Assembly (NCBI RefSeq): GCF_032444005.1
Contig: NC_091288.1
Span: 187,302,001 to 187,366,000 of the forward strand
DNA: 64,000 bases
Reading direction: 5' to 3'
Origin: Ranitomeya imitator
Taxonomy: Eukaryota
The notes under the pieces: generated by a model
Told to the model about the DNA's origin: nothing
The model's input: only the letters and a program-made list of their open reading frames with translations
The model's database searches: none
Shown here: piece by piece, positions 1 through 64,000 of the stretch
Position numbering within the stretch: the first letter of the stretch is position 1
How the letters are laid out: every line of letters starts with the position of its first letter
Made by a program: the position numbers and the translations under genes

Positions 1-582
1 TCCAAGAAGCAGCCGAAGAAATCCGCCGCCAAGAAGAGCAATAAACCCTCCGGCCCCAGCGTCTCCGAGCTGATCGTGAAAGCCGTGTCCGCCTCCAAGG
101 AGCGCAGGGGGGTGTCTCTGGCCGCCCTGAAGAAGGTTCTGTCTGCCGGAGGATACGATGTAGAGAAGAACAACAGCCGCCTGAAGCTGGCCGTCAGGTC
201 TCTGGTCACCAAGGGCGCCCTCCTCCAGGTGAAGGGCAGCGGCGCCTCCGGGTCCTTCAAGCTGAACAAGAAGCAGGAGACGAAGGATAAAGTGGCCAAG
301 AAGAAGCCAGCAGCTGCGGCCAAACCCAAGAAACCCGCTGCTGCCAAGAAAGCCGCCAAATCTCCGAAGAAGCCCAAAAAGGCTCCGACCGCGGCCAAGA
401 AGAGCCCGAAAAAGGCCAAGAAGCCCGCAGCTGCCAAGAAAGCGGCCAAGAGCCCCAAGAAGCCGAAAGCCGCTCCCAAGCCCAAGAAGGTGACGAAGAG
501 TCCGGCTAAGAAGGCGGCCAAACCCGCCAAGAGTCCGGCTAAGAAGGCTGCGAAAGCCAAGAAGCCCGCGGCTAAGAAATAA
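1..582 (+). CDS. H1: Linker histone H1 (5' end outside window), unit 1
   Basis: Frame +1 from base 1 gives the winged-helix motif [25 protein letters not shown]...[13 protein letters not shown] and a K/A/P-rich tail, stop TAA at 580-582. Colinear with the full copy at offset 25,587. Confidence 0.97.
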
Positions 583-610
583 GCTGCAGCCCCTGTTCTG
601 TTACCACAAA

Positions 611-650
611 GGCTCTTATAAGAGCCACCACCTCCTCCCCGCAGAGCTGT
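611..650 (+). terminator. H1 histone 3' stem-loop (611-626), ACCA cleavage site and HDE (641-650)
   Basis: AAA-GGCTCT-TATA-AGAGCC-ACCA followed ~10 nt later by GCAGAGCTGT, matching the vertebrate HDE consensus (AAAGAGCTGT). Confidence 0.93.
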
Positions 651-3600
651 ATGATCAGTGCCACCACCTCCTCCCCGCAGAGCTGTATGATCAGTGCCAT
701 CACCTCCTCCCCGCAGAGCTGTATGATCAGTGCCACCACCTCCTCCCCGCAGAGCTGTATGATCAGTGCCACCACCTCCTCCCCGCAGAGCTGTATGATC
801 AGAGCCATCACCTCCCCGCAGAGCTGTATGATCAGAGCCATCACCTCCCCGCAGAGCTGTATGATCAGAGCCATCGCCTTCTCCCCGCAGAGCTGTATGA
901 TCAGTGCCACCACCTCCTCGCAGAGCTGTATGATCAGTGCCACTTTCTCCCCGCAGAGCTGTATGATCAGAGCCATCACCTTCTCCTCGCAGAGCTGTAT
1001 GATCAGAGCCACCTTCTCCCCGCAGAGCTGTATGATCAGTGCCACCACCTCCTCGCAGAGCTGTATGATCAGAGCCACCTTCTCCCCGCAGAGCTGTATG
1101 ATCAGAGCCATCACCTCCCCGCAGAGCTGTATGATCAGAGCCATCACCTTCTCCCCACAGAGCTGTATGATCAGAGCCACCTTCTCCCCGCAGAGCTGTA
1201 TGATCAGTGCCACCACCTCCTCGCAGAGCTGTATGATCAGAGCCACCTTCTCCCCGCAGAGCTGTATGATCAGAGCCATCACCTTCCCGCAGAGCTGTAT
1301 GATCAGTGTCACCACCTCCTCGCAGAGCTGTATGATCAGTGTCACCACCTCCTCGTCGCAGAGCTGTATGATCAGAGCCACCTTCTCCCCGCAGAGCTGT
1401 ATGATCAGAGCCATCACTTCCTCACCGCAGAGCTGTATGATCAGAGCCATCACCTCCCCGCAGAGCTGTATGATCAGAGGTATCACCTTCTCCCCGAAGA
1501 GCTGTATGATCAGTGCCACCACCTCCTCGCAGAGCTGTATGATCAGAGCCACCTTCTCCCCGCAGAGCTGTATGATCAGAGCCATCACCTTCTCCCCGCA
1601 GAGCTGTATGATCAGAGCCACCTTCTCCCAGCAGAGCTGTATGATCAGTGCCACCACCTCCTCGCAGAGCTGTATGATCAGAGCCACCACCTCCTCCCCG
1701 CAGAGCTGTATGATCAGAGCCATCACCTCGCCGCAGAGCTGTATGATCAGAGCCATCACCTTCTCTCCGCAGAGCTGTATGATCAGAGCCACCTTCTCCC
1801 CGCAGAGCTGTATGATCAGTGCCATCACCTCCTCGCAGAGCTGTATGATCAGAGCCACCTTCTCCCAGCAGAGCTGTATGATCAGAGCCATCACCTCCTC
1901 CCCGCAGAGCTGTATGATCAGAGCCATCACCTCCTCCCCGCAGAGCTGTATGATCAGTGACACCACCTCCTCCCCGCAGAGCTGTATGATCAGAGCCATC
2001 ACCTTCCCGCAGAGCTGTATGATCAGTGTCACCACCTCCTCGCAGAGCTGTATGATCAGTGTCACCACCTCCTCGTCGCAGAGCTGTATGATCAGAGCCA
2101 CCTTCTCCCCGCAGAGCTGTATGATCAGAGCCATCACTTCCTCACCGCAGAGCTGTATGATCAGAGCCATCACCTCCCCGCAGAGCTGTATGATCAGAGG
2201 TATCACCTTCTCCCCGAAGAGCTGTATGATCAGTGCCACCACCTCCTCGCAGAGCTGTATGATCAGAGCCACCTTCTCCCCGCAGAGCTGTATGATCAGA
2301 GCCATCACCTCCTCCCCGCAGAGCTGTATGATCAGAGCCACCTTCTCCCCGCAGAGCTGTATAATCAGTGCCACCACCTCCTCGCAGAGCTGTATGATCA
2401 GAGCCACCACCTCCTCCCCGCAGAGCTGTATGATCAGAGCCATCACCTCCCCGCAGAGCTGTATGATCAGAGCCATCACTTTCTCTCCGCAGAGCTGTAT
2501 GATCAGAGCCACCTTCTCCCCGCAGAGCTGTATGATCAGTGCCATCACCTCCTCGCAGAGCTGTATGATCAGAGCCACCTTCTCCCAGCAGAGCTGTATG
2601 ATCAGAGCCATCACCTCCTCCCCGCAGAGCTGTATGATCAGAGCCATCACCTCCTCCCCGCAGAGCTGTATGATCAGTGCCACCACCTCCTCCCCGCAGA
2701 GCTGTATGATCAGTGCCATCACCTCCTCCCCGCAGAGCTGTATGATTAGTGCCACCACCTCCTCCCCGCAGAGCTGTATGATCAGTGCCACCACCTCCTC
2801 CCCGCAGAGCTGTATGATCAGAGCCATCACCTCCTCCCCGCAGAGCTGTATGATCAGAGCCATCACCTTCTCCCCGCAGAGCTGTATGATCAGAGCCACC
2901 TTCTCCCCGCAGAGCTGTATGATCAGTGCCACCACCTCCTCCTCGCAGAGCTGTATGATCAGAGCCACCACCTCCTCCCCGCAGAGCTGTATGACCAGAG
3001 CCATCACCTCCCCGCAGAGCTGTATGATCAGAGCCATCGCCTTCTCCCCGCAGAGCTGTATGATCAGTGCCACCACCTCCTCGCAGAGCTGTATGATCAG
3101 TGCCACTTTCTCCCCGCAGAGCTGTATGATCAGAGCCATCACCTTCTCCTCGCAGAGCTGTATGATCAGAGCCACCTTCTCCCCGCAGAGCTGTATGATC
3201 AGTGCCACCACCTCCTCGCAGAGCTGTATGATCAGAGCCACCTTCTCCCCGCAGAGCTGTATGATCAGAGCCATCACCTCCCCGCAGAGCTGTATGATCA
3301 GAGCCATCACCTTCTCCCCACAGAGCTGTATGATCAGAGCCACCTTCTCCCCGCAGAGCTGTATGATCAGTGCCACCACCTCCTCGCAGAGCTGTATGAT
3401 CAGAGCCACCTTCTCCCCGCAGAGCTGTATGATCAGAGCCATCACCTTCCCGCAGAGCTGTATGATCAGTGTCACCACCTCCTCGCAGAGCTGTATGATC
3501 AGTGTCACCACCTCCTCGTCGCAGAGCTGTATGATCAGAGCCACCTTCTCCCCGCAGAGCTGTATGATCAGAGCCATCACTTCCTCACCGCAGAGCTGTA

Positions 3601-6600
3601 TGATCAGAGCCATCACCTCCCCGCAGAGCTGTATGATCAGAGGTATCACCTTCTCCCCGAAGAGCTGTATGATCAGTGCCACCACCTCCTCGCAGAGCTG
3701 TATGATCAGAGCCACCTTCTCCCCGCAGAGCTGTATGATCAGAGCCATCACCTTCTCCCCGCAGAGCTGTATGATCAGAGCCACCTTCTCCCCGCAGAGC
3801 TGTATGATCAGTGCCACCACCTCCTCGCAGAGCTGTATGATCAGAGCCACCACCTCCTCCCCGCAGAGCTGTATGATCAGAGCCATCACCTCCCCGCAGA
3901 GCTGTATGATCAGAGCCATCACCTTCTCTCCGCAGAGCTGTATGATCAGAGCCACCTTCTCCCCGCAGAGCTGTATGATCAGTGCCATCACCTCCTCGCA
4001 GAGCTGTATGATCAGAGCCACCTTCTCCCAGCAGAGCTGTATGATCAGAGCCATCACCTCCTCCCCGCAGAGCTGTATGATCAGAGCCATCACCTCCTCC
4101 CCGCAGAGCTGTATGATCAGTGACACCACCTCCTCGCAGAGCTGTATGATCAGTGCCACCTTCTCCCCGCAGAGCTGTATGATCAGAGCCATCACCTTCT
4201 CCCCGCAGATCTGTATGATCAGAGCCACCTTCTCCCCGCAGAGCTGTATGATCAGAGCCACCTTCTCCCCGCAGAGCTGTATGATCAGAGCCACCACCTC
4301 CTCCACGCAGAGCTGTATGATCAGAGCCACCACCTCCTCCCCGCAGAGCTGTATGATCAGTGCCACCACCTCCTCGCAGAGCTGTATGATCAGAGCCACC
4401 TTCTCCCCGCAGAGCTGTATGATCAGAGCCATCACCTTCTCCCCGCAGAGCTGTATGATCAGAGCCACCTTCTCCCCGCAGAGCTGTATGATCAGTGCCA
4501 CCACCTCCTCGCAGAGCTGTATGATCAGAGCCACCACCTCCTCCCCGCAGAGCTGTATGATCAGAGCCATCACCTCCCCGCAGAGCTGTATGATCAGAGC
4601 CATCACCTTCTCTCCGCAGAGCTGTATGATCAGAGCCACCTTCTCCCCGCAGAGCTGTATGATCAGTGCCACCACCTCCTCGCAGAGCTGTATGATCAGT
4701 GCCACTTTCTCCCCGCAGAGCTGTATGATCAGAGCCATCACCTTCTCCTCGCAGAGCTGTATGATCAGAGCCACCTTCTCCCCGCAGAGCTGTATGATCA
4801 GTGCCACCACCTCCTCGCAGAGCTGTATGATCAGAGCCACCTTCTCCCCGCAGAGCTGTATGATCAGAGCCACCTTCTCCCCGCAGAGCTGTATGATCAG
4901 TGCCACCACCTCCTCGCCGAGCTGTATGATCAGTGCCACCTTCTCCCCGCAGAGCTGTATGATCAGAGCCATCACCTCCCCGCAGAGCTGTATGATCAGA
5001 GCCATCACCTCCCCGCAGAGCTGTATGATCAGAGCCATCACCTTCTCCCCGCAGAGCTGTATGATCAGAGCCACCTTCTCCCCGCAGAGCTGTATGATCA
5101 GTGCCACCACCTCCTCGCCGAGCTGTATGATCAGTGCCACCTTCTCCCCGCAGAGCTGTATGATCAGAGCCATCACCTTCCCGCAGAGCTGTATGATCAG
5201 TGCCACCACCTCCTCGCACAGCTGTATGATCAGTGCCACCTTCTCCCCGCAGAGCTGTATGATCAGAGCCACCACCTCCTCGCAGAGCTGTATGATCAGA
5301 GCCACCTTCTCCCCGCAGAGCTGTATGATCAGAGCCATCACCTTCTCCCGGCAGAGCTGTATGATCAGAGCCACCTTCTCCCCGCAGAGCTGTATGATCA
5401 GTGCCACCACCTCCTCGCAGAGCTGTATGATCAGAGCCACCACCTCCTCCCCGCAGAGCTGTATGATCAGAGCCATCACCTCCCCGCAGAGCTGTATGAT
5501 CAGAGCCATCACCTTCTCTCCGCAGAGCTGTATGATCAGAGCCACCTTCTCCCCGCAGAGCTGTATGATCAGTGCCACCACCTCCTCGCAGAGCTGTATG
5601 ATCAGTGCCACTTTCTCCCCGCAGAGCTGTATGATCAGTGCCACCACCTCCTCGCAGAGCTGTATGATCAGAGCCACCTTCTCCCCGCAGAGCTGTATGG
5701 TCAGAGCCATCACCTTCCCGCAGAGCTGTATGATCAGTGTCACCACCTCCTCGCAGAGCTGTATGATCAGTGTCACCACCTCCTCGTCGCAGAGCTGTAT
5801 GATCAGAGCCACCTTCTCCCCGCAGAGCTGTATGATCAGAGCCATCACTTCCTCACCGCAGAGCTGTATGATCAGAGCCATCACCTCCCCGCAGAGCTGT
5901 ATGATCAGAGGTATCACCTTCTCCACGAAGAGCTGTATGATCAGTGCCACCACCTCCTCGCAGAGCTGTATGATCAGAGCCACCTTCTCCCCGCAGAGCT
6001 GTATGATCAGAGCCATCACCTTCTCCCCGCAGAGCTGTATGATCAGAGCCACCTTCTCCCCGCAGAGCTGTATGATCAGTGCCACCACCTCCTCGCAGAG
6101 CTGTATGATCAGAGCCACCACCTCCTCCCCGCAGAGCTGTATGATCAGAGCCATCACCTCCCCGCAGAGCTGTATGATCAGAGCCATCACCTTCTCTCCG
6201 CAGAGCTGTATGATCAGAGCCACCTTCTCCCCGCAGAGCTGTATGATCAGTGCCATCACCTCCTCGCAGAGCTGTATGATCAGAGCCACCTTCTCCCAGC
6301 AGAGCTGTATGATCAGAGCCATCACCTCCTCCCCGCAGAGCTGTATGATCAGAGCCATCACCTCCTCCCCGCAGAGCTGTATGATCAGTGACACCACCTC
6401 CTCGCAGAGCTGTATGATCAGTGCCACCTTCTCCCCGCAGAGCTGTATGATCAGAGCCATCACCTTCTCCCCGCAAATCTGTATGATCAGATCCACCTTC
6501 TCCCCGCAGAGCTGTATGATCAGAGCCACCTTCTCCCCGCAGAGCTGTATGATCAGAGCCACCACCTCCTCCACGCAGAGCTGTATGATCAGAGCCACCA

Positions 6601-9600
6601 CCTCCTCCCCGCAGAGCTGTATGATCAGAGCCATCACCTTCTCCCCACAGAGCTGTATGATCAGAGCCACCTTCTCCCCGCAGAGCTGTATGATCAGTGC
6701 CACCAACTCCTCGCAGAGCTGTATGATCAGTGCCACTTTCTCCCCGCAGAGCTGTATGATCAGAGCCATCACCTTCTCCCCGCAGATCTGTATGATCAGA
6801 GCCACCTTCTCCCCGCAGAGCTGTATGATCAGAGCCACCTTCTCCCCGCAGAGCTGTATGATCAGAGCCACCACCTCCTCCACGCAGAGCTGTATGATCA
6901 GAGCCACCTTCTCCCCGCAGAGCTGTATGATCAGAGGCATCACCTTCTCCCCGCAGAGCTGTATGATCAGAGCCACCTTCTCCCCGCAGAGCTGTATGAT
7001 CAGTGCCACCACCTCCTCGCAGAGCTGTATGATCAGAGCCACCACCTCCTCCCCGCAGAGCTGTATGATCAGAGCCATCACCTCCCCGCAGAGCTGTATG
7101 ACCAGAGCCATCACCTTCTCTCCGCAGAGCTGTATGATCAGAGCCACCTTCTCCCCGCAGAGCTGTATGATCAGTGCCACCACCTCCTCGCAGAGCTGTA
7201 TGATCAGTGCCACTTTCTCCCCGCAGAGCTGTATGATCAGAGCCATCACCTTCTCCTCGCAGAGCTGTATGATCAGAGCCACCTTCTCCCCGCAGAGCTG
7301 TATGATCAGTGCCACCACCTCCTCGCAGAGCTGTATGATCAGAGCCACCTTCTCCCCGCAGAGCTGTATGATCAGAGCCACCTTCTCCCCGCAGAGCTGT
7401 ATGATCAGTGCCACCACCTCCTCGCCGAGCTGTATGATCAGGGCCACCTTCTCCCCGCAGAGCTGTATGATCAGAGCCATCACCTCCCCGCAGAGCTGTA
7501 TGATCAGAGCCATCACCTCCCCGCAGAGCTGTATGATCAGAGCCATCACCTTCTCCCCGCAGAGCTGTATGATCAGAGCCACCTTCTCCCCGCAGAGCTG
7601 TATGATCAGTGCCACCACCTCCTCGCCGAGCTGTATGATCAGTGCCACCTTCTCCCCGCAGAGCTGTATGATCAGAGCCATCACCTTCCCGCAGAGCTGT
7701 ATGATCAGTGCCACCACCTCCTCGCACAGCTGTATGATCAGTGCCACCTTCTCCCCGCAGAGCTGTATGATCAGAGCCACCACCTCCTCGCAGAGCTGTA
7801 TGATCAGAGCCACCTTCTCCCCGCAGAGCTGTATGATCAGAGCCATCACCTTCTCCCGGCAGAGCTGTATGATCAGAGCCACCTTCTCCCCGCAGAGCTG
7901 TATGATCAGTGCCACCACCTCCTCGCAGAGCTGTATGATCAGAGCCACCACCTCCTCCCCGCAGAGCTGTATGATCAGAGCCATCACCTCCCCGCAGAGC
8001 TGTATGATCAGAGCCATCACCTTCTCTCCGCAGAGCTGTATGATCAGAGCCACCTTCTCCCCGCAGAGCAGTATGATCAGTGCCACCACCTCCTCGCAGA
8101 GCTGTATGATCAGTGCCACTTTCTCCCCGCAGAGCTGTATGATCAGAGCCATCACCTTCTCCTCGCAGAGCTGTATGATCAGTGCCACCACCTTCTCGCA
8201 GAGCTGTATGATCAGAGCCACCTTCTCCCCGCAGAGCTGTATGATCAGAGCCATCACCTCCCCGCAGAGCTGTATCATCAGAGCCATCACCTTCTCCCCA
8301 CAGAGCTGTATGTTCAGAGCCACCTTCTCCCCGCAGAGCTGCTTGATCAGTGCCACCACCTCCTCGCAGAGCTGTATGATCAGAGCCACCTTCTCCCCGC
8401 AGAGCTGTATGATCAGAGCCATCACCTTCCCGCAGAGCTGTATGATCAGTGTCACCACCTCCTCGCAGAGCTGTATGATCAGTGTCACCACCTCCTCGTC
8501 GCAGAGCTGTATGATCAGAGCCACCTTCTCCCCGCAGAGCTGTATGATCAGAGCCATCACTTCCTCACCGCAGAGCTGTATGATCAGAGCCATCACCTCC
8601 CCGCAGAGCTGTATGATCAGAGGTATCACCTTCTCCCCGAAGAGCTGTATGATCAGTGCCACCACCTCCTCGCAGAGCTGTATGATCAGAGGCACCTTCT
8701 CCCCGCAGAGCTGTATGATCAGAGCCATCACCTTCTCCCCGCAGAGCTGTATGATCAGAGCCACCTTCTCCCCGCAGAGCTGTATGATCAGTGCCACCAC
8801 CTCCTCGCAGAGCTGTATGATCAGAGCCACCACCTCCTCCCCGCAGAGCTGTATGATCAGAGCCATCACCTCCCCGCAGAGCTGTATGATCAGAGCCATC
8901 ACCTTCTCTCCGCAGAGCTGTATGATCAGAGCCACCTTCTCCCCGCAGAGCTGTATGATCAGTGCCACCACCTCCTCGCAGAGCTGTATGATCAGAGCCA
9001 CCTTCTCCCCGCAGAGCTGTATGATCAGAGCCATCACCTTCCCGCAGAGCTGTATGATCAGTGCCACCACCTTCTCGCAGAGCTGTATGATCAGTGCCAC
9101 CTTCTCCCCGCAGAGCTGTATGATCAGAGCCACCACCTCCTCGCAGAGCTGTATGATCAGAGCCACCTTCTCCCCGCAGAGCTGTATGATCAGAGCCATC
9201 ACCTTCTCCCCGCAGAGCTGTATGATCAGAGCCACCTTCTCCCCGCAGAGCTGTATGATCAGTGCCACCACCTCCTCGCCGAGCTGTATGATCAGTGCCA
9301 CCACCTCCTCGCAGAGCTGTATGATCAGTGCCACCTTCTCCCCGCAGAGCTGTATGATCAGAGCCATCACCTCCCCGCAGAGCTGTATGATCAGAGCCAT
9401 CACCTCCCCGCAGAGCTGTATGATCAGAGCCATCACCTTCTCCCCGCAGAGCTGTATGATCAGAGCCACCTTCTCCCCGCAGAGCTGTATGATCAGTGCC
9501 ACCACCTCCTCGCCGAGCTGTATGATCAGTGCCACCTTCTCCCCGCAGAGCTGTATGATCAGAGCCATCACCTTCCCGCAGAGCTGTATGATCAGTGCCA

Positions 9601-11005
9601 CCACCTCCTCGCAGAGCTGTATGATCAGTGCCACCTTCTCCCCGCAGAGCTGTATGATCAGAGCCACCACCTCCTCGCAGAGCTGTATGATCAGAGCCAC
9701 CTTCTCCCCGCAGAGCTGTATGATCAGAGCCATCACCTTCTCCCCGCAGAGCTGTATGATCAGAGCCAACTTCTCCCCGCAGAGCTGTATGATCAGTGCC
9801 ACCACCTCCTCGCAGAGCTGTATGATCAGAGCCACCACCTCCTCCCCGCAGAGCTGTATGATCAGAGCCATCACCTCCCCGCAGAGCTGTATGATCAGAG
9901 CCATCACCTTCTCTCCGCAGAGCTGTATGATCAGAGCCACCACCTCCTCGCAGAGCTGTATGATCAGTGCCACTTTCTCCCCGCAGAGCTGTATGATCAG
10001 AGCCATCACCTTCTCCTCGCAGAGCTGTATGATCAGAGCCAACTTCTCCCCGCAGAGCTGTATGATCAGTGCCACCACCTCCTCGCAGAGCTGTATGATC
10101 AGAGCCACCTTCTCCCCGCAGAGCTGTATGATCAGAGCCATCACCTCCCCGCAGAGCTGTATGATCAGAGCCATCACCTTCTCCCCACAGAGCTGTATGA
10201 TCAGAGCCACCTTCTCCCCGCAGAGCTGTATGATCAGTGCCACCACCTCCTCGCAGAGCTGTATGATCAGAGCCACCTTCTCCCCGCAGAGCTGTATGAT
10301 CAGAGCCATCACCTTCCCGCAGAGCTGTATGATCAGTGCCACCACCTCCTCGCAGAGCTGTATGATCAGAGCCATCACCTTCTCTCCGCAGAGCTGTATG
10401 ATCAGAGCCACCTTCTCCCCGCAGAGCTGTATGATCAGTGCCACCACCTCCTCGCAGAGCTGTATGATCAGTGCCACCTTCTCCCCGCAGAGCTGTATGA
10501 TCAGTGCCACCACCTCCTCCCCGCAGAGCTGTATGATCAGAGCCAACACCTCCTCCCCGCAGAGCTGTATGATCAGAGCCACCTCTTCCCCGCAGAGCTG
10601 TATGATCAGTGCCACCACCTCCTCCCCGCAGAGCTGTATGATTAGTGCCACCACCTCCTCCCCGCAGAGCTGTATGATCAGAGCCACCACCTCCTCCTCG
10701 CAGATCTGTATTAGTGCCACCACCTCCTCCCCGCAGAGCTGTATGATCAGAGCCATCACCTCCTCCCCGCAGAGCTGTATGATTAGTGCCACCACCTCCT
10801 CCCCGCAGAGCTGTATGATCAGTGCCATCACCTCCTCCCCGCAGAGCTTTATTATCAGAGCCACCACCTCCTCCCCACAGAGCTGTATGATCAGAGCCAC
10901 CACCTCCTCCCCGCAGAGCTGTATGATCAGAGCCATCACCTCCTCCCCGCAGAGCTGTATGATCAGTGCCATCACCTCCTCCCCGCAGAGCTGTATGATC
11001 AGAGC
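620..11005. repeat. H1-downstream minisatellite array 1 (~300 monomers of 33/36 bp)
   Basis: Tandem AG(A/T)GCCA[C-rich 9-12 nt variable]CGCAGAGCTGTATGATC. It begins in the 3' arm of the H1 stem-loop and ends at ...TATGATCAGAGC|AGGG. Internal 720-bp period (lines 1261 and 1981 are identical). Confidence 0.98.
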
Positions 11006-11226
11006 AGGGAATAATAACAATATCCAAACAATAATCAATAAGCGCCTCAGAAAAGTGGGGTCGAGACAACACTGGTATAGCCCCCCTATTAATATTACCC
11101 AGATGTCTCGGGTTATAAGGACAACTCCAATAAACATACAAAACCAAAGAAAGGAGTGAACCAGTCCCACAAAACATAATACAAATCAATATCCACAAAA
11201 ATACATAAAACACATAAATCCAGTAA

Positions 11227-11913
<687 letters not shown>

Positions 11914-11942
11914 ATCTGCCCCGGCAGCGACCACAACACAAA

Positions 11943-11958
11943 GGCTCTTTTCAGAGCC
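11943..11958 (+). terminator. H3 histone 3' stem-loop
   Basis: GGCTCT-TTTC-AGAGCC-ACCA, canonical. Confidence 0.95.
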
Positions 11959-12880
11959 ACCAAATCCTTCCACAAATGAGCCGAGTCCTGAACGGTCCCT
12001 CTTCTGCGCGTATTCTCCGTGTAGGAAGCGCAGGCACGGCCGATCAGTTAATAGACGGCGGCTGCTGCTTCAGATATTGTAGGTGATCAGCGATATTAGT
12101 TATTAAAGGACGGGGTAAAGTGTGTACAGTGCACAGCCCAGGTCTGTGGTGGTGGATATGCGGTTCCTGTACAGCGCAAAGTAAATGGGGTGGATCTGCA
12201 GGAACGCGGTCACTAAGGAGTTAATGGAGTAAAAGTAATCGGTGATTGGTCGGTTCCTGAGCACGGTTCTTTAGGCTGATGTTTTGTGGTCATTTACCAA
12301 TCCGGTGGATTTGAAATTGCTGCTCGCGCTCCCGAGGATCATAACCGATCACAATCTGCTGTCGCACGCGCTGGGTCCTAGTGCCGCCTCCTCAGTCCTG
12401 CGGCTTTAGGTTGTTTTCTATTTTTCTGATCGGAGATCTCTGCGCTTAGTTTCTGTTAATAACCTCATTTGTCCCCCAGATCGGTTAAGGCGCCTTTATG
12501 TGAATCTATTCTGCCTGACACTGATCTGAGCAGATCCCTCCGTGTGCTGCGATGGTCGCTACAGATCACATTTGTGGTGGGTCGTTATGTAATTCTGGTA
12601 TATTTGACTTTTCCCATCTTCTCCAGGGCTGGAGCCGCAGGGGGACTGGTTACATGCAGCTCCCTGCTCTGAGGGACTGGTAATGGCCGGCACCACGTGT
12701 AATGATGAGTGACTGCCGGGGAGCAGATGAGTTCTCTGTAGATCATTGTCCCTAAAATATACTTTTATTCTACTTTCTAACATTTGGCAGAAGCTGGAAA
12801 CTAGCAACAGAAATAACAATGACAAAAATCTAGATGACCAACAGATCGAGCAGCGGCGCCGAGATTAGAAGAATAGAGAA

Positions 12881-13414
<534 letters not shown>

Positions 13415-13439
13415 TTGTGTTCTGTCCTCACAACCCAAA

Positions 13440-13455
13440 GGCTCTTATCAGAGCC
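13440..13455 (+). terminator. H4 histone 3' stem-loop
   Basis: GGCTCT-TATC-AGAGCC followed by GCCCA and purine-rich GTGAGAGGCTG. Confidence 0.92.
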
Positions 13456-13925
13456 GCCCACATCTCCGTGAGAGGCTGCACCTGACTGCTCGGACCTGAC
13501 TTCTGCTCTCCCCTGGTGCTATCGCTGTAATGCTGGTACAATGCTCATCAGTGCCGACTTCTCCGCATACTACGGGGTCGGAAATCTTACATTGTGGCGG
13601 ATGGTAATTCTGACACTGCTCCGCGGTCCCGGTACCGTCCTCTGATGCTGTGTGGGCGGATGGTTCTGTTGCTCTTATCAGAGCCGCCACATTGATAAGA
13701 ACAAGCTGTGATCTCCGCTGTGTGATGCGGCATCTGCTGTAATATGCGCCACCGGCGGCTAAACCGGAAGATCATCGGATGGAATATCCACAGCTATATA
13801 CATTTATATTTCAGCACTGGGCACTTACTGCACTATACCGCTGTATCACAGTGTGCAGCACTATATGGGGGTACAAAGAACTGTTCGGAAAGATGCATTA
13901 CTGTATAGAGGTGATTATTCGTATT

Positions 13926-13982
13926 CACATGTAAAGCGCCATGGAATAAATGGCGCTATAAAAATGTATAATAATAATAAAA
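13926..13982 (+). mobile_element. L2-type LINE/SINE 3' tail fragment
   Basis: TGTAAAGCGCCATGGAATAAATGGCGCTATA hairpin plus (AAT)n tail; same family as the 3' end of the L2 at 18909. Unit 2 copy at ~46518-46575. Confidence 0.7.
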
Positions 13983-14434
13983 ATTATTTCTACATGGAAG
14001 GTTCACAGCTGTATGTGGGGATTTCTGCATTACAGGGGGCATACAGCGGTATACAGATGGGCACTGCATTGTTATATGGAGGTATACAGAATTACACGGG
14101 GTTCCCAGCACCATCTGGAGACATTACTGCAATATACGGAGTGTAACATGTCGGCGCTGCACTGTAACTGTCTGCATAATGTGGCACAATCATTTGTCAG
14201 TAAGTTGTAGTATATGGGGGTACTGTGCACTATACAGATGAATAGCAGCACTATATTGGAGTATACTGCAGCACATGAAGGGTAAACAGAGCTACATGAA
14301 CACATAGAGCACTATATGAGGGTGCACTGCGGTATATGGCGCTTCACAGCACTATTTAGATGTATTCAGCATTATAAGTGCTTTACAGCGCTATATGGAG
14401 GGTGCTGAAAAGCGAAATATCAGCTGCAGAACCA

Positions 14435-14990
<556 letters not shown>

Positions 14991-15020
14991 TCGGCTCCGT
15001 GCTCTGCTCCTCACCCCAAA

Positions 15021-15036
15021 GGCTCTTCTAAGAGCC
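15021..15036 (+). terminator. H2B histone 3' stem-loop
   Basis: CCCAAA-GGCTCT-TCTA-AGAGCC-ACCCA. Confidence 0.95.
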
Positions 15037-15731
15037 ACCCACAGCCTCGCTATAAGAGCCACCCACAGCCTCGCTATAAGAGCCACCCACAGCCTCACTA
15101 TAAGAGCCCCCCACAGCCTCACTATAAGAGCCACCCACAGCCTCACTATAAGAGCCCCCCACAGCCTCACTATAAGAGCCACCCACAGCCTCACTATAAG
15201 AGCCCCCCACAGCCTCACTATAAGAGCCACCCACAGCCTCGCTATAAGAGCCACCCACAGCCTCGCTATAAGAGCCACCCACAGCCACACTATAAGAGCC
15301 CCCCACAGCCTCGCTATAAGAGCCCCCCACAGCCTCACTATAAGAGCCCCCCACAGCCACACTATAAGAGCCCCCCACAGCCTCGCTATAAGAGCCCCCC
15401 ACAGCCACACTATAAGAGCCCCCCACAGCCTCGCTATAAGAGCCCCCCACAGCCTCGCTATAAGAGCCACCCACAGCCTCACTATAAGAGCCCCCCACAG
15501 CCTCGCTATAAGAGCCCCCCACAGCCTCACTATAAGAGCCACCCACAGCCTCACTATAAGAGCCCCCCACAGCCTCACTATAAGAGCCCCCCACAGCCTC
15601 ACTATAAGAGCCCCCCACAGCCTCGCTATAAGAGCCCCCCACAGCCTCACTATAAGAGCCCCCCACAGCCTCACTATAAGAGCCCCCCACAGCCTCGCTA
15701 TAAGAGCCCCCCACAGCCTCACTATAAGAGC
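15029..15731. repeat. H2B-downstream 24-bp minisatellite, 29 copies
   Basis: (TAAGAGCC[A/C]CCCACAGCC[T/A]C[G/A]CTA)n from 15029. The terminal TAAGAGCTG is at 15725, i.e. 696 = 29 x 24 nt later. Confidence 0.97.
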
Positions 15732-16166
15732 TGCGGCTGCTCCGGTGTCCTCTCCCGTCTCCCCGATGTGTCTGCTCGCACCGCCCGGGGCTCTGCACCT
15801 GGTGATGAGGGAGATGGGGAGAAAACCTCAGGAATAATAATCTGGGCATTTCTCAGCGAGTTGCTGTGTATTCAAGGACTTCTCTTATTTAACCCCTTGC
15901 TGCACAGATCTCGGCATTCTGGGGGAACATTTATTATGATTCCTGTTCTCCACTTGCTGTGATGTGCCCGTGTGTCTGACATGGAGACGATCAGATCGTC
16001 CCTTTCCCATCACAATCAATATTGTGGAGACGATATACTGGTCAGGGACGTATCCTACAAGAGACATTTCCCAGCAGATCCCACCATGTCTCCCCATTAT
16101 AGATCAGTCCTACGGCTGCAGGCAGGAGGTCAGTGATGGGAAATGTACGATCATGTGTAGATCCTC

Positions 16167-16326
16167 ATAGTCTATAATCTTGCGAGCAGGGCCCTCATTC
16201 CTCTTGGTATCTATGTTGAACTGTGCTTTCTGTTATGCTGTAATATCTATTGTCTGTACAAGTCCCCTCTATAAATTGTAAAGCGCCGCGGAATATGTTG
16301 GCGCTATATAAATAAAATTATTATTA
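16167..16326 (+). mobile_element. L2-type 3' UTR/tail fragment
   Basis: CTTGCGAGCAGGGCCCTCATTCCTC...TGTAAAGCGCCGCGGAATATGTTGGCGCTATATAAATAAAATTATTATT, similar to the 3' UTR of the L2 at 18909-19070. Unit 2 copy at ~49046-49205. Confidence 0.75.
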
Positions 16327-18098
16327 AGATTGCTGAGAGTTCCCTGCTCAGAACATTACCCTGTGGTGTCGGGATCTCACAGGTCAGACAGTTACATTAT
16401 CGGTGTCACATCCTCCTCACAGGATTCCTGCTCAGTTACTGATCGTCCTTCTGTTCTATCACTTTTCCTCCCCCGCTTCATCCAGTGTCAGGACTGGCGT
16501 CTCTCGGGCAATATATCCACATGTAGAAGCTCCGAGAATGAGGAGGGGAACAACGATTCTTAGGAGAAATATCCCAATATAATCGCAGGATAAGATCCTC
16601 TAGCACCGGATGTAATGATGTATAACGAATGTCACAGATCTCGGAGGAGACTGTTCAGGGTGACAAACGGAGAAGCCAAAAACAAGAGTCAGACCCAAAC
16701 ATCAACCACCATCAGCAAAAATGAAAATAGTGGCACCATCAATGATCGGGTGCCACCATGTGCCCGGAAAGCAAAGGGTTAATATAACATGAGATAAAAT
16801 CACTGCAGTGCAGAGAGCTCCGATCACAAATCTGACTGTAAGATGCCCAAGTACTGGTGACCTCATCATAGCACAAATGTCACTAATGCCGGGAATATAA
16901 GGACTGATCTCCTGCAGAAGAGCCAGGAAAAAAGAGCAAGTGGGATGAGTCCTGGCCCGGGGTTAATGGAATATTCTCTGTGAAAACCGAAGATCCTGAG
17001 GACGGGGCCGGTGTCGGGCTGTGTCTATGCCGGTGTGAGATCCCCTGTGCGGCTGCCTGTAATATCCGCAGTGGTCACAGCCTGGGCAGTGTCCGTTATA
17101 TCCTCCTGACATATACTGGGGCGGTGTCTGCTCCCCTTACTATTTTTGATCTCCCGTCATTCATCTTGGAACTGGTCCGCTGACGTCGTGTGATGCGGTC
17201 TCTTCATATTGATCTATAAAATATAACACGGATTTACAGGGGAACAGGCTGTACAGTAATATTCTCCTGATCAGATCCGTGTGGGGTGAATAGGGCAGCG
17301 AATATTCACAGGGGATGTGGCTGTGTGAGGCAGCTGGATAGACGGACGCCCTGTGTACCGGGTACGGAGACTCCTGTGTGATGACCACGTCCCGGACACT
17401 AATGTTTCGGATGGATGGCGCCTCTGAAGACTATTAGAACCTCCCCAGAATAATAATGGCCACCGATAAGAAAACCGATCCCCGTGTTTGGGGGCAGACA
17501 GATGGGAGGACAGGACCCGGTATTATCGGTGATCGCCCCTCCAGCAGAGGGGCCGGTAATAATCCGACGGACAAAGAACAGAGATTGAGCGGGAAATTCA
17601 AAACCATCAACGGATCTGCAATAAGCCAATGAGCGAGAGACATCCGCAGGCGCCGACCAATCCCAGATACAGGAATAGCCGCCTCCATTTAACTCTTTAG
17701 TGGCCGTGTGTGCTGACCCCCACTACACACTCGCTTTACAGATCCGGCGACTTCCCCCACCCGAGACCCGGCAGCGTCACATCAGGCTCCGGGCAGAACA
17801 TAGGAGACTTGTCTCAGTCAGGCTGTGATAGGATCAGCGCGGACACCACAGGGGATCTGCACAGGATAATAAGCGGGTGAGAGAGGAGCCTCCGCCTGTG
17901 CAGATGGAGCGGAGGAGAAGCACTGACAGGGATTAACCCCTCACCCGCCCGACTGTCATTGTAATTTATTGCTGATAGCAGTCACAAATTCAACAAGTGC
18001 AAACTACAAATCAACAGAATATTTCTGCATTTCCTTCTGCTCCATGACAAATATCTGTTTTCACCCCTTATCTATTCTGTTCAAAACAAACGTTTTCT

Positions 18099-18692
<594 letters not shown>

Positions 18693-18721
18693 GCGCTGCC
18701 GCCAATCTCTACCAAACCAAA

Positions 18722-18761
18722 GGCTCTTCTAAGAGCCACCCACACCGTCATCACAAGAGCC
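18722..18761 (+). terminator. H2A histone 3' stem-loop (18722-18737) and HDE
   Basis: GGCTCT-TCTA-AGAGCC-ACCCA, then CAAGAGCC at 18754-61. Confidence 0.92.
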
Positions 18762-18908
18762 GGCGCCGCCTATCTCGGGGGTCCTCACGTGAGGCTGATG
18801 GTACATACACCATTGACGCCACCAGTTCGTGTGTTGGTGCACATATCCACAGAATAATAGGAGATGAATGGGTCAATCCCACACGGAGTCTCAGACCCTC
18901 AGGTGGAG

Positions 18909-21900
18909 TATTATTATTTATTATATTTGTTCCATGGCGCTTTACATGTGAGGAGGGGTATACATAATGAAAACAAGTACAATAATCTTAAACAATACAA
19001 GTCATAACTGGTACAGGAGGAATGAGGACCCTGCCCACGAAGGCTCACAATCTACAAGGGATGGGTGAGAATACAGTAGGTGAGGGTAGAGATGGTCATG
19101 CAGCGGTTTGGTCGATCGGTGGTAACTGCAGGTTGTAGGCTTGTCTGAAGAGGTGTGTCTTCAGGTTCTTTTTGAAGGTTTCAATGGTAGGCGAGAGTCT
19201 GATGTGTTGTGGTAGAGGGTTCCAGAGTAGGGGTGATACGCGAGAGAAATCTTGTATACGATTGTGGGAAGAGGAGATAAGAGGGGAGTAGAGTAGGAGA
19301 TCTTGTGAGGATCGGAGGTTGCGAGTAGGTAAGTACCGGGAGACGAGGTCACAGATGTATGGAGGAGACAGGCTGTGGATGGCTTTGTACGTTAGGGTTT
19401 TATAGTGGAGTCTCTGGGCAATGGGGGGCCAGTGAAGGGATTGACAGAGGGGAGAGGCCGGGGAATAGGGGGGGACAGGTGGATTAGTCGGGCAGCAGAG
19501 TTTAAAATAGATTGGAGGGGTGCGAGAGTGTTAGAGGGGAGGCCACAGAGCAGGAGGTTGCAGTAGTCAAGGCGAGAGATGAGGGCATGGACTAGGGTTT
19601 TTGCAGATTCATGGTTGAGGAATGAACGGATTCGGGAAATATTTTTGAGTTGAAGTCGGCAGGAAGTGGAAAGGGCTTGGATATGTGGTTTGAAGGAGAG
19701 ATCAGCGTCAAGGATTACCCCGAGGCAGCGAGCTTGTGGGACTGGGGAGAGTGGGCAGCCATTTACTGTAATGGATAGGTTCGTTGGGGGGGGGTCGCTT
19801 GAGATGGGGGAAAGATGATGAATTCTGTTTTGTCCATGTTAAGTTTCAGAAATCTAGCGGAGAAGGATGAAATAGTGGACAGACATTGAGGGATTCTGGT
19901 TAGAAGGGAGGTGATATCTGGTCCAGAGATGTAGATCTGTGTGTCGTCAGCATACAGGTGATACTGAAAGCCATGAGATTCTATGAGCTGTCCCAGGCCA
20001 AAGGTGTAAATGGAGAAGAGCAAGGGCCCAAGGACTGAACCTTGTGGGACTCCGACAGATAGGGGGCGAGGTGAGGAGGTGGTGTGTGAGTGGGAGACGC
20101 TGAATGTCCGGTCTGTTAGGTATGATGAGATCCAGGATAGGGCCAAGTCTGCGATGCCAAGGGAGGAGAGGGTTTGTAATAATAGGGAATGGTCCACTGT
20201 GTCAAAGGCAGCCGACAGGTCGAGGAGGACAGAGTAGTGTCGCTTGCTCTTGGCGGTTAAGAGGTCATTGGTGACTTTAGTTAGGGCAGTTTCGGTGGAA
20301 TGGTGTGACCGGAAGCCAGATTGTAGGCGGTCAAAGAGGGAGCAAGAAGAGAGATGGGAGGACAGTTCAAGGTAGACGTGTTGTTCCAGTAGTTTTGAGG
20401 CAAAGGGGAGAAGTGATATAGGGCGATAGCTAGATACAGAGGATGGGTCAAGAGAGGGCTTTTTGAGGATAGGTGTGATTGAGGCATGTTTAAAGCTTGA
20501 GGGGAAAACACCAGTTGTTAGTGATAGGTTGAAGAGATGGGTTAGGGTTGGGATGAAGATTGTGGTGAGGTGTGGGATGGGAGTGGGTCAAGTGCACAGG
20601 TGGTGAGATGCGATCTTGAGAGTAGAGTGGAGAGTTGATCTTCTGTAATGGTGGAGAAGTTGGTTTTGGAGGTGGAGGGCTGGGAAATCGGGAGGAAGAG
20701 CTCTGGGGGTTTTTGACCAAAACTGTCTCTAATACTATCAATCTTCTGCTTGAAAAATGAGGCAAAGTCTTCAGCAGAGATAAGTGGGGAGGGAGGAGGT
20801 GCTGGGGGACGGAGGAGAGAATTGAAGGTGTTGAATAACTGTTTAGGGTTGTGAGAGAGAGAGGAGATGAGAAGTAGGTTTGTTTAGCTGTGGCGAGTGT
20901 GGTCTTGAAAGTAGTGAGGGACTGTTTGAATGCGATGAAGTGCTCGTTAGAGTGGGATCTTTTCCATCTGCGCTCAGCAGCCCTGGAAGCTCGCCTCAGT
21001 TCTTTGGTCAGGCTGGTGTGCCAGGGCTGTCTATTGATTTTGCGAGCTTTGGTATGTGTAAGTGGGGCAGCAGATTCCAAAGCTAGAGCTATTGTGGTGT
21101 TATATAGAGCAGCAGCGTCATCCGCATTGTGTATGGAACTTATGCCTGTGAGGGGGAGGAGGGATTCAGAGAATGAGTGTAGGTCAAGATGTTTAATATT
21201 TCTGCGAGGGTGTGAAAGTTTGTGGGGTGGGGATTGTAGACATGGAGTGGAGAGAGATGAGAATGTGAGAAGGTTGTGGTCAGAGAGTGGAAGAGGTGAG
21301 TTAGAGAGGTTAGATAGAGAGCAGAGGCGGGTGAAGATGAGGTCCAATGTGTGACCGTCTTTGTGAGTGGCTGCAGAAGACCATTGAGTGAGGCCGAAGG
21401 AGGAAGTGAGAGTTAGAAGTTTAGTGGCAGCTGAGAGGGAAGTGTCAATGGGGATGTTGAAGTCACCCATGATGATAGTGGGGATGTCCGCAGAAAGGAA
21501 ATGAAGTAGCCAGGTGGTGAAGTGGTCAAAGAAGATGGTGGCTGGCCCTGGGGGGCGGTAAATGACAGCCAGTTGGAGGTTGGTGGGGGAATAGATGCGC
21601 ACAGAGTGCACCTCAAAGGAAGGGAGGGTAACAGAGGGTGGCAGTGGGATTGGGGTGAAGGAACAGTTATCTGACAGGAGAAAACCAACTCCTCCGCCAT
21701 GTTTGCTGCTGGGGCGGGGTGTGTGGGAAAGGTGGAAGCCACCATAAGAGAGTGCAGCAGGGGAGACTGTGTCAGAAGGGGTGAGCAAGGTTTCGGTGAT
21801 GGCGAGGAAGGAAAGTTTGGTAGTAACAAAGAGATCATGGATGTAGGAGAGCTTGTTGCAGACAGAGTGGGCGTTCCACAGAGCTCCTGTTAGTGGGACT

Positions 21901-21950
21901 GGGGAGGCGGGGGATGTGCAAATGGGTATAAGGTTAGAGAGGTTACGGAC
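18909..21950 (-). mobile_element. Decayed L2-clade LINE (APE endonuclease + RT), unit 1
   Basis: Minus strand: LWNAHSV..AITET, YRPP, GDFNI, GHTLDLIF, SDH (APE); [16 protein letters not shown] and YADD (RT); 3' UTR ending in (AAT)n at 18909. Frameshifts and internal deletions. 5' boundary approximate. Confidence 0.9.
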
Positions 21951-22458
21951 GTTTGTGCTAGAGCGAGTGTCGTCTGCGAAGCTCGCAGGAAATGTCCCCT
22001 CATTAGTGTCTGATACTCCGCGCTGAGGTCTACATGTAGTTAGGACGTGCCGGAGTATCGGACTGGGCGGGTGATTCTCCTCATCAGTGACGGCGCCTTC
22101 TCTGGGAGGACAGGACTCCGCGCTGTTCCGGGTGTGACCGGATTGTGATCTCCGCTATCAGCAGTGACCGGTAACAATCCTTCCGAGATTATGAGCAGGA
22201 AATTCAAATCTCCCAACGGATCCTGTGATCAGACAATGAGCGGGCAGCCTTGGGAAAGCTCAGCCTTGAAAATAGGAAGTTAAATGGAGGAGAGACGTCT
22301 ACGTACATCAGGCACACATACGTGTCTCCTCCGTTTAACTTCTTATTTCCCGTGTTCCAGCTGATCTTTCATTATCAGAGTATCCACAGATGCGGCACCT
22401 TCACCCCAGGCCCCGGTAGCGCTGTGTCCCCTATACACCGCAAACAATGTATACACTG

Positions 22459-22461
<3 letters not shown>

Positions 22462-22506
<45 letters not shown>
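22462..22506. repeat. (AT)n microsatellite
   Basis: About 22 AT units; longer in unit 2. Confidence 0.95.
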
Positions 22507-22512
<6 letters not shown>

Positions 22513-23284
22513 TACAGGACAGGGGCTGTAGAGGGCAGAACCAACACCTGTGTTCCCCGTACACTGCACTAACTGGATATATATCTACGTGACAGGACCT
22601 CCAATCACTCCGCCGCAGCTGCAGGACCTCGAAGCACATGTACCCGGCTGTCGGATCTGCCCCTCCACAGCTGTTAGATCTGGAAATGCGCTGTCCTGCT
22701 GCCAGACCTCCAAACGCACCTGCTCGGCTGTCGGACTTCGAAACACACCGTGACTTTGGTAAAGGTGTTTACGGTTTGGCTAAGGATTCCTATATGTCAC
22801 AAATATTGGAGATGGGACCGTCCCTACCGTGCCCTTACACTATAGAGCTGCCATCTAGCAGAACCTCAGCTTCCAAATTCAAAACCATCAACGGATCTGT
22901 AATCAGCCAATGAGCGAGAGACATCCGCAGGCGCCGACCAATCCCAGATACAGGAATATCCGCCTCCATTAACTCCTTAGTGGCCGTGTGTGCTGACCCC
23001 CATTACACACTCGCTTTACAGACCCGGCAGCGTCACATCAGGCTCCGGGCTTTCTCTCTCTCTCGCAGGGAGAGCTGATCAATCCTTCATGTCAGCACCT
23101 CTCCAGAATGAGGCTGATGCACTAGATTTTCTCGGCACCGCCATCCGCACGTGGGGTGCTGCTGTAATCCCGTTCATTATCCTCAATTTTCCTCTGCACA
23201 TCTCCACATCCAGCCAAGTGATCGCTGGGACCAGTATACTCATCAGCATTGCCAATACTTCGATATGTAGCAAAGGAGGAGTGG

Positions 23285-24010
23285 TGTAAAAATTTGGGGG
23301 GCATTTTGAGGGCAACCCAAACGTTGTGCCCCACCAAAAAATGCCCCGGTTGACCCAAAACATTCTGAAAAAAATTACCACACACTCTTAAAGTGTTCCT
23401 CTACACACCCTGCGAATTTGTGGTCGACAGACCCAAGCCGGGCTGAGCAGTGACCCTGCGCACCATAGACTTCAATGGGCAGGGTCACTTTGGGGAGTCT
23501 CTGCTCAGCCCAATTTGTGGCTATCAACCACACATTTTCAGGTTGTGTAGCGTACCCGTAGCTCTAGTAGACCAGTGCTGTAAAAATTTGGGGGACATTT
23601 TGAGATCACCCCAAAAATATGCCCACCCCCAAACTTCTGAACAAATTAACCTACACTCTTGAATTGTTCCTCTACACACCCTGAAAATGTGGGGTTGATA
23701 GGCACAAATCAGGCTGAGCAGTGACACTGTGCGCGATAGGCTTCAATGGGCAGGGCAGCTTTGGGGGGTAACTGCTCAGCCCAGATTGGGGCTATCTACC
23801 TGAAATTTTCATAGTGTGTAGAGGAACAATTCATTAGTTGGGCTATTTTTTCAGAATTGTTAGGTTAATAGGAAGGAGGCTTTTTTTTTTTTTTTTTTTT
23901 GGGGGGGGGGGCATAACTTTTGGGGTGCCCTCAAAGTGCCACCCTCAATTTTTTACACTATTGGTTCGCTAGGGGTACTCTACACACCCTGAAAATTTGG
24001 GGTTGATAGC
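23285..24010. repeat. Palindromic/direct composite repeat (~293-bp period, internal fold-backs)
   Basis: GTAAAAATTTGGGGG..CATTTTGAG at ~23286 and ~23580. Internal arms TGTTCCTCTACACAC...GCTGAGCAGT / ACTGCTCAGC...GTGTGTAGAGGAACA. Inverted copy of the start at ~23918-23958. Confidence 0.6.
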
Positions 24011-25399
24011 CCCCACATCGTACAATCAGCTCCCTGTGCGATAGACATTGGAGTAAAGGTCCCTGTGATGGAGACAAGAGCCGGGAACAGGAGGAACGAG
24101 CTCCCGCAGCAGATTTATCTCCCCGGTACACAGTGAGGTGCAGATCGGGAGGACGGCGGCGATGATCCTAATCTGAAAGAATGTTTCGGCACTCAAAATT
24201 TATATGCTTGAAAAAAAGAAAATTTTATTGGAGATATATGTTTCAGAAAATCGTTGTAACGTTTCGGTCATAACATTGACCTTCGTCAAACTGGAGTACA
24301 TAAAACAGAAAGAGATAATATCTTAATATAATACAATCAGTGTCCATCAAAAATGGAAATACAGTATTGAACCAAAATTCATATCAATAAAAATACAAAA
24401 GAATATTTTTGGAAAAAAGAGAACAGTTCTAGTCTGGTCTAGATAAGACGTTAAATCGGTGATGATTAGCTGCAGAACAGTTTCACATAGATTTAATATA
24501 AATGTTATATGGCATAATATATGTTCTGATAATAGGTTTACACAGGACAATTGAGATCACATTAGTCATGATTTTTTTTTATATAACAGATGTCTCCAAT
24601 TCTGAGAGGAAATATTGAAAAAAACAACCAAGTAAAAACAGAAAATAAAAAATAAAAAAAGGAAAGAAAAAAATAGATGGACTTAGGTCTTACCAAGTAT
24701 ATTAAACGTGCATAATCATGTGTGCGGTCCTATTTATCTCTGTGAGTGGGAAAGGACCATCTATGTCCTAATCCTAAAGACAAAGAAACGGAATACCTAA
24801 TTGTACTAAACTGGTATATCAAGATAGGTGATATTCACAATCAGAAACATCGGACAGGTGATTGCAATCAGCCCCCGATGTGGATCATCTACTAATGTGC
24901 AACACGTGTCCCCCCCAATACTCTGCACTTATGGGGTACAGTGATATCACAGGTCAGGGAGGGGGCAGTCAGCGGAGGCCGTCGCCTGTGTTACCCTTCT
25001 GGGTTCTCAGCAGCTCCAGCTCGTCCCCACATCGTACAATCAGCTTCCTGTGCGATAAACATTGGAGTAAAGATCCCTGTGATGGTGACAAGAGCCGGGG
25101 ACAGGAGGAACGAGCTCCCGCAGCAGATTTATCTCCCCGGGTACACAGTGAGGTGCAGATCGGGAGGACGGCGGCGATGATCCCGGGATATTCTCTCCGC
25201 TCTTTCCCGGCATCTCTGCTAGTGACGGCTACAAATGGCCGGTGGAGATGTTGGAGAAGGGGAGGCGACGGAGGAAGCGCGCTCTGCTGTCCGGTGTTAG
25301 CCGGTAAAGGGCTTTTATCCCGGGCAGGGAAGCACAAGGGGAGAGCGGAGCTTAACCCGGACTCAGCTGGGAGGAAGCGGGGCCTGTGTCCAGTGTCAG

Positions 25400-25464
25400 C
25401 CAATAGGAGCTCAGGACGGTGCAGCTCAGCAGCCAATCAGTGCGCAGTAAGCCTGTACATATAA
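25400..25464 (+). promoter_or_regulatory. H1 promoter
   Basis: CCAAT 25400, CCAATCAGTGCGC 25433 (H1-type CCAAT context), CATATAA 25458. Confidence 0.7.
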
Positions 25465-25539
25465 CAGGCGCCTCCAGCTCCGGCCTCAGTATTTTCCTTC
25501 CTATCAAGAAGTATTTTCGTTTTGCTTCTGCAGCACATG

Positions 25540-26169
25540 ATGGCAGAGACCGCGCCAGCTGCCGCTCCCGCAGAACCGGCCGCCAAATCCAAGAAGCAGC
25601 CGAAGAAATCCGCCGCCAAGAAGAGCAATAAATCCTCCGGCCCCAGCGTCTCCGAGCTGATCGTGAAAGCCGTGTCCGCCTCCAAGGAGCGCAGCGGGGT
25701 GTCTCTGGCCGCCCTGAAGAAGGTTCTGTCTGCCGGAGGATACGATGTAGAGAAGAACAACAGCCGCCTGAAGCTGGCCGTCAGGTCTCTGGTCACCAAG
25801 GGCGCCCTCCTCCAGGTGAAGGGCAGCGGCGCCTCCGGGTCCTTCAAGCTGAACAAGAAGCAGGAGACGAAGGACAAAGTGGCCAAGAAGAAGCCAGCAG
25901 CTGCGGCCAAACCCAAGAAACCCGCTGCTGCCAAGAAAGCCGCCAAATCTCCGAAGAAGCCCAAAAAGGCTCCGACCGCGGCCAAGAAGAGCCCGAAAAA
26001 GGCCAAGAAGCCCGCAGCTGCTAAGAAAGCGGCCAAGAGCCCCAAGAAGCCGAAAGCCGCTCCCAAGCCCAAGAAGGTGACGAAGAGTCCGGCTAAGAAG
26101 GCGGCCAAACCCTCCAAGAGTCCGGCTAAGAAGGCTGCGAAAGCCAAGAAGCCCGCGGCTAAGAAATAA
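25540..26169 (+). CDS. H1: Linker histone H1, unit 2 (209 aa; alternative ATG at 25537)
   Basis: [19 protein letters not shown]...[12 protein letters not shown]...KKPAAKK. The second ATG has the better Kozak context (A-3, G+4). Confidence 0.98.
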
Positions 26170-26197
26170 GCTGCAGCCCCTGTTCTGTTACCACAAA

Positions 26198-26237
26198 GGC
26201 TCTTATAAGAGCCACCACCTCCTCCCCGCAGAGCTGT
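26198..26237 (+). terminator. H1 stem-loop (26198-26213) and HDE, unit 2
   Basis: Identical to 611-650. Confidence 0.93.
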
Positions 26238-29200
26238 ATGATCAGTGCCATCACCTCCTCCCCGCAGAGCTGTATGATCAGTGCCACCACCTCCTCCCCG
26301 CAGAGCTGTATGATCAGAGCCACCACCTCCTCGCAGAGCTGTATGATCAGAGCCACCTTCTCCCCGCAGAGCTGTATGATCAGAGCCATCACCTTCTCCC
26401 CGCAGAGCTGTATGATCAGAGCCACCTTCTCCCCGCAGAGCTGTATGATCAGTGCCACCACCTCCTCGCCGAGCTGTATGATCAGTGCCACCTTCTCCCC
26501 GCAGAGCTGTATGATCAGAGCCACCACCTCCTCGCAGAGCTGTATGATCAGAGCCACCTTCTCCCCGCAGAGCTGTATGATCAGAGCCATCACCTTCTCC
26601 CCGCAGAGCTGTATGATCAGAGCCACCTTCTCCCCGCAGAGCTGTATGATCAGTGCCACCACCTCCTCGCCGAGCTGTATGATCAGTGCCACCACCTCCT
26701 CGCAGAGCTGTATGATCAGTGCCACCTTCTCTCCGCAGAGCTGTATGATCAGAGCCATCACCTCCTCGCCGAGCTGTATGATCAGTGCCACCTTCTCCCC
26801 GCAGAGCTGTATGATCAGAGCCATCACCTTCCAGCAGAGCTGTATGATCAGTGCCACCACCTCCTCGCAGAGCTGTATGATCAGTGCCACCTTCTCCCCG
26901 CAGAGCTGTATGATCAGAGCCACCACCTCCTCGCAGAGCTGTATGATCAGTGCCACCACCTCCTCGCCGAGCTGTATGATCAGTGCCACCTTCTCCCCGC
27001 AGAGCTGTATGATCAGAGCCATCACGTTCCCGCAGAGCTGTATGATCAGTGCCACCACCTCCTCGCAGAGCTGTATGATCAGTGCCACCTTCTCCCCGCA
27101 GAGCTGTATGATCAGAGCCACCACCTCCTAGCAGAGCTGTATGATCAGAGCCACCTTCTCCCCGCAGAGCTGTATGATCAGAGCCATCACCTTCTCCCCG
27201 CAGAGCTGTATGATCAGAGACACCTTCTCCCCGCAGAGCTGTATGATCAGTGCCACCACCTCCTCGCAGAGCTGTATGATCAGAGCCACCACCTCCTCCC
27301 CGCAGAGCTGTATGATCAGAGCCATCACCTCCCCGCAGAGCTGTATGATCAGAGCCATCACCTTCTCTCCGCAGAGCTGTATGATCAGAGACACCTTCTC
27401 CCCGCAGAGCTGTATGATCAGTGCCACCACCTCCTCGCAGAGCTGTATGATCAGTGCCACTTTCTCCCCGCAGAGCTGTATGATCAGAGCCCTCACCTTC
27501 TCCTCGCAGAGCTGTATGATCAGAGCCACCTTCTCCCCGCAGAGCTGTATGATCAGTGCCACCACCTCCTCGCAGAGCTGTATGATCAGAGCCACCTTCT
27601 CCCCGCAGAGCTGTATGATCAGAGCCATCACCTCCCCGCAGAGCTGTATGATCAGAGCCATCACCTTCTCCCCACAGAGCTGTATGATCAGAGCCACCTT
27701 CTCCCCGCAGAGCTGTATGATCAGTGCCACCACCTCCTCGTAGAGCTGTATGATCAGAGCCACCTTCTCCCCGCAGAGCTGTATGATCAGAGCCATCACC
27801 TTCCCGCAGAGCTGTATGATCAGTGCCACCACCTCCTCGCAGAGCTGTATGATCAGAGCCATCACCTCCTCCCCGCAGAGCTGTATGATCAGAGCCATCA
27901 CCTCCTCCCCGCAGAGCTGTATGATCAGTGACACCACCTCCTCGCAGAGCTGTATGATCAGTGCCACCTTTTCCCCGCAGAGCTGTATGATCAGAGCCAT
28001 CACCTTCTCCCCGCAGAGCTGTATGATCAGAGCCACCTTCTCCCCGCAGAGCTGTATGATCAGAGCCACCTTCTCCCCGCAGAGCTGTATGATCAGAGCC
28101 ACCACCTCCTCCCCGCAGAGCTGTATGATCAGAGCCACCACCTCCTCCCCGTAGAGCTGTATGATCAGTGCCACCACCTCCTCGCAGAGCTGTATGATCA
28201 GTGCCACCTTCTCCCCGCAGAGCTGTATGATCAGAGCCATCACCTCCCCGCAGAGCTGTATGATCAGTGCCACCACCTCCTCGCAGAGCTGTATGATCAG
28301 TGCCACCTTCTCCCCGCAGAGCTGTATGATCAGAGCCACCTTCTCCCCGCAGAGCTGTATGATCAGTGTCACCACCTCCTCGCAGAGCTGTATGATCAGA
28401 GCCACCTTCTCCCCGCAGAGCTGTATGATCAGAGCCATCACCTCCTCCCCGCAGAGCTGTATGATCAGAGCCATCACCTCCTCCCCGCAGAGCTGTATGA
28501 TCAGTGCCACCACCTCCTCGCAGAGCTGTATGATCAGTGACACCTTCTCCCCGCAGAGCTGTATGATCAGAGCCACCACCTCCTCCCCGCAGAGCTGTAT
28601 GATCAGAGCCACCACCTCCTCCCCGCAGAGCTGTATGATCAGAGCCACCACCTCCTCCCCGTAGAGCTGTATGATCAGTGCCACCACCTCCTCGCAGAGC
28701 TGTATGATCAGAGCCACCTTCTCCCCGCAGAGCTGTATGATCAGAGCCATCACCTCCCCGCAGAGCTGTATGATCAGTGCCACCACCTCCTCGCAGAGCT
28801 GTATGATCAGTGCCACCTTCTCCCCGCAGAGCTGTATGATCAGAGCCACCTTCTCCCCGCAGAGCTGTATGATCAGTGTCACCACCTCCTCGCAGAGCTG
28901 TATGATCAGAGCCACCTTCTCCCCGCAGAGCTGTATGATCAGAGCCATCACCTCCTCCCCGCAGAGCTGTATGATCAGAGCCATCACCTCCTCCCCGCAG
29001 AGCTGTATGATCAGTGCCACCACCTCCTCGCAGAGCTGTATGATCAGTGACACCTTCTCCCCGCAGAGCTGTATGATCAGAGCCATCACCTCCTCCCCGC
29101 AGAGCTGTATGATCAGAGCCATCACCTTCTCCCCGCAGAGCTGTATGATCAGAGCCACCTTCTCCCCGCATAGCTGTATGATCAGAGCCACCACCTCCTC

Positions 29201-32200
29201 CCCGCAGAGCTGTATGGTCAGAGCCACCACCTCCTCCCCGCAGAGCTGTATGATCAGTGCCACCACCTCCTCCCCGCAGAGCTGTATGATCAGAGCCATC
29301 GCCTTCTCCCCGCAGAGCTATATGATCAGTGCCACCACCTCCTCGCAGAGCTGTATGATCAGAGCCATCACCTTCTCTCCGCAGAGCTGTATGATCAGAG
29401 CCACCTTCTCCCCGCAGAGCTGTATGATCAGAGTCATCACCTCCCCGCAGAGCTGTATGATTAGAGCCATCGCCTTCTCCCCGCAGAGCTGTATGATCAG
29501 TGCCACCACCTCATCGCAGAGCTGTATGATCAGAGCCACCTTCTCCCCGCAGAGCTGTATGATCAGTGCCACCACCTCCTCGCAGAGCTGTATGATCAGT
29601 GCCACTTTCTCCCCGCAGAGCTGTATGATCAGAGCCATCACCTTCTCCTCGCAGAGCTGTATGATCAGAGCCACCTTCTCCCCGCAGAGCTGTATGATCA
29701 GTGCCACCACCTCCTCGCAGAGCTGTATGATCAGTGCCACCTTCTCCCCGCAGAGCTGTATGATCAGAGCCACCACCTCCTCGCAGAGCTGTATGATCAG
29801 TGCCACCACCTCCTCGCCGAGCTGTATGATCAGTGCCACCTTCTCCCCGCAGAGCTGTATGATCAGAGCCATCACGTTCCCGCAGAGCTGTATGATCAGT
29901 GCCACCACCTCCTCGCAGAGCTGTATGATCAGTGCCACCTTCTCCCCGCAGAGCTGTATGATCAGAGCCACCACCTCCTAGCAGAGCTGTATGATCAGAG
30001 CCACCTTCTCCCCGCAGAGCTGTATGATCAGAGCCATCACCTTCTCCCCGCAGAGCTGTATGATCAGAGACACCTTCTCCCCGCAGAGCTGTATGATCAG
30101 TGCCACCACCTCCTCGCAGAGCTGTATGATCAGAGCCACCACCTCCTCCCCGCAGAGCTGTATGATCAGAGCCATCACCTCCCCGCAGAGCTGTATGATC
30201 AGAGCCATCACCTTCTCTCCGCAGAGCTGTATGATCAGAGACACCTTCTCCCCGCAGAGCTGTATGATCAGTGCCACCACCTCCTCGCAGAGCTGTATGA
30301 TCAGTGCCACTTTCTCCCCGCAGAGCTGTATGATCAGAGCCCTCACCTTCTCCTCGCAGAGCTGTATGATCAGAGCCACCTTCTCCCCGCAGAGCTGTAT
30401 GATCAGTGCCACCACCTCCTCGCAGAGCTGTATGATCAGAGCCACCTTCTCCCCGCAGAGCTGTATGATCAGAGCCATCACCTCCCCGCAGAGCTGTATG
30501 ATCAGAGCCATCACCTTCTCCCCACAGAGCTGTATGATCAGAGCCACCTTCTCCCCGCAGAGCTGTATGATCAGTGCCACCACCTCCTCGTAGAGCTGTA
30601 TGATCAGAGCCACCTTCTCCCCGCAGAGCTGTATGATCAGAGCCATCACCTTCCCGCAGAGCTGTATGATCAGTGCCACCACCTCCTCGCAGAGCTGTAT
30701 GATCAGAGCCATCACCTCCTCCCCGCAGAGCTGTATGATCAGAGCCATCACCTCCTCCCCGCAGAGCTGTATGATCAGTGACACCACCTCCTCGCAGAGC
30801 TGTATGATCAGTGCCACCTTTTCCCCGCAGAGCTGTATGATCAGAGCCATCACCTTCTCCCCGCAGAGCTGTATGATCAGAGCCACCTTCTCCCCGCAGA
30901 GCTGTATGATCAGAGCCACCTTCTCCCCGCAGAGCTGTATGATCAGAGCCACCACCTCCTCCACGCAGAGCTGTATGATCAGAGCCACCACCTCCTCCCC
31001 GCAGAGCTGTATGATCAGTGCCACCACCTCCTCCCCGCAGAGCTGTATGATCAGAGCCACCACCTCCTCCCCGTAGAGCTGTATGATCAGTGCCACCACC
31101 TCCTCGCAGAGCTGTATGATCAGTGCCACCTTCTCCCCGCAGAGCTGTATGATCAGAGCCATCACCTCCCCGCAGAGCTGTATGATCAGTGCCACCACCT
31201 CCTCGCAGAGCTGTATGATCAGTGCCACCTTCTCCCCGCAGAGCTGTATGATCAGAGCCACCTTCTCCCCGCAGAGCTGTATGATCAGTGTCACCACCTC
31301 CTCGCAGAGCTGTATGATCAGAGCCACCTTCTCCCCGCAGAGCTGTATGATCAGAGCCATCACCTCCTCCCCGCAGAGCTGTATGATCAGAGCCATCACC
31401 TCCTCCCCGCAGAGCTGTATGATCAGTGCCACCACCTCCTCGCAGAGCTGTATGATCAGTGACACCTTCTCCCCGCAGAGCTGTATGATCAGAGCCACCA
31501 CCTCCTCCCCGCAGAGCTGTATGATCAGAGCCACCACCTCCTCCCCGCAGAGCTGTATGATCAGAGCCACCACCTCCTCCCCGTAGAGCTGTATGATCAG
31601 TGCCACCACCTCCTCGCAGAGCTGTATGATCAGAGCCACCTTCTCCCCGCAGAGCTGTATGATCAGAGCCATCACCTCCCCGCAGAGCTGTATGATCAGT
31701 GCCACCACCTCCTCGCAGAGCTGTATGATCAGTGCCACCTTCTCCCCGCAGAGCTGTATGATCAGAGCCACCTTCTCCCCGCAGAGCTGTATGATCAGTG
31801 TCACCACCTCCTCGCAGAGCTGTATGATCAGAGCCACCTTCTCCCCGCAGAGCTGTATGATCAGAGCCATCACCTCCTCCCCGCAGAGCTGTATGATCAG
31901 AGCCATCACCTCCTCCCCGCAGAGCTGTATGATCAGTGCCACCACCTCCTCGCAGAGCTGTATGATCAGTGACACCTTCTCCCCGCAGAGCTGTATGATC
32001 AGAGCCATCACCTCCTCCCCGCAGAGCTGTATGATCAGAGCCATCACCTTCTCCCCGCAGAGCTGTATGATCAGAGCCACCTTCTCCCCGCATAGCTGTA
32101 TGATCAGAGCCACCACCTCCTCCCCGCAGAGCTGTATGGTCAGAGCCACCACCTCCTCCCCGCAGAGCTGTATGATCAGTGCCACCACCTCCTCCCCGCA

Positions 32201-35200
32201 GAGCTGTATGATCAGAGCCATCGCCTTCTCCCCGCAGAGCTATATGATCAGTGCCACCACCTCCTCGCAGAGCTGTATGATCAGAGCCATCACCTTCTCT
32301 CCGCAGAGCTGTATGATCAGAGCCACCTTCTCCCCGCAGAGCTGTATGATCAGAGTCATCACCTCCCCGCAGAGCTGTATGATTAGAGCCATCGCCTTCT
32401 CCCCGCAGAGCTGTATGATCAGTGCCACCACCTCATCGCAGAGCTGTATGATCAGAGCCACCTTCTCCCCGCAGAGCTGTATGATCAGTGCCACCACCTC
32501 CTCGCAGAGCTGTATGATCAGTGCCACTTTCTCCCCGCAGAGCTGTATGATCAGAGCCATCACCTTCTCCTCGCAGAGCTGTATGATCAGAGCCACCTTC
32601 TCCCCGCAGAGCTGTATGATCAGTGCCACCACCTCCTCGCAGAGCTGTATGATCAGAGCCACCTTCTCCCCGCAGAGCTGTATGATCAGTGCCACCACCT
32701 CCTCGCCGAGCTGTATGATCAGAGCCATCACCTTCCCGCAGAGCTGTATGATCAGTGCCATCACCTCCTCGCAGAGCTGTATGATCAGTGCCACTTTCTC
32801 CCCGCAGAGCTGTATGATCAGAGCCATCACCTTCTCCTCGCAGAGCTGTATGATCAGAGCCACCTTCTCCCCGCAGAGCTGTATGATCAGTGCCACCACC
32901 TCCTCGCAGAGCTGTATGATCAGAGCCACCTTCTCCCCGCAGAGCTGTATGATCAGAGCCATCACCTTCTCCCCGCAGAGCTGTATGATCAGAGCCACCT
33001 TCTCCCCGCAGAGCTGTATGATCAGTGCCACCACCTCCTCGCCGAGCTGTATGATCAGTGCCACCACCTCCTCGCAGAGCTGTATGATCAGTGCCACCTT
33101 CTCCCCGCAGAGCTGTATGATCAGAGCCATCACCTCCCCGCAGAGCTGTATGATCAGAGCCATCACCTCCCCGCAGAGCTGTATGATCAGAGCCATCACC
33201 TTCTCCCCGCAGAGCTGTATGATCAGAGCCACCTTCTCCCCGCAGAGCTGTATGATCAGTGCCACCACCTCCTCGCCGAGCTGTATGATCAGTGCCACCT
33301 TCTCCCCGCAGAGCTGTATGATCAGAGCCATCACCTTCCCGCAGAGCTGTATGATCAGTGCCACCACCTCCTCGCAGAGCTGTATGATCAGTGCCACCTT
33401 CTCCCCGCAGAGCTGTATGATCAGAGCCACCACCTCCTCGCAGAGCTGTATGATCAGAGCCACCTTCTCCCCGCAGAGCTGTATGATCAGAGCCATCACC
33501 TTCTCCCCGCAGAGCTGTATGATCAGAGCCACCTTCTCCCCGCAGAGCTGTATGATCAGTGCCACCACCTCCTCGCAGAGCTGTATGATCAGAGCCACCA
33601 CCTCCTCCCCGCAGAGCTGTATGATCAGAGCCATCACCTCCCCGCAGAGCTGTATGATCAGAGCCATCACCTTCTCTCCGCAGAGCTGTATGATCAGAGC
33701 CACCTTCTCCCCGCAGAGCTGTATGATCAGTGCCACCACCTCCTCGCAGAGCTGTATGATCAGTGCCACTTTCTCCCCGCAGAGCTGTATGATCAGAGCC
33801 ATCACCTTCTCCTCGCAGAGCTGTATGATCAGAGCCACCTTCTCCCCGCAGAGCTGTATGATCAGTGCCACCACCTCCTCGCAGAGCTGTATGATCAGAG
33901 CCACCTTCTCCCCGCAGAGCTGTATGATCAGAGCCATCACCTCCCCGCAGAGCTGTATGATCAGAGCCATCACCTTCTCCCCACAGAGCTGTATGATCAG
34001 AGCCACCTTCTCCCCGCAGAGCTGTATGATCAGTGCCACCACCTCCTCGCAGAGCTGTATGATCAGAGCCACCTTCTCCCCGCAGAGCTGTATGATCAGA
34101 GCCATCACCTTCCCGCAGAGCTGTATGATCAGTGCCACCACCTCCTCGCAGAGCTGTATGATCAGAGCCATCACCTCCTCCCCGCAGAGCTGTATGATCA
34201 GAGCCATCACCTCCTCCTCGCAGAGCTGTATGATCAGTGCCACCTTCTCCCCGCAGAGCTGTATGATCAGAGCCATCACCTTCTCCCCGCAGAGCTGTAT
34301 GATCAGAGCCACCTTCTCCCCGCAGAGCTGTATGATCCGAGCCACCTTCTCCCCGCAGAGCTGTATGATCAGAGCCACCACCTCCTCCACGCAGAGCTGT
34401 ATGATCAGAGCCACCACCTCCTCCCCGCAGAGCTGTATGATCAGTGCCACCACCTCCTCCCCGCAGAGCTGTATGATCAGTGTCACCACCTCCTCCCCGC
34501 AGAGCTGTATTATCAGTGCCACCACCTCCTCCTCGCAGAGCTGTATGATCAGAGCCACCAACACCTCCCTGCAGAGCTGTATGATCAGTGTCACCACCTC
34601 CTCGTCGCAGAGCTGTATGATCAGAGCCACCTTCTCCCCGCAGAGCTGTATGATCAGAGCCATCACTTCCTCACCGCAGAGCTGTATGATCAGAGCCATC
34701 ACCTCCCCGCAGAGCTGTATGATCAGAGGTATCACCTTCTCCCCGTAGAGCTGTATGATCAGAGCCATCACCTTCTCCCCGCAGAGCTGTATGATCAGAG
34801 CCATCACCTTCTCCCCGAAGAGCTGTATGATCCGTTCCACCACCTTCTCCCCGCAGAGCTGTATGATCAGTGTCACCACCTCCTCGTCGCAGAGCTGTAT
34901 GATCAGTGCCACCTTCTCCCTGCAGAGCTGTATGATCAGAGCCACCTTCTCCCCGCAGAGCTGTATGATCAGTGCCACCACCTCCTCGTAGAGCTGTATG
35001 ATCAGAGCCACCTTCTCCCCGCAGAGCTGTATGATCAGAGCCATCACCTTCCCGCAGAGCTGTATGATCAGTGCCACCACCTCCTCGCAGAGCTGTATGA
35101 TCAGAGCCATCACCTCCTCCCCGCAGAGCTGTATGATCAGAGCCATCACCTCCTCCCCGCAGAGCTGTATGATCAGTGACACCACCTCCTCGCAGAGCTG

Positions 35201-38200
35201 TATGATCAGTGCCACCTTTTCCCCGCAGAGCTGTATGATCAGAGCCATCACCTTCTCCCCGCAGAGCTGTATGATCAGAGCCACCTTCTCCCCGCAGAGC
35301 TGTATGATCAGAGCCACCTTCTCCCCGCAGAGCTGTATGATCAGAGCCACCACCTCCTCCACGCAGAGCTGTATGATCAGAGCCACCACCTCCTCCCCGC
35401 AGAGCTGTATGATCAGTGCCACCACCTCCTCCCCGCAGAGCTGTATGATCAGAGCCACCACCTCCTCCCCGTAGAGCTGTATGATCAGTGCCACCACCTC
35501 CTCGCAGAGCTGTATGATCAGTGCCACCTTCTCCCCGCAGAGCTGTATGATCAGAGCCATCACCTCCCCGCAGAGCTGTATGATCAGTGCCACCACCTCC
35601 TCGCAGAGCTGTATGATCAGTGCCACCTTCTCCCCGCAGAGCTGTATGATCAGAGCCACCTTCTCCCCGCAGAGCTGTATGATCAGTGTCACCACCTCCT
35701 CGCAGAGCTGTATGATCAGAGCCACCTTCTCCCCGCAGAGCTGTATGATCAGAGCCATCACCTCCTCCCCGCAGAGCTGTATGATCAGAGCCATCACCTC
35801 CTCCCCGCAGAGCTGTATGATCAGTGCCACCACCTCCTCGCAGAGCTGTATGATCAGTGACACCTTCTCCCCGCAGAGCTGTATGATCAGAGCCACCACC
35901 TCCTCCCCGCAGAGCTGTATGATCAGAGCCACCACCTCCTCCCCGCAGAGCTGTATGATCAGAGCCACCACCTCCTCCCCGTAGAGCTGTATGATCAGTG
36001 CCACCACCTCCTCGCAGAGCTGTATGATCAGAGCCACCTTCTCCCCGCAGAGCTGTATGATCAGAGCCATCACCTCCCCGCAGAGCTGTATGATCAGTGC
36101 CACCACCTCCTCGCAGAGCTGTATGATCAGTGCCACCTTCTCCCCGCAGAGCTGTATGATCAGAGCCACCTTCTCCCCGCAGAGCTGTATGATCAGTGTC
36201 ACCACCTCCTCGCAGAGCTGTATGATCAGAGCCACCTTCTCCCCGCAGAGCTGTATGATCAGAGCCATCACCTCCTCCCCGCAGAGCTGTATGATCAGAG
36301 CCATCACCTCCTCCCCGCAGAGCTGTATGATCAGTGCCACCACCTCCTCGCAGAGCTGTATGATCAGTGACACCTTCTCCCCGCAGAGCTGTATGATCAG
36401 AGCCATCACCTCCTCCCCGCAGAGCTGTATGATCAGAGCCATCACCTTCTCCCCGCAGAGCTGTATGATCAGAGCCACCTTCTCCCCGCATAGCTGTATG
36501 ATCAGAGCCACCACCTCCTCCCCGCAGAGCTGTATGGTCAGAGCCACCACCTCCTCCCCGCAGAGCTGTATGATCAGTGCCACCACCTCCTCCCCGCAGA
36601 GCTGTATGATCAGAGCCATCGCCTTCTCCCCGCAGAGCTATATGATCAGTGCCACCACCTCCTCGCAGAGCTGTATGATCAGAGCCATCACCTTCTCTCC
36701 GCAGAGCTGTATGATCAGAGCCACCTTCTCCCCGCAGAGCTGTATGATCAGAGTCATCACCTCCCCGCAGAGCTGTATGATTAGAGCCATCGCCTTCTCC
36801 CCGCAGAGCTGTATGATCAGTGCCACCACCTCATCGCAGAGCTGTATGATCAGAGCCACCTTCTCCCCGCAGAGCTGTATGATCAGTGCCACCACCTCCT
36901 CGCAGAGCTGTATGATCAGTGCCACTTTCTCCCCGCAGAGCTGTATGATCAGAGCCATCACCTTCTCCTCGCAGAGCTGTATGATCAGAGCCACCTTCTC
37001 CCCGCAGAGCTGTATGATCAGTGCCACCACCTCCTCGCAGAGCTGTATGATCAGTGCCACCTTCTCCCCGCAGAGCTGTATGATCAGAGCCACCACCTCC
37101 TCGCAGAGCTGTATGATCAGTGCCACCACCTCCTCGCCGAGCTGTATGATCAGTGCCACCTTCTCCCCGCAGAGCTGTATGATCAGAGCCATCACGTTCC
37201 CGCAGAGCTGTATGATCAGTGCCACCACCTCCTCGCAGAGCTGTATGATCAGTGCCACCTTCTCCCCGCAGAGCTGTATGATCAGAGCCACCACCTCCTA
37301 GCAGAGCTGTATGATCAGAGCCACCTTCTCCCCGCAGAGCTGTATGATCAGAGCCATCACCTTCTCCCCGCAGAGCTGTATGATCAGAGACACCTTCTCC
37401 CCGCAGAGCTGTATGATCAGTGCCACCACCTCCTCGCAGAGCTGTATGATCAGAGCCACCACCTCCTCCCCGCAGAGCTGTATGATCAGAGCCATCACCT
37501 CCCCGCAGAGCTGTATGATCAGAGCCATCACCTTCTCTCCGCAGAGCTGTATGATCAGAGACACCTTCTCCCCGCAGAGCTGTATGATCAGTGCCACCAC
37601 CTCCTCGCAGAGCTGTATGATCAGTGCCACTTTCTCCCCGCAGAGCTGTATGATCAGAGCCCTCACCTTCTCCTCGCAGAGCTGTATGATCAGAGCCACC
37701 TTCTCCCCGCAGAGCTGTATGATCAGTGCCACCACCTCCTCGCAGAGCTGTATGATCAGAGCCACCTTCTCCCCGCAGAGCTGTATGATCAGAGCCATCA
37801 CCTCCCCGCAGAGCTGTATGATCAGAGCCATCACCTTCTCCCCACAGAGCTGTATGATCAGAGCCACCTTCTCCCCGCAGAGCTGTATGATCAGTGCCAC
37901 CACCTCCTCGTAGAGCTGTATGATCAGAGCCACCTTCTCCCCGCAGAGCTGTATGATCAGAGCCATCACCTTCCCGCAGAGCTGTATGATCAGTGCCACC
38001 ACCTCCTCGCAGAGCTGTATGATCAGAGCCATCACCTCCTCCCCGCAGAGCTGTATGATCAGAGCCATCACCTCCTCCCCGCAGAGCTGTATGATCAGTG
38101 ACACCACCTCCTCGCAGAGCTGTATGATCAGTGCCACCTTTTCCCCGCAGAGCTGTATGATCAGAGCCATCACCTTCTCCCCGCAGAGCTGTATGATCAG

Positions 38201-41200
38201 AGCCACCTTCTCCCCGCGGAGCTGTATGATCAGAGCCACCTTCTCCCCGCAGAGCTGTATGATCAGAGCCACCACCTCCTCCACGCAGAGCTGTATGATC
38301 AGAGCCACCACCTCCTCCCCGCAGAGCTGTATGATCAGTGCCACCACCTCCTCCCCGCAGAGCTGTATGATCAGAGCCACCACCTCCTCCCCGTAGAGCT
38401 GTATGATCAGTGCCACCACCTCCTCGCAGAGCTGTATGATCAGTGCCACCTTCTCCCCGCAGAGCTGTATGATCAGAGCCATCACCTCCCCGCAGAGCTG
38501 TATGATCAGTGCCACCACCTCCTCGCAGAGCTGTATGATCAGTGCCACCTTCTCCCCGCAGAGCTGTATGATCAGAGCCACCTTCTCCCCGCAGAGCTGT
38601 ATGATCAGTGTCACCACCTCCTCGCAGAGCTGTATGATCAGAGCCACCTTCTCCCCGCAGAGCTGTATGATCAGAGCCATCACCTCCTCCCCGCAGAGCT
38701 GTATGATCAGAGCCATCACCTCCTCCCCGCAGAGCTGTATGATCAGTGCCACCACCTCCTCGCAGAGCTGTATGATCAGTGACACCTTCTCCCCGCAGAG
38801 CTGTATGATCAGAGCCACCACCTCCTCCCCGCAGAGCTGTATGATCAGAGCCACCACCTCCTCCCCGCAGAGCTGTATGATCAGAGCCACCACCTCCTCC
38901 CCGTAGAGCTGTATGATCAGTGCCACCACCTCCTCGCAGAGCTGTATGATCAGAGCCACCTTCTCCCCGCAGAGCTGTATGATCAGAGCCATCACCTCCC
39001 CGCAGAGCTGTATGATCAGTGCCACCACCTCCTCGCAGAGCTGTATGATCAGTGCCACCTTCTCCCCGCAGAGCTGTATGATCAGAGCCACCTTCTCCCC
39101 GCAGAGCTGTATGATCAGTGTCACCACCTCCTCGCAGAGCTGTATGATCAGAGCCACCTTCTCCCCGCAGAGCTGTATGATCAGAGCCATCACCTCCTCC
39201 CCGCAGAGCTGTATGATCAGAGCCATCACCTCCTCCCCGCAGAGCTGTATGATCAGTGCCACCACCTCCTCGCAGAGCTGTATGATCAGTGACACCTTCT
39301 CCCCGCAGAGCTGTATGATCAGAGCCATCACCTCCTCCCCGCAGAGCTGTATGATCAGAGCCATCACCTTCTCCCCGCAGAGCTGTATGATCAGAGCCAC
39401 CTTCTCCCCGCATAGCTGTATGATCAGAGCCACCACCTCCTCCCCGCAGAGCTGTATGGTCAGAGCCACCACCTCCTCCCCGCAGAGCTGTATGATCAGT
39501 GCCACCACCTCCTCCCCGCAGAGCTGTATGATCAGAGCCATCGCCTTCTCCCCGCAGAGCTATATGATCAGTGCCACCACCTCCTCGCAGAGCTGTATGA
39601 TCAGAGCCATCACCTTCTCTCCGCAGAGCTGTATGATCAGAGCCACCTTCTCCCCGCAGAGCTGTATGATCAGAGTCATCACCTCCCCGCAGAGCTGTAT
39701 GATTAGAGCCATCGCCTTCTCCCCGCAGAGCTGTATGATCAGTGCCACCACCTCATCGCAGAGCTGTATGATCAGAGCCACCTTCTCCCCGCAGAGCTGT
39801 ATGATCAGTGCCACCACCTCCTCGCAGAGCTGTATGATCAGTGCCACTTTCTCCCCGCAGAGCTGTATGATCAGAGCCATCACCTTCTCCTCGCAGAGCT
39901 GTATGATCAGAGCCACCTTCTCCCCGCAGAGCTGTATGATCAGTGCCACCACCTCCTCGCAGAGCTGTATGATCAGAGCCACCTTCTCCCCGCAGAGCTG
40001 TATGATCAGTGCCACCACCTCCTCGCCGAGCTGTATGATCAGAGCCATCACCTTCCCGCAGAGCTGTATGATCAGTGCCATCACCTCCTCGCAGAGCTGT
40101 ATGATCAGTGCCACTTTCTCCCCGCAGAGCTGTATGATCAGAGCCATCACCTTCTCCTCGCAGAGCTGTATGATCAGAGCCACCTTCTCCCCGCAGAGCT
40201 GTATGATCAGTGCCACCACCTCCTCGCAGAGCTGTATGATCAGAGCCACCTTCTCCCCGCAGAGCTGTATGATCAGAGCCATCACCTTCTCCCCGCAGAG
40301 CTGTATGATCAGAGCCACCTTCTCCCCGCAGAGCTGTATGATCAGTGCCACCACCTCCTCGCCGAGCTGTATGATCAGTGCCACCACCTCCTCGCAGAGC
40401 TGTATGATCAGTGCCACCTTCTCCCCGCAGAGCTGTATGATCAGAGCCATCACCTCCCCGCAGAGCTGTATGATCAGAGCCATCACCTCCCCGCAGAGCT
40501 GTATGATCAGAGCCATCACCTTCTCCCCGCAGAGCTGTATGATCAGAGCCACCTTCTCCCCGCAGAGCTGTATGATCAGTGCCACCACCTCCTCGCCGAG
40601 CTGTATGATCAGTGCCACCTTCTCCCCGCAGAGCTGTATGATCAGAGCCATCACCTTCCCGCAGAGCTGTATGATCAGTGCCACCACCTCCTCGCAGAGC
40701 TGTATGATCAGTGCCACCTTCTCCCCGCAGAGCTGTATGATCAGAGCCACCACCTCCTCGCAGAGCTGTATGATCAGAGCCACCTTCTCCCCGCAGAGCT
40801 GTATGATCAGAGCCATCACCTTCTCCCCGCAGAGCTGTATGATCAGAGCCACCTTCTCCCCGCAGAGCTGTATGATCAGTGCCACCACCTCCTCGCAGAG
40901 CTGTATGATCAGAGCCACCACCTCCTCCCCGCAGAGCTGTATGATCAGAGCCATCACCTCCCCGCAGAGCTGTATGATCAGAGCCATCACCTTCTCTCCG
41001 CAGAGCTGTATGATCAGAGCCACCTTCTCCCCGCAGAGCTGTATGATCAGTGCCACCACCTCCTCGCAGAGCTGTATGATCAGTGCCACTTTCTCCCCGC
41101 AGAGCTGTATGATCAGAGCCATCACCTTCTCCTCGCAGAGCTGTATGATCAGAGCCACCTTCTCCCCGCAGAGCTGTATGATCAGTGCCACCACCTCCTC

Positions 41201-43441
41201 GCAGAGCTGTATGATCAGAGCCACCTTCTCCCCGCAGAGCTGTATGATCAGAGCCATCACCTCCCCGCAGAGCTGTATGATCAGAGCCATCACCTTCTCC
41301 CCACAGAGCTGTATGATCAGAGCCACCTTCTCCCCGCAGAGCTGTATGATCAGTGCCACCACCTCCTCGCAGAGCTGTATGATCAGAGCCACCTTCTCCC
41401 CGCAGAGCTGTATGATCAGAGCCATCACCTTCCCGCAGAGCTGTATGATCAGTGCCACCACCTCCTCGCAGAGCTGTATGATCAGAGCCATCACCTCCTC
41501 CCCGCAGAGCTGTATGATCAGAGCCATCACCTCCTCCTCGCAGAGCTGTATGATCAGTGCCACCTTCTCCCCGCAGAGCTGTATGATCAGAGCCATCACC
41601 TTCTCCCCGCAGAGCTGTATGATCAGAGCCACCTTCTCCCCGCAGAGCTGTATGATCCGAGCCACCTTCTCCCCGCAGAGCTGTATGATCAGAGCCACCA
41701 CCTCCTCCACGCAGAGCTGTATGATCAGAGCCACCACCTCCTCCCCGCAGAGCTGTATGATCAGTGCCACCACCTCCTCCCCGCAGAGCTGTATGATCAG
41801 TGTCACCACCTCCTCCCCGCAGAGCTGTATTATCAGTGCCACCACCTCCTCCTCGCAGAGCTGTATGATCAGAGCCACCAACACCTCCCTGCAGAGCTGT
41901 ATGATCAGTGTCACCACCTCCTCGTCGCAGAGCTGTATGATCAGAGCCACCTTCTCCCCGCAGAGCTGTATGATCAGAGCCATCACTTCCTCACCGCAGA
42001 GCTGTATGATCAGAGCCATCACCTCCCCGCAGAGCTGTATGATCAGAGGTATCACCTTCTCCCCGTAGAGCTGTATGATCAGAGCCATCACCTTCTCCCC
42101 GCAGAGCTGTATGATCAGAGCCATCACCTTCTCCCCGAAGAGCTGTATGATCCGTTCCACCACCTTCTCCCCGCAGAGCTGTATGATCAGTGTCACCACC
42201 TCCTCGTCGCAGAGCTGTATGATCAGTGCCACCTTCTCCCTGCAGAGCTGTATGATCAGAGCCACCTTCTCCCCGCAGAGCTGTATGATCAGTGTCACCA
42301 CCTCCTCGCAGAGCTGTATGATCAGAGCCACCTTCTCCCCGCAGAGCTGTATGATCAGAGACATCACTTTCTCCCCGCAGAACTGTATGATCAGAGCCAC
42401 CACCTCCTCCCCGCAGAGGTGTATGATCAGAGCCACCACCTTCTCCCCGCAGAGCTGTATGATCAGAGGTATCACCTTCTCCCCGCAGAGCCGTATGATC
42501 AGTGCCACCTTCTCCCCGCAGAGCTGTATGATCAGAGCCACCACCTCCTCCCCGCAGAGCTGTATGATCAGAGCCATCACCTCCTCCCAGCAGAGCTGTA
42601 TGATCAGAGCCACCTCCTCCCCGCAGAGCTGTATGATCAGAGCCACCTTCTCCCCGCAGAGCTGTATGATCAGAGACATCACTTTCTCCCCGCAGAACTG
42701 TATGATCAGAGCCACCACCTCCTCCCCGCAGAGGTGTATGATCAGAGCCACCACCTTCTCCCCGCAGAGCTGTATGATCAGAGGTATCACCTTCTCCCCG
42801 CAGAGCCGTATGATCAGTGCCACCTTCTCCCCGCAGAGCTGTATGATCAGAGCCACCACCTCCTCCCCGCAGAGCTGTATCATCAGTGCCATCACTTCCT
42901 CCCCGCAGAGCTGTATGATCAGAGCCACCACCTCCTCCCCGCAGAGCTGTATGATCAGTGCCATCACCTCCTCCCCGCAGAGCTGTATGATTAGTGCCAC
43001 CACCTCCTCCCCGCAGAGCTGTATGATCAGAGCCATCACCTCCTCCCCGCAGAGCTGTATGATCAGAGCCATCACCTTCTCCCCGCAGAGCTGTATGATC
43101 AGAGCCACCTTCTCCCCGCAGAGCTGTATGATCAGTGCCACCACCTCCTCGCCGAGCTGTATGATCAGTGCCACCTTCTCCCCGCAGAGCTGTATGATCA
43201 GAGCCATCACCTTCCCGCAGAGCTGTATGATCAGTGCCACCACCTCCTCGCAGAGCTGTATGATCAGTGCCACCTTCTCCCCGCAGAGCTGTATGATCAG
43301 AGCCACCACCTCCTCGCAGAGCTGTATGATCAGAGCCACCACCTCCTCCCCGCAGAGCTGTATCATCAGAGCCATCACTTCCTCCCCGCAGAGCTGTATG
43401 ATCAGAGCCATCACTTCTTCCTCGCAGAGCTGTATGATCAG
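26207..43441. repeat. H1-downstream minisatellite array 2 (~500 monomers) with higher-order repeats
   Basis: Same monomer family as array 1, with nested periods of ~510, 2,850/2,922 and 7,320 bp. Ends ...TATGATCAG|TTCTCGG. Confidence 0.98.
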
Positions 43442-43818
43442 TTCTCGGACTTGTAATGATTTTAATATAACAGATGCTGGTCGCAGTTTCAGGATGGGGG
43501 GTGGGGTGATCTGATGATAATGCGGGAGCTGCAGTGTACAGCGCTATATACGGGGACATTTCAGCACAGATACATCAGCTGCTCCAGCAGCGGCAAATAA
43601 TCAGTAAGCGCCTCAGAAAAATGGGGTCGAGATAACACTGGTATAGCCCCCCTATTAATATTACCCATATGTCTCGGGTTATAAGGACAACTCCAATAAA
43701 CATACAAAACCAAAGAAAGGAGTGAACCAGTCCCACAAAACATAATACAAATCAATAATGCTTTATTATTACAGAAAATTATATCCACAAAAATACATAA
43801 AACACATAAATCCAGTAA

Positions 43819-44505
<687 letters not shown>

Positions 44506-45643
44506 ATCTGCCCCGGCAGCGACCACAACACAAAGGCTCTTTTCAGAGCCACCAAATCCTCCCACAAATGAGCCGAGTCCTGAACGGTCCCTCTTCTGCG
44601 CGTATTCTCCGTGTAGGAAGCGCAGGCACGGCCGATCAGTTAATAGACGGCGGCTGCTGCTTCAGATATTGTAGGTGATCAGCGATATTAGTTATTAAAG
44701 GACGGGGTAAAGTGTGTACAGTGCACAGCCCAGGTCTGTGGTGGTGGATATGCGGTTCCTGTACAGCGCAAAGTAAATGGGGTGGATCTGCAGGAACGCG
44801 GTCACTAAGGAGTTAATGGAGTAAAAGTAATCGGTGATTGGTCGGTTCCTGAGCACGGTTCTTTAGGCTGATGTTTTGTGGTCATTTACCGATCCGGTGG
44901 ATTTGAAATTGCTGCTCGCGCTCCCGAGGATCATAACCGATCACAATCTGCTGTCGCACGCGCTGGGTCCTAGTGCCGCCTTCTCAGTCCTGCGGCTTTA
45001 GGTTGTTTTCTATTTTTCTGATCGGAGATCTCTGCGCTTAGTTTCTGTTAATAACCTCATTTGTCCCCCAGATCGGTTAAGGCGCCTTTATGTGAATCTA
45101 TTCTGCTTGACACTGATCTGAGCAGATCCCTCCGTGTGCTGCGATGGTCGCTACAGATCACATTTGTGGTGGGTCGTTATGTAATTCTGGTATATTTGAC
45201 TTTTCCCATCTTCTCCAGGGCTGGAGCCGCAGGGGGACTGGTTACATGCAGCTCCCTGCTCTGAGGGACTGGTAATGGCCGGCACCACGTGTAATGATGA
45301 GTGACTGCCGAGGAGCAGATGAGTTCTCTGTGGATCATTGTCCCTAAAATATACTTTTATTCTACTTTCTAACATTTGGCAGAAGCTGGAAACTAGCAAC
45401 AGAAATAACAATGAAAAAAATCTAGATGACCAACAGATCGAGCAGCGGCGCCGAGATTAGAAGAATAGAGAAGCGGGAAAATAAGAGCACAATAAGCGGG
45501 AAATTCAAAATTAGCAACTGTTCTGTGCTCAACCAATCAGAGACTAAAGGGAGGAGCTAACTGTAAATTCAGTACCAGAAATCTCGCTCCGGAAACGCGT
45601 CATCTCTGCGGTTCTCGCTCCGGTCCGCTCACTCTCTATATAA

Positions 45644-46006
<363 letters not shown>

Positions 46007-47105
46007 TTGTGTTCTGTCCTCACAACCCAAAGGCTCTTATCAGAGCCGCCCACATCTCAGTGAGAGGCTGCACCTGACTGCTCGGATCTGACTTCTGCGC
46101 TCCCTTGGTGCTATCGCTGTAATGCTGGTACAATGCTCATCAGTGCCGACTTCTCCGCATACTACGGGGTCGGAAATCTTACATTGTGGCGGATGGTAAT
46201 TCTGACACTGCTCCGCGGTCCCGGTACCGTCCTCTGATGCTGTGTGGGCGGATGGTTCTGTTGCTCTTATCAGAGCCGCCACATTGATAAGAACAAGCTG
46301 TGATCTCCGCTGTGTGATGCGGCATCTGCTGTAATATGCGCCACCGGCGGCTAAACCGGAAGATCATCGGATGGAATATCCACAGCTATATACATTTATA
46401 TTTCAGCACTGGGCACTTACTGCACTATACCGCTGTATCACAGTGTGCAGCACTATATGGGGGTACAAAGAACTGTTCGGAAAGATGCATTACTGTATAG
46501 AGGTGATTATTCGTATTCACATGTAAAGCGCCATGGAATAAATGGCGCTATAAAAATGTATAATAATAATAAAAATTATTTCTACATGGAAGGTTCACAG
46601 CTGTATGTGGGGATTTCTGCATTACAGGGGGCATACAGCGGTATACAGATGGGCACTGCATTGTTATATGGAGGTATACAGAATTACACGGGGTTCCCAG
46701 CACCATCTGGAGACATTACTGCAATATACGGAGTGTAACATGTCGGCGCTGCACTGTAACTGTCTGCATAATGTGGCACAATCATTTGTCAGTAAGTTGC
46801 AGTATATGGGGGTACTGTGCACTATACAGATGAATAGCAGCACTATATTGGAGTATACTGCAGCACATGAAGGGTAAACAGAGCTACATGAACACATAGA
46901 GCACTATATGAGGGTGCACTGCGGTATATGACGCTTCACAGCACTATTTAGATGTATTCAGCATTATATGTGCTTTACAGCGCTATATGGAGGGTGCTGA
47001 AAAGCGAAATATCAGCTGCAGAACCACCAATGAGCTGCAGTGGGCGGAGCGTAAGACGGTCCCATTGGTCACATGACTTCATCACCCAATAGCACGGCGG
47101 TCTGA

Positions 47106-47582
<477 letters not shown>

Positions 47583-47620
47583 TCGGCTCCGTGCTCTGCT
47601 CCTCACCCCAAAGGCTCTTC

Positions 47621-48587
47621 TAAGAGCCACCCACAGCCTCGCTATAAGAGCCACCCACAGCCTCGCTATAAGAGCCACCCACAGCCTCACTATAAGAGCC
47701 CCCCACAGCCTCACTATAAGAGCCACCCACAGCCTCACTATAAGAGCCCCCCACAGCCTCACTATAAGAGCCACCCACAGCCTCGCTATAAGAGCCCCCC
47801 ACAGCCTCGCTATAAGAGCCACCCACAGCCACACTATAAGAGCCCCCCACAGCCTCGCTATAAGAGCCACCCACAGCCTCGCTATAAGAGCCCCCCACAG
47901 CCTCACTATAAGAGCCACCCACAGCCTCACTATAAGAGCCCCCCACAGCCTCACTATAAGAGCCCCCCACAGCCTCACTATAAGAGCCACCCACAGCCTC
48001 ACTATAAGAGCCCCCCACAGCCACACTATAAGAGCCCCCCACAGCCTCGCTATAAGAGCCCCCCACAGCCTCGCTATAAGAGCCACCCACAGCCACACTA
48101 TAAGAGCCCCCCACAGCCTCGCTATAAGAGCCACCCACAGCCTCACTATAAGAGCCACCCACAGCCTCACTATAAGAGCCCCCCACAGCCTCACTATAAG
48201 AGCCCCCCACAGCCTCGCTATAAGAGCCACCCACAGCCTCGCTATAAGAGCCACCCACAGCCTCGCTATAAGAGCCACCCACAGCCTCACTATAAGAGCC
48301 ACCCACAGCCTCACTATAAGAGCCCCCCACAGCCTCACTATAAGAGCCACCCACAGCCTCACTATAAGAGCCCCCCACAGCCTCGCTATAAGAGCCACCC
48401 ACAGCCTCGCTATAAGAGCCCCCCACAGCCTCACTATAAGAGCCCCCCACAGCCTCACTATAAGAGCCCCCCACAGCCTCGCTATAAGAGCCCCCCACAG
48501 CCTCGCTATAAGAGCCACCCACAGCCTCACTATAAGAGCCCCCCACACCCTCGCTATAAGAGCCCCCCACAGCCTCACTATAAGAGC
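47621..48587. repeat. H2B-downstream 24-bp minisatellite, 40 copies
   Basis: The terminal TAAGAGCTGT at 48581 is 960 = 40 x 24 nt after 47621. Confidence 0.97.
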
Positions 48588-51178
48588 TGTGGCTGCTCCG
48601 GTGTCCTCTCCCGTCTCCCCGATGTGTCTGCTCGCACCGCCCGGGGCTCTGCACCTGGTGATGAGGGAGATGGGGAGAAAACCTCAGGAATAATAATCTG
48701 GGCATTTCTCAGCGAGTTGCTGTGTATTCAAGGACTTCTCTTATTTAACCCCTTGCTGCACAGATCTCGGCATTCTGGGGGAACATTTATTATGATTCCT
48801 GTTCTCCACTTGCTGTGATGTGCCCGTGTGTCTGACATGGAGACGATCAGATCGTCCCTTTCCCATCACAATCAATATTGTGGAGACGATATACTGGTCA
48901 GGGACGTATCCTACAAGAGACATTTCAGGGAAGACCAATTCTGCCCTTCCCAGCAGATCCCACCATGTCTCCCCATTATAGATCAGTCCTACGGCTGCAG
49001 GCAGGAAGTCAGTGATGGGAAATGTACGATCATGTGTAGATCCTCATAGTCTATAATCTTGCGAGCAGGGCCCTCATTCCTCTTGGTATCTATTTTGAAC
49101 TGTGCTTTCTGTTATGCTGTAATATCTATTGTCTGTACAAGTCCCCTCTATAAATTGTAAAGCGCCGCGGAATATGTTGGCGCTATATAAATAAAATTAT
49201 TATTAAGATTGCTGAGAGTTCCCTGCTCAGAACATTACCCTGTGGTGTCGGGATCTCACAGGTCAGGTAGTTACATTATCGGCCGTCACATCCTCCTCAC
49301 AGGATTCCTGCTCAGTTACTGATCGTCCTTCTGTTCTATCACTTTTCCTCCCCGCTTCATCCAGTGTCAGGACTGGCGTCTCTCGGGCAATATATCCACA
49401 TGTAGAAGCTCCGAGAATGAGGAGGGGAACAACGATTCTTAGGAGAAATATCCCAATATAATCGCAGGATAAGATCCTCTAGCACCGGATGTAATGATGT
49501 ATAACGAATGTCACAGATCTCGGAGGAGACTGTTCAGGGTGACAAACGGAGAAGCCAAAAACAAGAGTCAGACCCAAACATCAACCACCATCAGCAAAAA
49601 TGAAAATAGTGGCACCATCAATGATCGGGTGCCACCATGTGCCCGGAAAGCAAAGGGTTAATATAACATGAGATAAAATCACTGCAGTGCAGAGAGCTCC
49701 GATCACAAATCTGACTGTAAGATGCCCAAGTACTGGTGACCTCATCATAGCACAAATGTCACTAATGCCGGGAATATAAGGACTGATCTCCTGCAGAAGA
49801 GCCAGGAAAAAAGAGCAAGTGGGATGAGTCCTGGCCCGGGGTTAATGGAATGTTCTCTGTGGAAACCGAAGATCCTGAGGACGGGGCCGGTGTCGGGCTG
49901 TGTCTATGCCGGTGTGAGATCCCCTGTGCGGCTGCCTGTAATATCCGCAGTGGTCACAGCCTGGGCAGTGTCCGTTATATCCTCCTGACATATACTGGGG
50001 CGGTGTCTGCTCCCATTACTATTTTTGATCTCCCGTCATTCATCTTGGAACTGGTCCGCTGACGTCGTGTGATGCGGTCTCTTCATATTGATCTATAAAA
50101 TATAACACGGATTTACAGGGGAACAGGCTGTACAGTAATATTCTCCTGATCAGATCCGTGTGGGGTGAATAGGGCAGCGAATATTCACAGGGGATGTGGC
50201 TGTGTGAGGCAGCTGGATAGACGGACGCCCTGTGTACCGGGTACGGAGACTCCTGTGTGATGACCACGTCCCGGACACTAATGTTTCGGATGGATGGCGC
50301 CTCTGAAGACTATTAGAACCTCCCCAGAATAATAATGGCCACCGATAAGAAAACCGATCCCCGTGTTTGGGGGCAGACAGATGGGAGGACAGGACCCGGT
50401 ATTATCGGTGATCGCCCCTCCAGCAGAGGGGCCGGTAATAATCCGACGGACAAAGAACAGAGATTGAGCGGGAAATTCAAAACCATCAACGGATCTGCAA
50501 TAAGCCAATGAGCGAGAGACATCCGCAGGCGCCGACCAATCCCAGATACAGGAATATCCGCCTCCATTTAACTCTTTAGTGGCCGTGTGTGCTGACCCCC
50601 ACTACACACTCGCTTTACAGATCCGGCGACTTCCCCCACCCGAGACCCGGCAGCGTCACATCAGGCTCCGGGCAGAACATAGGAGACTTGTCTCAGTCAG
50701 GCTGTGATAGGATCAGCGCGGACACCACAGGGGATCTGCACAGGATAATAAGCGGGTGAGAGAGGAGCCTCCGCCTGTGCAGATGGAGCGGAGGAGAAGC
50801 ACTGACAGGGATTAACCCCTCACCCGCCCGACTGTCATTGTAATTTATTGCTGATAGCAGTCACAAATTCAACAAGTGCAAACTACAAATCAACAGAATA
50901 TTTCTGCATTTCCTTCTGCTCCATGACAAATATCTGTTTTCACCCCTTATCTATTCTGTTCAAAACAAACGTTTTCTATTGGGTGAGAAACTCATTTGAG
51001 CAAGGAGCAGTAATAAGCTCCGCCCTCGGCAGCTCATTGGCGGTTCCTCAAGACTCTTCCTGATTGGCAGCTTCAGATTCATCCAATGACAGGAGAGGAG
51101 GGCGGAGCAGCAGACTATACAAGGCGACACAACACGGTCTCTTCTCCATACGATTTTCTGTCTTTAGTTATCGGCATC

Positions 51179-51570
<392 letters not shown>

Positions 51571-51786
51571 GCGCTGCCGCCAATCTCTACCAAACCAAAG
51601 GCTCTTCTAAGAGCCACCCACACCGTCACCACAAGAGCCGGCGCCGCCTATCTCGGGGGTCCTCACGTGAGGCTGATGGTATATACACCATTGATGCCAC
51701 CAGTTCGTGTGTTGGTGCACATATCCACAGAATAATAGGAGATGAATGGGTCAATCCCACACGGAGTCTCAGACCCTCAGGTGGAG

Positions 51787-54700
51787 TATTATTATTTATT
51801 ATATTTGTTCCATGGCGCTTTACATGTGAGGAGGGGTATACATAATGAAAACAAGTACAATAATCTTAAACAATACAAGTCATAACTGGTACAGGAGGAA
51901 TGAGGACCCTGCCCACGAAGGCTCACAATCTACAAGGGATGGGTGAGAATACAGTAGGTGAGGGTAGAGATGGTCATGCAGCGGTTTGGTCGATCGGTGG
52001 TAACTGCAGGTTGTAGGCTTGTCTGAAGAGGTGTGTCTTCAGGTTCTTTTTGAAGGTTTCAATGGTAGGCGAGAGTCTGATGTGTTGTGGTAGAGGGTTC
52101 CAGAGTAGGGGTGATACGCGAGAGAAATCTTGTATACGATTGTGGGAAGAGGAGATAAGAGGGGAGTAGAGTAGGAGATCTTGTGAGGATCGGAGGTTGC
52201 GAGTAGGTAAGTACCGGGAGACGAGGTCACAGATGTATGGAGGAGACAGGCTGTGGATGGCTTTGTACGTTAGGGTTTTATAGTGGAGTCTCTGGGCAAT
52301 GGGGGGCCAGTGAAGGGATTGACAGAGGGGAGAGGCCGGGGAATAGGGGGGGACAGGTGGATTAGTCGGGCAGCAGAGTTTAAAATAGATTGGAGGGGTG
52401 CGAGAGTGTTAGAGGGGAGGCCACAGAGCAGGAGGTTGCAGTAGTCAAGGCGAGAGATGAGGGCATGGACTAGGGTTTTTGCAGATTCATGGTTGAGGAA
52501 TGAACGGATTCGGGAAATATTTTTGAGTTGAAGTCGGCAGGAAGTGGAAAGGGCTTGGATATGTGGTTTGAAGGAGAGATCAGCATCAAGGATTACCCCG
52601 AGGCAGCGAGCTTGTGGGACTGGGGAGAGTGGGCAGCCATTTACTGTAATGGATAGGTTCGTTGGGGGGGGGTCGCTTGAGATGGGGGAAAGATGATGAA
52701 TTCTGTTTTGTCCATGTTAAGTTTCAGAAATCTAGCGGAGAAGGATGAAATAGTGGACAGACATTGAGGGATTCTGGTTAGAAGGGAGGTGATATCTGGT
52801 CCAGAGATGTAGATCTGTGTCGTCAGCATACAGGTGATACTGAAAGCCATGAGATTCTATGAGCTGTCCCAGGCCAAAGGTGTAAATGGAGAAGAGCAAG
52901 GGCCCAAGGACTGAACCTTGTGGGACTCCGACAGATAGGGGGCGAGGTGAGGAGGTGGTGTGTGAGTGGGAGACGCTGAATGTCCGGTCTGTTAGGTATG
53001 ATGAGATCCAGGATAGGGCCAAGTCTGCGATGCCAAGGGAGGAGAGGGTTTGTAATAATAGGGAATGGTCCACTGTGTCAAAGGCAGCCGACAGGTCGAG
53101 GAGGACAGAGTAGTATCGCTTGCTCTTGGCGGTTAAGAGGTCATTGGTGACTTTAGTTAGGGCAGTTTCGGTGGAATGGTGTGACCGGAAGCCAGATTGT
53201 AGGCGGTCAAAGAGGGAGCAAGAAGAGAGATGGGAGGACAGTTCAAGGTAGACGTGTTGTTCCAGTAGTTTTGAGGCAAAGGGGAGAAGTGATATAGGGC
53301 GATAGCTAGATACAGAGGATGGGTCAAGAGAGGGCTTTTTGAGGATAGGTGTGATTGAGGCATGTTTAAAGCTTGAGGGGAAAACACCAGTTGTTAGTGA
53401 TAGGTTGAAGAGATGGGTTAGGGTTGGGATGAAGATTGTGGTGAGGTGTGGGATGGGAGTGGGTCAAGTGCACAGGTGGTGAGATGCGATCTTGAGAGTA
53501 GAGTGGAGAGTTGATCTTCTGTAATGGTGGAGAAGTTGGTTTTGGAGGTGGAGGGCTGGGAAATCGGGAGGAAGAGCTCTGGGGGTTTTTGACCAAAACT
53601 GTCTCTAATACTATCAATCTTCTGCTTGAAAAATGAGGCAAAGTCTTCAGCAGAGATAAGTGGGGAGGGAGGAGGTGCTGGGGGACGGAGGAGAGAATTG
53701 AAGGTGTTGAATAACTGTTTAGGGTTGTGAGAGAGAGAGGAGATGAGAAGTAGGTTTGTTTAGCTGTGGCGAGTGTGGTCTTGAAAGTAGTGAGGGACTG
53801 TTTGAATGCGATGAAGTGCTCGTTAGAGTGGGATCTTTTCCATCTGCGCTCAGCAGCCCTGGAAGCTCGCCTCAGTTCTTTGGTCAGGCTGGTGTGCCAG
53901 GGCTGTCTATTGATTTTGCGAGCTTTGGTATGTGTAAGTGGGGCAGCAGATTCCAAAGCTAGAGCTATTGTGGTGTTATATAGAGCAGCAGCGTCATCCG
54001 CATTGTGTATGGAACTTATGCCTGTGAGGGGGAGGAGGGATTCAGAGAATGAGTGTAGGTCAAGATGTTTAATATTTCTGCGAGGGTGTGAAAGTTTGTG
54101 GGGTGGGGATTGTAGACATGGAGTGGAGAGAGATGAGAATGTGAGAAGGTTGTGGTCAGAGAGTGGAAGAGGTGAGTTAGAGAGGTTAGATAGAGAGCAG
54201 AGGCGGGTGAAGATGAGGTCCAATGTGTGACCGTCTTTGTGAGTGGCTGCAGAAGACCATTGAGTGAGGCCGAAGGAGGAAGTGAGAGTTAGAAGTTTAG
54301 TGGCAGCTGAGAGGGAAGTGTCAATGGGGATGTTGAAGTCACCCATGATGATAGTGGGGATGTCCGCAGAAAGGAAATGAAGTAGCCAGGTGGTGAAGTG
54401 GTCAAAGAAGATGGTGGCTGGCTCTGGGGGGCGGTAAATGACAGCCAGTTGGAGGTTGGTGGGGGAATAGATGCGCACAGAGTGCACCTCAAAGGAAGGG
54501 AGGGTAACAGAGGGTGGCAGTGGGATTGGGGTGAAGGAACAGTTATCTGACAGGAGAAAACCAACTCCTCCGCCATGTTTGCTGCTGGGGCGGGGTGTGT
54601 GGGAAAGGTGGAAGCCACCGTAAGAGAGTGCAGCAGGGGAGACTGTGTCAGAAGGGGTGAGCCAGGTTTCGGTGATGGCGAGGAAGGAAAGTTTGGTAGT

Positions 54701-54826
54701 AACAAAGACATCATGGATGTAGGAGAGCTTGTTGCAGACAGAGCGGGCGTTCCACAGAGCTCCTGTTAGTGGGACTGGGGAGGCGGGGGATGTGCAAATG
54801 GGTATAAGGTTAGAGAGGTTACGGAC
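51787..54826 (-). mobile_element. Decayed L2-clade LINE, unit 2
   Basis: Colinear copy of 18909-21950 (offset ~32,877). Retains TETWL where unit 1 has TETLL; has an extra 2-bp deletion just after YADD. Confidence 0.9.
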
Positions 54827-55334
54827 GTTTGTGCTAGAGCGAGTGTCGTCTGCGAAGCTCGCAGGAAATGTCCCCTCATTAGTGTCTGATACTCCGCGCT
54901 GAGGTCTACATGTAGTTAGGACCTGCCGGAGTATCGGACCGGGCGGGTGATTCTCCTCATCAGTGACGGCGCCTTCTCTGGGAGGACAGGACTCCGCGCT
55001 GTTCCGGGTGTGACCGGATTGTGATCTCCGCTATCAGCAGTGACCGGTAACAATCCTTCCGAGATTATGAGCAGGAAATTCAAATCTCCCAACGGATCCT
55101 GTGATCAGACAATGAACGGGCAGCCTTGGGAAAGCTCAGCCTTGAAAATAGGAAGTTAAATGGAGGAGAGACGTCTACGTACATCAGGCACACATACGTG
55201 TCTCCTCCGTTTAACTTCTTATTTCCCGTGTTCCAGCTGATCTTTCATTATCAGAGTATCCACAGATGCGGCACCTTCACCCCAGGCCCCGGTAGCGCTG
55301 TGTCCCCTATACACCGGAAACAATGTATACACTG

Positions 55335-55337
<3 letters not shown>

Positions 55338-55396
<59 letters not shown>
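55338..55396. repeat. (AT)n microsatellite, unit 2
   Basis: About 29 AT units. Confidence 0.95.
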
Positions 55397-55402
<6 letters not shown>

Positions 55403-55766
55403 TACACAGGACAGGGGCTGTAGAGGGCAGAACCAACACCTGTGTTCCCCGTACACTGCACTAACTGGATATATATCTACGTGACAGGACCTCCAATCAC
55501 TCCGCCGCGGCTGCAGGACCTCGAAGCACATGTACCCGGCTGTCGGATCTGCCCCTCCACAGCTGTTAGATCTGGAAATGCGCTGTCCTGCTGCCAGACC
55601 TCCAAACGCACCTGCTCGGCTGTCGGACTTCGAAACACACCGTGACTTTGGTAAAGGTGTTTACGGTTTGGCTAAGGATTCCTATATGTCACAAATATTG
55701 GAGATGGGACCGTCCCTACCGTGCCCTTACACTATAGAGCTGCCATCTAGCAGAACCTCAGCTTCC

Positions 55767-56164
55767 ATCTCAGACGCTCTGGTTACATGTGAAGGAGTCC
55801 GGCTTTTCCAGGCCTTATTTATTTGTCTTTGTGACTGTGACCGGCCAGTGGCATTGAAGGCTTGTGAAATCCTTCTCGCCGTGTAGCCCAAACTGCAATG
55901 GGGACACCGATCCCTCCGAACAGCATGGAAGGGACTGGCTGGAGCACACGATAACAGAAACGCAAAAGGAAGGCGGGGACGGTGCCGGGGACCGGCAGGA
56001 GCGCCCACCAGAATGGGCCACTGGGGTCATAAAGACAATGGATTTGGATAACATGAAATGCTCCTTGCCGAAAAACAGCGATTATCTTCGCTAGACTCCC
56101 CTGCCACTGCTGCAGGACGTCAAAACCACTTTATGGGGGGATGCAAGATGCATATTGCTACTGG
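55767..56164 (+). pseudogene. BRAT1: Disabled fragment of the BRAT1 C-terminal coding region
   Basis: Translates across 2 stops and about 2 frameshifts as LFQALFICLCDCDRPVALKACEILL..PEWATGVIKTMDLDNMKCSL..NSDYLR*TPLPLLQDV..QDAYCY. I recognise this from memory as the BRAT1 C-terminus (..LFDCDRPVAQKSCDLLL..LDL..SDH..SP.SLLQD..ADCY*); no database search was run. Confidence 0.75.
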
Positions 56165-56890
56165 TGTGGATGTTAGAGGGACTTTTCTTAATCAGATTTC
56201 ACTGCCAAAAATGCCTTTGTGCTGTAATTGGCAGTGGATCCGACCTGGTATTTCATACAGTGCCCTACTGGGACCCAGGAGCCATCATACAGCTACTCAG
56301 TAACCGACCTGCAGCATTTATTGGGTTCACTGCCCTAACGCCTAAGAAGGAAGTCCTGGTTGTAAGAGAGTAAATGCCTCTGGCACTATAGAGGACAATG
56401 TAGTAGGGATCATGTTTCTGTTACTGTTTTTTTAACCCGTTTGCTGCCAGTACAGTTTTCACATTAAGACAAACAATGAAAAAGAAGCAACCCCCCCCCC
56501 CCCTAATAATTTGTACTTTACAATTAAGGGCCCATTCCTGTGATTTTGCATTACTAAAGCATAACATGATATGTAAAAAAATGCATAAAAATGTGTCTTT
56601 CTGGTTTGTGAAGGGAGAAATGAAAGTAAAAGAGATGCGCCTGTCATATTGTATGTGACGTGACGGAGGGTTAAACAGTAACTGTGGGGGCATCCTGCTG
56701 TGTGGGTATCTTACTGTGTAGGGGGCATCATACTATGTGGAGGGTAACTGTGGGCATCATCCATTGTGGAGGGTATGATCCATCGTGATCTGGAACAGTA
56801 ATGACAATATTTGGGATACCCTCAGTCATAAGGGAAGGAAATTGCATATAATAGAAGCTGGAAAAGATAATTGCAGAAACTGAACAATGA

Positions 56891-57032
56891 GCGGGAAATT
56901 CAAACTTCCCAACAGTTCTGTATTTAGCCAATCAGCAGAGGAAGGGAGGGGCAAATGTAGATTATGTAAGCCCCGCCCTGGAAAGCGTCATCTCTGAAGT
57001 TCTCTCTCTGGTCCATTCTTCCTCCATATAAA
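56891..57032 (+). promoter_or_regulatory. Promoter of orphan H4
   Basis: GCGGGAAATTCAAA 56891, CCAAT 56928, GGTCC 57010, CATATAAA 57025. Confidence 0.65.
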
Positions 57033-57074
57033 GGAGCAGTCCGTGCGGCTCAGGAATCAGTTTTTGCTCACTGA

Positions 57075-57395
<321 letters not shown>

Positions 57396-58068
57396 TTGTG
57401 TTCTCTTCTGTCCTCACAACCCAAAGGCTCTTATCAGAGCCGCCCACATCTCAGTGAGAGGCTGCACCTTCCTATTCCTGCGCTATGGTTCCTGGTGGTC
57501 TTAAAATCTAGGTTAATAAATGGTTTAGAAACCTTTCACGAGCCACAAACCTCTTCGTGTAAGGCTAAATGTACCTCGCTGTGCTGTGATCTTCTGTCTC
57601 CTGTGCGCTGGTGACTTCTCTACGCTCTTATGTGATTTCGGCAGTGAACAAGGCAAACGCATGTGCAGAAAGACGGATGATGATACCTGACACTAACGGA
57701 TAAACACTGTTCCGCGGTCCCGGGTACCGACCTCTGATGCTGGGTATGGGCGGATGGTTCTGTTGTAGCTTTGGGTGTTTGAATTTCCCGCCTTGTGGCT
57801 TCAGTTTCTTCCTGCAGCTCGTGGTGTCAGGACTGGCGGCTGTAGGACGATGTTTGTGTGCAATGATGGCTTGTTCTGGAAGAGTGCCTCACATGTATCT
57901 AGGCTTCCCAGATAAGGGAGCAATATTCACTGGATAGAGCTGGAGCTCAGCAGAGCTGTGGGTTCCCGGTGGAAGGAGTGAAGCCGCATTATCCAGATTC
58001 TGGGATGTGCCTGCAGTGTGTGATCTGGGACCAGGGTCTTTTCCATTATCTTGACCTAGAAATACTAA

Positions 58069-58375
58069 GTCTAAGTTCACATTAGCGTTGCGCCGCTGTT
58101 GCGTCGGCGACGCAGCGGCGACGCGCCCCTATGTTTAACATAGGGGACGCGTGCGTCTTTTTGGTTGCGTTTTTCGCCACGTGCGTCGTTTCCGACGCTG
58201 GCGTCGGACGCACGAAAACGCTACAAGTTGCATTTTCTGTGCGTCCGATTTTGGTCAAAAACGACGCACGCGTCGCAAAACGCGCGCGTTTTTGCGCGCG
58301 TTTGCGCGCGTTTTTCGATGCGTCGCGCGTTGCGTCGCCGACGCAGGGCGGCGCAACGCTAGTGTGAACGTACCC
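58069..58375. mobile_element. PIF/Harbinger-type MITE (307 bp)
   Basis: TAA duplication at 58066-68 and 58376-78. Imperfect TIR GTCTAAGTTCACATTAGCGTTGCGCCGC / GCGGCGCAACGCTAGTGTGAACGTACCC. CpG-rich palindromic interior, no coding capacity. Confidence 0.85.
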
Positions 58376-60212
58376 TAACCTGGTTTTCCCAAGCAGATCC
58401 CTCTACAGCTCTAATAACGGGGCAACTCCCGGCGTTTTCTAAATTAAGATGTTGTCCTAAGATGCTGCTTTTATTGGGCGCTGATTAGTATCGGGTGCAG
58501 CGTCTCTGCAGGGCACAATATCCCCCGTGCGGCTGCCTGTAGTATCGGTCACAGCCTGGGACGTGTCTTCTATACTCTCCCCTCTTATTTTCCTCCCCGT
58601 CTTTCCATACTAGAGCCGGCACCGCAAACTTCGGGTGATGCGGTTTCTTCTCATTGATCTATTACATAAACCTCACAGATTTATGGGGACTATATCCGCA
58701 CACTGCCTCCCAGAGACCCCTCTATGCAGACAGTACAGACCCCGGAGTGATGCGGTTACTACAGTCCTGCCGTGAGATGAATGTGTTGATTCTGCAACTT
58801 GATGTTATACTGAACAGGGGGCAGCGGATATTCACAGGGGATGTGGCTGTCTGAGGCAGCTGGATGGACGGACGCCCTGTGTACCGGGTACGGAGACTCC
58901 TGTGTGATGGCCACGTCCTGGACACTAAGGTTTCGGATGGATGGCGCCTCTGAAGACTATTATAACCTCCCCAGAATAATAATGGTAACCGATAGAGTTG
59001 AGCGACCTTGACCTTTTTAGAGTCGAGCCGGGTTTCGCGAAACCCGACTATCTCAAAACTCGGGTCGAGTGAAATCGGCCGATTACGGCGAAAAGTCGGG
59101 ATCGACCGAAACACGAAACCCAATGCAAGTCAATGGGGCAGCATAGTCGGCAGTGAGTGGGGGCCAGGAAAACACCTAGAGTGCCCATTTTAATGTCAAA
59201 ACCATCCATTCTTCTTAATGAAGCTTGTCAAGCGTAATTTACCTTATAATAATTGGAAGGCATTTGAAATTGGGGGTCATTTGGCTAAAGTTGTGGTGGG
59301 TAGGGCTGGTTCAAGTAATTAGTGGGCCCAGGAAATCTGGACCACGTCACGGCAGTGGAGCAGGGAGAGGTAAGTATTTCAACTTTGCAATTGCTGTGAA
59401 CCTGAGCAAGCAGGGGGGGCCCACTTGTTGGCATTGGCACTGGCACAGGGCCCCTCAAAGTACAGCGGTGTGTTTGCACAGCGGGGGCGCCTCCCACCGG
59501 CAGCAACACTTTTGCGTACTATGAGAGGCCCTGTGCCAGTGACGTCGCCAACTAGTATTCCTCCCCCCACCTGATGAAGGAACCTGCACTTTCATCTGCA
59601 CCTTCCTGTTTGTCCCCGTGTAAGGTGGTATGGTATGCGGGAAGAGCAACCTGACTTTCAGCAGGGTCACAATGTTGTTGTGTAGCGTGCACGGGGAATG
59701 TTGCGTTATGGGTCAATGTACCAGCAGACTCATCTATCACTGGCTGGGCAATGGGCACGATGAAGTGGAAACACAGATATAGGCCCAAAGAATAAAGTGG
59801 GCTAAATGCAGTTCAAAATTGGTAACACAGGAATAACCAGGGGGCATTGCAGTGGAGGACAACTGGAATGAGAGGCTGACACAGAGAGTAGGGCCAAATC
59901 AGTAAGTAGTCGAAATGCAGTTCAAAATTGGCAACCGTAGTAAACAGGCGGCACAGCTTTGTTCAGTGGAGGAGAACAGCAAGGAGTGGCAGACACCGAT
60001 AGTAGGCCCCAACCCAACTAGTAGGCCAAATGCAGTCTAACATTAACAACTACTTAACGAGAGCCTGAAAATGGAATTTCAGGACAGGAAACCAGGAGAA
60101 CAGCAAGGAGTGGCAGACACCGATAGTAGGCCCCAAACCAACTAGTACGCCAAATGCAGTTGTTCCATTTAACCACAATTTAATGAGAGCCTGAAGATAG
60201 AAGCTCAGGAAA

Positions 60213-60510
60213 GGCAACCTGGGGAACACCTTGGAGTGTAACACACCATCTCTCTCCACCCCATACCCATTTTGTAGGCCTAATGCAGTGTACTTTTCTA
60301 CAACTACTAAACGAGAGTCGGAAGACCGAAGCAATGGCAAGGAAACCTGGGGAACACCTTGGAGTGTAACACACCATCTCTCTCCACCCCATACCCAATT
60401 TGTAGGCCTAATGCAGTGTAGTTTCCAAGAACTACTAAACGAGAGCCGGAAGATCGAAGCTCTGGAAAGGCAACCTGGGGAACACCTTGGAGTGTAACAC
60501 AACCTCTCTC
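60213..60510. repeat. 128-bp tandem repeat (~2.3 copies) inside hAT
   Basis: GGGGAACACCTTGGAGTGTAACACA at 60221, 60349 and 60477. Confidence 0.85.
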
Positions 60511-60964
60511 TACACCACGGAAGGGCTGATTCTTAGGAAGGAAGGCTGTTGGAAATAAGCATTGCGCGTCCGAGGGTGATTATATTCTTATTAGGTATAT
60601 ACTCACCCTCGGACGCGCCCTGCTTCTTTATTTGTAATGAATGTTTATTTGCAATGTGGTTTTGACTTACTCTATTATTTTTGTAATTAATGATTTAATT
60701 ATTTTCATTGTTTTACATCTTCTTGGCAATAATATAAAGAAGACGCGACAGGACAACACTCGGTGGATGCCATATCTGTGTTTTCAATTTAAAAAACCTT
60801 TCAGTTAACTACTTGCAGGAGAAAGTAATTGTAGCTGGTGGCCATTTTTTGTACTGTTCCAGATTTTAGTTGTGTGTTTGTTTTTAATGTTAAAATGTCT
60901 GCATTTGATATCTCACCACTATTTTCTTTTTTATAATTAAAATACTTATTATTTTATTTTATGA

Positions 60965-61925
60965 TGTTGGTTCAAGGGGTACACGGGCAGCAGTAGACAG
61001 GTCACTGGAGGCCTAGTGGAAGGAGGGAACGCAGACAGGCTTCGAAGGCCTAACATAATATATTGGGCTGGCTGTAGGCAATTTATAATTGGTTCCATGG
61101 GAACACGGGCAGCAGTAGACAGGTCAGTGGAGGCCTAGTGGAAGGAGTGACGGCAGACAGGCATCAAAGGCCTAACATAATAACATTGGGCTGTTGGCAA
61201 TTTTAAATTGGTTCCAGGGGTACACGGGCAGCAGTGGTCTGGTCAGTGTAGTAGTAGTTGAAAGAACGGACCGCAGACAGGCTTCGAAGGCCTAACATAA
61301 CAAAATTGGTCTGGCTGTAGGCACTTTTAAATTGGTTCCAGGGGTACACGGGCAGCAGTGGTCTGGTCAGTGGAAGTCTAGTGGAAGGAGTGACGGCAGA
61401 CAGGCTTCGAAGGCCTAACATAACAAAATTGGGCTGGCTGTAGGCACTTTTAAATTGGTTCCAGGGGTACACGTGCACCAGTGGTCTGGTCAGTGTAGTA
61501 GTAGTTCAAAGAACGGACCGCAGACAGGCTTCGAAGGCCTAACATAACAAAATTGGGCTGGCTGTAGGCACTTTTAAATTGGTTCCAGGGGTACACGGGC
61601 AGCAGTGGTCTGGTCAGTGGAAGTCTAGTGGAAGGAGTGACGGCAGACAGGCTTCGAAGGCCTAACATAACAAAATTGGGCTGGCTGTAGGCACTTTTAA
61701 ATTGGTTCCAGGGGTACACGGGCAGCAGTGGTCTGGTCAGTGGAAGTCTAGTGGAAGGAGTGACGGCAGACAGGCTTCGAAGGCCTAACATAACAAAATT
61801 GGGCTGGCTGTAGGCACTTTTAAATTGGTTCAAGGGGAACACGGCCAGCAGTGGCCTGGTCAGTGTAGTAGTTGTAGAAAGAACGGACCGCAGACAGGCT
61901 TCGAAGGCCTAACATAACAAAAATG
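60965..61925. repeat. 123/124-bp tandem repeat (~8 copies, two subtypes) inside hAT
   Basis: GGTTC(C/A)AGGGG starts at 61210, 61334, 61457, 61581, 61704 and 61827, with two more degenerate copies upstream. Confidence 0.9.
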
Positions 61926-62381
61926 TCAAAACAATGGTATTGTCAGTGCCAGGCATTGAAGGATGTCAGCGCATAGACTAAACATTGGTGAAGCTGTGAG
62001 AGATAATTTTGCTAGTGGTAGAGCACTGTTTGAGCTGGGGGGGGGAACTGTCTTGTGGCCGGCGGTACAGGCACAGGGCCCCTCATATTACAATGGTGTG
62101 TCTGACGTTGGGTGCGCACCACCACCGCCAGAGACACTTTATTGTACTATGAGGGACCCAGTGGCAGTGCCGTCGACCAAAAGCGGGCTCACCCACCTCT
62201 TCAGACAAACTGCACTCTCACGGGTGCTGGCGCAAAGTGGCGATACCACGGCCCCGTGTGGGGAGTTTGGCCATTTTGTTAGGAGTAAACATGTCGTATG
62301 CTGGACAATCAGGTGCAGAAAATTACGAGATTGGAAAAGTCATTCAGAAGAGTCCACAGTCAAGACCTTTTCATAGGAAAG

Positions 62382-63998
62382 CTAGGTGTCAGCCGGGCAA
62401 GGTGGGGCAAAAGATTTCGAAATCCAGTTGTGGTTCATTTTAATGAAGGTTAGATCATCTACATTTTGGGTAGCCAGACGAGTCCTTTTTTCAGTTAGTA
62501 TTGAACCTGCAGCACTGAATACTCTTTCTGATAGGACACTAGCTGCCGGGCAAGCAAGCTCCTGCAATGCATATTCTGCCAATTCTGGCCAGGTGTCTAA
62601 TTTGGATGCCCAGTAATCAAATGGGAATGACGGTTGAGGGAGAACGTCGATAAGGGATGAAAAATAGTTTGTAACCATACTGGACAAATGTTGTCTACTG
62701 TCACTTTGAATTGATGCTGCAGTACCTGTCCTGTCTGCGGTCATAGCAAAATCACTCCACAACCTGGTTAGAAAACCCCTCTGGCCAACGCCACTTCTGA
62801 TTTCTGCCCCTCTAACACCTCTGGTCTGCTGCCCCCTGGAGCTCGTGTGAGAACGATCACGGGCGCTGTGTGCAGGGAATGCCTGAAGCAAACGGTCAAC
62901 AAGAGTTGATTGTTTTGTTGCTAATATTAGTTCCAAGTTCTCATGTGGCATAATATTTTGCAATTTGCCTTTATAGCGAGGATCAAGGAGGCAGGCCAAC
63001 CAGTAATCGTCATCGTTCATCATTTTTGTAATGCGTGTGTCCCTTTTGAGGATACGCAAGGCATAATCCGCCATGTGCCCCAAAGTTCCAGTTGTCAAAT
63101 CTGCGGTTGTGCTTGGTTGAGGGGCAGTTGCAGGCAAATCTACGTCACTTGTGTCCCTCAAAAAACCAGAACCCGGCCTTGCCACGCCACCAATTTCCAG
63201 TGACCCCGGGAAAGCTTCCTCATTAAAAATATACTCATCCCCATCATCCTCCTCATCCTCCACCTCCTCTTCGCCCGCTACCTCGTCCTGTACACTGCCC
63301 TGACCAGACAATGGCTGACTGTCATCAAGGCTTTCCTCTTCCTCTGGTGCAGACGCCTGATCCTTTATGTGCGTCAAACTTTGCATCAGCAGACACATTA
63401 GGGGGATGCTCATGCTTATTATGGCGTTGTCTGCACTAACCAGCCGTGTGCATTCCTCAAAACACTGAAGGACTTGACACATGTCTTTAACCTTCGACCA
63501 CTGCACACCTGACAACTCCATGTCTGCCATCCTACTGCCTGCCCGTGTATGTGTATCCTCCCACAAAAACATAACAGCCCGCCTCTGTTCGCACAGTCTC
63601 TGAAGCATGTGCAGTGTTGAGTTCCACCTTGTAACAACGTCTATGATTAGGCGATGCTGGGGAAGGTGCAAAGAACGCTGATAGGTCTGCATACGGCTGG
63701 AGTGTACAGGCGAACGGCGGATATGTGCGCAAAGTCCACGCACTTTGAGGAGCAGGTCGGATAACCCCGGATAACTTTTCAGGAAGCACTGCACCACCAG
63801 GTTTAAGGTGTGAGCCAGGCAAGGAATGTGTTTCAGTTGGGAAAGGGAGATGGCAGCCATGAAATTCCTTCCGTTATCACTCACTACCTTGCCTGCCTCA
63901 AGATCTACAGTGCCCAGCCACGACTGCGTTTCTTGCTGCAAGAACTCGGACAGAACTTCCGCGGTGTGTCTGTTGTCGCCCAAACACTTCATAGCCAA
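62382..63998 (-). CDS. hAT (Ac/ZBED-like) transposase, N-terminus outside window
   Basis: 538 open codons with SDNGRN (catalytic D), CLAHTLNL (CxxH), TRWNST, LLDPRYK, ASVLSERVFSAAG (catalytic E) and a C-terminal hATC dimerisation region. Confidence 0.92.
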   Translation of the reverse strand: MAMKCLGDNRHTAEVLSEFLQQETQSWLGTVDLEAGKVVSDNGRNFMAAISLSQLKHIPCLAHTLNLVVQCFLKSYPGLSDLLLKVRGLCAHIRRSPVHSSRMQTYQRSLHLPQHRLIIDVVTRWNSTLHMLQRLCEQRRAVMFLWEDTHTRAGSRMADMELSGVQWSKVKDMCQVLQCFEECTRLVSADNAIISMSIPLMCLLMQSLTHIKDQASAPEEEESLDDSQPLSGQGSVQDEVAGEEEVEDEEDDGDEYIFNEEAFPGSLEIGGVARPGSGFLRDTSDVDLPATAPQPSTTADLTTGTLGHMADYALRILKRDTRITKMMNDDDYWLACLLDPRYKGKLQNIMPHENLELILATKQSTLVDRLLQAFPAHSARDRSHTSSRGQQTRGVRGAEIRSGVGQRGFLTRLWSDFAMTADRTGTAASIQSDSRQHLSSMVTNYFSSLIDVLPQPSFPFDYWASKLDTWPELAEYALQELACPAASVLSERVFSAAGSILTEKRTRLATQNVDDLTFIKMNHNWISKSFAPPCPADT

Positions 63999-64000
63999 TA

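Follow-up and report, generated by a model that had tools for sequence, protein, structure and literature searches.

Histone 3'-end formation is, in its textbook form, directed by a single, precisely placed pair of elements, a stem-loop and an HDE. In Drosophila and mammals, downstream polyadenylation provides histone genes with a fail-safe. In the newt, whole histone clusters are separated by a satellite whose unit is a few hundred bp long and unrelated to the processing signal. The histone-cluster satellite of Notophthalmus is transcribed by read-through on lampbrush loops (PMC2114352), and histone promoters drive read-through into satellite DNA in both newt and Xenopus oocytes (PMC11602149). 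Adenylated read-through histone transcripts have been reported from Xenopus embryos (Masi & Johnson 2003, as cited in PMC11602149). The spheres of amphibian oocytes, which are histone locus bodies, contain U7 snRNP and lie at histone loci (PMC12046345). Repeat RNAs of an architectural or sponge type include the UACUAAC repeats of Gomafu, which bind SF1, and satellite III RNA (cited in PMC7151628), and LL2R tandem-repeat transcripts on lampbrush chromosomes (bioRxiv 10.64898/2026.03.19.712899). No earlier description of an array made of histone processing signals was found in the searched literature, as the preliminary description of the present locus had supposed, and the H1-signal array reported here seems to be undescribed.

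The window analysed is a stretch of 64,000 nt of Ranitomeya imitator (NC_091288.1, positions 187,302,001-187,366,000, forward strand); coordinates below are those of the window, and the features given lie on its + strand. It begins with the 3' part of an H1 open reading frame (1-582, stop codon at 580-582), followed by the H1 stem-loop (611-626) and an ACCA cleavage-site sequence (627-630), assigned by RF00032 and by the hairpin fold. Array 1 starts inside this stem-loop, as had been noted beforehand: monomer 1 (621-656) opens with the six bases of the 3' arm (621-626). This monomer is the native H1 signal and consists of the 3' arm, ACCA, a C-rich spacer, AGAGCTGTA (643-651) and TGATC. The array extends over 621-11000 with 303 monomers of 33 or 36 bp, in line with the earlier estimate of about 300 tandem copies behind H1, and is followed by a partial AGAGC (11001-11005). 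In the second unit, a complete H1 open reading frame (25540-26169) is covered by contigs of the RNA-labelled runs X1 and X2, and its product (25540-26166) matches Pfam Linker_histone at 2e-22. The stem-loop and ACCA of this gene, assigned from sequence (26198-26217), lead into array 2 (26208-43439) with 505 monomers. Both H1 genes in the window therefore have an array behind them, of 10.4 kb and 17.2 kb respectively, and in both units the array separates H1 from an H3 promoter of the same orientation.

TRF detected two arrays of period 33, one of 305 copies at 628-11005 and one of 506 copies at 26215-43441, with monomer matches of 85-87% in both, that is, a single head-to-tail family of the satellite or minisatellite kind. 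Our own counts were obtained by cutting the arrays at a 15-nt anchor. When both arrays were pooled, monomer periods were strictly 33 bp (n = 527) or 36 bp (n = 280), and the single interval of 69 bp reflected a missed anchor. The array of H1 processing-signal copies is confirmed as real.

Monomers at the array edges are of the 36-bp type, the same as the native H1 flank. The proximal junction is fixed, whereas the distal junctions differ between units (29 nt vs 156 nt). The region from the end of array 1 to the H3 promoter (11001-11440) begins with 29 nt specific to unit 1, the remaining flank being common to both units, and contains AATAAA at 11129-11134; over the two units, this hexamer lies 129-256 nt past the array ends. 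The distal segment specific to unit 2 occupies 43440-43595, and in run X2 a contig without the array has 43514-43543 attached directly to the H1 HDE. Within array 2, a near-identical tandem block (27940-42410) repeats about 7 kb with an offset of 7320 bp; one mismatch occurs over windows 28214-34713, and the autocorrelation of monomer types is 0.71 at lag 215. This internal duplication of 7.3 kb accounts for the 1.7-fold difference in array size. Runs of identical monomers, up to 18 long, are common to arrays 1 and 2. The locus thus displays block-wise amplification, with duplications of up to 7.3 kb at near-identity, together with copy-number change between loci.

The strict periods, the native-type edge monomers, the 7.3-kb duplication and the variable distal but fixed proximal junctions support an origin by slippage. 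We give an even chance to the reading that the arrays are a young satellite, seeded by the H1 processing signal and expanded by slippage and unequal exchange, which incidentally displays weak U7 sites. A neutral slippage product had been among the options listed in the preliminary description, and it remains the leading one. Production of the array, or of its length, by the assembler appears very unlikely. The near-perfect 7.3-kb duplication in array 2 could be an assembly duplication, but arrays of different sizes lie behind both H1 genes, short contigs of array sequence occur in all four runs examined, and words of 560-1760 (the H1 3' UTR and the start of the array) were present in runs of at least seven studies under four organism labels. 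With four labels, the array may predate a single species.

Each monomer is the H1 3' processing signal without its 5' arm and loop; the 36-bp unit is composed of the stem-loop 3' arm, the cleavage CA, a C-rich spacer and the HDE with five further bases. The anatomy proposed earlier (arm, ACCA- or ATCA-like site, C-rich spacer, HDE) needed some amendment. The arm is AGAGCC in 490 of the 808 monomers and AGTGCC in 249, and the sequence after it is ACC(A), ATCA or, as a further variant, ACCT. The block CAGAGCTGTATGATC was exact in 723/808 monomers, and length variants were only of 3 bp, within the ACC/TCC triplet tract. It had also been suggested that the junctions between monomers mimic a degenerate stem-loop, and this we could not uphold. 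The H1 stem-loop of unit 1 (GGCTCT TATA AGAGCC) scored 29.9 bits on RF00032 (E = 5e-6, 606-652), under the gathering score of 34, and folded at -9.4 kcal/mol. Only this real stem-loop scored; the junctions gave no RF00032 match at E <= 10 (60 monomers, 2 kb), and their hairpin folded at -2.5 kcal/mol. The four of six junction pairs counted previously are present in AGAGCC monomers and fall to three of six in AGTGCC monomers. A pseudo stem-loop at the junctions was accordingly rejected, and monomers 2 onward are without an SLBP-binding stem-loop.

Because all periods are divisible by three, array 1 contains long open frames: ORFs of 3502 and 3532 codons extend across it, and each monomer contains an in-frame ATG, as might be seen in a protein-coding repeat. 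However, the matching frames in array 2 hold 17 and 7 stops, frames are open on both strands simultaneously, and the triplets that make up the spacer account for the 3-bp indels. Given these 7-17 interruptions, a coding repeat was rejected, and we put its probability close to nil.

Complementarity to U7 was assessed with the human/mouse sequence of the U7 5' region as given in PMC7026596, a stand-in that may differ from the U7 of this frog; no match to a U7 gene was found in the 64-kb window. AGAGCTGTA occurs in 768 monomers (290 in array 1 and 478 in array 2), always on the H1 sense (+) strand, and was not found elsewhere on the + strand of the window. The monomer core forms nine Watson-Crick pairs with the mammalian U7 5' region (-14.0 kcal/mol), and the perfect 9-nt HDE previously attributed to each monomer is borne out, with this stand-in, in those 768. 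Duplexes with mammalian U7 were at or below -14.0 kcal/mol in 753/808 monomers and at or below -13.2 kcal/mol in 786/808, and shuffled 36-mers attained the observed duplex energy in 0.34% of trials. The array RNA was also less folded than its shuffles (z = +2.39).

HDEs at the normal position of H3, H4, H2B and H2A gave -6.8 to -11.9 kcal/mol with mammalian U7. The claim that the H1 core is stronger than the HDE at the normal position of any other gene in the cluster therefore stands with this stand-in. Stronger still, at -16.5 kcal/mol with the same U7, is the H2B HDE, which has been displaced to the distal end of a 24-bp array behind its gene. The four other genes of the window share an HDE of the form (A)AGAGC(T/C)G or a one-base variant of it, GAGAGGCTG in H4 and ATGAGCCG in H3, and this common pattern fits a U7 containing CAGCUCUU. 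Any U7 reading of the array would depend on whether the U7 of the species carries the complement of UACAGCUCU.

A CA dinucleotide stands at -14/-13 from the core, the spacing of the real site, in 798/808 monomers, and the U7-complementary sites are, as had been described, correctly spaced. Such spacing would suit a selected fail-safe array in which, after a missed first cleavage, U7 snRNP cuts downstream monomers behind the CA that precedes the core by 13 nt, and an exonuclease stops the polymerase before H3. The array directly separates H1 from the H3 promoter, both in the same orientation, which is consistent with such a role, as is the ability of U7 snRNP to cleave without SLBP and to degrade the downstream product 5'-3' (PMC7026596). 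SLBP-free processing is nevertheless restricted to substrates with a strong U7 duplex; a duplex of 15-16 bp allows SLBP-independent processing, and a substrate with nine uninterrupted U7 pairs yielded less than 5% cleavage in mouse extract (PMC7026596). The monomers have no stem-loop, and their 9-bp duplex falls far under 15-16 bp. Efficient stand-alone cleavage is disfavoured because an SLBP-binding site is lacking and the U7 duplex is only 9 bp long. Moreover, the ACCACC triplet phase and the 3-bp indels by themselves suffice to keep the CA spacing constant. We regard a selected fail-safe array as unlikely, and further evidence on both sides of it is given with variation and transcription below.

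Variation is unevenly distributed within the monomer. In the 15-nt HDE block all 23 variant alleles are rare, and in the remaining 18-21 nt 17-18 rare alleles stand beside 7-11 common ones (Fisher p = 0.01 to 0.0005 for the rare-vs-common contrast). When the slippage-prone tract was set aside, common variants were found at 3/9 arm sites vs 0/15 box sites (p ~0.04). The rare-only pattern resembles constraint and would favour a selected role; the conserved core and the rare-only HDE block count in favour of fail-safe cleavage. On the other hand, the conserved block includes five bases (TGATC) that are unpaired with a mammal-type U7. Conservation of the whole box, beyond the nine U7-complementary bases, would be expected of a DNA-level element, in which the 15-17-bp box with its TGATCA palindrome serves as a protein-binding, boundary or replication-related site. 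The array is, in addition, a strongly asymmetric polypyrimidine tract (GC skew ~ -0.27) of the kind that forms unusual DNA structures. Yet no known motif was identified in the box, which is simply the native H1 HDE region, and the statistics are modest once the slippage-prone tract is set aside; we see only a slender chance for such an element.

Transcription was assessed in Logan contigs of four runs, the RNA-labelled X1 and X2 among them; the contigs list no molecule ends. One contig of run X1 (25526-26254) extends from the 5' UTR through H1 to 37 nt past the cleavage site, into monomer 2, and the 1.9 kb upstream of H1 (23600-25518) had zero coverage in all four runs. DNA contamination was rejected as the source of this bridging contig, as the upstream H1 flank, present in equal copy, has no contig in any run. 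Transcription into the array, which the preliminary description had presupposed, is thus seen at the proximal edge, and it is at this edge only, in X1, that H1 and the array are continuous in one transcript. Short contigs of array sequence were recovered from all four runs, at depths inseparable from copy-number inflation, and 0.18-0.32 of the sampled words of the unit-2 exit region were present in RNA-labelled runs. Entry of RNA into the array agrees with a fail-safe role, while the partial presence of the exit region speaks against it.

In the contig of run X2, the H1 3' flank lacks the array, 26236 being joined to 43514 with CTG microhomology. A splice was rejected as the origin of this joint, since there is no GT-AG placement and only the CTG microhomology; the array is therefore missing at the DNA level. 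An expressed array-less H1 copy exists, and its expression is a further point against the fail-safe role.

Array words were plentiful in run X11, a cDNA-type library from which H1 itself was absent. This would be compatible with a scaffold or sponge, in which the nascent RNA of the array acts as an architectural RNA that gathers U7 snRNP at the histone locus, or titrates U7. Hundreds of accessible U7-complementary sites per transcript, the U7 snRNP of amphibian oocyte spheres at histone loci (PMC12046345) and the known transcription of satellite DNA from histone promoters by read-through in oocytes of newt and Xenopus (PMC11602149) point the same way. The depth in X11 is, however, collapsed over thousands of genomic monomers and per copy is perhaps at background, so that DNA carry-over is possible, and the array-only contigs of X5 and X11 may be DNA contamination. 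We find a scaffold or sponge rather doubtful. For a selected RNA device in the wider sense, whose read-through U7 docking sites would tether U7 snRNP or the histone locus body, stop the polymerase by U7-guided cleavage before H3, or both, our confidence is fairly low.

A second array bears on the slippage origin. Behind H2B, a 24-bp repeat forms 29 units in unit 1 (15029-15731), where the array opens with the arm AAGAGCC and closes with the HDE AAGAGCTG, and 40 units in unit 2 (47621-48587). Like the H1 array, it starts in the stem-loop 3' arm, lies on the sense strand, and has a strict period and a copy number that varies by unit. The repeat length of 24 bp matches the arm-to-HDE interval (AAGAGCC to AAGAGCTG); the unit is bounded by AAGAGC microhomology and carries only a 6-7-nt hybrid of arm and HDE. 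The H1 unit, in contrast, continues past the HDE and contains the full 9-nt core, and the identity between its ends and the flanks is limited to AG or AGAGC. Microhomology between arm and HDE, although exact for H2B, was therefore not confirmed as the origin of the H1 array. The H2B array and the array-less X2 flank support a slippage origin as independent parallels, and the H2B array, as a second independent case, suggests that histone 3' ends are inherently unstable.

Under the preferred reading, that of a slippage satellite, the 36-bp tail of the H1 3' processing signal would have duplicated again and again into a fast-turnover satellite, which grew probably by replication slippage and then by unequal exchange of blocks. 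The array would be tolerated because the gene-proximal copy keeps the stem-loop, cleavage site and HDE of H1 native. Read-through RNA would present accessible 9-nt stretches complementary to U7 by the hundred, each preceded by a CA at 13 nt; as none has an SLBP-binding hairpin, each would act as a weak, SLBP-independent U7 site. Jointly, these weak sites could retain U7 snRNP on the nascent transcript and might allow inefficient backup cleavage, with termination ahead of the H3 gene. We take this display of U7 sites to be an incidental consequence of how the array arose, not yet a selected function. Against a by-product stand the rare-only variants of the HDE block, the presence of an array behind both H1 genes and the four organism labels. 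Of the preliminary interpretation, the signal-derived monomer, the strength of its HDE and the entry of RNA into the array have held, and the stem-loop mimic has not.

With 300-500 HDE copies behind each H1 gene, the locus would offer a natural test of how U7 snRNP finds its substrate. It would show whether U7 acts without SLBP in vivo, how the polymerase terminates after histone genes, and how histone locus bodies are tethered to their loci in amphibian oocytes. If the arrays are a device, they would be the first satellite with an RNA-processing signal as its monomer to be used in bulk; if they are neutral, they remain a clear case in which a regulatory RNA signal has seeded a satellite.

Compared with known systems, the array resembles the canonical histone 3' signal (RF00032 stem-loop and HDE, with SLBP and U7 snRNP) in that monomer 1 is a real signal and all monomers retain a remnant of the 3' arm, the CA at its native distance and a core complementary to mammal-type U7. 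It differs in that monomers 2 onward are without the 5' arm, the loop and the SLBP site, and in that hundreds of copies form an array where the canonical signal is one. With fail-safe polyadenylation it shares a backup option for 3'-end formation downstream, here the AATAAA past the arrays, but the backup offered by the array would use U7-type and not poly(A) sites. Like architectural or sponge RNAs, it would repeat a short, putatively factor-binding motif many times per nascent transcript. The newt satellite of Notophthalmus is similar in several respects: both are found at an amphibian histone locus, as long tandem repeats adjoining histone genes; in both, transcription proceeds past a histone 3' end into the repeat (PMC11602149, PMC2114352); and the loci are those of spheres or histone locus bodies (PMC12046345). 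Unlike the newt repeat, however, the 33/36-bp monomer of the frog is itself the H1 processing signal and adjoins the stem-loop, and each repeat unit of the cluster contains the array, placed between its H1 and H3 genes.

Behind H1 of each histone cluster unit lies a long satellite of 33- and 36-bp monomers (621-11000 and 26208-43439; period-33 arrays by TRF at 628-11005 and 26215-43441). Cutting these arrays at a conserved 15-nt block, which is the region of the downstream element (HDE) of the H1 3' processing signal, gave 303 monomers in array 1 and 505 in array 2, with lengths of 33 bp (n=527) or 36 bp (n=280) and no others. The preliminary description of some 300 tandem copies that begin inside the H1 stem-loop was borne out, as was the proposed order of parts. 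The 3' arm (621-626) of the H1 stem-loop (611-626, + strand) provides bases 1-6 of monomer 1 (621-656, H1's own signal) and is followed on the same strand by ACCA (627-630), a C-rich spacer, the 9-nt U7-complementary core AGAGCTGTA (643-651) and TGATC. What is repeated is H1's own processing signal without the 5' arm and the loop. AGAGCC is the arm sequence of 490 monomers, and 249 have AGTGCC instead. Both arrays together contain 768 copies of the core, each in the sense orientation of H1, and no copy was found elsewhere on the + strand of the window.

The two cluster units are in tandem, with all genes on the + strand in the order H1, H3, H4, H2B and H2A, followed by an opposite-strand retroelement fragment. 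Open reading frames and Pfam matches placed H1 of unit 1 (to 582), H3 (11503-11913), H4 (13103-13414), partly masked H2B (14610-14990), H2A (to 18692) and, at the start of unit 2, H1 (25540-26169), with the remaining genes as in unit 1. A genuine stem-loop lies 3' of every histone gene. The H2B coding sequences are mostly masked as N (14711-14985 and 47303-47577), and non-LTR retrotransposon ORF fragments (endonuclease-like, reverse-transcriptase-like, YADD motif) occupy the minus strand between H2A and the next H1 position (19763-21838 and 52732-54714). After unit 2, a lone H4 with its stem-loop (57084-57441) stands without an accompanying H1 or array; from ~58 kb other repeats replace the cluster, with 128-bp and 123-bp tandem arrays at 60185-61922, and a 538-codon ORF lies past the cluster end (62382-63998, minus strand).

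The H1 arrays originated as a satellite for which the H1 processing signal was the seed. The monomers are of 92 distinct types; both array edges are occupied by 36-bp types that match the native H1 flank exactly, and the 33-mers are 36-mers after various 3-bp losses within the ACC-ACC-TCC-TCC tract. Because of these losses every period is divisible by three and frames are open. Array 1 has one stop-free frame per strand (572-11170, minus, 3532 codons; 651-11159, plus, 3502 codons); in array 2 these frames are interrupted, by 17 stops in one and 7 in the other, which rules out a coding repeat. In array 2, ~7 kb (about 27940-35090) is repeated in tandem, 7320 bp further on, with one mismatch. 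This block accounts for almost all of the 1.7-fold size difference and arose either by unequal exchange in the very recent past or by duplication during assembly. The distal junctions are unit-specific, 29 nt vs 156 nt ahead of the common flank, and the proximal junction does not vary. Even when considered jointly, a DNA-level role, a coding repeat and an assembly artefact are unlikely explanations of the arrays.

Exact 24-bp units are also repeated behind H2B, at 15029-15731 (unit 1, 29 units) and 47621-48587 (unit 2, 40 units). This array begins with AAGAGCC of the stem-loop 3' arm and extends to the HDE AAGAGCTG, and one repeat spans the arm-to-HDE interval; the closing HDE is AAGAGCTGCGG in unit 1, and unit 2 has AAGAGCTGTGG. 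As a result, the strongest H2B HDE lies 0.7-1 kb from its usual position, and an AAGAGCC look-alike stands at the normal distance in each 24-bp unit. The H2B array is clearly a product of microhomology slippage, and it shows that histone 3' ends of this cluster are prone to slippage-type expansion. The arm-to-HDE scheme does not describe the H1 unit exactly, because that unit extends beyond the HDE.

No U7 gene match was found within the window, and the 5' region common to human and mouse U7 (PMC7026596), not the frog's own, served as stand-in. Against it, the H1 site and the standard monomer formed a best duplex of -14.0 kcal/mol with 9 uninterrupted Watson-Crick pairs. The H1 HDE had been put forward as stronger than that of any other gene of the cluster at its normal position. 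With the mammalian stand-in this held against the normally placed HDEs of H3 (-6.8 kcal/mol), H4 (-11.5) and H2A (-11.6) and against the first unit of the H2B array (-11.9), but the displaced HDE of H2B, at the distal end of the 24-bp array, was stronger (-16.5). Duplexes of <= -13.2 kcal/mol formed in 786/808 monomers, and shuffled 36-mers attained -14 in 0.34% of trials. The HDEs of H3, H4, H2B and H2A all contain (A)AGAGC(T/C)G or a form of it that differs at one base, and a frog U7 that kept CAGCUCUU would fit these four genes. The outer part of the pairing is an assumption, since a survey of U7 genes names UCUUU as the sole universally conserved stretch of the histone-binding region (PMC5054213).

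The degenerate stem-loop suggested earlier for the monomer junctions was not upheld. None of 60 monomers matched the Rfam histone stem-loop model even at E <= 10, the junction folded at -2.5 kcal/mol vs -9.4 for the real H1 hairpin, and AGTGCC, present in half of the 33-mers, leaves 3/6 junction pairs. The monomers therefore lack an SLBP site. SLBP-independent processing required a strong duplex of ~15-16 pairs, and a substrate reduced to 9 uninterrupted pairs showed <5% cleavage (PMC7026596); by analogy, single monomers would be poor cleavage substrates. Array RNA is less folded than its own shuffles (z = +2.39), so the U7-complementary sites would be accessible. CA stands at its native spacing from the core in 798/808 monomers, an automatic outcome of the triplet phase. 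Antisense array RNA (minus strand, 621-11000 and 26208-43439) would contain UACAGCUCU hundreds of times. These nine bases are identical to those with which mammalian U7 binds the HDE, and such RNA could mask the HDEs of histone pre-mRNAs.

Monomer variants were classed as rare (allele <3%) or common (>=3%). The 15-nt block CAGAGCTGTATGATC had 23 rare and 0 common alleles, compared with 18 and 7 in the first 10 nt plus middle tract of the 33-mers and 17 and 11 in those of the 36-mers (Fisher's exact test, block vs rest of monomer, p = 0.01 and p = 0.0005). Block mutations arise as often as elsewhere in the monomer, and none has spread. Block-wise amplification of monomers should not by itself separate variants of the 15-nt block from those of the spacer, because both hitch-hike in the same 33 bp. 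This rare-only pattern hints at constraint, with the caveats that the conserved block also covers TGATC and the leading C, unpaired with mammal-type U7, and that with the slippage-prone tract excluded common variants fall at 3/9 arm sites vs 0/15 block sites (p ~0.04). Selection for a U7-dependent terminator or a U7/histone-locus-body scaffold is, with both taken together, a tentative reading of the arrays and a somewhat doubtful one.

Sampled words of 560-1760 were present at 20-28% in RNA-labelled runs. Contigs of four sequencing runs (X1, X2, X5 and X11) were compared with 23600-26600, which comprises the upstream flank of H1, the gene and 12 monomers. X1 yielded a single 735-nt contig over 25526-26254, from 14 nt ahead of the ATG to 37 nt beyond the cleavage-site A (26217), within monomer 2. 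No contig of the four runs fell in the 1.9 kb upstream of H1; as this flank is silent at the same genomic copy number, the X1 bridge is RNA-derived and DNA carry-over is ruled out as its source. The X2 contig departs from the window after 26236 and is then identical to 43514-43543, 74 nt beyond array 2. A CTG microhomology is common to both sides of this joint, and no GT-AG placement is possible there (26236 to 43514). The contig is an H1 3' flank without the array, its HDE running directly into distal sequence, and therefore H1 copies without an array exist and are expressed.

X5 and X11 gave contigs of array sequence only. X11 is a cDNA-type library, as its contig ends carry template-switch-oligo and Illumina adapter. 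Its summed array depth was ~11,000, with H1 at zero; this depth pools thousands of genomic monomers and was not taken as proof of abundant array RNA, because per-copy depth may be no higher than background. At 26401 and 26478 the template-switch-oligo adjoins array sequence in both orientations (one contig each), a hint of RNA 5' ends from both array strands; the minus-strand end, at a CCCC run, may be a strand-invasion artefact. Words of the exit region (43445-43945, taken as a whole) reached 0.18-0.22 in RNA-labelled runs of one study and 0.32 in one from the cDNA-type study. In both units an A-rich stretch ahead of the H3 promoter contains AATAAA, at 11129-11134 and 43695-43700, 129 nt and 256 nt past the ends of arrays 1 and 2; this is a candidate site for polyadenylation of RNA that reads through from H1. 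From Xenopus, adenylated histone transcripts of the read-through type have been reported (cited in PMC11602149).

With middling confidence, we read the arrays as a by-product satellite; the weak U7 sites on its read-through RNA would be incidental. No description of such an array was found in the searched literature, with the monomer sequence included as a query. In newt and Xenopus oocytes, transcription that starts at histone promoters reads through into satellite DNA (PMC11602149; PMC2114352), and such loci bear U7-containing histone locus bodies (PMC12046345). This is the closest known case; it differs from the frog array, in which the monomer itself is the processing signal.

What the first reader, a model, noticed from the sequence alone, without database searches (positions are those of the whole stretch)
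15021..15733. Independent 24-bp array seeded from the H2B stem-loop pushes the best HDE 696 nt away
Seen: the unit runs from TAAGAGC in the stem-loop 3' arm to the next TAAGAGC. Only the last copy reads TAAGAGCTG (the good HDE); the copy at the normal distance reads TAAGAGCCA. In unit 2 the good HDE (TAAGAGCTGT) is 960 nt away. Inference: slippage between the shared AAGAGC of stem-loop and HDE created the array. H2B processing would then rely on a 6-nt HDE, while 29-40 extra AAGAGCC arms could compete for the GGCTCTT 5' arm. Two different genes growing arrays from the same signal suggests a general mechanism.
Basis: partly seen in the sequence, partly recalled or inferred. Interest (0 to 1): 0.75.

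Follow-up and report, generated by a model that had tools for sequence, protein, structure and literature searches.

The report
Repeat array grown from H2B cutting signal
In the mimic poison frog, the 24 letters between the histone H2B mRNA hairpin and its downstream cutting signal are copied head-to-tail 29 and 40 times; close relatives still have the single copy, and the array is most likely a tolerated by-product, though no RNA data could be read.

Summary
Directly behind both H2B genes of the window lies a 24-bp array of 29 and 40 units. It starts inside the stem-loop 3' arm. It ends in the only TAAGAGCTG word, 696 and 960 nt from the arm.

The window is Ranitomeya imitator (aRanImi1, CM064365.1).

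R. variabilis (2 units), Dendrobates tinctorius (5 units) and Anomaloglossus baeobatrachus (1 unit) have the unexpanded arrangement with matching flanks. The array is therefore young and independent of the older H1 array. A paralogous R. imitator cluster has at least 321 units.

The functional reading is only partly supported.
- The junction copy keeps the AAGAGC core at the normal distance. By a proxy U7 duplex energy it is weaker than the ancestral HDE, but equal to the neighbouring H2A and H4 sites.
- Predicted competition for the 5' arm comes from the nearest copy only. It is a near tie, and it is stronger still in the unexpanded R. variabilis allele.

The scan had already noted this array elsewhere in this genome.

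The parts
14610..14990 (+). Histone H2B gene, unit 1. The CDS at 14711-14985 is masked as N and was left unfilled.
   Evidence: ORF and N-terminal translation; N run.
15021..15036 (+). H2B 3' stem-loop: 6-bp stem GGCTCT/AGAGCC with loop TCTA. The 5' flank is CCAAA and the 3' flank is ACCCA (15037-15041, expected cleavage site).
   Evidence: Rfam RF00032 gives 32.4 bits, E=2.7e-07, just under the gathering score of 34.
15029..15724 (+). 24-bp array of 29 units. The first unit is made of the loop's TA, the real 3' arm, ACCCA and the spacer.
   Evidence: TRF; unit parsing, which found 6 unit types differing at 3 positions.
15053..15060 (+). Junction (hybrid) HDE at the normal distance, with the AAGAGC core 17 nt after the stem. 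It reads TAAGAGCC: the purine core is kept and the 3' half is replaced.
   Evidence: Duplex energy with the U7 5' region is -11.9 kcal/mol.
15725..15740 (+). Ancestral HDE (TAAGAGCTGCGGCTGC), now 696 nt from the arm.
   Evidence: It matches the HDE and flank of D. tinctorius and R. variabilis H2B. Duplex energy is -16.5 kcal/mol.
47202..47582 (+). Histone H2B gene, unit 2. The CDS at 47303-47577 is masked as N.
47613..47628 (+). H2B stem-loop, unit 2.
47621..48580 (+). 24-bp array of 40 units.
   Evidence: It shares its first six units and its last unit, in order, with unit 1.
48581..48596 (+). Ancestral HDE, unit 2 (TAAGAGCTGTGGCTGC), 960 nt from the arm.
   Evidence: Duplex energy is -20.9 kcal/mol.
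18722..18763 (+). Comparator: the H2A stem-loop and its HDE AAGAGCCGG (18755-18763). The core sits at the same 17-nt distance and is also followed by C.
   Evidence: Duplex energy is -11.6 kcal/mol.
16311..16316 (+). First AATAAA after the array (unit 2: 49190). It is a possible poly(A) signal for any read-through transcript. This is inferred only.

Best explanation
This is a young minisatellite that grew out of the H2B 3'-processing signal.

Origin. In the ancestor the stem-loop 3' arm and the HDE core each carried the word AAGAGC, 24 nt apart. R. variabilis still has this arrangement. A slippage or unequal-exchange event between the two words duplicated the 24 nt. Later unequal exchange expanded and reshuffled the array, giving 29, 40 and at least 321 units in the copies read here.

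Why it is probably tolerated. The duplication joins inside the shared word, so every junction rebuilds the AAGAGC purine core exactly 17 nt after the stem. The H2B pre-mRNA therefore still offers SLBP a full stem-loop. It also offers U7 snRNP a core site at the ruler distance, about as strong as the H2A and H4 sites next door. The array is thus most likely a tolerated by-product. The original, stronger HDE at the far end is at most a fail-safe site.

Shown: the anatomy, that the single-copy layout came first, the age, and the copy-number variation. Inferred: the slippage mechanism, that cutting happens at the first unit, and neutrality.
For: Anatomy: the period equals the arm-to-HDE distance, and there are 7 extra in-phase letters at the end.

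Unexpanded alleles in relatives:
- R. variabilis, L013/L015/L016.
- D. tinctorius, L002-L006.
- A. baeobatrachus, L014.
- The flank after the array is 86% identical to D. tinctorius and 92% identical to the paralogue L007.

Turnover: the flanks of the two window units are 98.7% identical. The interior unit order is barely more alike than shuffled (LCS 23 against 19.1 +/- 1.25). L007 holds at least 321 units.

Tolerance:
- Duplex energies with the U7 5' region are -11.9 for the junction HDE, -11.6 for H2A, -11.5 for H4 and -6.8 for H3.
- The same AAGAGCCGG H2A site is kept in P. terribilis.
- Only one stem-loop match lies in 14986-15860.

Literature:
- SLBP stabilises U7 binding (PMC5435866).
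Against: - Correct cleavage at 15041 is therefore assumed, not seen.
- The frog's own U7 sequence is unknown. The energies use the human/mouse 5' region as a proxy.
- The junction HDE is 5-9 kcal/mol weaker than the ancestral one.
- The predicted probability of the canonical stem falls from 0.83 to about 0.30 once several units are present.
- The H2B coding sequence is masked, so I could not check that these genes are intact.
- Only a few R. variabilis units were seen. An array that collapsed back to one unit would look the same as a never-expanded allele.
Confidence: 0.6

Rival explanations
1. The array harms the gene. With only a 6-nt U7 match at the ruler distance and a rival hairpin for the 5' arm, array-bearing H2B genes are processed poorly. 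They would give read-through or polyadenylated transcripts, and other H2B copies would carry the load.
For: - The junction HDE is 5-9 kcal/mol weaker than the ancestral HDE.
- The canonical stem probability is 0.30, against 0.83-0.85 for nine other histone 3' ends.
- An AATAAA lies about 580 nt after the array.
- An earlier scan note reports one H2B copy that lost its hairpin at an array edge (unchecked).
Against: - The neighbouring H2A, H4 and H3 sites are equally weak or weaker.
- The rival fold is favoured by only 0.76 kcal/mol.
- An even stronger rival fold exists in the unexpanded R. variabilis allele.
- HDEs buried in hairpins that SLBP opens are normal (PMC1635294).
- Earlier scan notes report the array behind many H2B genes of this genome (unchecked), which is hard to square with a strongly harmful change.
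Confidence: 0.22
2. The array is used. For example, it could be a landing pad that concentrates U7 snRNP at the histone locus, or a run of fail-safe cleavage and termination sites ending in the strong HDE.
For: - Each unit carries an ACCCA context and the purine core at the ruler spacing.
- The strong HDE is kept at the end of the array in the three copies read here.
- In mammals a strong HDE can be cleaved without SLBP (PMC5435866).
Against: - Copy number ranges from 29 to at least 321, and the interior is rapidly reshuffled. This looks unconstrained.
- The array is absent from every relative examined.
- The AAGAGC word is no better conserved than other columns in the long array, where it is lost in roughly 3% of units.
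Confidence: 0.08
3. The array is an assembly or sequencing artefact, and its copy number is invented.
For: Long tandem arrays are error-prone in assemblies.
Against: - The same array, with different unit orders and numbers, appears in two adjacent units and on another chromosome of the assembly.
- The units differ at defined positions in a non-random order.
Confidence: 0.02

Closest known systems
Canonical U7-dependent histone 3' signal (stem-loop, ACCCA, HDE; Rfam RF00032)
   Same: The stem, the UYUN loop, the CCAAA and ACCCA flanks, and a purine core 17 nt after the stem are all present at the first unit.
   Different: The part of the HDE that pairs beyond the core (TGTGG...) is displaced by 0.7-1 kb here, and by at least 7.7 kb in a paralogue.
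Laboratory insertion mutants between stem-loop and HDE (H2a+4, H2a+12; Scharl and Steitz, as described in PMC7026596)
   Same: Sequence is inserted between the hairpin and the consensus HDE. The molecular-ruler logic applies.
   Different: The natural insertion is in phase and rebuilds the core HDE at the original distance, so the ruler need not shift. The insertion is also tens to hundreds of times longer.
The 33-36-bp array behind histone H1 in the same cluster
   Same: It is a tandem array that starts at a histone stem-loop and carries HDE letters.
   Different: Each H1 unit holds a complete HDE. The H1 array is shared by Dendrobates, Phyllobates, Ranitomeya and Anomaloglossus, so it is old. 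The H2B unit derives from H2B's own flank and was seen only in R. imitator.
Ordinary minisatellites born by slippage at short direct repeats
   Same: It has a 24-bp unit, microhomology at both ends, fast change in copy number and reshuffled variant units.
   Different: The two seed words are functional RNA signals: a hairpin arm and a U7 site. Both are complementary to GCUCUU-type sequences, so the seed is built into the gene.
Satellite DNA between newt (Notophthalmus) histone clusters, transcribed by read-through on lampbrush loops. This is from my own knowledge of Stephenson/Diaz/Gall 1981; the related newt satellite 2 paper is PMC2114352.
   Same: An amphibian histone cluster is interleaved with tandem repeats lying downstream of histone genes.
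   Different: As far as I know, the newt satellite is not derived from the processing signal. Read-through was not tested here.

Membership tests
Histone 3' UTR stem-loop / U7-dependent processing signal (RF00032) | 6-bp GC-rich stem, 4-nt U-rich loop, and CCAAA 5' and ACCCA 3' flanks | tested here: met
   The letters are at 15016-15041. Rfam gives 32.4 bits, E=2.7e-07, which is 1.6 bits under the curated gathering score.
Histone 3' UTR stem-loop / U7-dependent processing signal (RF00032) | Purine-rich HDE complementary to the U7 5' end, about 15 nt after the cleavage site | tested here: inconclusive
   The AAGAGC core is present at the right place. Pairing beyond the core is lost. The duplex energy of -11.9 kcal/mol equals that of the neighbouring H2A and H4 sites. 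The frog's own U7 is not known.
Histone 3' UTR stem-loop / U7-dependent processing signal (RF00032) | The transcript actually ends after ACCCA | not testable with these tools
Minisatellite born by slippage at microhomology | Head-to-tail units of 10-100 bp with high identity | tested here: met
   TRF finds period 24 with 29.3 and 40.3 copies, and no indels at period 24 (unit 1) or 48 (unit 2).
Minisatellite born by slippage at microhomology | The single-copy ancestral state carries a short direct repeat exactly one period apart | tested here: met
   R. variabilis H2B has AAGAGC...AAGAGC 24 nt apart in 2 units.
Minisatellite born by slippage at microhomology | Copy number varies between copies, and the array is absent from relatives | tested here: met
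   There are 29, 40 and at least 321 units within R. imitator. No array was found in R. variabilis, D. tinctorius or A. baeobatrachus H2B.
Functional U7-binding or termination array | Sequence or copy-number constraint, or factor binding | tested here: not met
   No constraint was seen. Factor binding is not testable here.

The most novel reading that the evidence does not exclude
Most or all replication-type H2B genes of R. imitator may have had their consensus U7 site moved 0.7 kb to tens of kb away and yet still make normal H2B mRNA. That would be a natural whole-family experiment showing that a 6-nt purine core at the ruler distance plus SLBP is enough in vivo. Alternatively, this frog may make much of its H2B from read-through or polyadenylated transcripts, or its U7 may have changed to fit.
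Probability: 0.15. Interest if true: 0.7.

Novelty: new variant of a known kind. Interest (0 to 1): 0.42.

Why it matters
It is a clean, datable example of a gene's own RNA-processing signal seeding a tandem array. The seed is two functional words that resemble each other because both are complementary to GCUCUU-type sequences.

It also offers a natural allelic series of 1, 29, 40 and over 300 units. That series could be used to ask how much HDE-U7 pairing, and what hairpin context, histone 3'-end cleavage needs in vivo.

If the array proves neutral, as I expect, it is mainly a case study in how repeats are born at a very repeat-prone locus.

Tried and rejected
- A first H1 look-up with a wrong start codon found nothing. 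The corrected one placed the window in aRanImi1.
- The assembly table in PMC12822217 is visibly shifted in the stored text, so I did not use it for species names.
- PMC46907 (Xenopus U7) is not held. I therefore used the human/mouse U7 5' region from PMC7026596 as a proxy and did not type a frog U7 from memory.
- Three literature searches found no description of arrays derived from histone 3' signals.
- I left the masked H2B stretches (N) unfilled and read only the 3' flanks of H2B genes in other loci.
- I did not look up H3 or H4 proteins, because they are identical in humans and would fetch human contigs.
- I could not reach the start of the L007 array, which runs off the locus.
- Rejected: derivation of the 24-bp unit from the H1 array. 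They share only AG(A/T)GCCACC, whereas the unit matches R. variabilis H2B's own flank at 22 of 24 positions.
- Rejected: a special role for the G/A variant in the first units. That position is unpaired in the rival fold.

Full report
**What is there**

The window holds two units of about 32.6 kb of a tandem histone cluster. All genes are on the + strand, in the order H1, 33-bp array, H3, H4, H2B, 24-bp array, H2A.

The middle of each H2B coding sequence is masked as N (14711-14985 and 47303-47577). I left these stretches unfilled.

- The H2B stem-loop GGCTCTTCTAAGAGCC lies at 15021-15036 and again at 47613-47628, with CCAAA before it and ACCCA after it.
- Rfam's histone stem-loop model matches at 15016-15060 with 32.4 bits and E=2.7e-07. 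This is just under the gathering score of 34, and it is the only match in 14986-15860.
- Starting at the TA of the loop, a 24-bp unit repeats without indels. There are 29 units at 15029-15724 and 40 units at 47621-48580.
- All units begin TAAGAGCC. The only TAAGAGCTG follows the last unit, at 15725 and at 48581.
The count of "extra arms" is 28 and 39, not 29 and 40.

**Where the window comes from**

- The H1 protein of the window is encoded exactly once in the gene-position index, on GCA_032444005.1 chromosome CM064365.1. The fetched locus L011 is identical, base for base, to window 15537-36169.
- That assembly is aRanImi1, Ranitomeya imitator.
- GCA_039654945.1 is Dendrobates tinctorius.
- GCA_958301615.1 is an older R. 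imitator assembly.
- GCA_051348905.1 is R. variabilis, identified from protein names and matching contig lengths.

**Origin**

It exists in three species.

- R. variabilis: two H2B units read stem-loop, ACCCACACCCTCACTAG, AAGAGCTGCTGCC. There is one copy of the unit, with two AAGAGC words exactly 24 nt apart. One of them (C for G) is the majority letter in the long paralogous R. imitator array.
- D. tinctorius: five units read stem-loop, 17 nt, AGAGCTGTGGCTGCTCC. The sequence after the HDE aligns with the window's sequence after the array at 86% identity.
- A. baeobatrachus: H2B is also unexpanded.

The consensus HDE at the far end of the array is therefore the original one, and the array was inserted between it and the hairpin. 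The period equals the distance between the two AAGAGC words, and the array carries 7 extra in-phase letters at its end. This is the signature of a duplication joined inside that shared word. Slippage or unequal exchange is an inference, but a well-founded one. One caveat is that an array collapsed back to a single unit would look the same. Only a few R. variabilis units were seen.

**Independence and age**

- The H1-type 33-36-bp array is present behind H1 in D. tinctorius, R. variabilis, P. terribilis and A. baeobatrachus.
- The 24-bp array was found only in R. imitator.
- The 24-bp unit matches H2B's own single-copy flank, not the H1 unit.

The two arrays therefore arose separately and at different times.

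**Turnover**

- Within R. imitator, a paralogous cluster on CM064364.1 (L007) has at least 321 units. That array runs off the fetched locus and ends in the same TAAGAGCTGCGGCTGCTCC flank at 92% identity.
- In the window, the flanks of the two units are 98.7% identical.
- The two arrays share only the first six units and the last unit in order. The interior order is barely more alike than shuffled (LCS 23 against 19.1 +/- 1.25).
- Earlier notes of this scan report further copies of 33, 41, 82 and about 117 units, and one of at least 38 kb. I did not check these.

**Function: HDE strength**

[quoted passage not shown] SLBP on the hairpin stabilises U7 binding (PMC5435866).

Because the duplication joins inside AAGAGC, the first junction rebuilds that core exactly 17 nt after the stem. 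Only the 3' half of the HDE is replaced.

I used the U7 5' region shared by human and mouse as a proxy. This fits the AGAGCTG consensus of the frogs' own HDEs. Predicted duplex energies:

| Site | Energy (kcal/mol) |
|---|---|
| H2B junction copy (R. imitator) | -11.9 |
| H2B terminal HDE, unit 1 | -16.5 |
| H2B terminal HDE, unit 2 | -20.9 |
| D. tinctorius H2B | -17.7 |
| H2A, same cluster | -11.6 |
| H4, same cluster | -11.5 |
| H3, same cluster | -6.8 |

The H2A site reads AAGAGCCGG, with the same C after the core, and is the same in P. terribilis. So H2B has lost pairing relative to its ancestor. It has not fallen below what neighbouring genes use.

**Function: competition for the 5' arm**

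- In an equilibrium folding model, the probability of the canonical stem falls from 0.83 with one unit to about 0.30 with five or more units.
- The rival is not the mass of distant arms. It is the nearest copy, which forms an extended hairpin with the 5' arm.
- The ensemble difference is 0.76 kcal/mol, within model error.
- As a control, nine other histone 3' ends give 0.83-0.85. The unexpanded R. variabilis H2B gives 0.04-0.19, because its 5' arm and loop pair with the HDE itself over 9 bp.
- HDEs buried in hairpins that SLBP opens have been shown for mouse genes (PMC1635294).

Such competition is therefore not specific to the array, and it says little about function.

**General mechanism**

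A third array exists. Behind an H2A gene of A. baeobatrachus, a 21-bp unit holding the whole HDE is repeated 9.2 times with no mismatch. Its borders are a CCCCG word, not the arm/HDE word. Histone 3' ends in these frogs do seem prone to such expansions. The specific arm-to-HDE slippage fits only H2B.

**What could not be done**

Where H2B transcripts end is unknown.
- The frog's own U7 could not be fetched.
- The H2B coding sequences were masked, so their integrity was not checked.
- I found no paper describing arrays made from histone 3' signals.

**Verdict**

The origin model and the independence from the H1 array are well supported by relatives. The claimed harm to processing is unproven and weakened by the controls. 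The best reading is a young, fast-changing minisatellite that is tolerated because it rebuilds the core signal at the right place. The scan had already noted the same array family elsewhere in this genome. What this report adds is the set of unexpanded alleles in relatives that fix which state came first, the energy and folding controls, and the third array.

Noticed in passing
L014:9043-9236 (- strand), Anomaloglossus baeobatrachus GCA_048569485.1: Behind an H2A gene, a 21-bp unit containing the whole HDE (CAGGAGCTGG) is repeated 9.2 times with 100% identity, right after stem-loop-ACCA. It is flanked by a CCCCG direct repeat. This is a third, very young array at a histone 3' end.
   Followed up: partly
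L007:1-7699, R. imitator CM064364.1: A paralogous cluster carries at least 321 units (7.7 kb or more) of the same 24-bp array, with other variant letters (G at unit position 8, C at 15). AAGAGCTG occurs four times in the stretch read: the terminal HDE and three other copies. The start of the array, and whether an H2B gene precedes it, lie outside the locus.
   Followed up: partly
L009:7600-7700 and L010:7560-7660, R. variabilis: In these units the H2B gene, its stem-loop and its HDE are missing. The repeat-rich sequence that normally lies upstream of H2B is joined directly to the flank that normally follows the HDE (TCTCCCCGAGGTG...).
   Followed up: no
L015/L016:3410-3425, R. variabilis: The H2B stem-loop is preceded by CCCCGAAGG instead of the usual CCAAAGG. 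In the folding model its 5' arm and loop prefer to pair with the HDE (9 bp) by 1.6 kcal/mol.
   Followed up: partly
L002:11492-20304 (also L003, L005, L006), D. tinctorius: About 245 diverged copies (76% matches) of the H1-type 36-bp unit lie downstream of H2A. This is much larger than the 7-30 copies directly behind the H1 gene in the same units.
   Followed up: no
L013:10001-23619, R. variabilis: An annotated 240-aa 'H1' gene model spans 13.6 kb and crosses a 157-bp x 41 satellite (15946-22484). It is probably a mis-joined model.
   Followed up: no
window 19763-21838 (- strand): Long ORFs of 144 and 432 aa between H2A and H1 look like retroelement remains. I did not examine them.
   Followed up: no
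window 57426-57441 and 60185-61922: After the second H2A the unit does not simply repeat. There is a lone H4-type stem-loop at 57426, and 123-128-bp tandem repeats at 60185-61922.
   Followed up: no
window 14300-14420: The sequence just upstream of the H2B promoter is made of degenerate repeats of about 30 bp (CACTATATGGAGGGTGC-like). These resemble 30-31-bp arrays seen in R. variabilis loci L001 and L009.
   Followed up: no
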